Shown here: in pieces, positions 1 to 64,000 of the stretch
Layout: each line of letters starts with the position of its first letter
Position numbering within the stretch: position 1 is the first letter of the stretch
Position numbers and translations under genes: made by a program
Assembly (NCBI GenBank): GCA_963812605.1
Contig: CAWEWF010000005.1
Location: 192,001 to 256,000, forward strand
Source: an uncultured Verrucomicrobiae bacterium
GTDB lineage: Bacteria > Verrucomicrobiota > Verrucomicrobiia > Palsa-1439
Reading direction: 5' to 3'
Length of the DNA stretch: 64,000 nucleotides
Notes under the pieces: generated by a model
Told to the model about the DNA's origin: nothing
What the model saw: only the letters and a program-made list of their open reading frames with translations
Database searches by the model: none

Positions 1-272
1 ACTGCCCGCCGCAGAAATCCCCGTCGCCGATCAAGCGGCAGATCGAGAGCGCCAAGTACGGTCTCGACACAGCCGTGTTTGCCGTCGATCGCTTTTTCAA
101 GAACATTGAGAACCAAGCCGATTTCAGTCTTGATCAAGGCAGCCTGCACCGCACGCGAGAAACTCCTGCGGGAGAGCCGCTGGTCAGTCCACGTGTGAAG
201 CTCGACCTCAACATGGGGGAGGCCGCCAGGCCCTACGTGGGTGTGCGGATCATCATCCCGGTTGGAAAGTGA
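1..272 (+). CDS. Hypothetical protein, 3' part (probably starts before the window)
   Basis: The ORF 75..272 frame is open back to the window start. It ends VRIIIPVGK, resembling a terminal beta-strand. Confidence 0.45.
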   Translation, partial: CPPQKSPSPIKRQIESAKYGLDTAVFAVDRFFKNIENQADFSLDQGSLHRTRETPAGEPLVSPRVKLDLNMGEAARPYVGVRIIIPVGK

Positions 273-519
273 CACGCGGCGAAAGCCCTGCTCGCGCGGC
301 CAACGGGCCTGAACGCCAATCTTTCTGGTAGAGATCAAGTTCCAGCCTGGTTATTCCCGTTTGCGATGGACCAATGGGGTAGGATTATTCCCTATGCGAG
401 ATTTAGATTTTGCCCAATTGTAGGTAACCGACGGACGCACTATGGTGATTGCAAGTTGGAGGGCAGCCGTGAGCAGTGGCTAATTTGTCGGCCGACCTGA
501 CACAAAAGAATTTGGCGAA

Positions 520-843
520 ATGAACATCAAAACCATTGCCCGTTCTGAATTTGACGAATTGGTGCCTGATTACCCGGCCCTGGCGCGGCTGATGGTGGAG
601 CCGGTTGAATGGTTTTCCAATCGGTCGGGCACCCTGGTCGCCGCGATAGCCCGGGGCGATGGCGTGGCGAGTTGGAATTACGCCATCTTGAAACGGGACA
701 AGAAAGGCGATTTCCACGTGCGCAAGGTGATGAACAACCTTTTCAGCCTGAAGGCCGCCAAGGTTGATCTCTTGCTTTCGATGGCGGAGATAGGGATCAG
801 CCAGCCCGATCCGGTGACCTCTTCTATTTTATCCGGATCGTGA
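520..843 (+). CDS. Hypothetical protein (107 aa)
   Basis: ATG-started ORF with globular composition and no recognisable motif. Confidence 0.55.
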   Translation: MNIKTIARSEFDELVPDYPALARLMVEPVEWFSNRSGTLVAAIARGDGVASWNYAILKRDKKGDFHVRKVMNNLFSLKAAKVDLLLSMAEIGISQPDPVTSSILSGS

Positions 844-896
844 TTGGCAGAGGCCACAAAAGCCCGTATTGATCTGGCATTCTAAGGAGCTGCGAG

Positions 897-1166
897 GTGG
901 CATTTGTTACCTTTACCGCTGACGTGGTGGCAAAGAGCAAGGCGGGACCGGTTTTCAAACGCGTTCCCGGAATCATTCTCGAAGGTATTGAGCATCGGTG
1001 CTCCGAAATCGTTTCGGAGATGCGCTGCCCCCGCCATCAGCAAAGTGCCGAAGTCCTGGTTGACGTCGAGAATCCCGACCAACTGGAAATTGAGATCGTC
1101 TGTTGTTGCAATCGATTCGCAACCCGTGTGCGCGAGGCCCTGAACAAATCGCTCGATCAACGCTGA
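897..1166 (+). CDS. Hypothetical protein with Cys/His motifs (CPRH...CCC)
   Basis: GTG start preceded by AAGGAG/GAGG. 89 aa with possible metal-binding residues. Confidence 0.5.
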   Translation: MAFVTFTADVVAKSKAGPVFKRVPGIILEGIEHRCSEIVSEMRCPRHQQSAEVLVDVENPDQLEIEIVCCCNRFATRVREALNKSLDQR

Positions 1167-1208
1167 GTCGAATCACGCACATTTATATCGCAGCAGGGAG
1201 CGTCGACA

Positions 1209-2018
1209 TCACGGCCCTTTGGAGGAATCAACTGCGGGTTTGTTCCCGAACTGAAACAAACTGTTATCAAATGTGAATTGGTAGGCGATGTAACATTGGA
1301 ACTGCGTCGGGCCGTCAATGGACCGGCCAGCGGAGAAAAGCAAGTGATGCTGCTCAGTGAGGTCGATGACCGTGCCGATATTGAACGCGGTGCCGGCGTT
1401 GGGAAAGTCCACTTGCAGGGACGTTTGATGATATACCTCCACGCCGATGAGGACATTGGTCAAGACCTGTTTTTGCAATACGCCGCCCACAAAGCCCCAA
1501 TTTCCTTTGCCAGAAAAGGAATTGATGCCGTAGCCGCCGCCACCGTAAGCCGTCCATGAACCCCAACTCTTTTGCGCCCACACGGGCACGAACGCCTGTA
1601 GATGGCCCGTGCCGAGATTGTCTTTGGCGCTGCCCGAGGGAACTTCCAGCAGCGGGAAAACGCCCACTTGCGGCAGCCATTCGGTCTCCTGAATGAAGCG
1701 GAATTTCGCGCCCAGTTCCGTGTCACCATAACCGTAATGGGCGCTGCCGGCGGAAGGCGCGTCGTACGCCAGCGGCGCAATCAGATGGAGCTGCACGTTG
1801 GAAATGATGCCATAGTTCAGCTCGAAATGCGGCCCGGTACCCGACCAATCGCCGGGGACCTTGGAATCCTGGGAGGCGATATAGAATTCCCAATGTTGGT
1901 AGTCCACGGGTTCGGGGTCGTCGGTGAAGAATGGAGGGCCACCGAAAGTGTTTCCGACGAGGGTTACGCTGAGGATCGCCAGTTGAGCTACAACGGCCAG
2001 GCATCGTGTGGTTCGCAT
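1209..2018 (-). CDS. Outer-membrane beta-barrel 'transporter' family protein (MetA-pathway of phenol degradation-like)
   Basis: Signal peptide, GPPFFTDDPEPV motif, GYGDTELGAKFRF, alternating aromatic beta-strands and YIAYQFTF near the C-terminus. Confidence 0.7.
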   Translation of the reverse strand: MRTTRCLAVVAQLAILSVTLVGNTFGGPPFFTDDPEPVDYQHWEFYIASQDSKVPGDWSGTGPHFELNYGIISNVQLHLIAPLAYDAPSAGSAHYGYGDTELGAKFRFIQETEWLPQVGVFPLLEVPSGSAKDNLGTGHLQAFVPVWAQKSWGSWTAYGGGGYGINSFSGKGNWGFVGGVLQKQVLTNVLIGVEVYHQTSLQVDFPNAGTAFNIGTVIDLTEQHHLLFSAGRSIDGPTQFQCYIAYQFTFDNSLFQFGNKPAVDSSKGP

Positions 2019-2031
2019 GGGGCGTGTTTTG

Positions 2032-2352
2032 TCAGTCGCCGATCAAATAGAACCCGATGATGATCAGCCCGCCCGCCACCACTCCCGCCATGAGTGTTCC
2101 GATCAAGCGGTTGGCGGAGATCTGGATTCCCCGCCCACTGTTGGCCCTGGCGAACAGCCAGCCGAACAGGGCAAACAGGACAAGGACGATGGCACTATGA
2201 GAAACCCAGTGATGGCCGGTGAGTTTTTGCAGTCCCGCCAAGACGGCTGGAATCTTCTCTTTCGCGACGACCAGCAACGCATTGATCACGCTGGCAAGCG
2301 CCGCGGATAGCCCGAAGGAGATTGTATATTTTGAAACGCTGGTGTTTTCCAT
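2032..2352 (-). CDS. Small three-TM membrane protein with GHHWVSH motif
   Basis: Three hydrophobic segments. Co-oriented and closely spaced with its neighbours. Confidence 0.65.
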   Translation of the reverse strand: MENTSVSKYTISFGLSAALASVINALLVVAKEKIPAVLAGLQKLTGHHWVSHSAIVLVLFALFGWLFARANSGRGIQISANRLIGTLMAGVVAGGLIIIGFYLIGD

Positions 2353-2373
2353 GTTCGGTCTTCTTCTCGATTG

Positions 2374-2829
2374 TCACTTCGCCAGCAAGGCCACTTTCAC
2401 TCCCATCGCAATGATTGCGCCTTCGCCTTCCATCATCAAGGCCAGCAGGGCAATCGCGCCGGCCACCCACAGCACCACCCGTCGCGCGTCTTGATTGGCC
2501 GCCAGGTTGTTGGAGGCGGCGATCGGGAGATAGGTGACCAGCAGCAACAGCATGATGACCAAGTGTTCCTTTGTCTCCATGAAGAAACTGTGGGCGAAAG
2601 GCCATGGTCCCTTGAGGATGATGGTTTTATCCACCTTGTAGAAGACGACGTACCAATAGCCGGCAGTACAAAAGGCCAACCACATGAACACCGCGGCGGC
2701 CCGAGACAGGCTCCGGATCCGGGCTTGATTGGTTTCCGAGGCGTGCAGCACATCGACGAAGATCCACACGGTCGTGATGATGCAAGCCATCCCAAACGCC
2801 ACATGCGCCATCAAGATCAGTTCAGTCAT
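2374..2829 (-). CDS. Four-TM membrane protein with His residues (AHVAFG; AHSFFMETKEHL)
   Basis: ORF 2374..2880, likely start MTELILMAH. Four hydrophobic helices. Confidence 0.65.
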   Translation of the reverse strand: MTELILMAHVAFGMACIITTVWIFVDVLHASETNQARIRSLSRAAAVFMWLAFCTAGYWYVVFYKVDKTIILKGPWPFAHSFFMETKEHLVIMLLLLVTYLPIAASNNLAANQDARRVVLWVAGAIALLALMMEGEGAIIAMGVKVALLAK

Positions 2830-2935
2830 AATTCGTTGCCGGGCGAAATAATCTCCGCTCCCGGTCGATTTAGCCATCAAATCTTGCGCATTCGAGCTCC
2901 CGTGAAATGCGGCTAGGGATGCGGACCGGGGCGGG

Positions 2936-3070
2936 AGTCAGAAGCCGGTAGCCAAGTAGCCAGTAGCCAAGGGGCGGAAAGCGGAAAGCGAGAAGGGAGG
3001 AGATGAACGCCGAACGTTCAACTTTCAAAAAGGGAAGGCCAACCGCGAATTTACACGAATGGACGCGGAT
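2936..3070. repeat. Mosaic of short degenerate tandem repeats (GTAGCCA x3, GCGGAAA x2, AACGCCG/AACGTTC/AACTTTC, ~10-mer CGAAT units)
   Basis: Read directly from the intergenic sequence. Confidence 0.55.
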
Positions 3071-3224
3071 GGGGAGGCGCGTCGATGCTGAAATCCGCCC
3101 GTTGCTTGTTAGACTGCCAGCACTTCGGAGGCCCCATGTGAACGCGAGCGATGGAGAGGCGGAAGGGTACCTGTGCCCCTACGGGAGCCTGTGAGGGAGT
3201 CGCCGGCGCAGTGAAGTTGTAATA

Positions 3225-5114
3225 TTATTCTTGGATCTTCGCCTCTAGCAACAGGGGCACGCGATTGGGAAACAGCAGCGACGCGATGGTACAGAGGGCT
3301 ATACCCTCGTTGGAGAATTCTAATGTTTCAGGTCCAAAGCTCTCTGTGATCGCCGCGTCAAATTCCTTCTTAAAATCTGCAACTGTCCATACACCGAATC
3401 CAATCCGGTGTGAGTAGTTCATACCCTCCTCAATCACGCTGCGACCAAATTGTCGATAATCAGATGGAATGAAGAACGTCGATGACTTCCGATCAAGCGA
3501 CCGCAGATCCCACGCATTACCGAAGCCAAGCTTGGCGCCAAACAGTAACAGTACAGGAAGAAGGAGAGATGTATTTACGGGTCGCCAATCCTTCGGCCGG
3601 TGCTCCTTTGGACCCATTGACAGAATGTATTCGAACGCCCAAGCACCATCAACGTCGGCGCGGGTGATATTTCCACGCCGTTCGGCGAAGCTGGCAAAAT
3701 ACATGTTGATAACTCGCTCGGCCATCTCCCTCTTTTGCTTCAAGAGGCAAGCCTTTATGAAAACATATATTGGGGCTGCCTGTTCATCAGACACTGCCAC
3801 AATCGAATCCCCGTACCTTTGAAGGATCTCAGATGCTAGTTCGAAGTGATGTGTATCGGCTGTATGGAGATCGGGAAACAGGGTATTGAGAATTACGGAT
3901 AAACCAATCCATCCCAATGTTTTTGTGATTCGCAAGGGCAAATAAAATAATTCGGCTGACGGGCTCAAACCGCTCATAAGTGCATACTTTCCCGCCTTGA
4001 CGGAACTCAGCAATCCGTCCCAACTGTTTGAGTCCAGTTCTAGCATTTCTTGAAGCGCGCCGCGTGTGTAGTTTCTGACCTGTTCGATGTCGATCACCGG
4101 GAGAAGAGACAGAGTGCAGGCGGCAAGACATTGTGATACCGCGAACAGCTCCGATGATTCGTCCGCTCTAGCACACAATGTGCGACCAAGACCTTGTACA
4201 AAAGAGATCTTGGTCTGTACATCGTCGCCCGCGTCACGAAGTACGCTGTCGAGGAGATCGAGCAAGCGTCGAGGATTTGGGTCATCCTTGATAAGGCGGT
4301 ATTCGTCCCAAAAGAGTGGGGATTGTTTGCGGACTCGCTTACCGAATTCAGACAGCGGGTTGACACTATCGACCGGAAAGCTGTATTCCCCAACGCCAAC
4401 GTCGAAATGTGGATTTCGCGCAAAACGGCCATTGCCGAAGAGATTGAGCCCCCATGAGATCGGTTTTTGTCCCACTCCCTTGGCTGATATTGAACGTGAC
4501 ACAATCGCCCCAACCTCAATCAGGTCTAGGAACGGTTGTTGCGTCTGAACTACTTGCTCGCCGGTTAAGCACTTGATCAAGGCTCTCGTCATAACACTTC
4601 CGTCAGAGCTGTCTCCCGCGAATTGCTCGGATGAGCAGGCACCAAGAAAGGCTACACTCGAAGCTTCGGACGAACCAATAACCTCTGGCTTCAAAAGCTG
4701 GTTCAAGTCGAAAGATGAACCCCCGGCTTGGCAGGCATCAACAATTATATTCACCTGGTTCGGGTGAAATTCGTTGATAAGAGTGAAAAGGGAAGTAATC
4801 GGGAAGGCGGTCGTCGAAAGACGGTCCGGATCGGAATTGCGCGTGCAGAGAAAAAAACTGCCCGCCTTTACTCCGCCGTGGCCCGAAAAGAAAACCGTGA
4901 GGACCCCGACTTCTTCGCCTTGAGGAAACGCTTTATCGAGAGCGCTGATTATGTCTGTTTCGGTTGGCGAAAGAAGAAGCTGCGATGTTTCTGCTACGTA
5001 GTGCGGATTCTGTCCGACGAGGGCACTGTACACGTCTTTCGCATCCTTTTCTGCCCCACGGAGTGCTTTCAGGTGGGTATGTGAGTTACATCCTATAGAG
5101 ATGAGGACGTTCAT
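3225..5114 (-). CDS. Caspase-family (peptidase C14, metacaspase-like) protein with a large, probably helical C-terminal domain
   Basis: N-terminal LISIGCN...LRGAEKDA, catalytic His in FFSGHG and Cys in IVDACQAG, and FLGACSSEQFA. About 390 aa of unassigned C-terminus follows. Confidence 0.85.
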   Translation of the reverse strand: MNVLISIGCNSHTHLKALRGAEKDAKDVYSALVGQNPHYVAETSQLLLSPTETDIISALDKAFPQGEEVGVLTVFFSGHGGVKAGSFFLCTRNSDPDRLSTTAFPITSLFTLINEFHPNQVNIIVDACQAGGSSFDLNQLLKPEVIGSSEASSVAFLGACSSEQFAGDSSDGSVMTRALIKCLTGEQVVQTQQPFLDLIEVGAIVSRSISAKGVGQKPISWGLNLFGNGRFARNPHFDVGVGEYSFPVDSVNPLSEFGKRVRKQSPLFWDEYRLIKDDPNPRRLLDLLDSVLRDAGDDVQTKISFVQGLGRTLCARADESSELFAVSQCLAACTLSLLPVIDIEQVRNYTRGALQEMLELDSNSWDGLLSSVKAGKYALMSGLSPSAELFYLPLRITKTLGWIGLSVILNTLFPDLHTADTHHFELASEILQRYGDSIVAVSDEQAAPIYVFIKACLLKQKREMAERVINMYFASFAERRGNITRADVDGAWAFEYILSMGPKEHRPKDWRPVNTSLLLPVLLLFGAKLGFGNAWDLRSLDRKSSTFFIPSDYRQFGRSVIEEGMNYSHRIGFGVWTVADFKKEFDAAITESFGPETLEFSNEGIALCTIASLLFPNRVPLLLEAKIQE

Positions 5115-5746
5115 ACTAACTGGTCGTATCGCGCCATGCGCTTCTCTTCCCGCTGCAACGCTTCTCTCTCCTTCAGTTCCTGAGCTTGCCTGATTGTTTC
5201 CTGAAACTCTGGCCCTCGCTCGGCGATCTCCCGCTGAAGCTGCTCTTGGTAGCCTTCGCCGAAGAGATAGATATTTGGTGTGGACACTTTCCCATCAGAC
5301 CCAACACTTACATCGCTCTTACGAACCATCTCCAAGAATGCATCTGCGAGGGAACCACCCTGCGGCACCGGAACTGTCATCCCAATCTTGGTTGTTTCTT
5401 CGAGAATCTGGTCAACTAATTGTTGTTCAAACGCGCCAGCTGTTTTGTGGATGAAGTCGGAAATTAATGTCAGATCGTTTGCGAGTACGCGACTGAATTC
5501 AATTCGGCAATCCACACTGCGATGCTCAACCGTGCCAACACAGCGGCTGAATTCATCCATCTGATGTCTTTGGAAGACCCACTTCCTTCCATGATACAGC
5601 GTTTCTTTGTTCTCTCGAGCAACGTGCCTTTCTATTCGAGTGTCTAGTTCTCTGATCAACAAGAGGACGAGTTGGCGCTCGAATTCACGCGACTCCTTCT
5701 CTGCCGCAAAAGGCAACTTTTTGGTTGGAGGCTGTTCGTTATTCAC
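5111..5746 (-). CDS. Hypothetical protein translationally coupled to the caspase; possible truncated HK97-capsid-like fold
   Basis: 211-aa ORF whose stop overlaps the caspase start (ATGA). Same AT-richer composition as the caspase. The fold call is inference only. Confidence 0.7.
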   Translation of the reverse strand: MNNEQPPTKKLPFAAEKESREFERQLVLLLIRELDTRIERHVARENKETLYHGRKWVFQRHQMDEFSRCVGTVEHRSVDCRIEFSRVLANDLTLISDFIHKTAGAFEQQLVDQILEETTKIGMTVPVPQGGSLADAFLEMVRKSDVSVGSDGKVSTPNIYLFGEGYQEQLQREIAERGPEFQETIRQAQELKEREALQREEKRMARYDQLV

Positions 5747-5823
5747 GGTGGTGCTAATTTAGGCGAAGACAGCGGAAAAACAACACCGAGGACAGGGTGG
5801 GGGGCTCTCCCGGTGATTATGGC

Positions 5824-6063
5824 TCAAGCTATCTGCTTGGTGGAAAAATTGTAGCCGACGGCTTCGAGGAGTTGTTCGATTTCTTCGATGGCTACCTTGG
5901 GGCTGAAGGAGAAGGCGATGAATTCTTTGCCTTCGGCGACGGAAATGGCTTCGTCCGCCTTGATTCCCTCGCCGCGGAGTTCGGAGCGGAACTGGTTGGC
6001 TTCGATGCTCAGAATCGAGGTGGTAAAGCTGCGATCTTGTTTTTGTAGGACAGTGGCTTTCAT
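5824..6063 (-). CDS. Hypothetical protein (79 aa)
   Basis: Likely start MKATVLQ preceded by GAGAAAAAG. Host-like codon usage. Confidence 0.55.
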   Translation of the reverse strand: MKATVLQKQDRSFTTSILSIEANQFRSELRGEGIKADEAISVAEGKEFIAFSFSPKVAIEEIEQLLEAVGYNFSTKQIA

Positions 6064-6197
6064 TCTTTTTCTCGTTTCCCCGCGTTTTAGTTCCGACGGT
6101 TTGTGGCGTCCGTGCACCGTTCAACCCTGTCGGCTGGAATAGCAACTTTCCTTTAAGGGCATTTACCGTGCCGGTAACGGGGAAGGCGGCAACGACT

Positions 6198-6358
6198 GAG
6201 ATCCTTCGACAAGCTCAGGATGACAACCGAAGGAAAGGGAAAGACGGCAACCGGGACGGTCGCCCTACAATTCGGAGGCGGCGCGGTCGGGCTCCGAAAG
6301 CGTTCGGGGTAAAAGACCGGCGCCGAACAGGATCCACAGGCAGGGACGCCTGTGCCAC
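6198..6358. repeat. Cluster of different REP-like palindromes
   Basis: GAGATCCTTCGACAAGCTCAGGATGACA (6198-6225), rc GTAGGGCGACCGTCCCGGTTGCCGT (6244-6268), hairpin CTCCGAA-AGCG-TTCGGGG (6292-6309) and rc GTGGCACAGGCGTCCCTGCCTGTG (6335-6358). Confidence 0.6.
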
Positions 6359-6381
6359 CATAAAGAAACGGCGCGGGCGGA

Positions 6382-7587
6382 CTATTCGCTCAGTTTCAGG
6401 GATTCGACGCCGATTATGTTGGGGTTGCCATCTTTGATGGCGGTGAGGAGTTTTTCGCTGGGTTCGGCGTTGAGCTGGATGCGGCAGCAGGCGGCGGCAG
6501 CGCCTTCGAAGATGATGTTTTGGACTTCCTCGATGTTGGTGTTGGCGCGGCGGATCTGGTCCATGACATGGGCGAGGACGCCGACGCGGTCGTAATGGCG
6601 GACGACGAGCTGCCATTTGGCGGGGGTACGGGTGGCGAGGTTGACGCAGTTGGGAACGGCCCCCGTCTTGACGTAGGTTTCGATGATGCGGATGGCTTCC
6701 TCGGCGATGGCTTCCTGGGCCTGTTCGGTGGACGCGCCGATGTGGTGCGTGCCGTAGAGATTCGGCTGGTCGAGGATCGGGTCGGCGAATTCGCCCGCGG
6801 TTTCGGCGGGTTCAGGATCGAAGACATCGAGGCCCGCGCGGATTTTCTTCGCGGCGAGCGCGGCGGCGAGGGCAGATTGATCGATGACTTCGCCGCGAGC
6901 GGTATTGATGAGGATCGCATTGGGTTTCATCAGGGCAATGCGCCTGGCGTTGACGAGTTTTTTGGTTTCGGGTTTCAACGCGACGTGCAAGCTGATGATG
7001 TCGGCGCGGCGGAAAAGCGTGTCGAGGTCGGGACAGTACTCGACTTCGAGGTCGCGGGCCCTTTGGAGGTTGAGGGAACGCGACCAGGCGATGACATGAA
7101 GGCCGAAGGCGTGGGCGCGCGTAATGACCTCGCGGCCGACCTGGCCGACGCCGATGATGCCGAGTGTTTTGCCAAAGACGCCGTCGGCTTTGCTGAATTC
7201 CTTCTTGTTCCATTGATGAGCGCGAAGCGCGGTGACGTTCTCGGCGAGACGGCGGTCGAGGCCGAGCAGGAGCGCGAAGACCAACTCGGCGACCGCGACG
7301 GAGTTTTTGCCGGGGCAATTGCTCACATAGACGCCGCGGGCGCTGGCGGCCTTGACGTCGATGGTATTCACGCCCGCGCCGGCGCGGACGATGACGGCGA
7401 GTTGGTCGCCGGCCTTGATCGTCTCGGCGGAGACTTCTTTGCTGCGGACAACGAGGACCTGGTAGGGGGCGATGAGTTTGGGGAGTTCCCCGGCTTTGAC
7501 GGCGGGCTTGTAGGCGACCTCGCAGCCGAGCTTCTTGAGTTGGTCGAGATGTTTCTCGGAGAACTTGTCGGCGATCAGAATTTTCAT
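6382..7587 (-). CDS. serA: D-3-phosphoglycerate dehydrogenase with C-terminal ACT domain
   Basis: MKILIADK start, RAGAGVNTIDV, GIIGVGQVG Rossmann motif, INTARG, HIGAST and ACT domain HYDRVGVLA. Confidence 0.85.
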   Translation of the reverse strand: MKILIADKFSEKHLDQLKKLGCEVAYKPAVKAGELPKLIAPYQVLVVRSKEVSAETIKAGDQLAVIVRAGAGVNTIDVKAASARGVYVSNCPGKNSVAVAELVFALLLGLDRRLAENVTALRAHQWNKKEFSKADGVFGKTLGIIGVGQVGREVITRAHAFGLHVIAWSRSLNLQRARDLEVEYCPDLDTLFRRADIISLHVALKPETKKLVNARRIALMKPNAILINTARGEVIDQSALAAALAAKKIRAGLDVFDPEPAETAGEFADPILDQPNLYGTHHIGASTEQAQEAIAEEAIRIIETYVKTGAVPNCVNLATRTPAKWQLVVRHYDRVGVLAHVMDQIRRANTNIEEVQNIIFEGAAAACCRIQLNAEPSEKLLTAIKDGNPNIIGVESLKLSE

Positions 7588-7756
7588 GTTGATCTCCCGC
7601 AGGCGAAGGAATGCTGTGGGCGAAGGATAGAGCAGGGCGGCGGCCATTGGCAAGCGCGGTTGCGCCAGCATTACAAGCGCGCAACGGATTGTGTCATAAT
7701 CCGCAATCGTACGCTTGCAATGGCAGTCGCGAACCGGTACATTGCGCGGCTTGGAG

Positions 7757-8185
7757 ATGAGCCCCGCAGCCTCAGGAGAAGAAGCGAAATCGGCGTCCAC
7801 CGGCAAGAAGTTACGCGTGCTGGTGGTCGACGACCAGCCGGCGGTGTGCGAGGTGGTGGCCGACAGCATTCAATACGCGGGGCACGAAATTGTCGGCACT
7901 GCCAAGGACGGCATGGAAGCCGTGACGCGGGCCAAGGAATTGCAGCCCGACCTGGTGGTGATGGACATTTCGATGCCGCGGATGAACGGCGTGGAGGCGA
8001 TGAAGGCGATCCTGGCGGCGGGATCGGCGAAGAAGGTGTTACTGATGTCGGGCGAATACCGGTCGCTGGGCGTGACGCGCGACGAGATGATGCGGCATGG
8101 GGCGTCGGGTTTCATGGAGAAACCGTTCAACGTGACGGAGTTATTTGATATGCTGGACCGCTGGGCAGCCGAGGTGTACCGATGA
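7757..8185 (+). CDS. Single-domain response regulator (CheY-like receiver)
   Basis: VLVVDD, DLVVMDISMPRMNG and KPF motifs. Start preceded by GGAG. Confidence 0.9.
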   Translation: MSPAASGEEAKSASTGKKLRVLVVDDQPAVCEVVADSIQYAGHEIVGTAKDGMEAVTRAKELQPDLVVMDISMPRMNGVEAMKAILAAGSAKKVLLMSGEYRSLGVTRDEMMRHGASGFMEKPFNVTELFDMLDRWAAEVYR

Positions 8186-8472
8186 ACAACCTGAGCGAGA
8201 AGAATTTCCAGGCAATCGTCAAGTATGGGCCGATTGCCCTGGGGCTGTGCCTGCTCCTCAACATCTGGGCCGTGATGCGTTACCGCGAAGTTTATCGGGA
8301 TGCCATCAAGTCCGAAGTCAAGCTCCAGCAATTGGCGACGGGGGAACAAATCGCGCAAGCCGTGGTGCAGGAATTCGCCGCGCGCGCCAATAGCGATTCG
8401 CACATTGCCGAGATTTTCCGGCAGGCGCAAGCCCAGGAACAACGAGATCAATTATCCGCACCCACACGATGA
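8182..8472 (+). CDS. Small single-TM hypothetical protein
   Basis: ATGA overlap with the regulator. N-terminal TM helix followed by a helical region. Confidence 0.65.
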   Translation: MNNLSEKNFQAIVKYGPIALGLCLLLNIWAVMRYREVYRDAIKSEVKLQQLATGEQIAQAVVQEFAARANSDSHIAEIFRQAQAQEQRDQLSAPTR

Positions 8473-8811
8473 GCGCACCGGAAGAAACCCCGAACGAAAT
8501 GCAGGCGGAGCAGCCGATGGATGTGGCCGCGGCGGTCGGGGAGTTGCGCCTGCTGGTGTGCGGACTCGGCGGGGCGCTGATCCTGATGAGCCTGGTATTG
8601 AGCGCTTTCGTGCTCAAGCAGACGCGGGACATCGGTGCGGCGACCAACAATCGGCAGCATCAAATCGCGCAATTGCAGACCACGCAAAGGCCGACCATGA
8701 ACTTATTGAAGGACCTGGCGACGTACAGCATGGGCAAACCCGAGTTGACCGCCCTGTTCACCAAGCATGGCCTTCAGTTTGGGCCTCCCGGCGGCGCGGC
8801 CGCAACATTAG
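8469..8811 (+). CDS. Small single-TM hypothetical protein (end approximate)
   Basis: ATGA overlap and a TM helix then a helical region. The computed ORF runs on antisense through rnc. An out-of-frame TAG at 8809-8811 is the likely real stop after a 1-nt error. Confidence 0.55.
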
Positions 8812-9530
8812 CTCGATCCCGGGGTCGTCCTGGGTTGGGGAAGAACGGCCGGCAGCGCCGCCAGGGCCGTTTCGGCCGCGATGGTTTCCGCCTGTTTCTT
8901 GCTGGCGCCGTGGCCGCGCCCGATCTCGCGTCCTTCCCACTCGACAATCGCCTCGAAGTACTTGCTGTGGTCCGGTCCCGATTCGTGGATGACCCGGTAG
9001 ATGGGGCCGCTGGGAGAGTGGGCCTGGAGCAACTCTTGCAAACGGCCTTTGGGATTCTGGCGGGGCGTGGTTTGCTTGATGTTCGAAAACTCCTCGGCGA
9101 ACTGGGCGAGGATGAACTTGCGCGCGGCGCGGCCGCCGCCGTCGAGGTAAACGGCGCCCAACAATGCCTCGAAGGCGTCGGCAAGATTGGAGAGCCGCTC
9201 GCGGCCGCCGCTGCCTTCCTCGCCCTTGCCGAGCATCAGGTATTTGCCCAGGTCGATGGCCTGGGCGCGGTGGAAAAGGGTGTGGCGGTTGGCCAGGTGG
9301 GCACGAATCTGCGTGAGTTTGCCCTCGGGGTGCTCGGGATAAAGCTTGTAGATGCGATCGGTGAGGATGAGTTGGAGCACGGCGTCGCCGAGAAACTCCA
9401 GGCGTTGATTGTGGTGATTGCTCTCCGTGCCGCGCTCGTGCGCAATGGACGGATGAGTGAGGGCCTCAACGAGGAGATCGTGGTTTTTGAATTCGTAGTC
9501 GATGGTTCGCTGCAGTTTTTGAAATTGCAT
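8808..9530 (-). CDS. rnc: Ribonuclease III
   Basis: ALTHPS, signature NQRLEFLGDAVL, ADAFEALLGAVYLDGG and dsRBD NPKGRLQE...GHGASKKQAE. Confidence 0.96.
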   Translation of the reverse strand: MQFQKLQRTIDYEFKNHDLLVEALTHPSIAHERGTESNHHNQRLEFLGDAVLQLILTDRIYKLYPEHPEGKLTQIRAHLANRHTLFHRAQAIDLGKYLMLGKGEEGSGGRERLSNLADAFEALLGAVYLDGGGRAARKFILAQFAEEFSNIKQTTPRQNPKGRLQELLQAHSPSGPIYRVIHESGPDHSKYFEAIVEWEGREIGRGHGASKKQAETIAAETALAALPAVLPQPRTTPGSS

Positions 9531-9660
9531 GATGGCCGTGTCGCCTTCGCCTGCAGGGGGATGTTGACGCCCTGAAACACGTCAGGGCGCAAAATCCAAC
9601 TGCGATGCGGACCAGTCTACTGAAGGCCGTCCGAAAAATCGAGTTGAATTTCGCGGGTGG

Positions 9661-10557
9661 TTACCGACGCCCCGAGCGCGGGTGGAAACGATAATGGGTT
9701 TCCTTGACGCGGCGCTGATCGACGTGCGTGTAGATCTGGGTCGTCGAAATGTCCGCGTGACCGAGCATTTCCTGGATGACACGCAAGTCCGCACCATTGT
9801 CAAGCAGATGGGTGGCGAAACTGTGGCGTAATGTGTGCGGCGTGATGGTTTTGGTGATACCGGCGGCGCGGGTGTATTTTTTGATGAGCACCCAGATAGT
9901 CTTGCGACTGAGCGCCTGGCCGCGCGTCGAGAGGAAGACTTCGCCAAGGCTCGCGGCCTTCGGAAAGGAACTGCGGGCCTCGCGCAGATAGCGCTGCACC
10001 CATTCAATGGCCTGTTTGCCGACCGGGACGATGCGTTCTTTCTGGCCCTTGCCGACCGCGCGGAGGAAGCCGGCCTCGAAATTGATGTCGCTGAGTTTAA
10101 TGTTGGCGACCTCGCTCACGCGCAAGCCCGTGGCATACATGAATTCCAGCAGCGCTTTGTCGCGCAGGCCGAACTTTGTGTGCGTGTTGGGCGCAGCCAG
10201 CAGTCGCCCGACTTCTTCGTAATCGAGCATGTGTGGGAGCGTCCGCCAGAGTTTCGGTGAATCGATGGTCTGCGTGACATCCGTTGCCAGCAGTTTTTCG
10301 CGGGACAGAAATCGGCAGAACATGCGAATCGCGGCAAGGTGGCGCGCGAGGCTGCGCGGGCTCAACCCGGTTTTGCGGCGGTGCAGGAGGTAGTCGGCGA
10401 TATGCTGTCGTTCGGCGGCGTTGAGCTGGCGGACCCCGCGTTGCTGGAGGAAGCTGGTGAATTGAGCGAGATCGGTCCGATAGGCGAGGCGGGTGTTGGC
10501 AGCCAAACCCCGTTCGACAGTCAGATGATCGAGAAAAGCATCGATCAATTGCTCCAC
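9661..10557 (-). CDS. xerD: Site-specific tyrosine recombinase XerD
   Basis: ERGLAANT..AY, YATGLRVSE, GKGQKERIVP, HTLRHSFATHLL, LGHADISTTQIYTHV and terminal HPRS. Confidence 0.93.
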   Translation of the reverse strand: MEQLIDAFLDHLTVERGLAANTRLAYRTDLAQFTSFLQQRGVRQLNAAERQHIADYLLHRRKTGLSPRSLARHLAAIRMFCRFLSREKLLATDVTQTIDSPKLWRTLPHMLDYEEVGRLLAAPNTHTKFGLRDKALLEFMYATGLRVSEVANIKLSDINFEAGFLRAVGKGQKERIVPVGKQAIEWVQRYLREARSSFPKAASLGEVFLSTRGQALSRKTIWVLIKKYTRAAGITKTITPHTLRHSFATHLLDNGADLRVIQEMLGHADISTTQIYTHVDQRRVKETHYRFHPRSGRR

Positions 10558-10669
10558 GACGCGACCTCCTTGGTTGGCGGAGACTATAATTAGTCCTCTA
10601 AGATTGGGGAAGCTTGTTTATCAGGGAAACGAGCCAGGATGAAAAGCGGACAAAAAAACTCTTCTTTTC

Positions 10670-10687
10670 TGTTTGACATACCAAACA
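10670..10687 (+). promoter_or_regulatory. Palindromic operator overlapping a TTGACA -35 box, putative DtxR/MntR box
   Basis: TGTTTG-ACATAC-CAAACA with TTGACA at 10673-10678, 24 nt before the ATG of the DtxR-family gene. Confidence 0.6.
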
Positions 10688-10710
10688 ATTGGCTTATATC
10701 ACTATCAGAG

Positions 10711-11241
10711 ATGGAAACTTGGAAGGAATTCGAGGCGAACGAGCTAACGCACAGCGCGGCGCATCATCTCCTGGCAATCTACGAGGTCGGCTTGGAGTAC
10801 GGCGGTTGGGCGCGCGTGTCGGACATCGCCCGCGAGCTCAGTATTACGCGCGGCAGCGTATCGATCAACCTGCGGGCCCTAAAGAAACGCGGTTGGGTTG
10901 AGACCGACGAGCATCACATGGTGAAGCTCTCGCCGAAGGGGCAAAAAGCTGCCCAAGCCGTGATGGCGAAGAAGGCCGTCGTGAAGACGTTTTTATCCAG
11001 CGTCCTGAATGTCCCCGAATTGCAGGCGGAAATCGACAGTTGCAAAGTCGAGCATCTCATCAGCCAGCCCACCGGGGAACAGCTCGTGCATTTTATGAGA
11101 TTTCTGGTTTCAGAAGATCCGCTCGCCAAGCAGGTGTTGGCGCGATTCAAGAATTTTCACGATCAGTGTCCGGAGAGCAAGACCTGCGAAGTTTGCCACG
11201 GACACTGCCTGATTGAGGAATTGCAACACGCCGGGCTATGA
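10711..11241 (+). CDS. DtxR/MntR-family metal-dependent transcriptional regulator with Cys-rich C-terminus
   Basis: LTHSAAHHLLAI, ARVSDIARELSITRGSVS HTH, AEIDSCKVEHLIS dimerisation/metal motif and tail CPESKTCEVCHGHC. Confidence 0.88.
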   Translation: METWKEFEANELTHSAAHHLLAIYEVGLEYGGWARVSDIARELSITRGSVSINLRALKKRGWVETDEHHMVKLSPKGQKAAQAVMAKKAVVKTFLSSVLNVPELQAEIDSCKVEHLISQPTGEQLVHFMRFLVSEDPLAKQVLARFKNFHDQCPESKTCEVCHGHCLIEELQHAGL

Positions 11242-11657
11242 AGACTGATCGCACGGAAATCGTTGAAGACTTGAATCGTTTGATGGCTGAGGAACTGGAA
11301 GCGTTCCTCCGCTACTTCCAGATGCGCTACCGCCTGCGCGGCGTGGATCGGCTGGCGGCCGACAAACTTTTCGAGGAGGGTACGCGTGAAACGCTCGAGC
11401 ACGCCGAGGCGATTGCCAAACAGATACGCGCGCTCGGCCACATTCCGGCACTCAAGATCGAATTGGAATTGCGGGGCGGCTCGACCAATTTGCAGGAAGC
11501 GCTGGCGGAGATGCTGGAAGTCGAGCGTCAGGCGCTGGACGCGTACAAAGAGGTTCTGCCACGCGTGACGGGTGACACGATGCTCGAGGATTTCATTCGC
11601 AAGCAAATCAGCGTGGAAACGGAACACGTGCAGGAGATCGCGACGTTATTGGAGTAA
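11238..11657 (+). CDS. Ferritin-like (bacterioferritin/Dps-type diiron) protein
   Basis: LNRLMAEELEA, ETLEHAE, EVERQALDAY and ETEHVQE give a four-helix diiron pattern. Confidence 0.82.
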   Translation: MKTDRTEIVEDLNRLMAEELEAFLRYFQMRYRLRGVDRLAADKLFEEGTRETLEHAEAIAKQIRALGHIPALKIELELRGGSTNLQEALAEMLEVERQALDAYKEVLPRVTGDTMLEDFIRKQISVETEHVQEIATLLE

Positions 11658-11700
11658 GAAGCTTGAGGGTCGCAACCCTCGTTAGACGGGAAACGTAATT

Positions 11701-12789
11701 ATGCATGAGGCAGTCATTTCGTCGCAGCCGGTGGCGGCTTTGGGAACCAAGCCGAGGGCCATGCGCCTGGCGTTTCGGGTCATGCTGTTGGTTGCCGTGT
11801 CCCTCGTGGTCGGCATACTGGTATGGCAGGGCATTACCGCCCACGGCAACCCGGATCCGACGAGTCCCCACACCAGCTCCACCGTGGCGCTTCTGGACAT
11901 TGGCGTGCTCGTGTTCCGCGAAGGGCTCGAATGCATATTGGTGCTCGCAGCGATTACCGCGGGGATGGTCGGGAGCAGCCGGCCACACCGGCGCCCGGTT
12001 GCCTGGGGGGCGGGAATCGGTTTCGTGGCGACGATCGCTACGTGGTTCATCGCGGTGGGAATTGTCAACGATTTGACCGCGAATGTTTCCGCGCTCAATC
12101 TCCAGGCGGCCACCGGTTTGCTGGCCGTCGTGGTTCTGCTGGCAGTCATGAATTGGTTTTTCCACAAGCTTTACTGGGGCGGCTGGATCTCCATGCACAA
12201 CCGCAAGAAAGCGGAACTGCTCCGGAGCGCGGGCGACGCGGAAATATCCGATATGCGACTCCTGCGCGGGTTGTGCCTGTTGGGGTTCGCTTCCTTCTAT
12301 CGCGAAGGGTTCGAGGTGGTGCTCTTTCTGCAAAGCTATTACCTGCGGTTGGGAGGGCGAGTCGTCCTCGAAGGCGCCCTGCTGGGGCTGCTTTTCTCTG
12401 GCATCGTCGCGGTTCTCACGTTTGTGGCGCACCATCGTTTGCCCTATCGAAGAATGTTGGTCTTGACCGGAATTATGCTCGGGTTTGTGCTGCTGGTCAT
12501 GGTCGGTGAACAGGTGCAGGAGATGCAGCTTGCCCACTGGATTACCACGACGCCGATTCAACCGTTGGTGAACGTCATCCCGGCCTGGATGGGTGTATGG
12601 TTCTCGATCTTCCCCACAGCGGAAACGCTCGGTTCCCAATTACTGGCTGCGATCCTGGTCATTGGTTGTTACTTCGCGCCCCGATTTCGACCAGCCAGGC
12701 TGCGCCAGAACGGAGAACCGGCTTTTCAGGATCTTCCCGCGCCGCTGGTGGACGTGACCGAAACGCAGCCCGTTCAATCCGCGAAGTAG
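11701..12789 (+). CDS. FTR1/EfeU-family iron permease
   Basis: Two REGxE motifs (FREGLE, YREGFE) and multiple TM helices. Confidence 0.9.
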   Translation: MHEAVISSQPVAALGTKPRAMRLAFRVMLLVAVSLVVGILVWQGITAHGNPDPTSPHTSSTVALLDIGVLVFREGLECILVLAAITAGMVGSSRPHRRPVAWGAGIGFVATIATWFIAVGIVNDLTANVSALNLQAATGLLAVVVLLAVMNWFFHKLYWGGWISMHNRKKAELLRSAGDAEISDMRLLRGLCLLGFASFYREGFEVVLFLQSYYLRLGGRVVLEGALLGLLFSGIVAVLTFVAHHRLPYRRMLVLTGIMLGFVLLVMVGEQVQEMQLAHWITTTPIQPLVNVIPAWMGVWFSIFPTAETLGSQLLAAILVIGCYFAPRFRPARLRQNGEPAFQDLPAPLVDVTETQPVQSAK

Positions 12790-13352
12790 AGCACGAGACG
12801 CTTGGGGCCGTGCGCGCCCATGACCAGGATCTTCTCGATGTCCGCCGTGCGGCTTGGCCCCGTGATGACCGACAACGCGCTCGGCCAATGCTTGTCGTAA
12901 CGTTTACGCAACAAGGCCATCGCGGTCACGAGATCGGGAATAATCTGTTCGCGGCGGGCAATCACCAGATGCGTCGGTGGCAACACCGATAAAGCCCGTC
13001 CACCGGCGGAAACCGTGGAGACGATCACCGAGCCTGTCTGCGCCACGAGACAATCGCAACGGGTCACCCCCAAATCGCACTCCCGCTCACTGGCGTTGGC
13101 CGCCCCGACTGCTTTGCCGACCAAATCGCTCCCGTCGGTTGCGATTTTTACAAAGCCCTTCAAGAACCCGACCAAGATTTCACGGCTTTTGATGAGCTCA
13201 CCCTTCAAGGCCGCAAACTCCTCGCGGAACCACGCCTCGGGATTCGTGACGGGTGGAAAGATCGGCGCGTTCGTTGGCGGAAGGGGTTGATGCGCTGGAA
13301 CGCGCAACGCGGCGCGGACACGCTCGAGAATATTGTCACGCGCGACGTCCAT
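12774..13352 (-). CDS. lutC: Lactate utilisation protein C (LUD domain, YkgG)
   Basis: LVAQTGSV, RALSVLPPTHL and ITGPSRTADIEKILVMGAHGP. Confidence 0.88.
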   Translation of the reverse strand: MDVARDNILERVRAALRVPAHQPLPPTNAPIFPPVTNPEAWFREEFAALKGELIKSREILVGFLKGFVKIATDGSDLVGKAVGAANASERECDLGVTRCDCLVAQTGSVIVSTVSAGGRALSVLPPTHLVIARREQIIPDLVTAMALLRKRYDKHWPSALSVITGPSRTADIEKILVMGAHGPKRLVLYFAD

Positions 13353-14730
13353 GCCGCCTCCAGTAGTCTTTGAAGCTCTGTTTCGGTGGCGCGGGAAAGT
13401 CACGGGTTGTGGTCCACGGTTTCAAGAGCGGCTGCGCGATACCGAGCCGCAGCGCCAGGTTGCCGAGGCGGCTGGCGATGGCGTACGCCGCGGGCGACTG
13501 CATCGTGGCGAGCCACACCCGGAACAGCAAACGCTGGATCGGGCTGTCGAATTTGTTTTGCACCGCGTTGCGACGGTTGTGGAGCAGGTGATGGTGTAAA
13601 TCAATGCGCACCGGGCAAACGTCCGTGCAGGCGCCGCAAAGCGAGCTGGCGTAGGGCAGATGCGACCATTCCTGCGCGTCACGCAAATGCGGCGTGATCA
13701 CCGAACCGATGGGCCCTTGATAGGTCGTGCCGTAGGCGTGGCCGCCGACATTCTTGTAAATCGGACAAACATTGAGGCACGCGCCGCAGCGAATGCAGTG
13801 CAAGGCATCGCGCTGCTCGGCGTCGGCGAGCAGACGCGTGCGGCCATTGTCGAGGAGGATCACGTGGAATTCCCGGGGGCCGTCGGTCTCGCGCTCCTGG
13901 CGCGGACCACCGATCAGCGAGCTGTACGCCGTGATGGCCTGGCCGGTGCCGCTGCCGGCCAGCAGCGGCCAGAACAGCGCGAGGTCTTCAAAGCGCGGGA
14001 TGAGTTTCTCGATGCCCACGATGGCCACGTGTACGCGCGGCAGCGAGAAGCTGAGGCGCGCATTGCCTTCGTTTTCGGTGATGGCGACCATTCCCGTGTC
14101 GGCGACCGCAAAATTTGCGCCGGTAATTCCCATGTCGGCGGTCAGGAACTCCTGGCGCAACCGGGCGCGGGCAATCATCGTGAGTTCCTCGGCGCTCTCG
14201 GTCAGCGGCGTGCCCAGTTTTTCCTGGAACGTGCGCGCAATGTCGGCCTTGGTCAGGTGCATGACCGGCGTGACGATATGGTAGGGCGGTTCGCCACGAA
14301 TCTGGCAAATGTACTCTCCCAAGTCGGTTTCGACGGTGTGGATCCCCGCCGCTTCGAGCGCGTCATTGAGGTGGATCTCCTCGGTCGTCATCGATTTGGA
14401 TTTGACGACCTTCTCTACACCGTGTTGCCGCGCCAGTTGCAAAACATGCGCGCGCGCGTCCTCCGCCGTTTCCGCCCAGAACACGTGGCCGCCGTTGGCG
14501 AGCACGTTGCTCTCGAACTGCTCCAGGTATCGGTCGAGGTGATTGATGGTCTCCCATTTAATGGCGGCGGCATGAGAGCGCGCATTTTGCCAGTCAGCGA
14601 AGCGCAGCCGACCGCGCGCGACCGCCGCGTCGTAGGTGGCGATGGCCTTCTGGATGACGCCACGATGGCGGAGGTCGGCGGTTTTTTCCGCGGCGGCGCG
14701 TTTGAATTGTTCGAACGCGGTCGTCGTCAT
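13336..14730 (-). CDS. lutB: Lactate utilisation protein B (Fe-S, YkgF)
   Basis: VKSKSMTTEEI, ETDLGEYI, CIRCGACLNVCP and SSLCGACTDVCP. Confidence 0.92.
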   Translation of the reverse strand: MTTTAFEQFKRAAAEKTADLRHRGVIQKAIATYDAAVARGRLRFADWQNARSHAAAIKWETINHLDRYLEQFESNVLANGGHVFWAETAEDARAHVLQLARQHGVEKVVKSKSMTTEEIHLNDALEAAGIHTVETDLGEYICQIRGEPPYHIVTPVMHLTKADIARTFQEKLGTPLTESAEELTMIARARLRQEFLTADMGITGANFAVADTGMVAITENEGNARLSFSLPRVHVAIVGIEKLIPRFEDLALFWPLLAGSGTGQAITAYSSLIGGPRQERETDGPREFHVILLDNGRTRLLADAEQRDALHCIRCGACLNVCPIYKNVGGHAYGTTYQGPIGSVITPHLRDAQEWSHLPYASSLCGACTDVCPVRIDLHHHLLHNRRNAVQNKFDSPIQRLLFRVWLATMQSPAAYAIASRLGNLALRLGIAQPLLKPWTTTRDFPAPPKQSFKDYWRRHGRRA

Positions 14731-15425
14731 GTCGCTGCCAGCACTTCCGCGAGCGAGATCGTCTTGATTGGCAGATTCTGGCGGCGCAGGTAGCCGTCGA
14801 TTTGCATGAGGCAACTCGAGTCGCTGGAGACGACGTATTGCGCGCCGGTTTTCCGGATCGAGGCAACCTTCACCTCGTCCATGGCGTAGGAAATCATCGG
14901 GAATTTCACGGAGAAAGTGCCGCCGAACCCGCAACACGTCTCCGCCTGGTCCATCTCGACCAGTTCGACGCCCTTTACGTTGCGCAAAAGCTGGCGGGGC
15001 TCATCCTTAAGGCGAAGTTCGCGCAACGCGTGGCAGGCGTCATGGTAGGTGACCCGCGCGGGGAACTTCGCGCCAACATCCGTCACGCCGAGCTTCTTCA
15101 CAAGGAATTCCGCGAACTCGTAAGTGTGCTTCGTCGTCTGGGTTGCCTTGCCCAGGAGTTCGGGGTAGAAGTTGCGCACCATCGCCGTGCACGAGGCGGA
15201 CGGGCTGACGATGGTGTCGGCCTCGGCGAAGATCTCGCAGTAGCGTGCGGCCAGGGTACGAGCTTCGTCCCAATACCCGGTATTGAAAGCGGGTTGTCCG
15301 CAGCAGGTTTGCTCTTCCGGGTAATAAACGTCCACATTCAGCCGGCGCAACACCGTGACCATCGCGACGCCTACGTTCGGAAAGAGTTGGTCGATAAAGC
15401 AGGGGATAAATAGCGCGACGCGCAT
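14727..15425 (-). CDS. lutA: Lactate utilisation protein A (CCG-domain Fe-S protein, YkgE)
   Basis: MRVALFIPCFID, QTCCGQP, YHDACH and CCGFGGTF. Confidence 0.9.
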   Translation of the reverse strand: MRVALFIPCFIDQLFPNVGVAMVTVLRRLNVDVYYPEEQTCCGQPAFNTGYWDEARTLAARYCEIFAEADTIVSPSASCTAMVRNFYPELLGKATQTTKHTYEFAEFLVKKLGVTDVGAKFPARVTYHDACHALRELRLKDEPRQLLRNVKGVELVEMDQAETCCGFGGTFSVKFPMISYAMDEVKVASIRKTGAQYVVSSDSSCLMQIDGYLRRQNLPIKTISLAEVLAAT

Positions 15426-15531
15426 CAGGCGAGAACTTACGAACTCGCGGTTCGCGACGCAAGAAGACAATTCGCAAGACGGGCTTGTCGTTTGGCGGGG
15501 TTTCGCGTAATGATTGGCGCGGGCTTTCATT

Positions 15532-16341
15532 ATGACGAATCTTTTTGACCTTTCAGACGATGTGGCGGTTGTGATTGGCGCGACCGGAGTGCTGGGCGGG
15601 GCCATTGCCGAAGGGCTGGCCGCCTCCGGCGCGAAAGTCGCAATCATCGGACGCAACGCGGAGCGCGGCGCGGCTCGCGTCGCGGCCATCAAGAAAAACG
15701 GTGGAACCGCCGCCTTTTTCTCGGCCGACGCGTTGAAACGCGAGGAATTGCGCGCCGCTCACGAGAAAATTGGCCATGCACTGGGCGCGCCGACGATCCT
15801 GGTCAACGCGGCGGGCGGCAACGACCCGAAAGCGACGGTCACCGCCGAGCAGAAGTTCGAAAACATCCCCGCCGCGAACTGGACCAGCGTGTTCGACTTG
15901 AATCTTGTCGGCGGCGTGTTTCTGCCCTGCCAGGAATTTGGCGCGGCGATGGCACAGCGCGGACGCGGGTCAATCATCAACATTGCCAGCGTCTCTGCCC
16001 ATCTGCCGCTTTCCCGCGTGGTGGCGTACTCCGCGGCCAAGGCGGCGGTGGCGAACCTCACGCAATTTTTAGCGCGGGAATGGGCGCGGAACGGCGTGCG
16101 CGTGAATTCGATCACCCCCGGCTTCTTTCCGGCGGAACAGAATCGCGCGTTGCTGTTCAATAAAGACGGCACCCCGACCCCGCGCGCGCAGTCGATTCTC
16201 GGCCACACACCGATGGCCAGGTTTGGCGAGGCGGGGGAATTGGTTGGAGTAGCAATTTTCCTCGCGAGCGGGAAAGCTAGCAGTTTTGTCACCGGGGCTG
16301 ATATCCGCGTTGACGGCGGGTTCCTCGCTCAAACAATATAG
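15532..16341 (+). CDS. SDR oxidoreductase, D-mannonate/fructuronate reductase (UxuB)-like
   Basis: GATGVLG, LVNAAGGN, YSAAK, PGFFPAEQNR and VDGGF. Confidence 0.8.
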   Translation: MTNLFDLSDDVAVVIGATGVLGGAIAEGLAASGAKVAIIGRNAERGAARVAAIKKNGGTAAFFSADALKREELRAAHEKIGHALGAPTILVNAAGGNDPKATVTAEQKFENIPAANWTSVFDLNLVGGVFLPCQEFGAAMAQRGRGSIINIASVSAHLPLSRVVAYSAAKAAVANLTQFLAREWARNGVRVNSITPGFFPAEQNRALLFNKDGTPTPRAQSILGHTPMARFGEAGELVGVAIFLASGKASSFVTGADIRVDGGFLAQTI

Positions 16342-16407
16342 GCGGTTGGCGGGTGAAACGATCGGCAGTTTCCGATCTTCCCGCCGGTTGGCAGGAGTAT
16401 TTCATCG

Positions 16408-17373
16408 ATGAAGCGCATTCTATTGACGACAACTTCGTTCCAGGACACACCGGGAGAGCACCACCAGATGCTCGAAAAGGAAGGCTTTGAAATCGTTCGC
16501 GAACGCGGGCCGTTGCCGGAATCACGCATGCTCGAACTCGTGGCCAAGGGAGACTTCGACGGCTGGCTCATCGGTGACGACACAATTACGCGCGCCGTCA
16601 TCCAAAAATCATTGCCCCGCCTCAAGGTGATCAGCAAGTACGGCATCGGCCTCGACAAGGTGGACATGAAATCCGCGACGGAGTTCGAGCTGCCCGTCAC
16701 GTTCTGTCCGGGCGTCAATCACACGACCGTTGCCGAGCATGTCTTCGGCCTGATGCTCGCGATCTACCGCGATATCGTGCCGCAGTGCAATTATGTGAAG
16801 TCAGGCAATTGGAAGCGTCTCACGGGACACGAATTGTCCGGCAAGACGATCGGCGTCATTGGTCTCGGGCGTATCGGCAAGGAAGTGTCAATCCGCGCCC
16901 GCGCATTTGGCATGAATGTGATTGGCTTCGATCTTTACTGGGATGAGAAGTTCGCCGAACAATATAACGTCCAGCGCGCCGGCATTGTCGAGGATGTATT
17001 GAAAGTCTCGGACATCGTGACACTGCACACCAACCTCACGGATGAGACCCGCCATATGATGAACGCCGAGCGTCTGGCGATCATGAAGAAGGGCTCCGTA
17101 TTGATCAATACCGCGCGTGGCGAACTGGTCGAGAGTAACGATATTGCCGCGGCCCTCAAAAGCGGCCGATTACTCGGGTATGGCGCCGACGTACTTGAAT
17201 CCGAACCGCCACCCAGGGATCATCCGTTGTTTGCGTGTCCGAATGCCGTGCTCACGCCGCACATTGGGAGCCGCACCTACGAGAGCGTCGCGCGGCAGGC
17301 GAAGATGGCGGCGCAGAATCTGATTAATGTTTTGAATGGCCAGCCGCCGGTCGCGCAGGCAAACAAACTCTAA
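16408..17373 (+). CDS. D-isomer 2-hydroxyacid dehydrogenase (phosphoglycerate dehydrogenase family)
   Basis: KYGIGLDKVD, GLGRIG, INTARG and TPHIGS. No ACT domain. Confidence 0.85.
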   Translation: MKRILLTTTSFQDTPGEHHQMLEKEGFEIVRERGPLPESRMLELVAKGDFDGWLIGDDTITRAVIQKSLPRLKVISKYGIGLDKVDMKSATEFELPVTFCPGVNHTTVAEHVFGLMLAIYRDIVPQCNYVKSGNWKRLTGHELSGKTIGVIGLGRIGKEVSIRARAFGMNVIGFDLYWDEKFAEQYNVQRAGIVEDVLKVSDIVTLHTNLTDETRHMMNAERLAIMKKGSVLINTARGELVESNDIAAALKSGRLLGYGADVLESEPPPRDHPLFACPNAVLTPHIGSRTYESVARQAKMAAQNLINVLNGQPPVAQANKL

Positions 17374-17396
17374 CACTCCCACACCGGAGAAAATTT

Positions 17397-18852
17397 ATGC
17401 CACAACAAGCTGACATCGGTCTCATCGGTCTCGCCGTCATGGGCGAGAATATTGTTCTCAACATGGCGAGCAAGGGGTTCACCGTCGCCTGCTACAACCG
17501 CACCGTGGAAAAGGTGGACGCATTCGTCGCGGGTCGCGCCAAGGGCCAGACGATTATCGGCTGCCACAGCATTGAGGAATTGACGGGCAACTTGAAACAC
17601 CCGCGCAAGGTCATGATGCTCGTGAAGGCGGGGCCCGCCGTGGACGATCTCATCGAGCAGTTGCTCCCGCATCTTGAAAAGGGAGATATTGTCATCGACG
17701 GCGGCAACAGCCATTTCACCGACACGATCCGCCGCGTCCAGTACGTCGAGAGCAAGGGGCTGCTCTACGTCGGCACGGGCGTATCCGGCGGCGAGGAGGG
17801 CGCATTGAACGGGCCTTCGCTGATGCCCGGGCGGCAGTCCCGCCGCGTGGCCGCATATCAAGGGCATTTTCCAGAAGATTTGCGCAAAAACTCCCGAGGG
17901 CGAACCGTGCTGCGACTGGGTCGGCGAAAACGGCGCGGGCCATTTCGTCAAGATGGTCCACAACGGCATCGAGTACGGCGACATGCAATTGATCGGCGAG
18001 ACGTACGACCTGATGAAACGCGGGCTGGGTTTGAGCAACGAGGAGATGCACAGGATTTTCGGTGAATGGAACCAGGGCGTGCTCGACAGCTATCTCATCG
18101 AAATAACGCGCGACATCCTGGCCTACAAAGACGAGCAGGGGAATGCGGTGGTTGATTTGATTCTCGACGCAGCGGGCCAGAAGGGCACGGGCAAATGGAC
18201 GGTGATCAGCGCGCTCGATGAGGGCATGCCGTTGACGTTGATCGGCGAGGCGGTGTTCGCGCGTTGCCTCTCGGCGATGAAGGAAGAACGGGTTGAAGCG
18301 TCGAAGCAAATCAAGGCGCGGGTCTCGACGTTCAAGGGCGACAAGGACAAATTCATCAACGACCTGGGCGCCGCGCTTTACGCGTCGAAGATCGTCAGCT
18401 ATGCGCAGGGCTACCAGCTCATGCGCGCCGCGGCAAAGACCTATAAGTGGAATCTCAACTACGGCGGTGTCGCCCTCATGTGGCGCGGCGGCTGCATTAT
18501 CCGTTCCGCGTTTCTCGGTGACATTAAGAAGGCGTTTGTCCGCAACCATGATCTCGTCAATCTTTTGATGGACAAGTTTTTCAAGAGTGCCGTCGGCAAG
18601 CGGCAGACGGCGTGGCGACGCGTGATCGTGCAGGCCACGAAGCTCGGCATCCCCGTGCCGTGTCTCGGTTCCGCGCTGACGTATTTCGACGGCTACCGTG
18701 CCGAGCGCCTGCCCGCGAACCTGCTGCAGGCGCAGCGCGACTTCTTCGGGGCGCATACCTACGAACGCCTGGACAAACCGCGCGGCGAATTTTTCCACAC
18801 CAACTGGACCGGACACGGAGGGACCACGACTTCGCGGTCGTATAACGTGTAG
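17397..18852 (+). CDS. gnd: 6-phosphogluconate dehydrogenase (NADP+, decarboxylating), apparent +1 frameshift near 17830
   Basis: GLAVMG, VSGGEEGA, KMVHNGIEYGDMQ, GQKGTGKWT and QAQRDFFGAH. The two ORFs join if one G is removed from CCCGGGCGG. Confidence 0.92.
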
Positions 18853-18857
18853 CGTGA

Positions 18858-18906
18858 AAATCCAAAATGTCGAAACCCGAAATCCGAAACAAACTCGAAT
18901 GTCGAA
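18858..18906. repeat. Left arm of an imperfect inverted repeat (CGAA-rich units) flanking the four-helix-bundle gene
   Basis: AAATCCAAAATGTCGAAACCCGAAATCCGAAACAAACTCGAATGTCGAA is close to the reverse complement of 19338-19385. Confidence 0.7.
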
Positions 18907-19319
18907 AGCGGCAAATCCGAAGCACGGACGAGCCATGCTGGTTCGCGAGAATCATGTCAGTTACGGAACTGGCGGGCCCAAGAAATATGACTTGGAAGAA
19001 CGGACTTTTCGGTTTGCCTAGGAAATCCGTGCATTCGTCAAGACGTGGCCCTGCACGGTTGGCAACATTGAAGATGTCAAACAGTTGGTTCGCGGCATCC
19101 GGTTCGGTCGGCGCGAATTATATCGAGGCCAACGAAGCTCTCGGTAAGAAGGATTTTGTCATGAGGATCAAGATCTGTCGCAAGGAGGCGAAAGAAGGTC
19201 GTTTCTTTCTGCGCCTGCTTGACCTCGGCGACAGGGACGGCGCTCAGCGCGATCGATTGATTCAAGAGGCCACCGAGCTAATGAATATTTTCGGGGCAAT
19301 ATACCGCAAGAGCCAATGA
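18899..19319 (+). pseudogene. Four-helix-bundle protein (TIGR02436/23S-IVP-like), in-frame TAG at 19019 and frameshift near 19094
   Basis: Reconstructed YDLEERTFRFA*EIRAFV...KQLVRASGSVGANYIEANEALGKKDFVMRIKICRKEAKE. Confidence 0.8.
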
Positions 19320-19337
19320 GCCTTGAATATTCAGGAA

Positions 19338-19385
19338 TTCGGAATTTGAATTTGTTTCGAATTTCGAGGTTCGAGATTTGGGTTT
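19338..19385. repeat. Right arm of the imperfect inverted repeat flanking the four-helix-bundle gene
   Basis: TTCGGAATTTGAATTTGTTTCGAATTTCGAGGTTCGAGATTTGGGTTT. Confidence 0.7.
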
Positions 19386-19394
19386 GAAAAATCT

Positions 19395-20493
19395 ATGGGC
19401 GAGACTTATTACATTGTTCCGCAGTCGATCCACAATGCGCTGGTCGAGAAGGCCTATCGGCATCGCGGTTACACCGCGGATGAAGCGGCCGACGCGGCGC
19501 GTTTCTGCGCCTCGGCGTCCGCGCACGGTATCCGCACGCATAACGGCATCAAGGCGCTGCACCTCGATCATCTGTACGGCAGCGGCGCCGGCGGCTGCGT
19601 GCCCGGCGCGAAGATTCGCGAGATTCCGATCAGGTTCAAGGCTGCCCGCGTCTGGGATGCGCAAAAAAAACTCGGCCAACCCGTCGCCTATCACGCGATG
19701 GAGACCTGCATGAAGCTCGCCGATGAATTCGGCGTTGGCATCGTTAGCGTGGACAACGCTTTTCATTACTTGTGGGGCGGCGGCTACGTGATAGACGCGG
19801 CGCAAAAGGGATACATCGCCTACACCTGCTGCACGTCGACTCTGGCCGAAGTCGTTCCTTTCGGCGGCAAATTTCCCACGCTGGGGACGAACCCGCATTC
19901 ATGGGCGTTTCCGACGACGAAAGGCGATTGGATTCCCCATCGTCATCGATTGGGCGACGTCGACCGTCGCGATGGGCCGCGTCCAACAACTCAAGCGCGA
20001 GGGCAAACCGCTCCCGCCGAATTGCGCCGTCGACAAAGACGGAAATCCGACCACTGATCCCGACAAGGCGGTGGCGTTGTTGCCGTTTGGCGCGCACAAG
20101 GGCTATGGCCTCGGTTTGATCGACGAATTGTACGGCGCGTTCATCGGCGGTTCGCTGCCGACGATTCGCGGCCACTATGAGATGAAGGACGACGAGAAAC
20201 ACACGTCGGCATTTTTCTTCCAATGCATTCATCCCGACGCGATGAACGGCGGCGCGTTTGCCAGGGGTCGCAGCCAGGCGGACAACGTCAAGGCCGTCAT
20301 CCACGACATCCTCGGCCACGGCAACGAGAAGTGCATGCTCCCCGGCCAGCCCGAAGCGCAAGCGGCCGAGTTGACGAAGAAACACGGCGGCCTGCTCTTC
20401 TCCAAAGCCGAAATCGAAGCTTTTAACGAGATCGCGAAAGAGTGTGGCGAGAAACCGTGGGAGTTGACCTCATTTAAGACGGTGACCGTTTGA
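19395..20493 (+). CDS. Ldh_2-family (malate/L-lactate/ureidoglycolate/YiaK-type) oxidoreductase, frameshift near 19921
   Basis: HGIRTHNG, LGTNPHSWAFP, DWATS, LLPFGAHKGYGL and LPGQPE. Confidence 0.82.
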
Positions 20494-20506
20494 AAGGACT
20501 GCATCG

Positions 20507-21599
20507 ATGCCACTGAAACTTCGTGACAAGTACACCTTCGACCAGATTTCCCTGGGGGAGATCATGTTGCGGCTGGATCCGGGCGAGGGGCGGATCCGCA
20601 CGGCGCGCGAATTCAAGGCGTGGGAGGGCGGCGGCGAATACAATGTCTCGCGCGGGCTGCGCAAATGCTTTGGGCTGAAGACGGCGGTGTGCACGGCGTT
20701 CGTGGACAACGAAGTCGGCCATCTTATCGAGGACTTCATCATGCAAGGGGGAGTCGCCACGGACTTCATCCTCTGGAAGCCCGACGACGGCATCGGGCGG
20801 TCGGTCCGCAACGGGCTGAATTTTACGGAGCGCGGGTTCGGCATCCGCGGCGCGGTCGGCGTTCCCGATCGCGGTCACACGGCGGCGAGCCAACTCAAGC
20901 CCGGCGATTTCAATTGGGAAAAGATTTTCGGCGAACTGGGTGTCCGCTGGTTTCACACGGGCGGGATTTTTGCCGCGTTGAGTGAATCGACCGCGGCGAT
21001 TACTGTCGAGGCCGTCAAAGCCGCGAACAAACACGGGACGATTGTCAGTTACGATCTGAATTACCGGCCCAGCTTGTGGAAGAGCATTGGCGGACAGGCC
21101 AAGGCCCGCGAAGTGAACCGCGAGATCGCCAAGTACGTGGACGTGATGATCGGCAACGAGGAGGATTTCACCGCGAGCCTCGGCTTTGAAGTGGAAGGAC
21201 TCGACCACAACATCACCACGATCGAGACGAACGCCTTCAAGAAGATGATTGAGAAGGCGGTGGGCGAGTTCAAGAATTTCAAGGTGGCGGCCACGACCCT
21301 TCGCAAGGTCATCACGGCGACGAAGAACGATTGGAGCGCGATTTGCTGGATGGACGGCAAGTTTTACGAAAGCCGCAAGTATCCCGAGTTGGAAATCTTC
21401 GACCGCGTGGGCGGCGGGGACAGTTTTGCCAGCGGGTTGATCTTCGGTTTCCTGAAGACCGGTGACCCGCAAAAGGCCGTAGACTATGGCGCGGCGCACG
21501 GCGCACTGGCCATGACCACTCCCGGCGACACGTCCATGGCCACGCAGAAGGAAGTGGAAAAAGTCATGGGTCGGTGGCAGCGCGCGGGTCCAGCGGTGA
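20507..21599 (+). CDS. kdgK: PfkB-family sugar kinase, 2-dehydro-3-deoxygluconokinase-like
   Basis: LGEIMLRLDP, GGGEYNV, SYDLNYRPSLW and DRVGGGDSFASG. Removing T21571 gives the expected ending GGGSARVQR*. Confidence 0.8.
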
Positions 21600-23169
21600 G
21601 GACGCGACGCTCGCACGCTGCGTACTTTTTTACCAGTTGGTCGTAAATGCGGACCGACTTCGCAGCGGGTTTGACCTCGCTGTTCGGGATCGGGTCGGTA
21701 AAGACGGAGACGACTTCCTGCCACTTCGGTTTCTTTCCACTAAGCAACAGCCAGCCATGAACGGCGCGGAGGGCGGCCCCGAGGGCGGCGCTTTTGGCGA
21801 CTTCGATACGGCGAACAGGGCAGTTGAAGACATCGGCCATGATTTGCAGGACGGGGAGATTCACAGAGCCGCCGCCAGTGGCACAAATGCTCGTCGGGTT
21901 GATCTTCATCCACGCGGAATGAATACGCATGGACATCATCTGGGCTTCCACGATGGCGCGGCAGTCCTGGGCGGCGATGTTATTTTTGTCGAAGTCGAAA
22001 CGGTGGAGGCCGGGCTGACTGACGCGTGGAACGATCTCCGGCTCGAACCACGGCAGCATGATCGCGCCCTGATTGCCCGGTTTGGTTTTGAGGAGCAACT
22101 GGTTGTAGCCTTCCCAATCGAGTCCATACTGGTTGCGAATTTTCTCGAAGGCCAGTGAGCCATTTGTGAAACAGATCAGTGGCAGGTAGTCACCCGTGGG
22201 CGCGCCGAACACGCTGCCTTCGCCGCGCACATCCACGCGGCACTGTTGCATGCGGCCAAAGTAGGTGTAACTGGTGCCGAGGCTGATGGCGACCTTGCCT
22301 TCGTGGATGAGGCCGAGGCCGACGGCGCTGCAGGGGTTATCGCCCGACCAGACCAAAGTTTGCGCGGCTGGGTTAAGGCCATACTTCTTCGCGAAATAGG
22401 GGCTGACGGTCCCGATGACCTTCCACGGTTTGGCAAGCGGCGGGAGTTTGTTCCTCAACCCGGGCGCGGTGGCCATGAGCGCGGCGGGATGCCACGTCTT
22501 TTTGTGGATATCCATCAAGTTCATGCCCGCGCCATCGCCGTGGTCGATGGGAGCGATTTTGCCCGCGAGCAGCGAAGCCATGAACGAACTGACCAGCGCG
22601 ATGCTTGTCGTTCGCGGCGTAGTTATCCGGCTCGGTCTTGAAGAACTTGCGAATTTGCGGCCCGGTGAACCGCTCGAATGTGTCGGAGCCGGTTTGTTGC
22701 GCGGTGGCCATGATGCCGCCGAGTTTCTCGCGAATCTCCGCGCACTCGACGCTGGTGGACGAATCCATCCAGATCGGCGAAGTGATGCGCGAGAAGATGC
22801 CCCGCAAATTCTCCACCAGACTCTTTGCGGGATTGAGTTTGGCCAGCGCGCCGAGCGGCGCGGTCGATTGAGATAGACCGAACCGTGTTGCTGTCCGCTG
22901 CCGCTGAGGGCGAGGATATCGCCGAGCGGCACGCCGTCCTGCTTCATCTGCGCAAACAACACGTCGAGCGCCTCGGCCCACATTAACGGCGGGCTGTGCA
23001 CGACGAGCGGGTCATTACTGCGCAGCGTGCCGTTCTGGGTGCCGTAATGTGGCAGCGCCTTGTCGAAGTTGAGAGATTTGTCGTAAATAACGCGCCGCGC
23101 GTCGTAGTCGATTACTATTGCCGAGAGGCTTTGCGTGCTAGCGTCTAGTCCGAGAAAAAGCCTGGCCAT
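21564..23169 (-). CDS. xylB: Xylulokinase (FGGY family, eukaryote-like XylB), with compensating internal frameshifts
   Basis: LFLGLDASTQSL, SGSGQQHGSVY, alternate-frame SPIWMDSST...ERFTGPQIRK, SGDNP, ISLGTS and ATGGGS. Confidence 0.8.
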
Positions 23170-23620
23170 GCTTGTGTTTGTAGCAGGGCGGATTTGCTGG
23201 CGGCAACTCGTTACTTAGCGCGGGCTGAAGAGCGACTGTCCGGGACCTCTTGGCAAATAAACTCCCGAACCATCGAGGTCAACGCGAACGAATTTGCTGG
23301 ACGTTTGGTTGTTCACTCTTATTTACTATCCCGCTAGCGAGTAGAAGAATGGCGAGCGACTCCTCTCCTTCTGGGTCTTTTCAGAATTGAGGATCACAAA
23401 AAGCAGTGTGTCACAAAGCGAGACTTCACTCTTTGGCGAGAGAGAGGACAGCGCATTTTTTCCAAGCGCGTGTGATGTACCGTCTCCAGAAAGTTTACCA
23501 TTACTTCCAAATAGTTGTTGTCCTCCATTTCTTGCCGCAGGAGGGACGACGAGAACATTTTATTTTGAAGATGGGATCAGGAACAAAAACGCGGGGGAAA
23601 ATGAAAAGGAGTAGGAAGAA

Positions 23621-24445
23621 ATGTATAGGTATTTAATCGCTACATTGATGGTAACGTCGCTGACGAGTGTTTCTTACGGTGCAACGGTTGTGGTCAGTCC
23701 CGGGAACATGGGTAGTTGGGCTTTCGTGACAACGGACAACACCGGCACCCCCGGGGGTGACCCTGGTGACATTGCCCAAATGGTCAATGGGCCGGCCACG
23801 CCACCGCTGGGTACGGGCAGTGCCCAATTGAGTACGGCACCGGGTCATGGTGATGAGTCCGCCCAAATCTCAACCACGCGTACGATGGCATCGCGCTCTC
23901 CAATCTGACTTCGCTGAGTTACTCTACCTACGCGACGGCCAACAATGGGCAGCAGTTTCCGTACATCCAGTTAAGTGTCACCACCAACGGCCCCGGCCCT
24001 GCGGCGGACGACGTGCTCTTTTTTGAACCGCCTTACCAGACCCACGCTACCGGTAATCCTGGCTCTTCCAGACCAGGGCAATACTGCCCTCAATACCTGG
24101 CAGTTGTGGGATGCAAAAGTGGGCGGTTGGTGGTCGGACGACAGTCTTGCCGATTTGAACCCGGGCACGGGCGTTGGTTCACTCGCTACCTACCTTGCGG
24201 CTTTTCCGAATGCCACCATCGTGGCAAATCCATTCGCAGGAAATGGGGGCATCGGCCTGACCGTTGGTTATGCAGGCGCGGGAGACTTTCTTACCGGCTA
24301 CGTTGACAATGTAACCATCGGGACGCAGGGCGGAGGATCAACCACATTCAACTTTGAAGCGGTTCCTGAGCCAGCGAGTCTTTCACTGCTGGCCTTCGGA
24401 GGATTGCTCGCGTTTTTCTGTCAGTGGAAGAAGAATCGCGGCTAA
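23621..24445 (+). CDS. PEP-CTERM sorting-domain surface protein (two apparent frameshifts)
   Basis: Signal peptide in ORF 23621 and terminal VPEPASLSLLAFGGLLAFFCQWKKNRG in ORF 23975. Confidence 0.8.
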
Positions 24446-24480
24446 GGTTCCAGATCCCTTGAAGGATTCATCGGTCTGGG

Positions 24481-25720
24481 TCACTTCCCGTTGCAGTCCT
24501 GATCGACGGCTTGCTTCAGCATCTCGAAGAAATCGGGAATGGCAGAGGTCACGCGGTTCCAATTCGATATCAGGGGAATGCCCAGCGGGTCGCGGAGGTA
24601 TTCATCGGCGGCGATGCGGAGCGCGTTGGTGAACGCGCGCACCGCCAGCATTTCCTGATGCCGATCGAAGGGTAGGCCATTGACTGCCGCGTCGTCCTCG
24701 TACTGTTTCACCGCATCCTGCGCCACTCGCAGATAGCGAATGGTCAATGTTTTGAAAAGCGCGTCGGAGAGCACCATGCCTTCCGTGGCCAGGTTGCGGA
24801 AGATGGACTTGGCGATGTCGGCGCTCATCTTCATGAGTCCCTTGTGCTCGTCATCGGCGGAGAGGTTCTGGTGTTTATGTTCGTAGGTGTCGCACAATTC
24901 GACCTGGCAGATCCGTTTGGCCGTGCAATTACGGAATACCTCGCAGAGCACGCCCATCTCCAGTCCCCAATCACCGGGGATACGATTGATGCGCGCCAGA
25001 TCGGCGAGCATCGAGAACTCGCCAGAGAGCGGGTAGCGGAAACTGTCGAGGAATACCAACAGCGGCACTTCGCGCCCGAGGACTTTCTGCAACGCGCGAA
25101 TTAGTGGCGTGACCAAGAGTCGCGTGACGCGCCCGTAGAAGCGGTCCGAGACGCGGGCGTAGAAGCCCTTGCAGAATTCATAGTCCATGTTCGGACTCGC
25201 GAGCGGGAACACCAGCCGCGCCAGCAGTTCACGATCGTACGTGAGGATGTCGCAGTCATGCAGCGCAATGATTTTACATTGTTCGTCGGCCAGCACAAAG
25301 CCCGACGACAACCAGATGTTACTGCCTTTGCCGGGACCGCCGATGGAAAGGTCGTTCTGGAGCATCAATTTCATCAGCTTGCGCAGGCGCGGCCCGTCGC
25401 GCCAGAGGATTTTGACTTCTTGCGGCAGCGTGGAGAAAAACCGGCGAGCGAGATCGAACTGGCGCCGATCCGCCGGAGATGAACTGGCGTCGGCGGCGGT
25501 CAAGCCCGACAACGACCTGGCGGATGTAACGGACACCCCGAAGATGCTGCAGGATATTCTCGAGCGCCGGGCCTTCCAACTCGCTGTAAAGGCAGGGCAG
25601 CACCAGCGCAATGGGCCGCCGCTCGGTATACTCCGCCAGCGTGGCCTCGATGGCCTCGAGATTGTACTTGCCGAGCCGATGAAACGTCGTGATAACGCCA
25701 CTTTGATGAAAATCACTCAT
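24481..25720 (-). CDS. Glucosyl-3-phosphoglycerate synthase (GpgS)-like glycosyltransferase, frameshift near 25490
   Basis: MSDFHQSGVITTFHRL, LVLPCLYSELEGPAL, GPGKGSNIW, ALHDCDILTY, FCKGFYAR, FRYPLSGEF and YEHKHQ. Confidence 0.75.
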
Positions 25721-25819
25721 GGCTTCATAAATTGCTTCGTCCTCGACTGACCCAATTGTAAGATTACGCATGGACGACGGCGTGAGGCAATTTATTTTCA
25801 TGGCCGTCGCGTCTTTTCT

Positions 25820-26594
25820 ATGAGCGACGCGAAAGTCATTTTCTGGGACGTATATGGCACGCTGCTTTCCGCGCCGCGCGGGAATCTCGACTCTTTGCTT
25901 CAACGCGAGGCCGAACTGCGCACGGCTTTCGAGCGCACCATCAAGAATTTTGGTCTCGGGGCCGTTCCCGCGCGCTTGCACAATCTCTTCCTGCGCGGCA
26001 TCCAGGCCGAACGTGAGGCACGGGTGGCCGAAGGGCATTGCGCATCCCGAAGTACGCGTCGACGAAATCTGGTTCAAGTTGCTGGAAAAATTCCAACCCG
26101 AGAATCCGCCCACCATCAATTTCGCGCGCGAGGTCGCATTGTTCTTCCAACGACAGGCCAACCCGACGCAACTTCAACCGCGCGTGTTCGATGTGTTGAA
26201 CACGCTCAAGCAGCGCGGACTGCGCCACGGCATCATTTCCAACGCGCAGTTCTACACGCCCATTGAGTTGTCCCAGTTGCTGCGTGATGAAAGTGCGTGC
26301 GCCGTTTGCACCTATGAATCGCTCTTTGATCCGCTGTTCGTCTTTTTCTCGTTCGACCTCGGCGTCGCCAAGCCGGATCTTACCCCTTTTCGCCGCGCGG
26401 TCGAGGCGCTCACGCGCGAGAACATCATGCCCGATGACTGCGTCTTCGTGGGGAATTCGCCCGTCAACGACATTGCGCCGGCCCAGCGCGTCGGATTCAA
26501 GACCGTTCTCTTTGCGCCGGAAGGCGTCCCCGAATCCGCAATCAAGCCCGATCTGGTCATCCATAATCTCTCGCAGCTTTTGGAATGGCTGTGA
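25820..26594 (+). CDS. HAD-superfamily phosphatase, frameshift near 26035
   Basis: WDVYGTL motif I, GIISNAQFYT, AKPD and FVGNSPVNDIAPA. Confidence 0.8.
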
Positions 26595-27787
26595 AGATCG
26601 CGATCCTGCACTACCATCTGCGGCCGGGCGGCGTGACAACTGTCATCCGCAATGCGCAGCGCGCTTTGGCGGGAAAACTCGATGTGCGGATCATGGCGGA
26701 TTTCGGTTACGACGAACGCCCTGCGCGCGATCGTGCCGCCTTCCTTGCGGAATCGCGGCGGCTGGCCGACCGTCTGGCCAAGCGTCTTCGAGGCGTGGAC
26801 GTTCTGCACACGCACAATATCGGGCTTGGCAAACATCCGCGACTGACGTATGCGATCAAGCTCCTGGCGCGGCAAGGTGGGATCAAGATCATCAATCAGG
26901 TCCACGACTTTCCCGAAGACCATCGGCCCGCGCCATTGCATGCGCTGCGCAACTGCACCGGCAAGCGTGATGACGCCTTTCAGCGCGCGCTGTGTTATTA
27001 CGATGAGCCGAACGTAATCTGGGCGACGCTGACCACGCACGACGCGGCGAAACTCGCGGCGCGCGGAGTTCCATCGAAAAAGATCCACGTTCTTCCCAAC
27101 CCGGTGGACGAGGAGTTTTTTAGCAAGCCCGCGCCGTCCCGCGCCGAGTTGCAGCAAGTGAACGGAAAGCTCACGGCGTTTGCCCGCGCGCACCGATTTC
27201 ATTTCGATCCACGGAAGAAGCTGCTGCTTTCGCCGATGAAAGTGATGGTTCGGAAGAATAATGCGGAAGCCATCGAGTTGGTGAAACGGTTGAAGGGGTA
27301 TCAGCTGGTCATTTCGCTCGATGCGTCCTCCGCGAGCGACCGCGATTACAGCGCGCGAATCAAGAAGAAGATTCGCCGGGAACGGCTGCCGGTGGTGATC
27401 GGTTTTGGCGCAACCCTGGACAGTCCGCTGCCGCTCTTTCACCTGGCGCATGCGATTCTCACGACATCCCGCGTGGAGGGGTTCGGTTACACGTTTGTCG
27501 AAGGCTGGCTCTGCCGTAAAGCGGTGGTCGGTCGCGATATTCCCGAGGTCACCCGGGACTTTATCACCGCAGGAATGAAGATGGACCATTTCTACCGCGA
27601 GTTTGACGACGAAGCAGTCCAGCACGTGGCGAGGTTCCTGGCGCGGCCATCGCGCAGGCTCATCGAAGATAATCGGAAGGTCGTTTTACTGAAGTATTCG
27701 CGACGGGCATACGCGCGACGGTACCAGAAGTTACTGTCAAAACTCTCCCTTGGGCGTGTGTTCGGCGCTTTCGACCAGGTTGTGTAA
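26591..27787 (+). CDS. Glycosyltransferase family 4
   Basis: IAILHYHLRPGGVTTVI, HNIGLGK, VRKN and TTSRVEGFGYTFVE. Confidence 0.8.
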   Translation: MKIAILHYHLRPGGVTTVIRNAQRALAGKLDVRIMADFGYDERPARDRAAFLAESRRLADRLAKRLRGVDVLHTHNIGLGKHPRLTYAIKLLARQGGIKIINQVHDFPEDHRPAPLHALRNCTGKRDDAFQRALCYYDEPNVIWATLTTHDAAKLAARGVPSKKIHVLPNPVDEEFFSKPAPSRAELQQVNGKLTAFARAHRFHFDPRKKLLLSPMKVMVRKNNAEAIELVKRLKGYQLVISLDASSASDRDYSARIKKKIRRERLPVVIGFGATLDSPLPLFHLAHAILTTSRVEGFGYTFVEGWLCRKAVVGRDIPEVTRDFITAGMKMDHFYREFDDEAVQHVARFLARPSRRLIEDNRKVVLLKYSRRAYARRYQKLLSKLSLGRVFGAFDQVV

Positions 27788-29002
27788 CCGGCGCCGCAAG
27801 ACGGCGAGCGAGAAATGTTGCCGGGCAATCGTGAAATTCCGGTCAGCCATCTGTTTGCGGAGTTCGGGATCGTTGAGGACGTGACGGACTTTCTCGACAA
27901 CGTCGTCGGTGATGTAGCCATCCATCGTGACCGTCTCGAAACCCAGCGGTTCGATGTCCAGCATGTACACGGAGTAGCGGTTGACCATGATCGGCTTGCG
28001 AAAATAGATGGCTTCAAGGAAGGCGTTCCCGAACCCCTCGTAGATGCTGGGGTAGGTGACAAAATCGGCCTGCGGATAAATGTCCCAGAGCGTATAGATC
28101 TTCTGGCCCTTTTCATCGAAGCTGCGGGTTTCGCTGAAGCGATTGGCAACAAACCGAATATCCACGCCCTCGGACTGGGCGAGTTCGCGCAACCAATTGT
28201 AGTACGCCAGCCCCTCGTCGCCCGCGCTGTGGGAGACCACCAGCTTGGCGCGCGGTTCCTTCAGGCGGCGCACCAGCTCGACGGCGTGCTCGACTCCCTT
28301 GCGCGAGACGAGGCGGGTCGGTTGGAGGATGAGGATGTCGTCGGGCTTCAGCCCGATCTGCTCGCGCAAGTCGCGGGCGTATTCATCCATGGCCGGCGGC
28401 TCGGTCTCGAAATCGAATACATTGGGGATCAGCGAGGCGGCAATGCCTTTGCGCTGGGCGAGCTCGCGCCGCGCGGGAGTGTTGATGACCACGTGTTTGA
28501 TGCTCGGCAAACTCGGGGGAAAAGCAGAGTCGAGGATGTCTTGCACCGCGTTGATCATGAAGCGCTGGCGTTCCCAGTAGAAATCGTGATGGTGCGCGAG
28601 GGTGTGGATGCCGGTCTCGGCGATGAACTCCGTCAGCGCCATGCCCAGCGGCAGGTTCATCGGAATCGTGAGGATGTTTTCGGGAACGAGCACGTCGATG
28701 GCGAATTTCTTCACGAACCCGGCGAGGCCGGTCTTGATTCGCCCCCGCAACGCGTGGAGTTCTTCGGTCGTTTCCCCGGCGCGGGTGTGAACGCCGAAGC
28801 ATTTCTCGTGGAGGGCCACGATTTCGGGATGCGTGAAATGCATCTCGGGCACCAGGACGCCGGGGCTGATCTCGGGATCGAGTTGTCCCGCGCAAAAAAA
28901 AGTGCTGTGGCCAAGGTCGCGGCAGATGCGCGCCCACTTGATGGTTTCAAGCGTCACGCCGTCAGTGCCGGCCAGCCGTGTGGAAACGAATCCAATATTC
29001 AT
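27737..29002 (-). CDS. Glycosyltransferase family 4, mannosylglucosylglycerate(-phosphate) synthase-like
   Basis: MNIGFVSTRLAGTDGVTLE, AHHHDFYWER, LQPTRLVSRKG and YPSIYEGFGNAFLEA. Confidence 0.75.
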   Translation of the reverse strand: MNIGFVSTRLAGTDGVTLETIKWARICRDLGHSTFFCAGQLDPEISPGVLVPEMHFTHPEIVALHEKCFGVHTRAGETTEELHALRGRIKTGLAGFVKKFAIDVLVPENILTIPMNLPLGMALTEFIAETGIHTLAHHHDFYWERQRFMINAVQDILDSAFPPSLPSIKHVVINTPARRELAQRKGIAASLIPNVFDFETEPPAMDEYARDLREQIGLKPDDILILQPTRLVSRKGVEHAVELVRRLKEPRAKLVVSHSAGDEGLAYYNWLRELAQSEGVDIRFVANRFSETRSFDEKGQKIYTLWDIYPQADFVTYPSIYEGFGNAFLEAIYFRKPIMVNRYSVYMLDIEPLGFETVTMDGYITDDVVEKVRHVLNDPELRKQMADRNFTIARQHFSLAVLRRRLHNLVESAEHTPKGEF

Positions 29003-29061
29003 CCGCGCTCGTACTTTTGCGCCATTGTCGTGTTTGAGTCAAGGTTGCGAATCTGTAACTT

Positions 29062-29085
29062 GGAGGGACGCGCTCCGTCGTGTCC
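29062..29085 (+). repeat. REP-like palindrome (GGAG + hairpin)
   Basis: GGAGGGACGCGCTCCGTCGTGTCC. Confidence 0.4.
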
Positions 29086-29165
29086 GTTCGGCCCCGGCCC
29101 ACAACACGAGACAAACGGATTGCCATGCTGGTGCGGGTCTGTTATCTTCACGACGTATTTGGCAC

Positions 29166-29260
29166 GGAGGGGTGGCTGAGTGGTCTAAAGCGGCGGTTTG
29201 CTAAACCGCTGTACGGGATTAAAGCCTGTACCGAGGGTTCGAATCCCTCCCCCTCCGCCA
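29166..29260 (+). tRNA. tRNA-Ser (GCT)
   Basis: GGAGGGG/CCCCTCC acceptor stem, anticodon arm GCGGT-TTGCTAA-ACCGC, long variable arm, GGTTCGAATCC T-loop and encoded CCA. Confidence 0.96.
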
Positions 29261-29263
29261 ACC

Positions 29264-29425
29264 TTTTGCCGTACAACGTGGTCAACAAACTGGAGAGTGA
29301 ATTGTCTGATGTTGAGACCTGACCCCATTCCACTTCATTGCCGAGCTTGACAGCCATTTTGCCGTACAACGTGGTCAACAAACTGGAGAGTGAATTGTCT
29401 GATGTTGAGACCTGACCCCATTCCA
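29264..29425 (+). repeat. Perfect 69-bp direct repeat x2 with a 24-bp spacer, directly after the tRNA
   Basis: 29264-29332 is identical to 29357-29425 and ends GTTGAGACCTGACCCCATTCCA. Confidence 0.9.
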
Positions 29426-29672
29426 TGCCATTGACGGAAAACGGACCGGGTGGCACAAGGGGGATGGGTGCACTGATGGCAACCACGCCTGGTGGCACGA
29501 ACTGAAAAGCACCGGGTAATCGCGAAGAAGCTGGAGCAACTGACGAAACCGTCAACAATCAATGACTGACGCTCTCAACTTCAACCGGGATAAAAAACCA
29601 GCCGCCATACCGACCCGAACCTTGGCTCAATTGAATAATGAATAGACCTGACACTAACTGCCTTTTCAGCCC

Positions 29673-31670
29673 TCAGTGCGTGACTTGCAACCGGAGGAAA
29701 CGTGCGGTCAGCGGATCGGATGGAACCAGATCGCTGACCGTCCAGGTCTCTGTCCCGTCGCAGTTGTCAACGGGGGGGCCGACGGGCGCGGTAAAACCCG
29801 GCCCCGAATTCCACGTGATGAGGTCGCTGGAAACCTGGACCGTGTAACTGATGTCCGTGTTGTAGAGGACCGCGTTGTAGGTCAGGGCCAGATAATTTGT
29901 ACCGCCAATATTTTGAATACTGGCGACCGGCAATCCGGCGAGACTGGGGACCTGGGGGTTTAGTCCCAGCGCGTATTTCATCAAATTCTGGATGCCGTCC
30001 CCGGCGGGATCGGCTGTATCTCCGCTGATCGTGGAGTCGGCCAGTTGCGCAGCCGTAAAATTGGCTTGACGCCAGAGTTGATAAGGCGCGGTCAATTGGC
30101 CGTAAACGACAAGTTGGTTGGCCCCGGTCGGCGCGTAAACCTTTCCATTGGCGATGGTCGGCGAGGCATACTTAACGTAGCTCCCCAGCGAATCGCGCGT
30201 AAACTTCTCCTGACTGTTCCACAATTCGTGCCCGACGTTGCCAGCGTCGTAGGCAACGATCATGCCGCCCGCGGCATCGCAGATGCCCCAGAGAATCCCG
30301 GAGCCGGGTGCGTTGCCATTGGCCGACAAGGACAGACCGCCGGCACGGTCCTGCGTCAGACTCCCTTGGGCCAGCGGGTTGGTTTGAATGGAGGAACCCG
30401 TGAAGTCGAACGCCTTGATCACATCGCCGGCGCCCCACGTAAACAGAAACTGATTGCTCGGACCGTTCCAATAGACCGGGTTTTGTGCACCGCAACACAC
30501 CGGCGCCACAGCCGGAAATTCCTGGAGGATGTTCGTGTCGGAAGTCGCCGTGCTATACCCGCCCATGTTGTCACGATTCAACAGGTACAACACGCCCGTT
30601 TTGCCGATCCCGACAACCATGTTCGTGGTGGGAAGCAGGAGCGTCCCGGTAGCACCCAGGTCCAGGTCAGAGGCGTTGAGCGTACTCTGATTGTACGGCG
30701 TGAACCAGGTGGCGACGGCCAATGCATTGTTGGAGATGCTGAGCTTCATGAATGTGTCGCCAACGTCCGGCCCGCCGGTGTCGCCGTCAAAGCTGCCATT
30801 GCCGGTCACCACGTAGATATTGCCGTCGGAATCGGCGGCCGGTCCCGTGCCGCATCCCCAAATCCCGCCCTCACTGCCGTTGGGAGTGGTGTTGAGGACG
30901 TACACCTGCTGGAGATTGGTTGCGCCGTAACCGAACAACCACCCGTGCCAGGGAGGCGAGTCGCAGTGAGATCCGTAAGCCAGGTACACCACGTTGCTCG
31001 ATAGCAATAAACCGGGACGGTTGTGTTGGTACGCCGCGTTGAAGGAAACCATGGTGCCGCCATCGCCCGTGCCCGGAACGGATGCCTGGACGACCACGGG
31101 CCCGCCGAATTTCTCCTGCCCCGTCGCAATATCCAAAGCGTGCAAGCGGTGAAAGAAGTTACCCGCGCCTTCCTCGGTTTTGGCGTCGACGTACATCGTG
31201 CCCGTGGTCAGGTCGATGACTGGCGTGCTGGTGATCCCGACGATGGGCGACAAATCAGCGCAGTTATTCAAATCCGCAATGGGAACTGGCGGACCGAGGT
31301 TCACATTCCAGAGCGCGTTGGACGCAGCCGCATTGTCAGCATCAAACGCGAACACGCTGTTGCTCTCGGTGCAGACGTACACGACGTTGTGGAATTGATT
31401 GGAGATGCTCACCGCATGGACGTACAGCGGCTGCGCATAGATCTGCCCGTCGACGGAGCGGCTGAAGACTTTTCCGAAGTGCGCCGGGCTCAAATTGGAA
31501 GTGGTGAGGACAAATTCCTCGAGATCCGCTCCCGTGCGGAGATTATCGTTGTGCTGTGTCAGAACGTTGGCTGCAATCGCCGCAAACGGCGATAAGAACG
31601 CGATAAAAGCAACGGTGGCAGAAACGACCTGATGACAATCCTTTCGAGTTCTTCCCTGAGTGCGCTTCAT
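29673..31670 (-). CDS. Secreted PQQ-like beta-propeller protein with C-terminal verrucomicrobial module
   Basis: Signal peptide, VLTQHNDNLRTG, VDGQIYAQPL, GITSTPVID, PTIANGKVY, then DPAGDGIQNLMKYALGLNP...FLRLQVTH. Confidence 0.75.
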   Translation of the reverse strand: MKRTQGRTRKDCHQVVSATVAFIAFLSPFAAIAANVLTQHNDNLRTGADLEEFVLTTSNLSPAHFGKVFSRSVDGQIYAQPLYVHAVSISNQFHNVVYVCTESNSVFAFDADNAAASNALWNVNLGPPVPIADLNNCADLSPIVGITSTPVIDLTTGTMYVDAKTEEGAGNFFHRLHALDIATGQEKFGGPVVVQASVPGTGDGGTMVSFNAAYQHNRPGLLLSSNVVYLAYGSHCDSPPWHGWLFGYGATNLQQVYVLNTTPNGSEGGIWGCGTGPAADSDGNIYVVTGNGSFDGDTGGPDVGDTFMKLSISNNALAVATWFTPYNQSTLNASDLDLGATGTLLLPTTNMVVGIGKTGVLYLLNRDNMGGYSTATSDTNILQEFPAVAPVCCGAQNPVYWNGPSNQFLFTWGAGDVIKAFDFTGSSIQTNPLAQGSLTQDRAGGLSLSANGNAPGSGILWGICDAAGGMIVAYDAGNVGHELWNSQEKFTRDSLGSYVKYASPTIANGKVYAPTGANQLVVYGQLTAPYQLWRQANFTAAQLADSTISGDTADPAGDGIQNLMKYALGLNPQVPSLAGLPVASIQNIGGTNYLALTYNAVLYNTDISYTVQVSSDLITWNSGPGFTAPVGPPVDNCDGTETWTVSDLVPSDPLTARFLRLQVTH

Positions 31671-31739
31671 TGACGACCTCGATTTCTGATGCTACAGAAC
31701 GTTCGCATCCGATTGAAGAGTCGGGCAACTCATCCGACC

Positions 31740-31830
31740 TTTCCCATAGGACCTACGGCCCGCGACCGTCGGGGGTCATTCAGTTTCCTTGATCAGCATT
31801 TTACTCCCTCGGACACTGCTATCAAGCCTT
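31740..31830 (-). promoter_or_regulatory. Promoter/leader element, copy 1 (TTGATA-16-TAAAAT plus hairpin leader)
   Basis: Near-identical copy at 33525-33607. Lies upstream of the beta-propeller gene. Confidence 0.55.
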
Positions 31831-32322
31831 TTTTGCGACTCCGGCGGAGATGCCTTCGGCTCTTGATTGCGTTCCGCAGCGATTTTCGTCCAAAGCCTTT
31901 GTTTATGGGGCTCAATTACATCTCAATAACATTGACTTGTGAAGCGAATCCGGGAAATGTGGGCCTAATTGATTTTCTAGGCGGTATCTGCCGGTTGCCA
32001 GTTTGCCATCGGACTCTCTGCTGCCCATTGTGATCGAAAATCGTTCTGACCGGAGGTTCCCCCAGCCTAAACCCCATGGCGTCTTGTCTTGGAGTATTGA
32101 AAGAAATGCGGCGGCGATACCTGGCGGGGCAGCGACAACCAAACAGGACGCAACGAAATGAGTATTAAATGTATTTACAGCATTTCATCCGCTTGTTTGG
32201 CGCGAGGTTGGCTGAAGTGAATCAGACATCAAGATGCTCCTCGGTCCTTCATGCCGCGAGCAATTTCGCTGTCGCGGGTCTGCCGCGAACACTTCGCAAA
32301 GTTTCCAGAGTTCGCGCAGCCG

Positions 32323-32361
32323 GCGCCAACGGCGGTTGGCTCCGGCGACTTGTTAGGCCAC
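32323..32361 (-). mobile_element. Truncated integron attC (59-be) site, left half
   Basis: Minus strand GTGGCCTAAC-AAGTCGCCGGAGCCAACCGCCGTTGGCGC: RYYYAAC inverse core immediately after the cassette stop. No matching right half is visible. Confidence 0.65.
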
Positions 32362-32367
32362 GTCATG

Positions 32368-32616
32368 TCAAAATCTCTCACGGCTCTGCTTCCACCGGCC
32401 CGAGCAAAGACAGGCTAACCCCCAAACGACGGGGAAAGGCCACCAAACGATGTAAACCACGCCGGGAATAATAAAGTCACGAACGAATCGGCCACGATGT
32501 TCCGAGCGGGTTGTGTGCGTGCGATGCTGCTTCCGGTAACCTTTGAGCGCCACGAGAAACCAGAAAGCTAACATCACAAGCCATCCGATAGCCCAAACTG
32601 AAATGAAATAATTCAT
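32368..32616 (-). CDS. Small two-TM membrane protein, integron cassette ORF
   Basis: 82 aa with two hydrophobic segments, bounded by GTTAGGC upstream and GCCTAAC downstream. Confidence 0.65.
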   Translation of the reverse strand: MNYFISVWAIGWLVMLAFWFLVALKGYRKQHRTHTTRSEHRGRFVRDFIIPGVVYIVWWPFPVVWGLACLCSGRWKQSRERF

Positions 32617-32629
32617 GGCGCGTAAAGAA

Positions 32630-32652
32630 GTGGCCTAACATGTATTAGGGTG
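32630..32652 (-). mobile_element. attI-like simple site / cassette core site
   Basis: Minus strand CACCCTAATACATGTTAGGCCAC: GTTRRRY core with an inverted CCTAA/TTAGG pair, resembling the attI1 layout CCCTAAAACAAAGTT. Confidence 0.5.
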
Positions 32653-32765
32653 CTTCGTTCGGTCATGTACCGCTCCATCCGCCGCTATTCCGATCCCCGC
32701 GCGTCGGCAACCCGCTGGGCGGTTACCGGCTCGACGAGCGTTCTCGGCGTGGCGTCGGACAGGCG

Positions 32766-33362
32766 TTAATCGTTAAGGTCCAGAATCCGTGTGTCATTAA
32801 GGAAAAACTTGATCCGCGGGCCGGTCAACTCGATCCGGATGTCATACCAGCGGCCGGTTTCGATTTTGCCGGGCACCCGGCCTCCGACCAATGCCCGCTT
32901 GTTCCCGACCACATGACTAATCCCATGATTCGTGTTGTTCCAACCGCCGATACTCGCCCAGTAGAAGTCATCGTCCGCCACGTGGAACATGACCAAAAAG
33001 CCCTCGCTGCCGGCGATCTTGCGCGCCTTCAGGTGCACCGTGTAATCCGTCGCTTCGGCCAGCTCCGGGAGACTGAGCACGCTTCGCAGGTTCTCACCCG
33101 TCGCGCTCTGCCGGTACGCGCCGTCCACGACTTTCCAATCACCGCCCGATGATTTCCAGTCTTTGGCCTCGGTGGTGAAGTCCGAACGATAGAGCACGGA
33201 GTCACCGGCTGTCACCTGGATGTCCCGGTACTCCGCCTGGGTCTTCCACGTGCCCAAACCGATCGTGCCTCTCACCGCGGCGGGTTCCGAAACCCGCACA
33301 GCCGCGGTCAACAAACACGTGGCGCAAACGGCAAGGAGCGCGGTCCCAAGATTGCGTTTCAT
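32766..33362 (-). CDS. Secreted DUF1080/concanavalin-like carbohydrate-associated domain protein (possibly truncated)
   Basis: Signal peptide, GTIGLGTWKTQAEYRDI, LKARKIAGSEGFLV, IGGWNNT and IETGRWYDIRIE, resembling accessory domains of arabinofuranosidases. Confidence 0.6.
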   Translation of the reverse strand: MKRNLGTALLAVCATCLLTAAVRVSEPAAVRGTIGLGTWKTQAEYRDIQVTAGDSVLYRSDFTTEAKDWKSSGGDWKVVDGAYRQSATGENLRSVLSLPELAEATDYTVHLKARKIAGSEGFLVMFHVADDDFYWASIGGWNNTNHGISHVVGNKRALVGGRVPGKIETGRWYDIRIELTGPRIKFFLNDTRILDLND

Positions 33363-33518
33363 GCCAGCCTGGCGGCCTCGCGGGTGATGCGCCCCTCCAA
33401 CGGTTCGCCCCTGAGAAATCGCCGCAGTTCCTCGACCATGTAGCGACCGAGCCGGTTGATCTCCGAGCCCATCGGCCCGGCAATGTGCGGCGTCAACACC
33501 ACGTTGGGCAGTGTTAAG
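33359..33518 (-). pseudogene. C-terminal fragment of a D-2-hydroxyacid dehydrogenase
   Basis: Manual translation LTLPNVVLTPHIAGPMGSEINRLGRYMVEELRRFLRGEPLEGRITREAARLA*. No N-terminal part upstream. Confidence 0.7.
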
Positions 33519-33524
33519 CCAACA

Positions 33525-33607
33525 TTTCCCATTATGACCTACGGCCCGCGACCATGGCGGGCCATTCAGTTTCATTGATCAGCATTTTATCCCCACGGAC
33601 ATTGTAT
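33525..33607 (-). promoter_or_regulatory. Promoter/leader element, copy 2
   Basis: Homologous to 31740-31822 and retains TAAAATGCTGATCAA. Confidence 0.5.
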
Positions 33608-33678
33608 AAATTGAAATCATCGATCTTTTTAGGCAGACCCACACTGTCCTGCCGGGACACGTAATGCGCGCGATAGTT

Positions 33679-36600
33679 CTACGGGCCGAGACGAATCCGG
33701 TAAGTAACGGTCCGGGCCGTTGGTGAGACCGCCCGAATCGAGATAATTGGTTGTCGCGTCTCCGCTGCCCGGGATGGCGATTGGGCCGCTGATATCGGCG
33801 AAGTTGGTGGCGTAATTACCGCCGACGTCACCATCCGTCGCCTGCACCACGTTGGTAGACCCGCCGCCTGTCTTCCAGGTAATCACCACGTCGTTGCTCT
33901 GCGGCACTACGCTGAGAATCCGGAACACGGAAGCCGGATTCGTGGGGTTCAGGCCCAGCAGGAACTGGTTGGTGTTGCTGATCCCTTTCCCTAATGGATC
34001 CGCATTGGGTTGAGCCTGCGGACAGGCCAGGCAGCCGAAGTAATTCGTCTGCCACGACTGAAATGCCGATAACGGAGTGGCGCCGGCGGAGCCGGACATC
34101 GCGCTTTCGCCATTGGTGCTGACCGCCGTGACGGCATAGAAGTAATTGCTGCCGTCCACCACAGCCGTGTCCGCATAAGACGTGGTGGCCGCCAGACTCG
34201 CCAGCAAGCCGTAAGGCCCGCCGCTACCCGTTGTTGAACGATAGACTTTGTTTGTCGTGATCCCCGGGCTGCTGGACTGCGTCCACATCAGATTCACGAC
34301 CGCATCACCGGCAGTTGCCACCAGGCTGGTCGGGGCAGACGGAGGCACGGACACGGGACCGAAAATCTGGCATTCGTAAAAACTGGCGAATCCGCCACAG
34401 CCGTTGCAACCGGTCACGTCTACTTGGACGTAGCGGGTCGAGACGGAGAAGCTGTTGCTTGTGGTTCCGGATTCGTTGGTGTTGGTGGTATTGTTCACGA
34501 TGGTGGTGAAATTCACGTCATCTGTGCTGATGTTGATCTCGTATTGATACGCACGTGTCCCGGCGTCAAACCAATAGATAATCGCCTGATTAATGGGTTG
34601 CACCGAACCCAAATCCACAGTCCAGGTCTGCGGGAAATTCCCGTTGGCGGCCGCCCAGCGGGTGGAGAAGTTGCCATCGTTGCCATAACTCACGAGGTTG
34701 CCCGCCTGGAAACTGCTGGCCGTGGCCGGTTGGCCTTGAGACAGCAGACCCGGCGGCGGCGCATTATTAGTTGATCCCACGACCCACATCAGTGAATCGG
34801 TAACGGTGGTGCTGCCCAGGGTGCCGATCGCGCTGACGTTATTGGTGCCGCTCTGTAGTGTCACCGGCCAGAGGAACGTATTGCTACTGCTCGCCGCCGA
34901 TCCCTGGGAGACGCCGTTCACGAACAGTTGCACGGAACCGCAATTGGAATACGCCTTCGCCGTAATGTTGGCGATGCGATTGGTGAAGGTATGGCCGGCG
35001 ATGTACACCATCGCATTCGTGGTCCAACTCGCTTTGTAGAAGTAAAAGGCGTCTTTGCGAATCATCCGGTCATACGTGGCCAGGCCCTTGTCGTTGCGCC
35101 CCGCCGTATCCCCTTCATTGCGACAGTCGGACGCGAAATCGAGCAGGTTCCAAACCAGTTTGCACCACAAGTAGGGTCTGGCTTTCATTTGCGCCCAGGT
35201 GCCTTCATGGAGCAGGTTCTGGTATTCCTCGGGATGGTATGGACCGGCGTTGGCCGGCTCGCTGACGGGGTCTTCACTATGTTGCCAGACGCTCGCGCCG
35301 GCGCCATACTCCGTGATGCCCATCATGCGGGTCGGATAGGTGGCGTGGAAGTTGTCAGCCCAGGGTCCGAAATCCGTAATCGCTCCGTTATACCATCCAT
35401 AATACTTGTTGAAAGCAATGAATGGGGTATTGGTCGTTGACGGATCATTATCACTGGTGTTGGCGGCCTCCGTCTGGAACCTCGTTGGGTCTTCCTGCCC
35501 GACCAGTTGGGTTTCCAGGTTGATCAGAGTGATCGGTGACGGGCCGGCATCCAGTGTTACTTCATTGTAGATACTCCAACAAATCACCGACGGATGATTG
35601 TATCGTTGCCGGATCATCTCGCGCAGTTGCTGCAAGGTGTTCGTATAAAACGCCGCAGACGCGGTAATGTCATCAATGACCGGGCACTCGCTCCAGACGC
35701 AAATGCCGTCCTGATCCGCAAGTTGGTACTCATAATCGTTGTGCTCGTAATGACACATGCGAAGGAACGTGGCGCCAATCTCCTTGATGACCGAAAAATC
35801 CACGTCGCGTTGCCCATTGGTCACCGCCCAGCCGTAATTGAGCCAATCCTGATGCTTGTTCACTCCGTGGAGGTCATAGTGCTGGCCATTGAGGTAAAAC
35901 CCGTTGGTCGCGGTGACACTGTAATAGCGAAATCCGAGCGGCTGGCTGATCCAGTCGGTCCGGTTGGTGCCGTTGTAGACTTCGATGAATGCTTGATAAA
36001 GGTAAGGATCAGAAAGGCCATTCCACAGATGAGGATTGGTAATCGTTGTGTTTGCCACTACATTGGAGCCGGACGACGCACCGAGTGTCACCACATTCGT
36101 GAGCGTGGTAACAATATTGGTCGAGGCGTCGGTGATGGTGGCGAGGACTGTCACAGTCGCAGCGCCAGGGTTTGCATTGGAAACAACGGTGGTGACCTGC
36201 AGATTGGCGGAATTGGAACTGACGTTGGTCGTTCGCAAATACACGCCCGGCGAACCATAATCCAACGGGGAAATCTGTAACGGATCCGTCGTCACCAAAT
36301 ACGCGTCGCGGTAAAGGCCTCCAAAGAACGTGAAGTCGGCGGCCAATGGCGGAATGTTGGTGTTGCCGGCGTTGTTGACCTTGACGGCGATGACGTTGTC
36401 CGCGCCGATATTCATGTTGGAGGTTACGTCGTACACGAACGCCGCGAAGCCGCCCTGATGCTCGCCAATAAAATTGCCGTTCACGTACACATCCGCAACG
36501 ATATTGGCGCCGTCGAATTTGAGGAACAGCCGTCGTCCCGCTTCGTTGGTGCTGACCGTGTAGTGCAGACGATACCAGCCGATCCCCTGATAGTAATTAC

Positions 36601-36907
36601 AGCCTCCATCCTGGCCGTCGAGATTGTTCCAGGTGTGGGGCAGACCCAGCGGCGTCCACGAGGAATCATTGAAACCGTTCGTTTGCGCCCCGGCGACGTC
36701 CTGGCGGATAAACCGCCAGCCCGCGTCAATGTTAATGACTTCACGCAGATTGGCTGGTGGCGAGTAGGTCTGACCGAAGACCGCCGAGGTGGAAAGTGGA
36801 ATTGCTGCGACCAAAAGGAACAGGAAGATTCGTAACCCTCGAACAACGACGTTGTGGTAAGTCATAACCTCAGATCCTCTGAACGTGGTTTCGTGTTGTT
36901 GTTTCAT
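33679..36907 (-). CDS. Secreted GH2 glycosidase (beta-galactosidase-like) with F5/8-type C (CBM32-like), FN3 and C-terminal module
   Basis: LPHTWNNLDG, FDGAN, DFTFFGGLYR, NHPSVICWSIYNE acid/base, TEYGAG nucleophile and GNDGNFSTRW discoidin. A 1-nt frameshift in the last codons gives the true end RYYRIRLGP*. Confidence 0.88.
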
Positions 36908-36936
36908 TGTCGTTTCGTTCCCATGACTGCGTTCTG

Positions 36937-39900
36937 CTAGGGCACCAGCCGCACCCGGTAGTAGCGGGCGGGCGCATTCGTCGCCGCCCCCACATCCAGG
37001 TAGTTGGTCACGGTGCCGATCGTGTTGGTGACGATGAAGATGTCGGTGAAGTTGTTGGTATTGTAACCTCCGCTCGTGTTGTCCGCCGTCGCTTGCAGAG
37101 CATTTGTCCTGCCGCTGCCCGTCATCCATGTCACCAGCAAGTCAAGGCCACTCGGCAGGACCGAAATTATGTGCAATGACGACGCGCTGTTCGTCGGGTC
37201 GGTGCCCGCAAGGTACTCCTGCAGATTCGACATGCCATCGCCGTCGGGGTCTTCAGCAGCAAGCGCCGGATCGAATGGATTCAAGTGATATTGCTGCTTC
37301 CAGCCGTTGGGAATTCCGTCGCCGACCTGGCTCTTGGTCGGGTCGAGGAGCGGCTGGACAGACAACTCGACTTGATTGGTGTCCACGGCGCTGCAATTAT
37401 CAATGGCATTCACCTTGAAGAAGTAGGTAATCGGGCTGTTGCTTCCCGGATACAGAGGAATAAACACCGATAACGCATTGGTGGCAAGCAACGGGTTGAT
37501 CTCCCCTCCGCTATTGGTCGCCTCATACACCCCGTAGGTAAACGGCGCCATCCCCGACGCCCCAGACCAACTCAACGTTGCGCCTTCAATCGCCGGAGTG
37601 AGGCTGCCCGGTCCCGCGAAAAGCGGGGGGCCGGCATAGGTAAATCCGTTGGTGAGCGTTGTCGGTGACAGCGTGGGAGTTTTGACCACGACGTTGTAGG
37701 TTCCCGGAGAATTGGCGCCCGTGACGGCCGTCAGGGTGTTGGAATTGACAAAGGTGACACCGGTGGCGTTCACGCCGTTCATGATGATCGTTGAGCCGCT
37801 TCTAAAGTTCAGCCCGCCAATGGTAATCGGCGTGCCACCACCCGCGCAGCCGTTGGTGGGAGCGATCGACGTGATCAGGGGTCGGGCAGGCGGGGGAGGC
37901 ACCACGTACCACATCAGTGAATCGGTGACGTTGGTGCCGCCTTTGGCGCCAATGGCCTGGACGGAGTTGGAACCACCGGGAAGCGAAAGTGCCCAGGTGA
38001 AGATGTTGCTGGTGCTGGTCCGCGTCCCCTGTGAAATGCTATTGAGGAAAAGTTCCACGGAATCGCAATTGGAATACGCCTTGGCCGTGATGTTGTTGGT
38101 GCGAGTCGTGAAGGTATGTCCAGTGATATACACCATCGCGTTCGTGGTCCAGTTGGCCTTGTACCAGTAAAAAGCATCCTTGCGAATCTGCCGGTCGTAG
38201 GTCACAAGGCCCTTGTCGTTGCGGCCGGGGGTGTCGCCTTCATCGCGGCCGTCCGAGGCGAAATCGAACCCGGTCCAGACCAATTTGCACCACAGAAACG
38301 GCCGCACTTTCATTTGCGCCCAAGTCTGCTCATGAAGCAGATTCTGGTATTCCTCGGGGTGATACGGGCCGGCGTTGGCCGGTTCGGAGACCGGGTCTTC
38401 GCTGTGCTGGTAAACGCTCGCACCGGCGCCATACTCGGTGACGCCGACCATCCGCGTCGGATAGGTGGCGTGAAAATTGTCGGCCCAGGGCCCGAAGTCG
38501 GTGGTGACACCGTTATACCAGCCGTAATACTTGTTGAAAGCAATCAACTGGGTATTGGTCGTTGAAGGATCATTGTCACTGGTATTGGCGGCCTCCGTCT
38601 GAAAGCGCGTCGGGTCTTCCTGCCCGACCAGTTGGGTTTCCAGGTTGATCAGAGCGACCGGTGACGGGCCGGCATCCAGCGTTATTTCATTATAGATACT
38701 CCAGCAAACTACCGCAGGATGGTTGTATCGTTGCCGAATCATCTCACGGAGTTGCTGCAAGGTGTTGGTATAAAACGCCGCTGACGCGGTAATGTAGTCG
38801 ATGACCGGGACTTCACTCCAGACGCAAATGCCATCTTGATCCGCCAGTTGATACTCGTAGTCATTGTGCTCGTAATGACTCATCCGCAGGAAGGTGGCGC
38901 CGATTTCCTTGAGCAGCGCAAAGTTTGCATCGCGCTGGCCATTCGTCAACGCCCATCCATAATTGAGCCAGTCCTGGTGCATGTTCACGCCATGGAGATC
39001 GTAGTGCTGGCCGTTGAGGAAAAAGCCGTTGGTCGGGTCCACGCTGAAATAGCGGAACCCCAGCGGCTGGCTCACCAGATCGGTCAGGTTCGTCCCGTTG
39101 TAAACCTCGATGAACGTTTGATACAGATAGGGATCGGAAAGGCCGTTCCACAGGTGAGGGTTGGAAATGATCGTGCTCCCGACGACATTGGAAACCGAAC
39201 TCGCCGAAAGCGTCACGAGGTTCGTCAGGATCGTCACGATATTCGTCGCCGCATCGGTGACGATGGCCCGCACCGTCACCGTTGCGGTGCCGGGCATTGG
39301 CGTTGGAAACAACGGTGGTGACCTGCAGGTTGGCGGAATTGGAACTGACACTGGTGGTTTGCAGATACACGCCCGGCGAACCGTAGTCCAAAGGCGAGAC
39401 TTGCAGCGGATCCGTTGCCAGCAAATGTACGTCCCGGTAGATGCCGCCGAAGAAGGTGAAATCCGCATTGAGCGGCGGGATGTTGGCGTTGAAGGCGTTG
39501 TTGACCTCCACAGCGATGACGTTGTCCGTGCCGACGTTAATGTAAGGCGTCACGTCATAAACGAACGCCGCAAAACCGCCTTGATGCTCGCCGACGAAAT
39601 TGCCGTTCACATAAACATCCGAAACGATGTTCGCGCCGTCGAACTTGAGGAACAGCCGCCTGCCGGTTTCGTTGGTGCTGACGGTGTAGTGCACGCGATA
39701 CCAGCCAATCCCGCGGTAGTAATTATTGCCGCCGTCCTGTCCGTCGAGGTTGTTCCAGGTGTGCGGCAAATTCAGCAACGTCCAGGTGGAATCGTTGAAG
39801 CCGTTCGATTGCGCGCCGGTGACAGCATTTGTGGTAAACCGCCAGCCGGCGTCGAGATTGATGTCTTCGCGGGGATTGGAGGGCGGCGAATACGTCTGAC

Positions 39901-39991
39901 CGAAGACCGTCGGGGTGGAAAGTGGAATTGCTGCGACGAAAAGGAACAGGAAGATTCGCAACCCTCGAACAACGGCGTTGCTGCAAGTCAT
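36937..39991 (-). CDS. Second secreted GH2 glycosidase with IPT/TIG domain and C-terminal module, frameshift near 39295
   Basis: Paralog of the adjacent GH2 (WSIYNE, TEYGAG), with ITSIAP..GGTPITIGG IPT and DPDGDGMSNLQEYLAGTDP...RYYRVRLVP. Confidence 0.85.
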
Positions 39992-40034
39992 AACCTCAGA
40001 TCCTCTGAAACGGCGAACGCGGCGGAATGTTTCA

Positions 40035-41766
40035 TCACGGCCCCAGTCGGATGCGGTAGAAACGTGACGGGATATTTGTCGCTCCGCCACCGTCGAGATA
40101 ATTGGTTGCCGCGTCTCCATTGCCCGGGATGGCGATTGGGCCGCTGATATCGGCGAAGTTGGTGGCGTAATTACCACTGGCGTCACCGCTCGTCGCCTGC
40201 ACCACGTTGGTAGACCCGCCGCCCGTCTTCCAGGTAATCACCACGTCGTTGCTCTGCGGCACTACGCTGATAATCCGGAACACGGAAGCCGGATTCGTGG
40301 GATTCAGGCCCAGCAAGAACTGGTTGGTGTTGCTCATCCCTTTCCCCAATGGATCCGCATCGGGTTGAGCCTGCGGGCAGGCCAGACAGCCGAAGTAATT
40401 AGTCTGCCACGCTTGGAACGCCGACAACGGAGTGGCGCCGGCGGAGCCGGACATCGAGCTTTCGCCATTGGTGCTGACGGCCGTGACGGTATAGAAGTAA
40501 TTGCTGCCGTCCACCACGGCCGTGTCCGCAAAAGACGTGGTGGCGGCCAGACTCGCCAGCAGACCGTACGGCCCGCCGCTGCCGTTGGTCGAACGATAGA
40601 CATTGTTTGTGGTGATGCCCGGGCTGCCGGATTGCACCCACGTCAGATTCACGATCGCATCGCCGGCAGTTGCCACCAAGCTGGTCGGGGCGGACGGCGC
40701 CGACAGCGGCGTAGCGTTGGTTTGAGCGCTGTAGGGGCTCTCGCCTCCATTGTTCCAGGCGGCGACCACATAATAATAATTCGTGGAAGAAGACAACCCC
40801 GTGTTGTTAAAGCTCGTGGTGGTCAGACCCGTCGCAATCGCGCTGTAGGGCCCACTATCCACCGTCGCGCCCAGGACGTCGTAACTCGTGGCGCCAGTGG
40901 ATGCCGCCCACGACAGATCGATTTCACTGCCCGACACCGCTGTCGCCGTCAAGTTCGTCGGTGCGGCCGGCGGAGGCACTGAAGGCGGACCGCTATAAAC
41001 ACGCACATAATCCACTTCCATGGTTCCCAAAGTACAGCCGTTGGTGCGTGTATTGCTATTCGGAGAAGAGGTGAGCTTCAGTTTCATATCAACGTTGGTG
41101 ACCGTATGGGCCCCGGTCGGCTGTGAATACCTTTACTCCGTCGACATAAAAGTCGGGTGCCGTATTGCGTCGCCCAGTACACTCCATACGTGTGCCATTG
41201 GCTTTCATCCACCCCGGTGGACCGCGTACGTATGAGCTTGGGGTGTAGTGGTAGGATTGCCCCGGGCTCTTGTCGGGGGGGCCTCCGGCTCCTTGATATT
41301 CGCAGATGTCAAACTCCGGTGGCCATATCAAGGTGCGATTCTGGCTATTCCAGCCAACCGTCCACCAGGTGGGCCATGAGAAGTTATCGGCCGGCGTGAT
41401 TCGCACTCTGGCTTCCAAATACTTGTAGCGGGGATGCTCGCTGCCTGAGGGCGCGGTATCCAGGTAACCGCCGGTCCAAGCCTTGCCGTTGTACGATTCT
41501 TCATAGGAATATATTTTCAACGTCCCGCCGGAAACCACGACATTCTTTGGTGCATACCAGCAAGCGCTATCGCCACTATTTACCTCGTTATAGACGGTCC
41601 ATTTGGTGGTATCAACGTTGGTTCCGCTGAATTCGTCCGACCACAGCAGCGTGTTGGCGTTGACCCCGCTGCTGGCAATCACCGCCACTCCAAACAGTAT
41701 GAGAAGGACCTTCCAATTAGATGGGCATTTCACGAACGGCCTGCAGGCGACGTGGCAATCATTCAT
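40035..41766 (-). CDS. Secreted GH16 glycoside hydrolase + 2x FN3 + C-terminal module (frameshifts near 41240 and 41090)
   Basis: LLWSDEFSG, WPPEFDICEY (ExDxxE), MEVDYVRVY, FN3 PAAPTNLTAT and terminal SRFYRIRLGP. Confidence 0.82.
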
Positions 41767-41819
41767 TTTGCCTCCAGACCGATGCTCCTCGGTGAAGCGA
41801 GAATCTTCATCATAATACG

Positions 41820-41851
41820 AACGGGGCGAACCGATGCCGGTCCGCCCCGTT
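41820..41851 (-). terminator. GC-rich hairpin downstream of the PEP-CTERM gene (terminator or mRNA-stabilising stem)
   Basis: AACGGGGCG-AACCGATGCCGGTC-CGCCCCGTT, with a weak U-tract. Confidence 0.4.
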
Positions 41852-41877
41852 GGAAAAACACAGCTTTTGTCCCTGGC

Positions 41878-42753
41878 TCAGGCTTTGCGAGAACGCCGGA
41901 GGCCCAACAACGCGCCGAAACCGACCAACACCAGCGCTACGCTACTCGGTTCGGGAATCATGGTGCCGTCGATTTCGAACGAATCCCAGCGGCGGGTCGC
42001 AACTCCTCCGACTCCGTTGGTGTTGACAGCCGGGTCAGAATACAGCCCGAACGCCGTGACGGGATCCGCGGGAAGGGTGCCCACAGCGCCACCCAGCACC
42101 AGAGAGGTACCGGGGACGAAGGTCAACGAGTCCCAAATACTGCCAGACCAATTCAAGACCAACTTTTGTCCGCTGGTGGCGAAAGCGGCAGCATTCGCGG
42201 TATTGTTACTCTGCACGAGTAACTGGTCGGAGGCATACCAATTGCCGTCCATCTGGATGGCAATGCGGTACCCAGGCATTCCATTGGGAAACGTGTTGCT
42301 GGTGTTTCCGCTGTAGAAGGAGATGCTCCCGATGTTGTAAATGGTTTGGTCGATGGGGAATTGGCTCGTCTCAACAATAAAATTGTTGCTGACCGACAAG
42401 AAGCCGCTGCTAAAGGCGAAGCCATTAGTGTTTCCGGCCTCGGGACCGGCATTGACATTGGTGTAGTTGCCGCCGGACGGGATGCCCAATGAACTGCCAG
42501 CACCGAAATTGTTCCAAGTACCTGCTGCGTTACCTGCAGCTTCATTCTGGGCGGTCGGGGACCAATATCCAGACCAACCGTCAAACTCGAAATTGGTATT
42601 GGCGGCGCCCGCCGTTTGACTGAACGTCTGGCGGTAAATGGCTGGGTCTTGCGCACGCGTTACCTGCGCGCAGAGAAGAATTGCTCCTGCCAATACGGCG
42701 AATTTCTTGAAGGAAAGCACTTCTTGGTTCCTCACGTTAGCTGAATCAAACAT
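41878..42753 (-). CDS. PEP-CTERM sorting-domain surface protein
   Basis: Signal peptide and terminal IPEPSSVALVLVGFGALLGLRRSRKA. Confidence 0.88.
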   Translation of the reverse strand: MFDSANVRNQEVLSFKKFAVLAGAILLCAQVTRAQDPAIYRQTFSQTAGAANTNFEFDGWSGYWSPTAQNEAAGNAAGTWNNFGAGSSLGIPSGGNYTNVNAGPEAGNTNGFAFSSGFLSVSNNFIVETSQFPIDQTIYNIGSISFYSGNTSNTFPNGMPGYRIAIQMDGNWYASDQLLVQSNNTANAAAFATSGQKLVLNWSGSIWDSLTFVPGTSLVLGGAVGTLPADPVTAFGLYSDPAVNTNGVGGVATRRWDSFEIDGTMIPEPSSVALVLVGFGALLGLRRSRKA

Positions 42754-42944
42754 AACCTAATCTCCCTCTGTTTGTTTTGGCTTCTCGCTAGCCTAACCAC
42801 CGCTCTCGCATTGCGGTACCCTACGTCCGAGGTGAATTCGTTTTCCCGTCTTCAGAGCTAAAACAACTCGCCTTGAACGGCCCCTTTTTACTTGGGAACA
42901 GGTCCGAAGACAAGCCAATTCTAACCCGGAAGAGCCTTTTCTTG

Positions 42945-42958
42945 CGCACACTTGTGCG
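42945..42958. promoter_or_regulatory. Putative LacI-family operator palindrome
   Basis: CGCACA-CT-TGTGCG between the divergent PEP-CTERM/GH cluster and the LacI gene. Confidence 0.4.
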
Positions 42959-42998
42959 ACGCTATGGTTTGGTGTATCTTTGTGCAGAATCGCTGGAT

Positions 42999-44048
42999 AT
43001 GACACCGTCTCCTTCCAAACCCCGCGTCACATTGTCGGATGTCGCGCGCAAGCTCAACGTCAGCCATACCACGGTTTCCCGCGCGTTGCGCGATGACCGG
43101 CAGATCTCCAAGTCTCTCTGCCAGAGAGTGCAACAGACAGCGGTGGAGATGGGTTATCGGCCCGATGCGATGCTGACCGCCTTGGCGCATTATCGGCGGA
43201 CAAGCAAAGCGATCCCCATTGCAGCCGAGATCGCGTGGATCAACCATTGGCCCGACCGGGAGGAATTGCGTCGCGTTGGGGACTACGATCTCTTCTGGCA
43301 AGGCGCGGCCGCCGAGGCTGATCGGAATGGCTACCGATTGGAAGAATTTCCTTTGGACGAGAGGATGCCGTCTCACCGGCTGGAGGAAATCCTGCTGGCC
43401 CGCAACGTGCCCGGTATCCTGATTCCGCCCTGGTGGCAGGGGAAGTACCCGGACTGGGGCGATTTTCGCTGGGAGAGATTTTGCGTGGTCTGCTTCGGTC
43501 ACACCATCCACGCGCCACGCGTGCATCTGGCTTCCGCCGATCAGTTCTTCGATAGCGTCCTGGCCTACGAGAACATTCGGAAGAACGGTTATCAACGCAT
43601 CGGGATGGTGACGAACGCCGCGGTCGGAAAACGGCTGCGGTTTCTGGCCGGCTACTTGTTCGCGCAGTCACAGGACCTGGCGAGCTTGCGACTTCCTCCG
43701 CTGCTGTTTCCCGGAAATTCAAGCCAGGAGAACCAACCGAAATTGGTCGCCTGGCTAAAGAGAACCAAGCCGGATGCGATCTTCAGCGATCAGGCAGCGC
43801 TGCGCGGCATGCTCGTCAACGCCGGCTACCGTGTGCCCCAGGACATCGGTCTGGCCAGGACCAGTGTGATGGCCGGCAGCGGCGACGCGGGCATTCATCA
43901 AAACTCCGATGAAATCGGCAGGGCCGCGATCCAACTGCTTATCTCACTGATCCATCACAACGAGCGCGGCGTTCCGCGAGTGCGCCGCGAACTTTTGGTC
44001 GAGGGCCAATGGGTAAATGGCAGCACGCTGCCTCCGCGGAACGCCTGA
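42999..44048 (+). CDS. LacI-family transcriptional regulator
   Basis: VTLSDVARKLNVSHTTVSRALR HTH, GYRPDAML and periplasmic-binding-like domain (VPQDIG). Confidence 0.9.
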   Translation: MTPSPSKPRVTLSDVARKLNVSHTTVSRALRDDRQISKSLCQRVQQTAVEMGYRPDAMLTALAHYRRTSKAIPIAAEIAWINHWPDREELRRVGDYDLFWQGAAAEADRNGYRLEEFPLDERMPSHRLEEILLARNVPGILIPPWWQGKYPDWGDFRWERFCVVCFGHTIHAPRVHLASADQFFDSVLAYENIRKNGYQRIGMVTNAAVGKRLRFLAGYLFAQSQDLASLRLPPLLFPGNSSQENQPKLVAWLKRTKPDAIFSDQAALRGMLVNAGYRVPQDIGLARTSVMAGSGDAGIHQNSDEIGRAAIQLLISLIHHNERGVPRVRRELLVEGQWVNGSTLPPRNA

Positions 44049-44193
44049 ACCCAAGCGGGTAGTTTTCTACCATGAGTCATTCCATGACGACGCGACATGC
44101 CCTCTGGCGCGTCGAGAAGTGCATCGGGATGCCGGACGTAAACCGGACAGCCACTAAAGCGGGTTGTTTTGATTTGTCACAGCCCTGCCTCTA

Positions 44194-44527
44194 TGATCAT
44201 TCGTTCCCTGATCATTCGTTCCCTTTTTGTGATCTGCATCTGAAAGTTGCATTGCGCCAATACCCGTGCCGCTGGAAGTGCACACAAGTGATCCCGATTG
44301 AGCCGAGATCCATCGGGGAGCACCTGAAACGCCGCAGGCTTGAACTGCACCTTTTTCAGACTGACTTAGCGAAAATCTTTGGTGTCGACGAGGCGACCAT
44401 TCGGAATTGGGAAAAGAATACCTATCAGCCCGGCAAACAGCACATGCCAGCCATCGCAAAATGGCTTGGCTACGACCCTCGGAAGGCTGTTGCGGGGCGT
44501 GCGCCCTCATGTGACTGTGGTCGATAG
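44194..44527 (+). CDS. XRE-family HTH protein, copy 1 (start uncertain)
   Basis: IGEHLKRRRLELHLFQTDLAKIFGVDEATIRNWEKN. Starts with a 15-nt tandem duplication TGATCATTCGTTCCC x2. Confidence 0.65.
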
Positions 44528-44617
44528 GGCCCAGTTGAAGGTTGTTCACCGCGTCGTGAACGCGACTTCGGTGTTGACCCGGGACGCCAGTCAGGTCGGT
44601 TCCCTCCACTTGCCGGT

Positions 44618-44791
44618 TTAAGGCAGGTTCGCGTTGACAGACGACAGGGTGTTGTTGACCTTGCCGCCAAGGCCCTGGAGAACCAGGATCGCCACGACCG
44701 CGATCAACGCCAGTATCAGTGCGTACTCGACCAGACTCTGACCCGATTGCTTCCTCACCACGCGAACAACTTTCTGCAAACGCTTTCTCAT
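44618..44791 (-). CDS. Flp/Fap family type IVb pilin (57 aa, absent from the ORF track)
   Basis: MRKRLQKVVRVVRKQSG/QSLVEYALILALIAVVAILVLQGLGGKVNNTLSSVNANLP, with GxxxxEY prepilin motif and RBS GAGGAG. Confidence 0.88.
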   Translation of the reverse strand: MRKRLQKVVRVVRKQSGQSLVEYALILALIAVVAILVLQGLGGKVNNTLSSVNANLP

Positions 44792-44921
44792 AATCTACAT
44801 CTCTCCTCATCAAAACCGAACCGGTGTTGAGGTTGGCGGCGGGGAGCGCTTCGCCGACTTATCTAGCAACCAGACGGGTTCACCATTTATTCAAAAACAC
44901 TCACTGCCCCAAGCCAACTCG

Positions 44922-45656
44922 TTATTTGCCATGGCCCTTGCCGTTTCCATTGCCACCCGGGTTTCGGTCACCGTGGCCCCGGTCATGCGGCACGAGAACA
45001 CTCACGTCCTCCGATGCTGAGTTGCCGCTCACGTCCGTACAGGTAATTGTGATTGTATAGACCCGCCCATCGCCATTTCCCGACCGCTCCGCGCGCAACA
45101 GCACGTGGTGGGCATCGAGAACTTGCCAGTCTGGACTTGTGTTGCCGTCGCCAGTCCCGTTCACGGCTTCGTTGCTGGCCACGCTCAGGGTGCAATTCGG
45201 TGAAGGGTCGCAGTTATCGGTGTCCGTGTAGTGCACCGTTACCTTGACCATCTTATGATTCGGCGGCCACAGCAAAGTCTTACTGACCCACACATTCGCG
45301 ATCACTGGCGGTTCTGTATCCTCAACCGTGATCGTGAAACTGCAACTGGCCAAATTCGTCGAGGCTTCCGTTATCGTGCAAACCACCTCGTTGGTGCCCA
45401 CCGGAAACATCGAGCCGGAGACGGGGTTACACGTCACAACGTCACTGGCATTCGTACCTGTCACGACCGGCGCGGGGAATTCCACTACTGCCGAGCAGAC
45501 TCCGGGGTCGTTAGAGACTGTCATGTCGGGCGGGCACGTGATGGTGACCTGGGCGACGACAGGAGAGACGAATGTCACCAGCAATCCCAACACAGCCGCC
45601 ACGGCCAGTTGTCCAAACGGTTGTTTGTTTGATAAGAGAGATGTTCTTGAGCGCAC
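44922..45656 (-). CDS. Secreted HYR-domain protein with 'LWPPNHK' Ig-like domain
   Basis: Signal peptide, ITCPPDMTV...SGSMFPVGT...CSFTITVEDTEPP and LLWPPNHKM...LRAERSG. Confidence 0.75.
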   Translation of the reverse strand: MRSRTSLLSNKQPFGQLAVAAVLGLLVTFVSPVVAQVTITCPPDMTVSNDPGVCSAVVEFPAPVVTGTNASDVVTCNPVSGSMFPVGTNEVVCTITEASTNLASCSFTITVEDTEPPVIANVWVSKTLLWPPNHKMVKVTVHYTDTDNCDPSPNCTLSVASNEAVNGTGDGNTSPDWQVLDAHHVLLRAERSGNGDGRVYTITITCTDVSGNSASEDVSVLVPHDRGHGDRNPGGNGNGKGHGK

Positions 45657-45936
45657 GTCGTACCTCCAAAGCGTTGAGCGACTATCGTTCGCTTGTTGCG
45701 GTCACATCGTAGCCGATTCCGTTCGCCTGTCAACCTTTAAACGCTTATTTTTACTGCCTTGTATGGCTGAGTCGATTGGTGGAGACGGCAGCCAACGCCT
45801 CCTGTTTTGTGTAAAAACTCGTCCGCCCAGACGCAATGAGTCTGTGTGGTTCTTTCACATCACCTGTCGTTGATTTCACATAGTCAAGAAACAGGGGTAC
45901 CAACCTCCTAGTGCTGTGACACAGTTCATTCGATGG

Positions 45937-46004
45937 GTAGGGCGCGGTGGCCCACCGCGCCGTGCCGGTGTGGAATAGCGGACGGCCCGGCGAGCCGTCC
46001 CTAC
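45937..46004. repeat. Inverted pair of GTAG-class REP elements (REP doublet)
   Basis: GTAGGGCGCGGTGGCCCACCGCGCC ... GGACGGCCCGGCGAGCCGTCCCTAC. Confidence 0.65.
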
Positions 46005-46166
46005 CAACGACCCTGCAAATGAAGCATGTCATACCACTAGAAGTGTTTCTTAGGTGAAATTCGAATTGCGGCCACTTGCTTTTTTGCAAACCGATGGTTT
46101 AATCTCTCGTGGGTCGCAGAGGGATCGAGATTTTCAGTATCATTCTTCCAGATTAAATGGGATCCC

Positions 46167-47168
46167 ATGAGTAGCACGAAAGCATTCAATGGAAATGGGG
46201 TGTTGGTGCGTCCAGTGGGAAGCTGGAGCGCCAAAGAGTTGGGTGCGCGAATGTTTGGGTCGTCCCTGGCAGACGTTTTCAGCACGCCGGCATACGATTG
46301 CAAACTAGTTGGCTCGAACCAAAAGCCGGAGTTCGCCGTGACGCGCCTTCGTTCGGGGCCCAGAGAAATGGAGAAGGCTCCTATTTATCCACCGGATCAG
46401 GCGATCCTGATCTGCGTGGCCTTGACGCCTGCCGCGATTGGTCAGTGGCGAGCCATTTACAACGAAAGAAGCGTTGGCGTCACGCGAGCGATACCGTTCG
46501 CCGCGACATTCATCGATTTGAGTTGCCGCATGGAGATGTGGGTGCGCGGCCCATTCGATTATCTGCATTATTACCTCTCACGGGAACTCCTTGAGCGGAT
46601 CGCGATCGAGAACGCCGTGTCATCGTCGTTTCAACTTCAGGAGGTGTTTTTTGTCGAAGATGTAGTTGTGGCACAAATAACAAAAAACATTCTCTTTTCT
46701 GTCAAACACGGGGAGCCCCTCGATCGGCTGGCGCTCGACCAGATTGCCACGGTGCTGGGCGCCCACACCTTACAGGCGCATTGCGGCGCCACGAAATTCG
46801 CAGTTTCGCCCAGTCGCGGTCTGGAACCGTGGCAAAAGCTCCGAACCGAGGAGATGTTACACGCGCATCTTGAGGGAAATATCACCATTAAGGAACTGGC
46901 CACTGCGTGCTCTCTTTCGGCAAGCCATTTCGGTCGGTGCTTCCGGCGGAGTTTCGGCACCTCCGTCCACCAGCGGTTAATCCAGCTTCGGATCGAGCAC
47001 GCCAAAGAGCTGCTTTCGCGCACCAAAAAAACCTTGGCGGAGATTGCGTTGCTATCCGGCTTCTGCGACCAAGCCGCCTTCAGCCGGACTTTCAGTCGAA
47101 TTGAGCACCTGAGCCCGTCACGGTGGCGCCGTGTGAACAGAGACAGGGCCGAGCGTTTCTCGAAATGA
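46167..47168 (+). CDS. AraC-family transcriptional regulator
   Basis: ITIKELATACSLSASHFGRCFRRSFG and LAEIALLSGFCDQAAFSRTF...SPSRWRR. Confidence 0.9.
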   Translation: MSSTKAFNGNGVLVRPVGSWSAKELGARMFGSSLADVFSTPAYDCKLVGSNQKPEFAVTRLRSGPREMEKAPIYPPDQAILICVALTPAAIGQWRAIYNERSVGVTRAIPFAATFIDLSCRMEMWVRGPFDYLHYYLSRELLERIAIENAVSSSFQLQEVFFVEDVVVAQITKNILFSVKHGEPLDRLALDQIATVLGAHTLQAHCGATKFAVSPSRGLEPWQKLRTEEMLHAHLEGNITIKELATACSLSASHFGRCFRRSFGTSVHQRLIQLRIEHAKELLSRTKKTLAEIALLSGFCDQAAFSRTFSRIEHLSPSRWRRVNRDRAERFSK

Positions 47169-47207
47169 CGTTTCTGCTCAGTTTTTCCGATTGGATTTAA
47201 CAAATTC

Positions 47208-47233
47208 GGCGCGATTCTCCAAGACGCTTTCCA
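47208..47233 (+). promoter_or_regulatory. Repeated upstream motif, copy 1 (putative AraC site/promoter)
   Basis: GGCGCGATTCTCCAAGACGC-T-TTCCA. The 20-mer is identical at 49035. Confidence 0.6.
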
Positions 47234-47275
47234 AATCTTTGGTATAGATGCCGCGGAACAAATAATGAGGATCCC

Positions 47276-48119
47276 ATGGATTCCGATGTTTTGACATCAA
47301 AAGTGGCCGATGGAATCGCGGTCGTCACACTTGGCGGCAAAAAGCGAATTTATTTTGACCAAGAAATGGGCGATGCGCTTACCGATGCGCTGCAAGCCCT
47401 CGCTGGTGACCCTAAAGTTCGTGTTGTTATTGTGACCGGAAGGTGCGCCAGGATATTTCAATCGCCATTTTAGTATTCCTGCACTGATTAAGCTTTCAGA
47501 AGACATTCGCGCTTCCGGCCGCGAATGGCCCGACAATGCGGCATATCATGGGGGATTTTTCGATAAGGCTTTGGCGCTATGCGAGACCATGCCGAAACCG
47601 GTGATCGCCGCCATTTCTGGCACCGCCTTGGCTGGCGCATTCGAGTTCACGCTCGCTTGTGATTTTCGCATCGCTGAAGACGGCGATTACAAAATTGGAT
47701 TGCCAGAATCAAACATCGGCCTGCTTCCCGGCGCCGGTGGCACGCAAAGGCTTCCACGCACCGTTGGAATGCCTGCAGCGCTCGTGCACGTTCTCATGGG
47801 TGAAGCCCTTACTCCGCGTGAAGCCGAAAGGAAGGGGTTCGTGCATGAAACCGTGAAAGGTAAAGCTATTGATCGCGCTATGGAGATTGCGCAGCGATTG
47901 GCCCTACATCCGGCGCAATCACTCGCGTACATCAAGCGTCTCGTTCGCAATGCCACCGAGACGCCGTTGGCCGACGGGTTGGCGCTTGAACGTAACCTTT
48001 TTATGAAATTGGCTGTCTCCGACACCGCGCTCGCCCGTATGCGGGATTATGAGGGTCAGAATATCACCTCACCCTCAAAGTCCATCGAAATTGATGAAAG
48101 AAAGGCCAACCGTGGCTGA
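47276..48119 (+). CDS. Enoyl-CoA hydratase/isomerase (crotonase) family, frameshift near 47440
   Basis: PKPVIAAISG, EFTLACDFRIA and GLPESNIGLLPGAGGTQRL. Confidence 0.82.
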
Positions 48120-48945
48120 GTCAACCGGGCCTTTACGGGTTATTGAGGAAACGCCTGCCTACTGGCGAGTTGTGTTCGACTACCCGCCTTTCAACATTGT
48201 TGATGGCACCCTATATGAAAGCCTCCAGCAGTTGTTAGGTCGGATGGATTCTAGCTCGGAGTTACGGGTAGTGGTATTCGAGAGCGCTAATCCTGATTTC
48301 TACTTGGCCCATTTCGATTTAACCGGCAAGATCGGAAACATCTTGACGGCGGTAGGGCCTTCTGGCCTCCCAATCCTGATGGACACGTTCGTCCGCCTGA
48401 CCAAGTCACCTGTCGTCAGTATTGCAAAAATACGCGGCTGTGTCCGGGGCGTTAGCAGTGAATTCGTCCTGGCCTGCGATATGCGCTTCGCGTCACGCGA
48501 GAATACGCGGTTGGGCCAGCCCGAAGTCGCGGTCGGGCTGCATCCGGGCGGCGGCGGCACCGAGCGTCTCCCGCATTTGGTCGGTCGTGGCCGCGCGCTC
48601 GAAATCATTGTCGGCGGGAATGACTTCGACGGCGATACCGCGGAGCGGTACGGATACGTTAACCGAGCACTTCCTGACGCTGAGTTAGACAAATTTGTCG
48701 AGACCTTTGCGCGGCGAATTGCTTCCTTCGACCGGCAAGCCGTCGCGGCGGCGAAGAAACTCGTCAATCAAGTATCGTTGCCATCCGCCGACCGGCTCCT
48801 CGACGCGTTGAACTCGTTCCTGACCGCGTTGACGTGGCCAGATTCGCAACAACGAATCGGTGCTTTGTTGAAGCGCGGCCTGCAACGTGATGGCGACTTC
48901 GAGAAGAGGTGGCCCGAGGTGCTCGGCACGCTCCTGAAGTCGTAG
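48112..48945 (+). CDS. Enoyl-CoA hydratase/isomerase (crotonase) family
   Basis: PPFN, FYLAHFD, EFVLACDMRFAS and GQPEVAVGLHPGGGG. Confidence 0.85.
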   Translation: MAESTGPLRVIEETPAYWRVVFDYPPFNIVDGTLYESLQQLLGRMDSSSELRVVVFESANPDFYLAHFDLTGKIGNILTAVGPSGLPILMDTFVRLTKSPVVSIAKIRGCVRGVSSEFVLACDMRFASRENTRLGQPEVAVGLHPGGGGTERLPHLVGRGRALEIIVGGNDFDGDTAERYGYVNRALPDAELDKFVETFARRIASFDRQAVAAAKKLVNQVSLPSADRLLDALNSFLTALTWPDSQQRIGALLKRGLQRDGDFEKRWPEVLGTLLKS

Positions 48946-49034
48946 TCACCCTGGCGCAGCCTGTATAGCGACAGGACAGGAATCCGCTGACATTACGTGC
49001 TTCCAATCGATTTTTGGTCACAAATTACAAAACT

Positions 49035-49060
49035 GGCGCGATTCTCCAAGACGCCTTCCA
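49035..49060 (+). promoter_or_regulatory. Repeated upstream motif, copy 2
   Basis: GGCGCGATTCTCCAAGACGC-C-TTCCA upstream of the isochorismatase gene. Confidence 0.6.
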
Positions 49061-49120
49061 GGCCTTCGCTCTACCTTTGGCGCGATGAACAAATCCACGC
49101 AGACCAAACAGGAGGAGGTT

Positions 49121-49747
49121 ATGACGGCTGGTTCAAGGCAGCGCCCTGAACGTCTCACACGCAACAACGCCCTGCTACTTCTGGTCGATCACCAGGTTGG
49201 CTTGTACACGGGCATTCGCGACATCGACATCGTTCAACTCAAGCACAACATCGTTGGTCTGACACGCGCAATGCTCGCGCTCAAAGTGCCCGTGATCGTG
49301 ACCACAACGATGGAGAAAGTGTGGGGACCGCTTGTCCCCGAACTCGCCGAGGTTTTATCCGGCGTGCCGGGCATTGAACGCACTACGGTCAACGCCTGGG
49401 ACGAGAAGCGTTTCGTGGATGCGGTCAAGGCGACTGGGCGCAAGAACCTCATCGTCACGGGTATTTCCACTGATGTGTGTCTCGCGTTCCCGGCCATGGC
49501 GGCCCTTGCCGACGGCTTCCAGAGTCATGCGGTTATCGATGCATCGGGTGGCTTCACTCAGACCCAGGTGGATATGGGAATCCGGCGCATGCAGCACGTT
49601 GGTGTCATTCCCGTGTGCTATTCCAACGTCGCGGTTGAGATTTTGGCCGATAATGCGGCGCCGGAGGCCGAGGCGGTCTACGGCGCGCTCGGCATGCCGT
49701 TCAGTGACCTGGTTTTTGGCCTCCGGCAGTATTTTTCGCGAAGTTAA
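49121..49747 (+). CDS. Isochorismatase-family cysteine hydrolase (YcaC-like)
   Basis: LLLVDHQVGL, RTTVNAWD and GISTDVCL. RBS GGAGG before ATG 49121. Confidence 0.88.
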   Translation: MTAGSRQRPERLTRNNALLLLVDHQVGLYTGIRDIDIVQLKHNIVGLTRAMLALKVPVIVTTTMEKVWGPLVPELAEVLSGVPGIERTTVNAWDEKRFVDAVKATGRKNLIVTGISTDVCLAFPAMAALADGFQSHAVIDASGGFTQTQVDMGIRRMQHVGVIPVCYSNVAVEILADNAAPEAEAVYGALGMPFSDLVFGLRQYFSRS

Positions 49748-49820
49748 TCCGAAGGTGGGACACGTCTTCAAGGTCCAGTTCTATCGAAACAGAAATGCGT
49801 GAAACCAAAGGAGAGCAAAA

Positions 49821-50615
49821 ATGAAATCGACGAAGATTTACGGGGTTGTAATGCTCATTGCCATGCTGATGGGCGCAACTCTGCTGCTGGAGCGGACTGT
49901 TAGAGTCGCGGTGGCGGCGGCACCAGCCGGCATCAAGAACGTGGTTCTGGTGCATGGAGCATTCGCCGACGGCTCCGGCTGGGAAGCCGTCGCCAAGATC
50001 CTCGAGAAGGATGGCTACACGGTGTCGGTAGCGCAGCCCCCCGAGACCTCCTATGCCGAGGATATCAAGTACACGAAGGCGGCTATCGACGCCATGGACG
50101 GGCCGGTGGTCATCGTCGGCCACAGTTATGGCGGGTCCATCATCACCGAGGCCGGCAACGATCCGAAGGTTTCGGCACTGGTCTACATCGCCGCCTTTGC
50201 GCTCGATGACGGTGATAGCTGTGCGTCGATCGAACAGGCCCTGCCGCAAGCCTCCAAGGCGTTCAAGGCGGACACCAACGGCAACTGGTGGATAGAACCG
50301 GACCATTTCGCGGCCGACTTCGCGGCGGACGTTCCGCCGGCCGTGTCCCACTACATGGCTGTGTCGCAGGTGCCGATCTCCACCGACTCGTTCACCCACA
50401 AGGTCACGTCGCCCGCCTGGAAGACCAAGCCCACCTGGTACATGGTGGCCACCGCAGACCGGTCGATCAATCCGGACCAGGAGCGCATGATGGCGAAGCG
50501 CGCCAATGCCAAGACGATCGAGGTGAATGCCAGCCATGTGGCCTACATGTCTCACCCGAAGGAAACAGCCAAGCTCATTGAAGAGGCTGCCACCTCCGCG
50601 CCCGTGCATCAATAG
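49821..50615 (+). CDS. Secreted alpha/beta hydrolase
   Basis: Signal peptide, VLVHGAFADGSGW, GHSYGG nucleophile and ASHV. Confidence 0.88.
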   Translation: MKSTKIYGVVMLIAMLMGATLLLERTVRVAVAAAPAGIKNVVLVHGAFADGSGWEAVAKILEKDGYTVSVAQPPETSYAEDIKYTKAAIDAMDGPVVIVGHSYGGSIITEAGNDPKVSALVYIAAFALDDGDSCASIEQALPQASKAFKADTNGNWWIEPDHFAADFAADVPPAVSHYMAVSQVPISTDSFTHKVTSPAWKTKPTWYMVATADRSINPDQERMMAKRANAKTIEVNASHVAYMSHPKETAKLIEEAATSAPVHQ

Positions 50616-50755
50616 CCTGTAGTCTCAAGCGAGGGCTTCGTTAGCCAAGCGCCTGGCCGGCATGCTGAAACCGGCTCGCTCGAGACTGGGCCTCCGCCGA
50701 TCCTGACGATATCGGCGGAGGCCCAGATGAAACGTCGTCGTCTGAGGAGAACACG

Positions 50756-51190
50756 ATGAAGGATCGCATCGCCATAGAAGGCCGAGACGGCGCGTTTGGC
50801 GCTTATATCGCGCGACCGAGGACCTTGCCGGCTCCCGCCGTGGTCGTTCTGCACGAGGTGTTCGGGGTGAACGCCGACATTCGCAAGACCTGCGACGAAC
50901 TGGCCGAACAAGGCTTCATTGCGGTCGCGCCCGACCTGTTCTGGCGTCAGGAGCCGGGCGTAGATCTCAGCGTAAACTCCGCGCCGGACTGGCAACACGG
51001 CCTTCGCCTTTCCAAGCCTGCGCAAGCTGAGATCAAGACGGCACTTGCCAGGAAACCAAACGCGACAGTCTACAGTTATCCGGGTCAGCATCACGCCTTC
51101 GCTCGGCATAATGGGGCGCATTACAATGCCGCGGCGGCAGCGCTCGCCAACGGGCGGACAAGCGAATTTCTACATCAACGACAGCGGTGA
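50756..51190 (+). pseudogene. Dienelactone hydrolase with in-frame internal deletion
   Basis: Has VVLHEVFGVN, APDLFWR and YPGQHHAFAR but lacks the central GxCxGG nucleophile and Asp region. Only 144 aa. Confidence 0.7.
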
Positions 51191-51280
51191 CCTTCGGTCG
51201 CTCACACCGTTTTGGGCCACGCACTTCGCGCCGGCTGCGGACATCTTCCCAATTGTCCCGGCCTGTCGCACTGACCTCGT

Positions 51281-52210
51281 TCAGAAAGACCTTGTAGGCT
51301 TTGATCTGGCCGCAGTCGCTCCATTGGAAATCTTGCGCAGGATTTCGCAAAACTTTTCCCCGGCGGGTGTCACGTCACCCTTTGTGGCGCGGGCGATGCC
51401 GACGGCGAGCGCTTCCGCCGTGCCGGTGAGTGGGCGGTAGATCAGGCGCTTGCCGGCCACCAGTTTGAAGATAGTGGTTGCCAGAGTGATGCCGCGTCCG
51501 GCTTCCACTTCGGTGATCAACGAACTGGCGCTGTCACATTCCACCGCGATGCGCGGTTTGGTGGGGATGGCGGCGAAGATGCGGTTGAGGCCGTCGTAAG
51601 ATTCTGGATAATCCTTGCGGCGGAGACCGACGAGCGGTTCGGCAGCCAATTGTTCCAACGTGATGGATTTCAGCCGCGCGAAAGGATGCGCGGCGGTCAA
51701 CGCCACGCACAACGGGTAAGTGAGCAGCAGTTCAAACTCGATACCTGCGGTCTGCTCGCCGATGGGCTCGACCATGATTGCGAGTTCCAGCGAAGCGTCT
51801 CGGAGGCCGGTGATGAGTTCATCGCTTGAGAAGTCATGGAGCAACACTTTCACACGAGGCACGGCTTTTTGAAACGCCGTAAGTGCTGGCGGTAGTATCT
51901 CCACCGTGGGAGACGGCGCGTAGCCGACATGCAACTCGCCATATTCGCCGCGAGCCAGAGCGCGGACTTTTTCCACGGATTCATCGGCTCGTTTCAGCAA
52001 TTCGCGCACTTCCTCCAAAAAAAGTTTTCCCTCGGCCGTGAGCGTCACGCCGCGTGGACTGCGGCGCAGCAGATCCACGCCGATTTCATCCTCCAAGTCC
52101 TGTACCTGTCGGCTCAAGGCGGGTTGCGCGACTCGAAGTTGCGCAGCGGCCTTGGTGAAGTTCAAGGCTTCCCCCACGGCTAGAAAATATCGCAAATGCC
52201 GGAGTTCCAT
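51281..52210 (-). CDS. LysR-family transcriptional regulator
   Basis: MELRHLRYFLAVGEALNFTKAAAQLRVAQPALSRQVQDLE. Confidence 0.93.
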   Translation of the reverse strand: MELRHLRYFLAVGEALNFTKAAAQLRVAQPALSRQVQDLEDEIGVDLLRRSPRGVTLTAEGKLFLEEVRELLKRADESVEKVRALARGEYGELHVGYAPSPTVEILPPALTAFQKAVPRVKVLLHDFSSDELITGLRDASLELAIMVEPIGEQTAGIEFELLLTYPLCVALTAAHPFARLKSITLEQLAAEPLVGLRRKDYPESYDGLNRIFAAIPTKPRIAVECDSASSLITEVEAGRGITLATTIFKLVAGKRLIYRPLTGTAEALAVGIARATKGDVTPAGEKFCEILRKISNGATAARSKPTRSF

Positions 52211-52355
52211 CGCTGAGTTCCATTATGCCAAAAAAGCATGGCTGCGCAAGGAACACGGTATTGGGCCAATTCAAAACAAGGGGGTAAATGATTACGCAGA
52301 TGAACAACTCGTCCGAGCAGACAGCAATGCAGACGCTGAACCGAAAGACAAGATT

Positions 52356-53111
52356 ATGAGCGCAAACATCACGAAAAGACTGGCAGGCAAAGTGGCGCTG
52401 GTCACCGGCGGTTCACGCGGTATCGGCGCGGCCATCGCCAAACGACTCGCCGCCGACGGCGCGGCGGTCGCCCTGACTTACAGCGCGTCACCGGCCCAGG
52501 CGGATGAAGTCGTTCGCTCGATCAAAGCGGCGGGCGGAAAAGCGTTGGCGATCAAAGCGGACACCGCCGACACAGAAGCAGTCCGCCTGGCGATTGCGAA
52601 AACCGTCGGGATCTTCGGGGGCATTGATATTCTCGTGAACAACGCGGGCGTCATTGCCCTCGCGCCGATTGAGCAGTTTTCACTGGAGGATTTTGAGAAG
52701 TTGATCGCCGTCAATGTGCGCGGCTTGTTCGTCGCGACCCAGGAAGCCGCGCGGCATATGCGTGAGGGCGGTCGCATCATTCACATCGGCAGCACCAACA
52801 GCGAGCGCATGCCGTTCGTCGGCGGTTCGGTCTACACACTCACGAAGGGCGCAGTCGCCGGTTTCACGAGGGGACTTGCCCGAGACCTCGGCCCGCGCGG
52901 CATCACGGTTAACAATGTCCAGCCTGGCCCGATTGATACCGACATGAACCCAGCCAACACCGACTTGGCCTGCGACACGGTTCCCTTCACCGCCCTCCAG
53001 CGCTATGGCCAACCGGACGAGATCGCCAGCCTCGTAGCGTTTCTGGCCAGTTCCGAAGCCAGCTACATCACCGAGGCGAGCCTGCTGGCCGATGGAGGTT
53101 ACGCGGCCTGA
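52356..53111 (+). CDS. SDR oxidoreductase (3-oxoacyl-ACP reductase/BdcA-like)
   Basis: TGGSRGIG, NNAG, YTLTK and QPGPIDTDMNP. Confidence 0.88.
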   Translation: MSANITKRLAGKVALVTGGSRGIGAAIAKRLAADGAAVALTYSASPAQADEVVRSIKAAGGKALAIKADTADTEAVRLAIAKTVGIFGGIDILVNNAGVIALAPIEQFSLEDFEKLIAVNVRGLFVATQEAARHMREGGRIIHIGSTNSERMPFVGGSVYTLTKGAVAGFTRGLARDLGPRGITVNNVQPGPIDTDMNPANTDLACDTVPFTALQRYGQPDEIASLVAFLASSEASYITEASLLADGGYAA

Positions 53112-53171
53112 AGTTCAGAATGCGAAACAAGAATCATCAACAATCAAACAAACAAGGAAAAGGAGATCGAC

Positions 53172-54077
53172 ATGTTATCCGACAATAATAAACGGATCGC
53201 CGTGATCGGTGCAACGGGGCAGCAGGGAGGCGGAGTCGTCCGTGCCCTGCAAGCCACCGGTCAATTCAAGGTGTGCGCTCTGAGCCGTAATCCGGGCAAG
53301 CATCCCGAACTTGCCGACGAAGTCGTCGAAGCAGACTTAAACCGCCCTGAAACCCTCAAAGCAGCATTTGAAGGGGCACATGGCGTCTTTCTGGTCACCA
53401 ATTGGTACGAAAGAGGCGCCGGCGAACTCCAGCAGGCCACGGCAGCGGTGCGCGCTGCCCGGGATGCCGGCGTCAAACACTTTGTCTGGTCCACGCTGCC
53501 TGATGTGGAAACGATCAGCGGCGGCAAGATCCAAGTTCCCCACTTTACCGACAAGGCCAGGGTTGAATCGATCGTCAAGGCGGCCGGGTTTCCGCATCAC
53601 ACATTTGTCATCGCTCCTTTCTACTACCAGAACCTTGTGGGCGCTTTTGGGCCGCAAAAACTGCCGGACGGCTCGCAGGGCTGGGCTGTTCCCTTCGATC
53701 CGAATGCGCGTTGCCTTCACATGGGCGACATCACCGAACTTGGCAATCTCGTGGCCGGAGCGTTCCTTCACCCGGACCAGGCAGGCCACGGCGAATATCT
53801 GCCGCTCGTCGGCGATTTCATGAGCTTCAACGAAATCGTCGAGACGCTCAATCGGCAGGGACATAAATTATCAGTCACACAAGTCCCAAAGGAGATGTTC
53901 GCCACGTTCTTTCCCGGGGCCGCCGAGGTAGCAGAGATGTTCAGCTACATCCAGGCTCATACCTATTTGGGTTCGGATTCGTCGGACCGAATTGCGCTCG
54001 CCAACAAAATAGCAGGCCGGCAACCGACCAGGTTCTCGACGTGGGCTCGACTGAATGTCCCGGTTCAGACCACCTGA
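53172..54077 (+). CDS. NmrA/HSCARG-family NAD(P)-binding protein
   Basis: IGATGQQGGGV, GAHGVFLVT, PHFTDK and FYYQN. Confidence 0.88.
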   Translation: MLSDNNKRIAVIGATGQQGGGVVRALQATGQFKVCALSRNPGKHPELADEVVEADLNRPETLKAAFEGAHGVFLVTNWYERGAGELQQATAAVRAARDAGVKHFVWSTLPDVETISGGKIQVPHFTDKARVESIVKAAGFPHHTFVIAPFYYQNLVGAFGPQKLPDGSQGWAVPFDPNARCLHMGDITELGNLVAGAFLHPDQAGHGEYLPLVGDFMSFNEIVETLNRQGHKLSVTQVPKEMFATFFPGAAEVAEMFSYIQAHTYLGSDSSDRIALANKIAGRQPTRFSTWARLNVPVQTT

Positions 54078-54113
54078 ATGCAGTCACCATCAACCAAACA
54101 GAAAGGAATAAAC

Positions 54114-54545
54114 ATGAAAGACAACACTCGGGTTCAAACTCAACGTTCATCCAAAGGCAAAACGATCGCCCTTTGGTCGCTGCAAATCCTGGTCGCCGCC
54201 GCGTTTCTCATGGCCGGCTTCGCGAAACTGTCCGGCCAGCCGATGATGGTCCAGATGTTCGAAAAAATCGGCATCGGCCAATGGTTTCGTTATGTCACCG
54301 GCACTATCGAGCTGGTTTCCGCGATCCTACTCCTCGTGCCGCGAGTTGTCCCGGTCGGAGCGGCGTTGCTCGTCTGCACGATGTGCGGCGCGGTTCTGAC
54401 ACATCTCGTCAAGCTCGGCGGCTCGCCGTTGCCCGCCCTGGTCCTGGGCTGCCTGGCGGCGTTCATCCTCTGGCTTCGGTTCGATGGATTGAAGGCGCTC
54501 ACCAGCAAGCCGAAACCCGTGGCTGCGTTTCCGACCGCTGGTTGA
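54114..54545 (+). CDS. DoxX-family membrane protein
   Basis: FLMAGFAKL, FEKIGIGQWFRYVTGTIE and GAVLTH. Confidence 0.85.
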   Translation: MKDNTRVQTQRSSKGKTIALWSLQILVAAAFLMAGFAKLSGQPMMVQMFEKIGIGQWFRYVTGTIELVSAILLLVPRVVPVGAALLVCTMCGAVLTHLVKLGGSPLPALVLGCLAAFILWLRFDGLKALTSKPKPVAAFPTAG

Positions 54546-54699
54546 CCTGAGTTACCTCGTCGATTTTTGCTTTCGGAAGTTCGTACCGTGCCGGTCGAAG
54601 CCTTTGATCGCATCCCGACCAGGTTTGAAATCGCATTGACCGATTGCCGCACGGGGCGGCGAGCCGAGGTTTCTCACAGTACGGTATCGATGACCGTTC

Positions 54700-55006
54700 A
54701 TTGCCTTTTTGTGATCTGCATCTAAAGGCTTCCCTCCGCCCATACCCGTACCGCTGGAAGTGCACACAAGTGATCCCGGCTGCACCAAAAACCGTTGGGG
54801 AGCACATAAAACGCCACAGACTTAAACTACATCTCTTCCAGACTCAGGTGGCGATGATGCTTGGTGTAGATGTGGAGTCCATTCGGAACTGGGAAAAGAA
54901 TACCTATAAGCCCATCGCACGACTTATGCCCAGGATCGTCAAATGGCTCGGGTATGACCCTCGGAAGGCTCTTGCGAGGCGCACGCCCTCACGAGGCGGG
55001 AGCTGA
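54700..55006 (+). CDS. XRE-family HTH protein, copy 2 (start uncertain)
   Basis: LPFCDLHLK...VGEHIKRHRLKLHLFQTQVAMMLGVDVESIRNWEKN, a paralog of 44194-44527. Confidence 0.65.
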
Positions 55007-55065
55007 TAGGAACGCGTCCTCACGGTTACGCTCTCAGAAGTTCTCATTCAAATCCATGCGACGCA

Positions 55066-56737
55066 CTACGGCGCGGTGACTTCCACGCGGTAGAAGCGCG
55101 ATGGAATGTTGGTGGCGCCGCCGGTGTCGGTGAAGCTGAGGACGCCACCAGTCCCCGGCTGCGAGGCGCCCGTGTTCGTCCAGTTCGTCGGCATCAGTGA
55201 CGGAGTGAACTGCAGTTGATAGGTATGACCGGTGACCGATGGGACCTGCATGATGAAATCCTGGCCCGACACGCTGGTCTGCGAAATCTTCACGCTGCTC
55301 GCGTCCAGGACCGTGCCACTGCCGGTAAAGGTGGAATGGAAATTCGTCGAGCCGTTGATGAGATCAAGGACGCCGTTGTTGACGACCGCACCATAACCCT
55401 CCAACACGCTGCCGTTGATCGCCCGCATCGTCCCATTGTTTGTGAGGATGCCCGTGAAGGTCAGCGTCCCGCCGCAATCGGTGAGCACCGTACCGCCCGC
55501 GTCCACGGTGACGATGCCGTTGATCGTGCCGCATCCGGTCAGGAACGCGTTGGTGCGGACGCGCAGACCGTTGTTGAAGGAATGGATGCCACCGAGCAGA
55601 TGATAGGTTGCCGTATTCGTACCATTGCCGACGATGAATTGCTGTGTGTTCGTGACGACCGTCGCGCTGGATTGGAGCGTGCCGCCGTTAATCGTCACGA
55701 CGCTGTTGAGACCGTTCGTAGCGATGAGGCTGTCCACGGTCACGGAGCCACCGTTGAGGAACAAGCTGCCTTTGCCGCCGACCCGGCTCACCACCAACGC
55801 ACCGTTGCCGGCCGCATTGGTCACGATTAGGCTGCCGCTATTCACTTGAATGACATTGTTGCTGGCCAAGCCGAAACTGGGATCGCTGAAGTCCACGACC
55901 GCGTGTACTCGCCACGACTGAACCACCCGCAATGGTCAACGTGTTAGTCGCACCAAAGTAGCCGACGTAGAGGGTCCCGGCAACGCTCCAGACCGAGCCG
56001 GGGCCGGTCACCACAACGCTGTTGTTGCCGCCGCCGGTCCCGCCGTTGTCAATCCAGCCATCGCCGTTGAACACCGCGCCCTGATTGCTGATGACCAGAC
56101 TATTGCCCGCGCCGGATGTGCCGATGTACAGAGTGCCGCGGTTGCGCCAGACCGAGCCGAGACCGGTCACCACCGCGCTATTGTTGCTGCTGTCGGACTG
56201 CAAGCCCAAGTACCCATCGCCATCGAACACCGCGCCCTGATTGCTGACGACCAGACGATTGCCCGCGCCATCGAAGCCGACGTACAGGTCGGAGCTGTTG
56301 GACCAGACCGAGCCCGGGCCAGTAACCATCACACTGTTGTTGCTGCTGCTGGAGTTGTTGCCCACGTAGCCGAGGGTGTTGAACACCGTGCCGCCGTTGG
56401 TGATGACCAGACGGCTGCCCGCGCCGGAGTAGCCGACGATCAGGCTGAAGCTGTTGCTCCAGATGCCACCGTTGACGATCGCCGCGTTGTTGCTTCCGCG
56501 GGTGGCAAAGCCAATGAACCCACTAGCCGCACTGGACAGGGTGCCGCCGGCGTTGATGACCAGGGCGTCCAGGAACGTGTTGCTGCCGACGACGTACCGG
56601 AAGTTGGTGTTATCCACCCAATTACTGGCGACATTGATGGTGTTGGTTTGGAAGTTGGCCGTGAATTGGGCGTGCACAGAACCGGTGAGGGAAAATGAAA
56701 CCACGGCCCACAGAACGACTGCCAAGAATCGCTTCAT
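55066..56737 (-). CDS. Secreted beta-helix protein with T5SS/PEP-CTERM-associated-type repeats and C-terminal RFYR module, frameshift near 55905
   Basis: Signal peptide, repeats VTGPGSVWSN..LYVG..GAGN.LVISNQGAVF and terminal GGATNIPSRFYRVEVTAP. Confidence 0.75.
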
Positions 56738-56999
56738 GACTGCACGCCTTTTTTTGCCAAGGAGGGATTTCCCCTTGCGACCTCGCCGCAGAGTGAACCA
56801 GAGCCCCGCCCCAAAGTCGAGTGTTTTCTTGGCCCGCAAGAGAGTGGGGACGAGCCGCCGTGGCGACCGCTCCGGAACCAATCTCAACCTATATGCTCCG
56901 TCAGCCCGACACGACCTTATGCGGGTTTTGGTGTTATTAGGTTTTTCACAGCCCAACAACTGTGAGGGTACGGTGTTAGGACTAGACAAAGGCCAGTGC

Positions 57000-57240
57000 C
57001 GAGTCGGGAGTTCAAACGAGCAGTGTTCGTAGTCTTAAATAATGATTGTTTCTTTGGCGTAGCCTGACGGCGTTCCCAGTTTGCGAGGGTTTCCAGGTGC
57101 ACCTCGAGCTTGACAGCCAATGCCGCTTGACTCAAATTTTCGCGCAGGCGGTATTTTTTAAGGGGTTCGGCGAAGGTGATGGGCTGGTTTTCCCAGGGTG
57201 GCGAATCCCCTTTATGGCCCGGAGGACGAGATGGCAAAAA
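57000..57240 (-). pseudogene. Degenerate XRE-family HTH gene, copy 3 (limits approximate)
   Basis: TFAEPLKKYRLRENLSQAALAVKLEVHLETLANWERRQATP. Confidence 0.5.
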
Positions 57241-57330
57241 GGGCGCAGAAGGATCCCCCCTCCGCCAGTCTTCGCCCGAAGCGGAACGCAGGTGACCGGC
57301 GCTCATAATCAATGGATGCGCGATTAGCCC

Positions 57331-59722
57331 ATGAAAAGCTTCAAACCCCCGGTACTTTTCCTCATCATTTTGTCCCTATGCGGACGCCCCGCACAGGCAC
57401 AGGACAATGTCAGGGGCGGTTCCGAGCCGATCATGGGCTCGATCGACCCGGCCAAGTTGACCTATGATTACCTGGTCGATGGCAACCTGCCGCAGGACGA
57501 CCCGGCGGCCAGGAAATTCAAGACGCTGCAGGCCGCGTATGAAGCCGCCCCCGCAGGAACAGAAGCAAAACCGACGGTCATCGGAATCAAACCGAACGTG
57601 TATCAACTTCCGGGCCCGGCCACGCGAGGCCCAAGCCTGAGCATCCGGAAAAACTACATTACCCTGCTGGGATTGACCAACAACCGCCGCGCGGTGGTGC
57701 TGGCGGACAATCGCGGCCTGATGCAGGGCGCCGAGGACGACGGCTACCTCATCGATATCAACGCCACCGGATTCACCGCGAAGAACCTCACCATCATCAA
57801 TTATTGCAACACCGACTATGAGTACCCCGGCGATCCCGGCAAGAATCTCACGAAACGTTCCGACGTCATCACGCAGGCCGTGGCACTCCAGGCGGCGGGC
57901 GACAAGCACTCGTACGAGAATGTCGCGCTGCTCAGCCGTCTTGACACGATGTTTCTGCGCACCACGCGGTCTTATTTCAAAAACGTCTACATCGAAGGCA
58001 CGGACGATTGGATGGGCGAAGGCCAGATCAGTGTCTGGGAAGATTGCACGCTGGTCTTCCCGACGGGGTCCGGGGTGATGTCGGCATCGGGGATCGTCTT
58101 TTTCAATTGCACGTTCGCAGCGACCCGCGGCATGCGCTTCTACAAGGCCGAATTTCGCAGCGCCGAGCGACCGAATGTTCTCATCAATTGCGTGGTGCCG
58201 GTCAGATTCACCGAGGGCGCCAGTTGCCTGGGTGCGAGGCGTGGCCGCACCCAGACCGAGCCAGCTTTCTCTCACGTATCACACCAGGAACGCCAAGGGC
58301 GATCCCGCGGTCTTCTACGACGGCACCGTCGGGGAGCCCGCTTTCAGCTACTCCCGAGAGTTGTCCGACCAGGAACGCCGGGCCTTCAACCCCTGGAATC
58401 TGCTCCGGGCGGCGCCAAACGCCCCGGCCGACGACTGGGACCCGGCGGGCACGAGGCGCAAGTATGAAGCGGACGGACAAGGAGATCTACCTTTCCGCAT
58501 CACGTTGACGAACGCTTCGCCATCGATTCGCACGGGCGGACCCGGCGCAACCATCGGCGCGACGGTCACGCCGACCCGTGCCGACCCGACCATCATCTGG
58601 TCAACCAAATCGGACTTGGTTTCACTCAGCCGAACGACGGGCTCGAATGTCGTTGTGACAGGTCAAAATACAACCAGCCAGGCGGAATGGGTTGCCGTGA
58701 AAGCCACCGCGTCCAACGGCTTCTACGTGACAGCCCATGTCTATGTTGAGCCAAAATACTCCGATCCGCCGGCGGTGATTGCGGGGCCTGTCGTGAATTC
58801 ACCCGCGGACGGAATGGCCACGGTGAATTACACGCTCGATTTGGGCGGCAAGCAGGATCAGTCGCGCGTTTCCTGGTTCATCTGCGACACCGTTGCGGGA
58901 ACCAATCCGAGGAAAATTGCGGTCAGCAGGGGAAACCAGCCCCTGAAGACGCTCCCACTGGTGCCGGGCTATGTCGGCAAATATCTCAAGGTGACGGTTC
59001 AGCCCAAGCACAGCTTGAGCGATCCCGGTCCGGAAATACAGGCAGTGAGCGCAAAACCCGTCGCGCCAACCGACATCCGGTCCACCACCGTTTCGCCGAA
59101 TTTCAGGGATTTCGTGCCGGAAACCAATGACCTATACGCGAGTGGTTTGTGGACGGTTCTGGGCACCTGGGCGGTTGTGTCCGGGGATAATTTTGTGAAC
59201 GGTTACGGCATTCGGCCGAGTACCCCGGCCTGGCTGCTCTACCAGCAGGATGCGGACAGCGGCGATATGCAGGTCGACCTGATGATGGCGTCCGAAAAGG
59301 ATGGCCAGGCGTTTTCGGTCCCCGGCTCGCCTGCGGACAGCGGCCCGCGCAATCTTCACGCGGACATGTATATCAAGTACGATCCGCGAACCAGGAATGG
59401 CTACGCCCTGCGGATGTGGAGAACGACCCAGTCCGCCTCCAAGTGTATGTTTCAACTCTACAAGATCGAGAACGGCGCGGGATCGCCCCTCAATGACCGT
59501 CAGGTATTGAGCGGCGTATTCAAAACAACCACCCACATGACCCTGAAGGTCACCGGCACCACCCTGACGGTCAGCGCGTCCAACGATGTGGACAATGAAA
59601 CACTCGCCCTGGAGGGAACCATCGCGCCCAATCGTTTTGGCGGAGCGGGCGTCTATTGGCCCGGGGGCAGCAGCGCCATCTTCAGCCGCTTTGAGATATC
59701 GTATCCGGCCGCGATCAAATGA
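57331..59722 (+). CDS. Secreted pectinesterase-like (CE8/beta-helix) multidomain protein, frameshift near 58200
   Basis: Signal peptide, FKTLQAA, FTAKNLTIIN, QAVAL, RLDT and YIEGTDDW, followed by Ig-like and lectin-like regions. Confidence 0.65.
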
Positions 59723-59793
59723 TAAACCGTACCGGCTTGCAGTGCACGCCTCAGTCAGCGAGAAGCTACAGCATTCGTTCTGCTTTGCATTGC

Positions 59794-60189
59794 TCAGCCC
59801 CGATATTGTTCATCGCTGACCTTTTCCATCCAGTCAACCACTTTGCCGTCGAGGTTTTCCTGAATGGCGATGTGCGTCATGGCCGTGGTTGGCGCGGCGC
59901 CATGCCAATGCTTCTCGCCCGGTGGGAACCACACCACGTCACCGGGCCGAATTTCTTCGATCGGGCCGCCCCAGCGCTGCGCACGCCCGCAGCCAGCGAT
60001 CACAATCAGCGTCTGGCCGAGCGGATGGGTGTGCCATGCGGTTCGAGCGGCGGGTTCAAACGTGACGCTGGCGCCAACCGCACGCGCCGGGGCGTTTGCC
60101 TGAAACAGGGGATCAATGCGCACCGTGCCGGTGAACCAATCGGCCGGCCCTTTGTTGGAAGGCTGTGAGCCAATTCTTTTGATTTCCAT
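59794..60189 (-). CDS. Cupin-domain protein
   Basis: [13 protein letters not shown] and [16 protein letters not shown]. Confidence 0.9.
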
Positions 60190-60583
60190 ATTGAACTCCC
60201 ATCTTTGAGTTTAACGTCGCGGCGAGTTTACCTTGCAGCGGCGTGGCTGTCCTACCCACTCTCGCTCGACCTGTTGCGATATTACTCGAAAGGAAGCATA
60301 TAGCTACCGCTGTCCGGTGTCGACCCAGAGAGGCAACTGGTGAGATCCTAGAATCCCCCGCGAAGAGCCTATCGCAGGTTGGGCCGTGCCTAGCGCCTTG
60401 CGACAAACCGACAGCCGTCCGCGATTTGCCGAACCGAGAGGCTGATTATCAAGTACTTACATAGAAGTCATCGTTGAACCCTTGGCCTGATATGGCGAAC
60501 TACTGATGCGACATACATCGGTAAGAAAAGGACAATCAGTCTGCGTCGTTGACCGCAGTTTTAGCTGTGGTTATGATGCCAGC

Positions 60584-61059
60584 GTGTCGAACATCTTTGC
60601 AAAAGGCAGATTACTCCCTACGCAGTTGCGAACAGTGGCAGACCTGGCGGTTGGACGATGCAAGATATTTGCTAAAGAGCGGGATGACGGCACGTGCGAA
60701 CGCCGCGATGTATTTAGCGGGCTTCGTGATTGAATGTCTGTTGAAGGCAGGACTCTTAGAAAATTTTGGTTGGCTTCAAAATGCGGGATCTCCAGAAGGG
60801 CGACCGCCTCTGGACCGAGAGATTTGGTTTCTCTGTTATCGTTCGCATGATCTCGATGCCATGCTGGGACACCTATCACCTCTGACACGCCGGGCTGGCC
60901 GCGCGCGAGCAAGGAGGGAATACTCGGCTATTGCAGAACCTAAAATCAATTTGTGGTCAGTGGACGATCCACGCGCGATATTCACCCCGACTGGCAGATT
61001 TTAGCGAGGCGAATCAATTTGTTAAACAAGTGGAGGAATTGAAACCATGGCTAAGATAA
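60584..61059 (+). CDS. HEPN-domain protein (two apparent frameshifts near 60647 and 60895)
   Basis: Reconstructed LRTVADL/RLDDARYLL...AMYLAGFVIECLLKA...RSHDL...WTIHARYSP...EELKPWLR*. Confidence 0.7.
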
Positions 61060-61559
61060 ACGTTCCGGAGCCCCCGTTCATCGAACGACTGAAAAAAGCA
61101 TTGATTGATGGGTTGGCAACAGCGGGTATTGAAGCAGAAGTCGAAACAGAACCCGTACAATTGACCAAGCTCTACCGGGTGTCAGTGATCGCGTGGGGCT
61201 TCAAGCACATGCCTCCATCTGAACGCCAGGATTTCGTATGGAAAATAGCCGGTAACGCGTTGGACCGGGAAGAACAGTTGCGTATCAGCATGATCGTTAC
61301 GTTGACACCTGACGAATTGGATACCCGCTGGACTGACGACGAGAAAGTTCAAAACGAAATCGAATGTCTCAAGAGAGTGATCAAATATCTGAAGGCACAC
61401 ACGGGTAAGCCATTAAATGTCCGAATTCCTAACGCGCCATTCGAATGGGAAGAAGTCTCGTTAAAGTCCAGTGAGATTCCGCGTAAGCTATTAGACTGCC
61501 AAATCATATTGCAGAATTTTAGAAAAGCGAATCGTTTTCTTCATCCTGCAACAGTTTGA
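61047..61559 (+). CDS. Hypothetical protein with BolA-like N-terminal domain, partner of HEPN
   Basis: Overlaps the HEPN stop. YRVSVIAWGFKHM..SERQDFVW...ISMIVTLTPDE resembles the BolA/KH-II pattern. Confidence 0.6.
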   Translation: MAKINVPEPPFIERLKKALIDGLATAGIEAEVETEPVQLTKLYRVSVIAWGFKHMPPSERQDFVWKIAGNALDREEQLRISMIVTLTPDELDTRWTDDEKVQNEIECLKRVIKYLKAHTGKPLNVRIPNAPFEWEEVSLKSSEIPRKLLDCQIILQNFRKANRFLHPATV

Positions 61560-61566
61560 CTGCGCA

Positions 61567-61586
61567 ATGTTCTCATCGGGGTCAAC
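61567..61586 (+). repeat. Direct repeat, left copy (CTCATCGGGGTCAAC core)
   Basis: ATGTTCTCATCGGGGTCAAC versus ACGTCCTCATCGGGGTCAAC at 62749-62768. Confidence 0.6.
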
Positions 61587-61767
61587 GGCTTCTACAGAGT
61601 CTGACCCCACAGATGCCCCACAAACTATGGTCCTCGTGCTGCTGGCGGGCGCGGTACTTGGCGGTCCGTTCGGTCAACGGGCACGCTGCACTGTGTAACA
61701 TACCCACGGGCGGGTTTGAAGTAAAAATCAGGCATTCGCCTTTTTTCGATAAAAACATTCTTTCCAC

Positions 61768-61797
61768 TTGACGGCAGTCTTACAATCTGTCAGATTG
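61768..61797 (+). promoter_or_regulatory. Promoter (-35 TTGACG) and perfect palindrome CAATCTG-T-CAGATTG, putative PadR operator
   Basis: The palindrome at 61783-61797 ends 5 nt before the padR ATG. Confidence 0.55.
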
Positions 61798-61802
61798 GTC
61801 GT

Positions 61803-62111
61803 ATGAAAACGGATGAGATGCCATCGCTGTCGCCTAAAGAGGCGATGATTTTGCAGATGCTCATTAGCGCCGGAGAGATGTACGGGTTGGAGATGGTCAA
61901 GACTTCCGGCAAGCAATTGGCGCGTGGCACCGTTTATGTCACGCTTTCACGGATGGAGGACAAGGGCTTTATCAATTCACGACTAGAAGAGCGGAGCGGC
62001 AATGATGCGGGGCCACCGCGCCGGTTATACTCGGCGAACGGTCACGGTATTCGAGTTCTTCGGGCGCGGGAAGCCGCAGCCGCCGTATGGGCACAAGCGA
62101 GGTTGGCGTGA
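61803..62111 (+). CDS. PadR-family winged-helix regulator
   Basis: EMYGLEM, GTVYVTLSRMEDKGFI and PPRRLY. Confidence 0.88.
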   Translation: MKTDEMPSLSPKEAMILQMLISAGEMYGLEMVKTSGKQLARGTVYVTLSRMEDKGFINSRLEERSGNDAGPPRRLYSANGHGIRVLRAREAAAAVWAQARLA

Positions 62112-62749
62112 AATTGAAGCAGACCGACAGGGCGCTCAGGGCGTTTCTAAAAAGACTGAAAAAGGACGCGAAATTCGCCCGGAAGTTCGCCGATCATATG
62201 GCTGCTGAGGGCCATAAAGAATACGCCGATCTTATCCGCTGGAGCCCCAAACCTGATCGCCACCACCTTGCCAATGCGGACTTACTCAGGAACACTCTCC
62301 GTCTATGGTTCGATCCTGCATTCAAGGCTGCATTGGGAGGTTTCCACGGCGGACGTAGTGTTGCCGTTGGAATCGTCGTTGCAATAGCGCAGGCATTCAT
62401 TGGCATACTTTTTGCCGTCATAAAGATGGCCGTGGAAATCACCCTCGTGTTTCTAAGGCCGTTCGGTGGTTTTCCTAAAAGAAAACCCCTGATTATTCTA
62501 CCTCCCGGGACGCGCATCCGCCGGATCCTCGCTTGGTTGTGTCGGCCCCGTACGATGGCGCATACTTTCGACCCGGTGCTGACTGATCTTCGACATGAAT
62601 ATCTTGAGGCGCTCCGCGAGAAAAAGAAAGTGAAGGCCTTCTGGGTTCGTATCCGCGGTTACTGGTCGATCATAACCGCAATCGGATTGCAGTCCTTCGT
62701 GTCCGTCGGTAAAAAGATTGTAGCGTACTGGCGATCAAGTTCGATCTGA
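62108..62749 (+). CDS. Membrane-associated hypothetical protein coupled to PadR
   Basis: GTGA overlap with padR, a hydrophobic segment and FDPVLTDLRHEYLEAL resembling PadR-partner N-terminal domains. Confidence 0.6.
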   Translation: MKLKQTDRALRAFLKRLKKDAKFARKFADHMAAEGHKEYADLIRWSPKPDRHHLANADLLRNTLRLWFDPAFKAALGGFHGGRSVAVGIVVAIAQAFIGILFAVIKMAVEITLVFLRPFGGFPKRKPLIILPPGTRIRRILAWLCRPRTMAHTFDPVLTDLRHEYLEALREKKKVKAFWVRIRGYWSIITAIGLQSFVSVGKKIVAYWRSSSI

Positions 62750-62768
62750 CGTCCTCATCGGGGTCAAC
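62749..62768 (+). repeat. Direct repeat, right copy
   Basis: See 61567-61586. Confidence 0.6.
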
Positions 62769-62808
62769 TCAGCACACTGGACAGTTGTGCGACGGACCAT
62801 ATTATGAC

Positions 62809-64000
62809 CTAATCCACCGTGGCCGTGCGGCCGGAGACGGGGACGGTGCCGTTGATGACGTGGTTGATGTTGCCGTCGGAACGTCTGCCCAGTCGGACAG
62901 CGATCATGTGGTGCATTTTGATCGTGGGAGCGGTCGGCGTTTCGATGGCGTTATCGGCAACTACCGGACCGTTTCGAAACATACAGTAGACGCCGAGCCC
63001 CCAGGCTTCATGGGTCCGCACGTTGTCGCTGACTTTATACGACGCGTATCCGTTGGAATCACCGTGGCGCCAGGCATCCTGGCTCGGCGGGTCGTAGGGC
63101 ATTTCCGATTGGTAGAAATAAACGCGACCGCCATCGCCGTTCCAGAGCGTTTGATATTGCTGGCAATGTTCAACAAACAAACCGTACAAGGTGACGTTCT
63201 CCCCATTCACGATCAACCCGTTGGCGTTCTTGTTTGAATTCCAGCCCACGCCCTGACCGTGGTCCGCGCGCCACAGCCAGAAATTATCGCCCACGACATC
63301 ATGGGAATTGATCGTGACCATGCACGTGGCGCTTCCTAGCGCTGCGCCACCCGCCCGGCAAAAGATGTCGTAAACAAATACCGGATCCATTGCGTGGGAT
63401 TTGGCAGAGCCGGGCTCGCCTATCTGGAACAGCGTCGGCGAATTGGAGACGCCGGCCTCAAAAAGGATTCCTCCGACCTTCACACCATCGACATCCGCAA
63501 TCGTCATGGCTGCGGTTCCTTGGTCCGGTATTAAAGTGGGGAAGCCCAATCCTAGAACCACAGTGTCGGGTCGGGAGATCTGGAGGCTGCTCTCCAGATG
63601 GTAGATTCCCGGAGTCAACATCAGGTTCTTGCCGCTCTTCAGCGCGGCGTTGATTGTGGCAGCGGTATCCGTCTCGGGATGGGCGACGTAAAAACGATCC
63701 AGCGGCAAAGCTTTCCCTGACGAGGAATTATCCGACCAGGTGATGCCCTGCGCACCTTTGGCAGCCAGGTCTGGAACCATGACGAAATAACGTCCGTTAT
63801 CGTCCACGAAGAGATAAGGTTTCTCGCGAATGAGCGGGGTCTTATCAATGACCGTATAGGGCGAATTGGGCCACGCCTTCGCCGGCGGGTTGACCGTGCC
63901 GAGAAAAACCATGTTCCATACGCCGCCCGTCCAATGGCCGAATGAGGTGTTCCTTGAAAACCATTGCTGCTGCGACCCGGAATCAGCCCGTCCGTCAATC
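62809..64000 (-). CDS. GH55-like exo-beta-1,3-glucanase, 5' part outside the window
   Basis: SGSQQQWFSRN, WNMVF, REKPYL, WLWRADHG, GLFVEH and YFYQSEMPYD, as in bacterial GH55 laminarinases. Confidence 0.78.
   Translation of the reverse strand, partial: IDGRADSGSQQQWFSRNTSFGHWTGGVWNMVFLGTVNPPAKAWPNSPYTVIDKTPLIREKPYLFVDDNGRYFVMVPDLAAKGAQGITWSDNSSSGKALPLDRFYVAHPETDTAATINAALKSGKNLMLTPGIYHLESSLQISRPDTVVLGLGFPTLIPDQGTAAMTIADVDGVKVGGILFEAGVSNSPTLFQIGEPGSAKSHAMDPVFVYDIFCRAGGAALGSATCMVTINSHDVVGDNFWLWRADHGQGVGWNSNKNANGLIVNGENVTLYGLFVEHCQQYQTLWNGDGGRVYFYQSEMPYDPPSQDAWRHGDSNGYASYKVSDNVRTHEAWGLGVYCMFRNGPVVADNAIETPTAPTIKMHHMIAVRLGRRSDGNINHVINGTVPVSGRTATVD

Follow-up and report, generated by a model that had tools for sequence, protein, structure and literature searches.

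A caspase-family protease and its small upstream partner in an uncultured Verrucomicrobiae bacterium: probably an undescribed bacterial defence module

What is the role of a two-gene unit in which a caspase-family protease follows a small protein of no named family? The question is raised by a locus in an uncultured Verrucomicrobiae bacterium, for which a 64,000-nucleotide stretch of DNA (contig CAWEWF010000005.1, positions 192,001 to 256,000; hereafter the window) had been read as carrying a candidate anti-phage system. The upstream gene is referred to here as g1, the downstream gene as the caspase and the C-terminal part of its product as the CTD. The features under discussion, in window positions, are as follows.

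5111-5746, minus strand: g1, the upstream gene of the pair, 211 aa, GTG start
3225-5114, minus strand: the caspase, the downstream gene of the pair, 629 aa
5111-5114, minus strand: ATGA stop/start overlap, reading ...gta TGA / ATG aac..., end of g1 and start of the caspase
5222-5509, minus strand: g1 residues 80-175, weakly and collinearly aligned to Phage_capsid_4-type major capsid proteins
4410-5114, minus strand: Peptidase C14 catalytic domain, caspase residues 1-235, PF00656 match
4878-4880 and 4731-4733, minus strand: codons of His79 and Cys128, respectively, the catalytic dyad (codons checked)
3225-4409, minus strand: CTD, caspase residues 236-629 and the stop codon, conserved, without a family match

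Both open reading frames were recovered at these coordinates, the peptides quoted for g1 in the original prediction are present in its translation, and the ATGA overlap was confirmed on the minus-strand sequence, implying that the two genes would be translationally coupled. The pair is also AT-richer than its surroundings, as had been claimed, with a GC content of 0.504 compared with 0.585 in the flanks (1-3224 plus 5747-12000) and 0.576 in the whole window. The description of the neighbouring intergenic DNA as repeat-rich was not borne out: only a short-period tandem repeat of about 50 bp was found at 2939-2990, and the repeat pairs across 2800-6500 are of chance size (14-21 nt). Searches for tRNAs (1-15000) and Rfam families (1-12000) gave no match. 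Judged by eye from their translations, the flanks look like core genes (SerA-like, RNase III-like and XerD-like), and the sole defence-like neighbour in the window is a 107-aa reading frame with a weak match to PD-T7-1 (E 2.5e-7). The small reading frame at 5824-6063 on the minus strand has neither a relative in the PDB nor a second copy in the genome. A search for sequencing runs listed no RNA run and only DNA runs of small share from one soil study.

The assignment of the downstream protein to the caspase family is well supported, as PF00656 (Peptidase_C14) matches residues 7-188 with 44 bits against a cut-off of 21.4 (E 2.8e-11) and metacaspase chains are the best hits of a profile search of the PDB (E 6.7e-5). 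The predicted dyad is intact, and none of 23 homologues, some of only 28% identity, departs from His79 (in G-H) or Cys128 (in D-A-C). The EACC1-associated caspase family (NCBIfam NF047832) was considered and set aside as a relative only, at 69.8 bits against a cut-off of 140. The only PADLOC match is to the bare 'caspase' model PDLC02987, over profile positions 1-130 of 453. The C-terminus of about 390 aa (residues ~236-629) is, as first described, without a family in Pfam, NCBIfam or PADLOC. When it was used alone as a query, the CTD was present in all 39 relatives found, and 27 of these are 620-647 aa long, which leaves room for a caspase domain too; Asticcacaulis and environmental Pseudomonas are among the bacteria that carry such relatives. 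Two motifs of the CTD are invariant, Y-L-P-x-R-I..L-G-W-x-G (389-404) and P616-x-R618-x-P620, and the only likeness seen for residues 243-380 is to designed helical repeats (E 0.027). The CTD is predicted to be a regulatory or partner-binding domain.

The g1 protein belongs to a large yet unnamed family. Its 211-aa frame with a GTG start is backed by homologues of similar length (205-231 aa), the alignment of which begins at residue 1; the public gene call (P0001) is shorter at 149 aa. Besides 25 close homologues, a profile search (E<=1e-3) recovered 775 cluster representatives at 50% identity, and nearly all of the 150 representatives listed are 200-220 aa long. Residues H52, G152, A196 and R203 are invariant across 132 family members, and the conserved C-terminal segment that follows the capsid-aligned part appears helical by eye. 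No match to g1 was found in Pfam, NCBIfam, PADLOC or PHROGs, even at E<=10 for Pfam and E<=1 for PADLOC models; sequence and profile searches of the PDB with close and broad g1 alignments returned nothing relevant, and none of the 36 proteins reached with the broad alignment carries a Pfam domain.

The co-occurrence of the two genes, on which the original prediction depended, is a fixed pairing. Of 22 related loci, 19 have the caspase N-terminus directly behind g1, corresponding to about 12 of 14 sequences when loci with identical identity values are counted once, and the remaining three are degraded by deletions that take out the protease domain. Two independent deletions, in L007/L008 and in L019, retain all or part of g1, which points to a cost of the effector. 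The same 4-base overlap is found in all nine caspase-type loci with listed reading frames (the window, L001, L002, L003, L009, L011, L015, L084 and L085, the caspase ATG of L003 being positioned from the alignment). Percent identities of g1 and the caspase to those of the window drop in step (46/62, 46/60, 40/54 and 43/56), and two distant pairs at 22-29% identity, on a Sulfitobacter pontiacus plasmid and in MT835554.1, keep the same overlap and lengths, with caspases 28-29% identical to that of the window over the full length. MT835554.1 is labelled a phage; as it has one integrase and no TerL_ATPase or Phage_capsid match, it was taken as an integrative element. The pair was identified in Verrucomicrobiota, Alphaproteobacteria, Pseudomonas and Chlorobi, and a nuclease-linked form in Actinomycetota. 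Its occurrence is patchy: 401 genomes were sampled across the phylum and strong matches turned up in 2 of them, and 72,556 plasmid records likewise yielded 2; a second genome search across the same phylum, centred on G401, made no addition.

The genes that flank the pair differ in every locus, without a conserved third gene, and many point to defence or mobility. Proximity to defence genes had been proposed as a check, and restriction-modification, Wadjet or Gabija genes lie in the flanks of 5 of 10 distinct loci, a raw count that makes the enrichment qualitative only; in the other 5 no recognised defence gene is close by. A XhoI restriction-modification system is directly upstream of the pair in L001 and Type IIG restriction-modification in L009 and L011, JetA/B/C-like (Wadjet-like) genes are downstream in L008 and L011, and a GajA/GajB-type (Gabija-like) pair is found about 2.4 kb away in L084. 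Known systems thus stand within a few kb of the pair in independent loci, as expected of defence islands. A TrwC relaxase and integrases are also among the neighbours, as is, by eye, a coupling-protein-sized gene in L008.

The caspase is not the only effector found behind relatives of g1. In one genome (G166), the gene upstream of a protein, P0224, encodes a relative of g1 that matches the family profile at E 4e-20. P0224 is labelled a restriction endonuclease on the basis of 32% identity between its N-terminus and an annotated plasmid gene; the C-terminal 360 aa of P0224 align to the caspase CTD (P 0.0088, 327 columns). Its N-terminus has no match to Mrr_cat (PF04471) and contains, by eye, what we take to be a PD-(D/E)xK motif. 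On a Rhodococcus plasmid, a 195-aa member of the g1 family (hhalign 98.4%, E 6.6e-15) overlaps the start of this annotated endonuclease gene, and the C-terminal part of the endonuclease does not resemble the caspase CTD (P 0.3). As g1 relatives precede a restriction-endonuclease-like protein in these two loci, which constitute the evidence for an effector swap, g1 appears to be the constant part and, judged from sequence, pairs with effectors of no fewer than two types, the caspase and a restriction-endonuclease-like protein, a point absent from the original prediction. That prediction had left g1 as either a sensor or the substrate of the protease; the existence of two effector types favours a sensor or regulator role over that of a protease substrate only.

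Since the mobile g1-caspase unit adjoins known anti-phage systems, the two genes probably form an undescribed bacterial defence module, and we lean towards reading them as a mobile two-gene abortive-infection or defence unit with g1 as sensor or inhibitor. In line with the initial failure to name the pair, g1 matches no named system, the caspase only the bare model of PADLOC 2.0, and nothing named was found in Pfam, NCBIfam or PHROGs; literature searches turned up no description of the pair, which supplementary system lists of defence-discovery papers might already include. In the scheme that follows we infer that g1 binds the CTD, which way regulation runs, what the trigger and the substrates are, and that g1 may descend from a capsid protein. 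The caspase would be the executioner: its N-terminal part is a cysteine protease of the caspase/metacaspase type (His79/Cys128), followed by a CTD of about 390 aa that is largely helical and may hold the protease inactive until a trigger arrives. Overlap with the upstream gene would allow g1 to be produced in a fixed ratio to the caspase, and g1 would be the constant sensor or inhibitor subunit that binds the effector, probably via the CTD. A phage-derived cue might then alter or abolish this binding, and the released protease would cut cellular or phage proteins, so that infection is stopped.

It is tempting to consider where g1 itself came from, as it had been noted to resemble the order of elements in HK97-fold capsid proteins. 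A phage major capsid protein may be its source, g1 perhaps being an exapted Phage_capsid_4/Mu-type capsid fragment with the strand, the spine-helix and the start of the A-domain, in which case the likely cue would be a component of capsid assembly. Of the claimed likeness, what stands are three concordant weak signals, none of which is significant alone. Capsid clusters were the only named protein-language-model neighbours of two g1 family members that share 23% identity, with scores of 0.81-0.83 in the 'lead only' range. Phage_capsid_4 (PF25209) was the most-matched Pfam family, hit by 6 of 132 members (best E 0.0073, all below the curated cut-off, 27 bits where seen), and no other of 120 families was matched by more than three. 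The member P0105 aligns over residues 76-174, equivalent to residues 80-175 of the window's g1, to PF25209 positions 82-174 of 262 (E 0.083), and hhalign places g1 columns 97-191 (residues ~84-175) collinearly on capsid columns 118-224. For Phage_capsid_4-type sequences, 91-95 collinear columns were obtained at P 0.071 (9 sequences) and P 0.037 (89 sequences), and for the gpT type P was 0.28-0.42; reversed controls gave P 0.19-0.67, and the positive control, gpT against capsid_4, reached 98% probability. Compared with Phage_capsid_4/Mu gpT-type proteins, g1 is about 100 residues shorter, is without the C-terminal third, and its genes sit away from phage morphogenesis genes. Major capsid proteins with a complete HK97 fold typically have at least 260 aa; g1, with 211 aa and an aligned part confined to the PF25209 segment given above, is unable to form one.

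We see an even chance that g1 is unrelated to capsids, the likeness arising from the common strand-helix-strand-helix pattern and the protein representing a new effector-regulating fold. The hhalign P values of 0.037-0.28 are consistent with this, as are the 'lead only' language-model scores, the Pfam matches that all fall below the curated cut-off and the empty PDB sequence searches. When sequences from viral contigs (80 + 80 loci) were added to the capsid alignments, hhalign moved no further than P 0.037 for capsid_4 and the gpT signal disappeared, 103 Mu-gpT-type sequences giving nothing above the reversed-sequence control. The window's g1 has no curated-threshold match to Phage_capsid_4, Mu-like_gpT or Phage_capsid, the close g1 family query found no relatives among 71 pattern matches in viral contigs, and local HMMs of the capsid sets against the g1 family gave noise. 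Noisy or non-specific tests also fit a chance likeness: a test of whether the g1 profile ranks capsid above other reading frames (P 0.027) was discounted because the decoy set still held capsid genes, and comparing forward scores with reversed or shuffled ones was uninformative, as the unrelated HicB model came out as positive (P 0.008) as capsids. Against chance, however, PF25209 is where three different methods converge, g1 residues ~80-175 fall on one and the same part of the capsid protein in two of these methods, both language-model queries had capsid clusters as sole named neighbours, and PF25209 stands apart in the Pfam tally. A further elaboration, which we regard as rather doubtful, is that g1 is a host-domesticated capsid fragment serving as bait. 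The capsid-assembly machinery of a phage would capture it, either because g1 co-assembles with capsid subunits or scaffold or because the prohead protease cleaves it, and this would release a pre-bound executioner; most lineages would use a caspase for this, others a restriction-endonuclease-like nuclease.

Two other functions deserve consideration irrespective of the ancestry of g1. The first, which we consider unlikely here, is a classical type II-like toxin-antitoxin addiction system: g1, as a labile antitoxin, would keep a caspase or nuclease toxin in check and so stabilise the mobile element that carries the pair, and phages would not be sensed by any dedicated means. The small upstream gene with a 4-base overlap to a larger effector gene, the carriage on plasmids and integrative elements, the retention of g1 where the effector domain is lost and the exchange of effectors behind a constant partner would all be expected from such a system, and one source labels a family member 'predicted HicB family RNase H-like nuclease'. 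That label does not hold for g1, as PF15919 matches two other places in the genome but not g1, and hhalign against 15 HicB sequences gave a score of 11.7 (P 0.45). Moreover, no DNA-binding or antitoxin family is present in the top 25 of the 132-member Pfam tally, the conserved extra domain of 390 aa is unusual for a simple toxin, and defence systems are direct neighbours, although toxin-antitoxin and defence roles are mutually compatible. Far less probable is a non-defence pair with a housekeeping or developmental role, in which the caspase matures or turns over g1, and g1 forms a structural product such as a capsid-like or encapsulin-like assembly. The weak capsid-family signals, the fixed stoichiometry suggested by translational coupling and the invariant Arg203 near the g1 C-terminus, a possible cleavage site for an Arg/Lys-specific enzyme of the metacaspase type, agree with processing. 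On the other hand, g1 lacks roughly the last third of the capsid fold (PF25209 82-174 of 262 covered), the occurrence is sporadic (2 of 401 genomes), the flanks vary by locus and are often defence or mobile genes, a nuclease takes the place of the caspase in two loci, and no cargo or assembly genes are conserved nearby.

For the preferred reading as a defence module, one of the closest known arrangements is a TIR-partnered two-gene defence unit with a caspase-like effector, described as having a C-terminal domain thought to receive the activating signal (bioRxiv 10.1101/2024.10.24.620036). The likeness to that unit as outlined there lies in the two genes and the caspase-like protease effector. 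However, the C-terminal domains differ, since the match to the PADLOC 'caspase' model is confined to profile positions 1-130 of 453, and nothing in the g1-caspase pair points to a nucleotide signal. Type IV Thoeris has a TIR partner gene, whereas g1 has no TIR match in Pfam or PADLOC. Gasdermin-protease systems likewise use a caspase-family protease as a defence component (bioRxiv 10.1101/2024.10.24.620036), but the g1-caspase pair has no adjacent gasdermin, no PADLOC match to g1 (E<=1) and no conserved third gene. Type II toxin-antitoxin systems are similar in their overlapping small upstream gene, their mobile carriage and an effector that decays first; in contrast, g1 has no recognisable antitoxin or DNA-binding domain, and its 629-aa effector has a large conserved extra domain.

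[quoted passage not shown] The g1 family has many members but no name, and it stays constant while the effectors behind it change; it therefore merits definition and a place in defence-finder tools even without a link to capsids. The Lit protein is a protease activated by a peptide of the T4 capsid (Gol). Capsid sensing in abortive infection has also been described for CapRel SJ46 (PMC9712102). No sequence relation of the g1-caspase pair to either was found; both are single proteins that sense the phage capsid protein directly, neither being known to contain a capsid-like host protein, and if g1 is capsid-derived, the shared expected trigger would be a capsid or assembly protein. Should g1 prove to be a capsid-derived bait, it would offer a testable route to the trigger and would represent a bacterial 'integrated decoy' made from a viral structural protein and spread across many phyla, so that the reuse of viral structural proteins as sensors in bacteria would parallel the integrated decoys of plant NLRs.

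The g1 and caspase genes most likely constitute a two-gene defence module that is so far undescribed and has the caspase as its effector. They are arranged as follows:

5111-5746, minus strand: g1, a 211-aa ORF with a GTG start
3225-5114, minus strand: caspase gene, a 629-aa ORF directly after g1, encoding the long protein

Both ORFs of the translationally coupled pair proposed in the original prediction are present, as is the ATGA at 5111-5114 that is common to the g1 stop and the start of the second gene. The unit is indeed AT-richer, with a GC content of 0.504 versus 0.585 in the surrounding 12 kb and 0.576 in the whole window. The description of the intergenic DNA as repeat-rich was not confirmed, as only one short-period repeat of about 50 bp was found (2939-2990), other repeat pairs being chance-sized; this tandem repeat (units of 7, 8 and 15 bases), located in the intergenic stretch that follows the caspase gene, was probably the source of that remark. 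The neighbours of the pair appear core-gene-like from their translations, judged by eye, with the exception of a 107-aa ORF at 520-843 (plus strand), 2.4 kb from the pair. This ORF weakly matches positions 1-90 of 452 of the PADLOC PD-T7-1 model (E 2.5e-7, 27.8 bits) and could represent part of a defence gene. A 79-aa ORF (5824-6063, minus strand) precedes g1 on the same strand and is separated from it by 77 bases; neither a PDB relative nor a second copy in the window's genome was found for it, and inspection of the ORF lists of the other loci revealed no counterpart upstream of g1. No tRNA was found in positions 1-15000 of the window, and no Rfam family matched in positions 1-12000.

The pairing of the two genes is maintained in both close and distant relatives. 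Among 22 loci fetched with the close-family g1 alignment (3 genomes, 19 metagenomes), a caspase N-terminus begins directly after g1 in 19; to judge by identical identity values, some sequences are present more than once, from separate assemblies, and about 12 of 14 distinct sequences are paired. The three others are degraded copies. Two of them (L007 and L008) have kept g1 and lost the caspase except for a 120-aa remnant frame, whereas in L019 (1422-2561) a deletion fuses g1 residue 142 to caspase residue 396; these independent events both remove the catalytic domain. The L008 frame (10645-11007) fuses caspase residues about 1-20 to a stretch, DGNDSLRFS, resembling about 420-428 of the consensus, beyond which it ceases to match the caspase. 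At longer range, tblastn with a g1 family member 26% identical to that of the window located pairs in a Sulfitobacter pontiacus plasmid and in record MT835554.1, each with a 205-206-aa gene, a 4-base overlap and a 636-637-aa gene that can be aligned end to end with the window's caspase (28-29% identity). The 4-base overlap was present in all nine caspase-type loci with listed ORFs. Record MT835554.1 is labelled as a phage and one integrase was matched in it, with no terminase or Phage_capsid match. The Sulfitobacter plasmid (CP144550.1) gave two tblastn places each for g1-type and caspase-type queries, and may therefore carry a second copy or a paralogous pair.

For the long protein, Pfam Peptidase_C14 matches residues 7-188 (44 bits, cut-off 21.4) and the PADLOC caspase model is matched over positions 1-130 of 453, while the NCBIfam EACC1-associated caspase model remained below its cut-off (69.8 vs 140 bits). 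A search scored on residues 235-629 alone, the C-terminal domain, found 39 proteins, of which 27 are 620-647 aa long and 21 have a precomputed caspase Pfam match; they are named either 'caspase family protein' or 'hypothetical' and include proteins of Prosthecochloris marina, Asticcacaulis machinosus and Pseudomonas sp. PDM04. The predicted intact His/Cys dyad is borne out by an alignment of 23 of these relatives (identity down to 28%), in which His79 and Cys128 are invariant, together with several C-terminal motifs, among them Y-L-P-x-R-I..L-G-W-x-G at 389-404 and P616-x-R618-x-P620. In a PDB profile search, metacaspase matches were confined to residues 5-81, and residues 243-380 resembled designed helical repeats alone (E 0.027). 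Given the invariant motifs, the helical-repeat likeness and the lack of other names among the relatives, the C-terminal domain is conserved, belongs to no described family and is probably largely helical.

For the short protein, Pfam, PADLOC, NCBIfam and PHROGs gave no match. An initial search retrieved 25 homologues (205-231 aa) whose alignments start at residue 1, which favours the GTG start rather than the shorter public gene call of 149 aa. The profile built from these homologues, searched against 1.84 billion cluster representatives, retrieved 775 at E<=1e-3, 336 at <=1e-10 and 141 at <=1e-30, and almost every one of the 150 listed has a length of 200-220 aa. H52, G152, A196 and R203 do not vary across 132 diverse full-length members, and N46, G53, W56, G122, P157, K192 and E200 are nearly invariant. 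On these profile matches, g1 defines a large unnamed family.

Strong matches to the g1 profile were confined to two of 401 sampled genomes from the window's phylum, with three weak partial ones besides. In the second of the two genomes (G166), a g1 relative of 197 aa is encoded directly before a non-caspase protein of 558 aa, P0224. Its residues 17-137 share 32% identity with a Rhodococcus qingshengii plasmid gene that is annotated as 'restriction endonuclease', and its residues 184-543 are collinear with the caspase C-terminal domain (hhalign P 0.0088, 327 columns), the alignment including Y-P-Y-R-I-T...G and F-P-H-R motifs. On the Rhodococcus plasmid, the endonuclease gene is preceded and overlapped by the gene of a 195-aa hypothetical protein that clearly belongs to the g1 family (hhalign 98.4%, E 6.6e-15); the C-terminal part of this endonuclease has no similarity to the caspase domain. 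From these two loci, g1 relatives are seen as the constant part before at least two effector types. By its annotations, the Rhodococcus locus (L109, NZ_CP096567.1, 1-10366) is defence-island-like, with an ATP-dependent endonuclease, an exonuclease domain protein, a DEAD/DEAH helicase and a 143-aa AAA ATPase, possibly a fragment. One fetched locus (CAYUGC010000072.1) is titled 'uncultured Bifidobacteriaceae bacterium'; as phylum-wide searches centred on its genome and on that of the window returned the same G166 locus, its bin is apparently assigned to the window's phylum, and the record may be mistitled.

The flanks of the pair vary from locus to locus in every locus. Among 123 flanking ORFs from 10 distinct loci, called by a simple greedy rule that admits some spurious frames, PADLOC matches include Type IIG R-M (two ORFs), JetC, GajA and GajB, and Pfam matches include DUF3375 (JetA), DUF4194 (two), XhoI, MmeI domains (two), a TrwC relaxase and integrases (two). 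By locus, the defence genes are:

L001: XhoI endonuclease and methylase, directly upstream of the pair
L009, L011: Type IIG enzyme, its gene running up to the start of g1
L008, L011: Wadjet-like genes, downstream
L084: UvrD-like gene beside a 549-aa gene, at a distance of about 2.4 kb, which fits the GajB and GajA matches

By raw count, known defence genes (R-M, Wadjet-like or Gabija-like) adjoin the pair in 5 of 10 distinct loci, in agreement with the proposed defence neighbourhood.

The original prediction also held that g1 resembles an HK97-type capsid protein, for which three concordant signals were obtained, none significant in any single test. The only named clusters among protein-language-model neighbours of g1 were capsid families (PF10124, PF25209, PF05065; 0.81-0.82), and a member 23% identical to it had Phage_capsid_4 (PF25209) as its only two named clusters (0.82-0.83); scores of 0.81-0.83 are leads only by the method's own rating. 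In a Pfam scan of the 132 members at E<=1, six had a match to Phage_capsid_4 (best E 0.0073), and of the 120 families each of the rest was matched by at most three, with residues 76-174 of member P0105, equivalent to g1 residues 80-175, aligning to profile positions 82-174 of 262. With capsid alignments built from prophages of the window's phylum and viral contigs, hhalign placed g1 columns 97-191 on capsid_4-type columns 118-224 (P 0.071 with 9 sequences, 0.037 with 89); Mu-gpT-type alignments gave P 0.28, and 0.42 after enlarging, reversed controls 0.19-0.67 and HicB 0.45, and the positive control, capsid_4 against gpT, reached 98% probability. Pfam and hhalign, the two alignable methods, concur on which parts of g1 and capsid correspond, the latter being what we take to be the spine helix with the strand that precedes it, followed by the first helix-strand-helix of the A-domain. 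Roughly the final third of a capsid protein has no counterpart in g1. g1 may descend from a phage capsid protein, and the chances of such an ancestry appear roughly balanced. A rank test of the g1 profile and a forward-versus-reversed score test were uninformative, with capsid genes among the decoys and HicB equally positive. In genomes of the window's phylum (L024-L031, L050), frames of 628-713 aa with a Phage_capsid_4 match in the last ~300 residues resemble prophage genes in which head-maturation and capsid parts are joined.

Overall, the original observation was confirmed and its interpretation partly supported, the defence reading by the fixed pairing and the defence neighbours, the capsid part by weak concordant signals. 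Taken together, the data agree with an abortive-infection or defence role of the pair, since a swappable catalytic head (caspase or nuclease) on a large conserved tail is combined with a constant small partner, and since the pair is sporadic on mobile DNA beside defence systems and decays head first. The main rival is a plain addiction module, which is compatible with the defence reading. That the small gene precedes the effector gene, and that g1 can persist on its own, points to a harmless g1 and a costly effector. Under the defence reading, the long protein would be an executioner and g1, produced in step with it, would bind its tail and restrain or activate the head upon a phage cue. If g1 is capsid-derived, the likely cue is a capsid-assembly component. 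The invariant Arg203, within the conserved C-terminal segment of g1, might serve for docking or cleavage by a metacaspase-type enzyme with Arg/Lys specificity.

A full-text literature search, which might miss pairs listed in supplementary tables, found no description of the g1-caspase pair. Known systems named in bioRxiv 10.1101/2024.10.24.620036 include gasdermin systems and CRISPR-, Avs- and CBASS-linked caspase-like proteases, which have no g1-like partner as far as searched. In Type IV Thoeris, the partner of the caspase is a TIR protein, whereas here this place is taken by g1, which is not a TIR protein.
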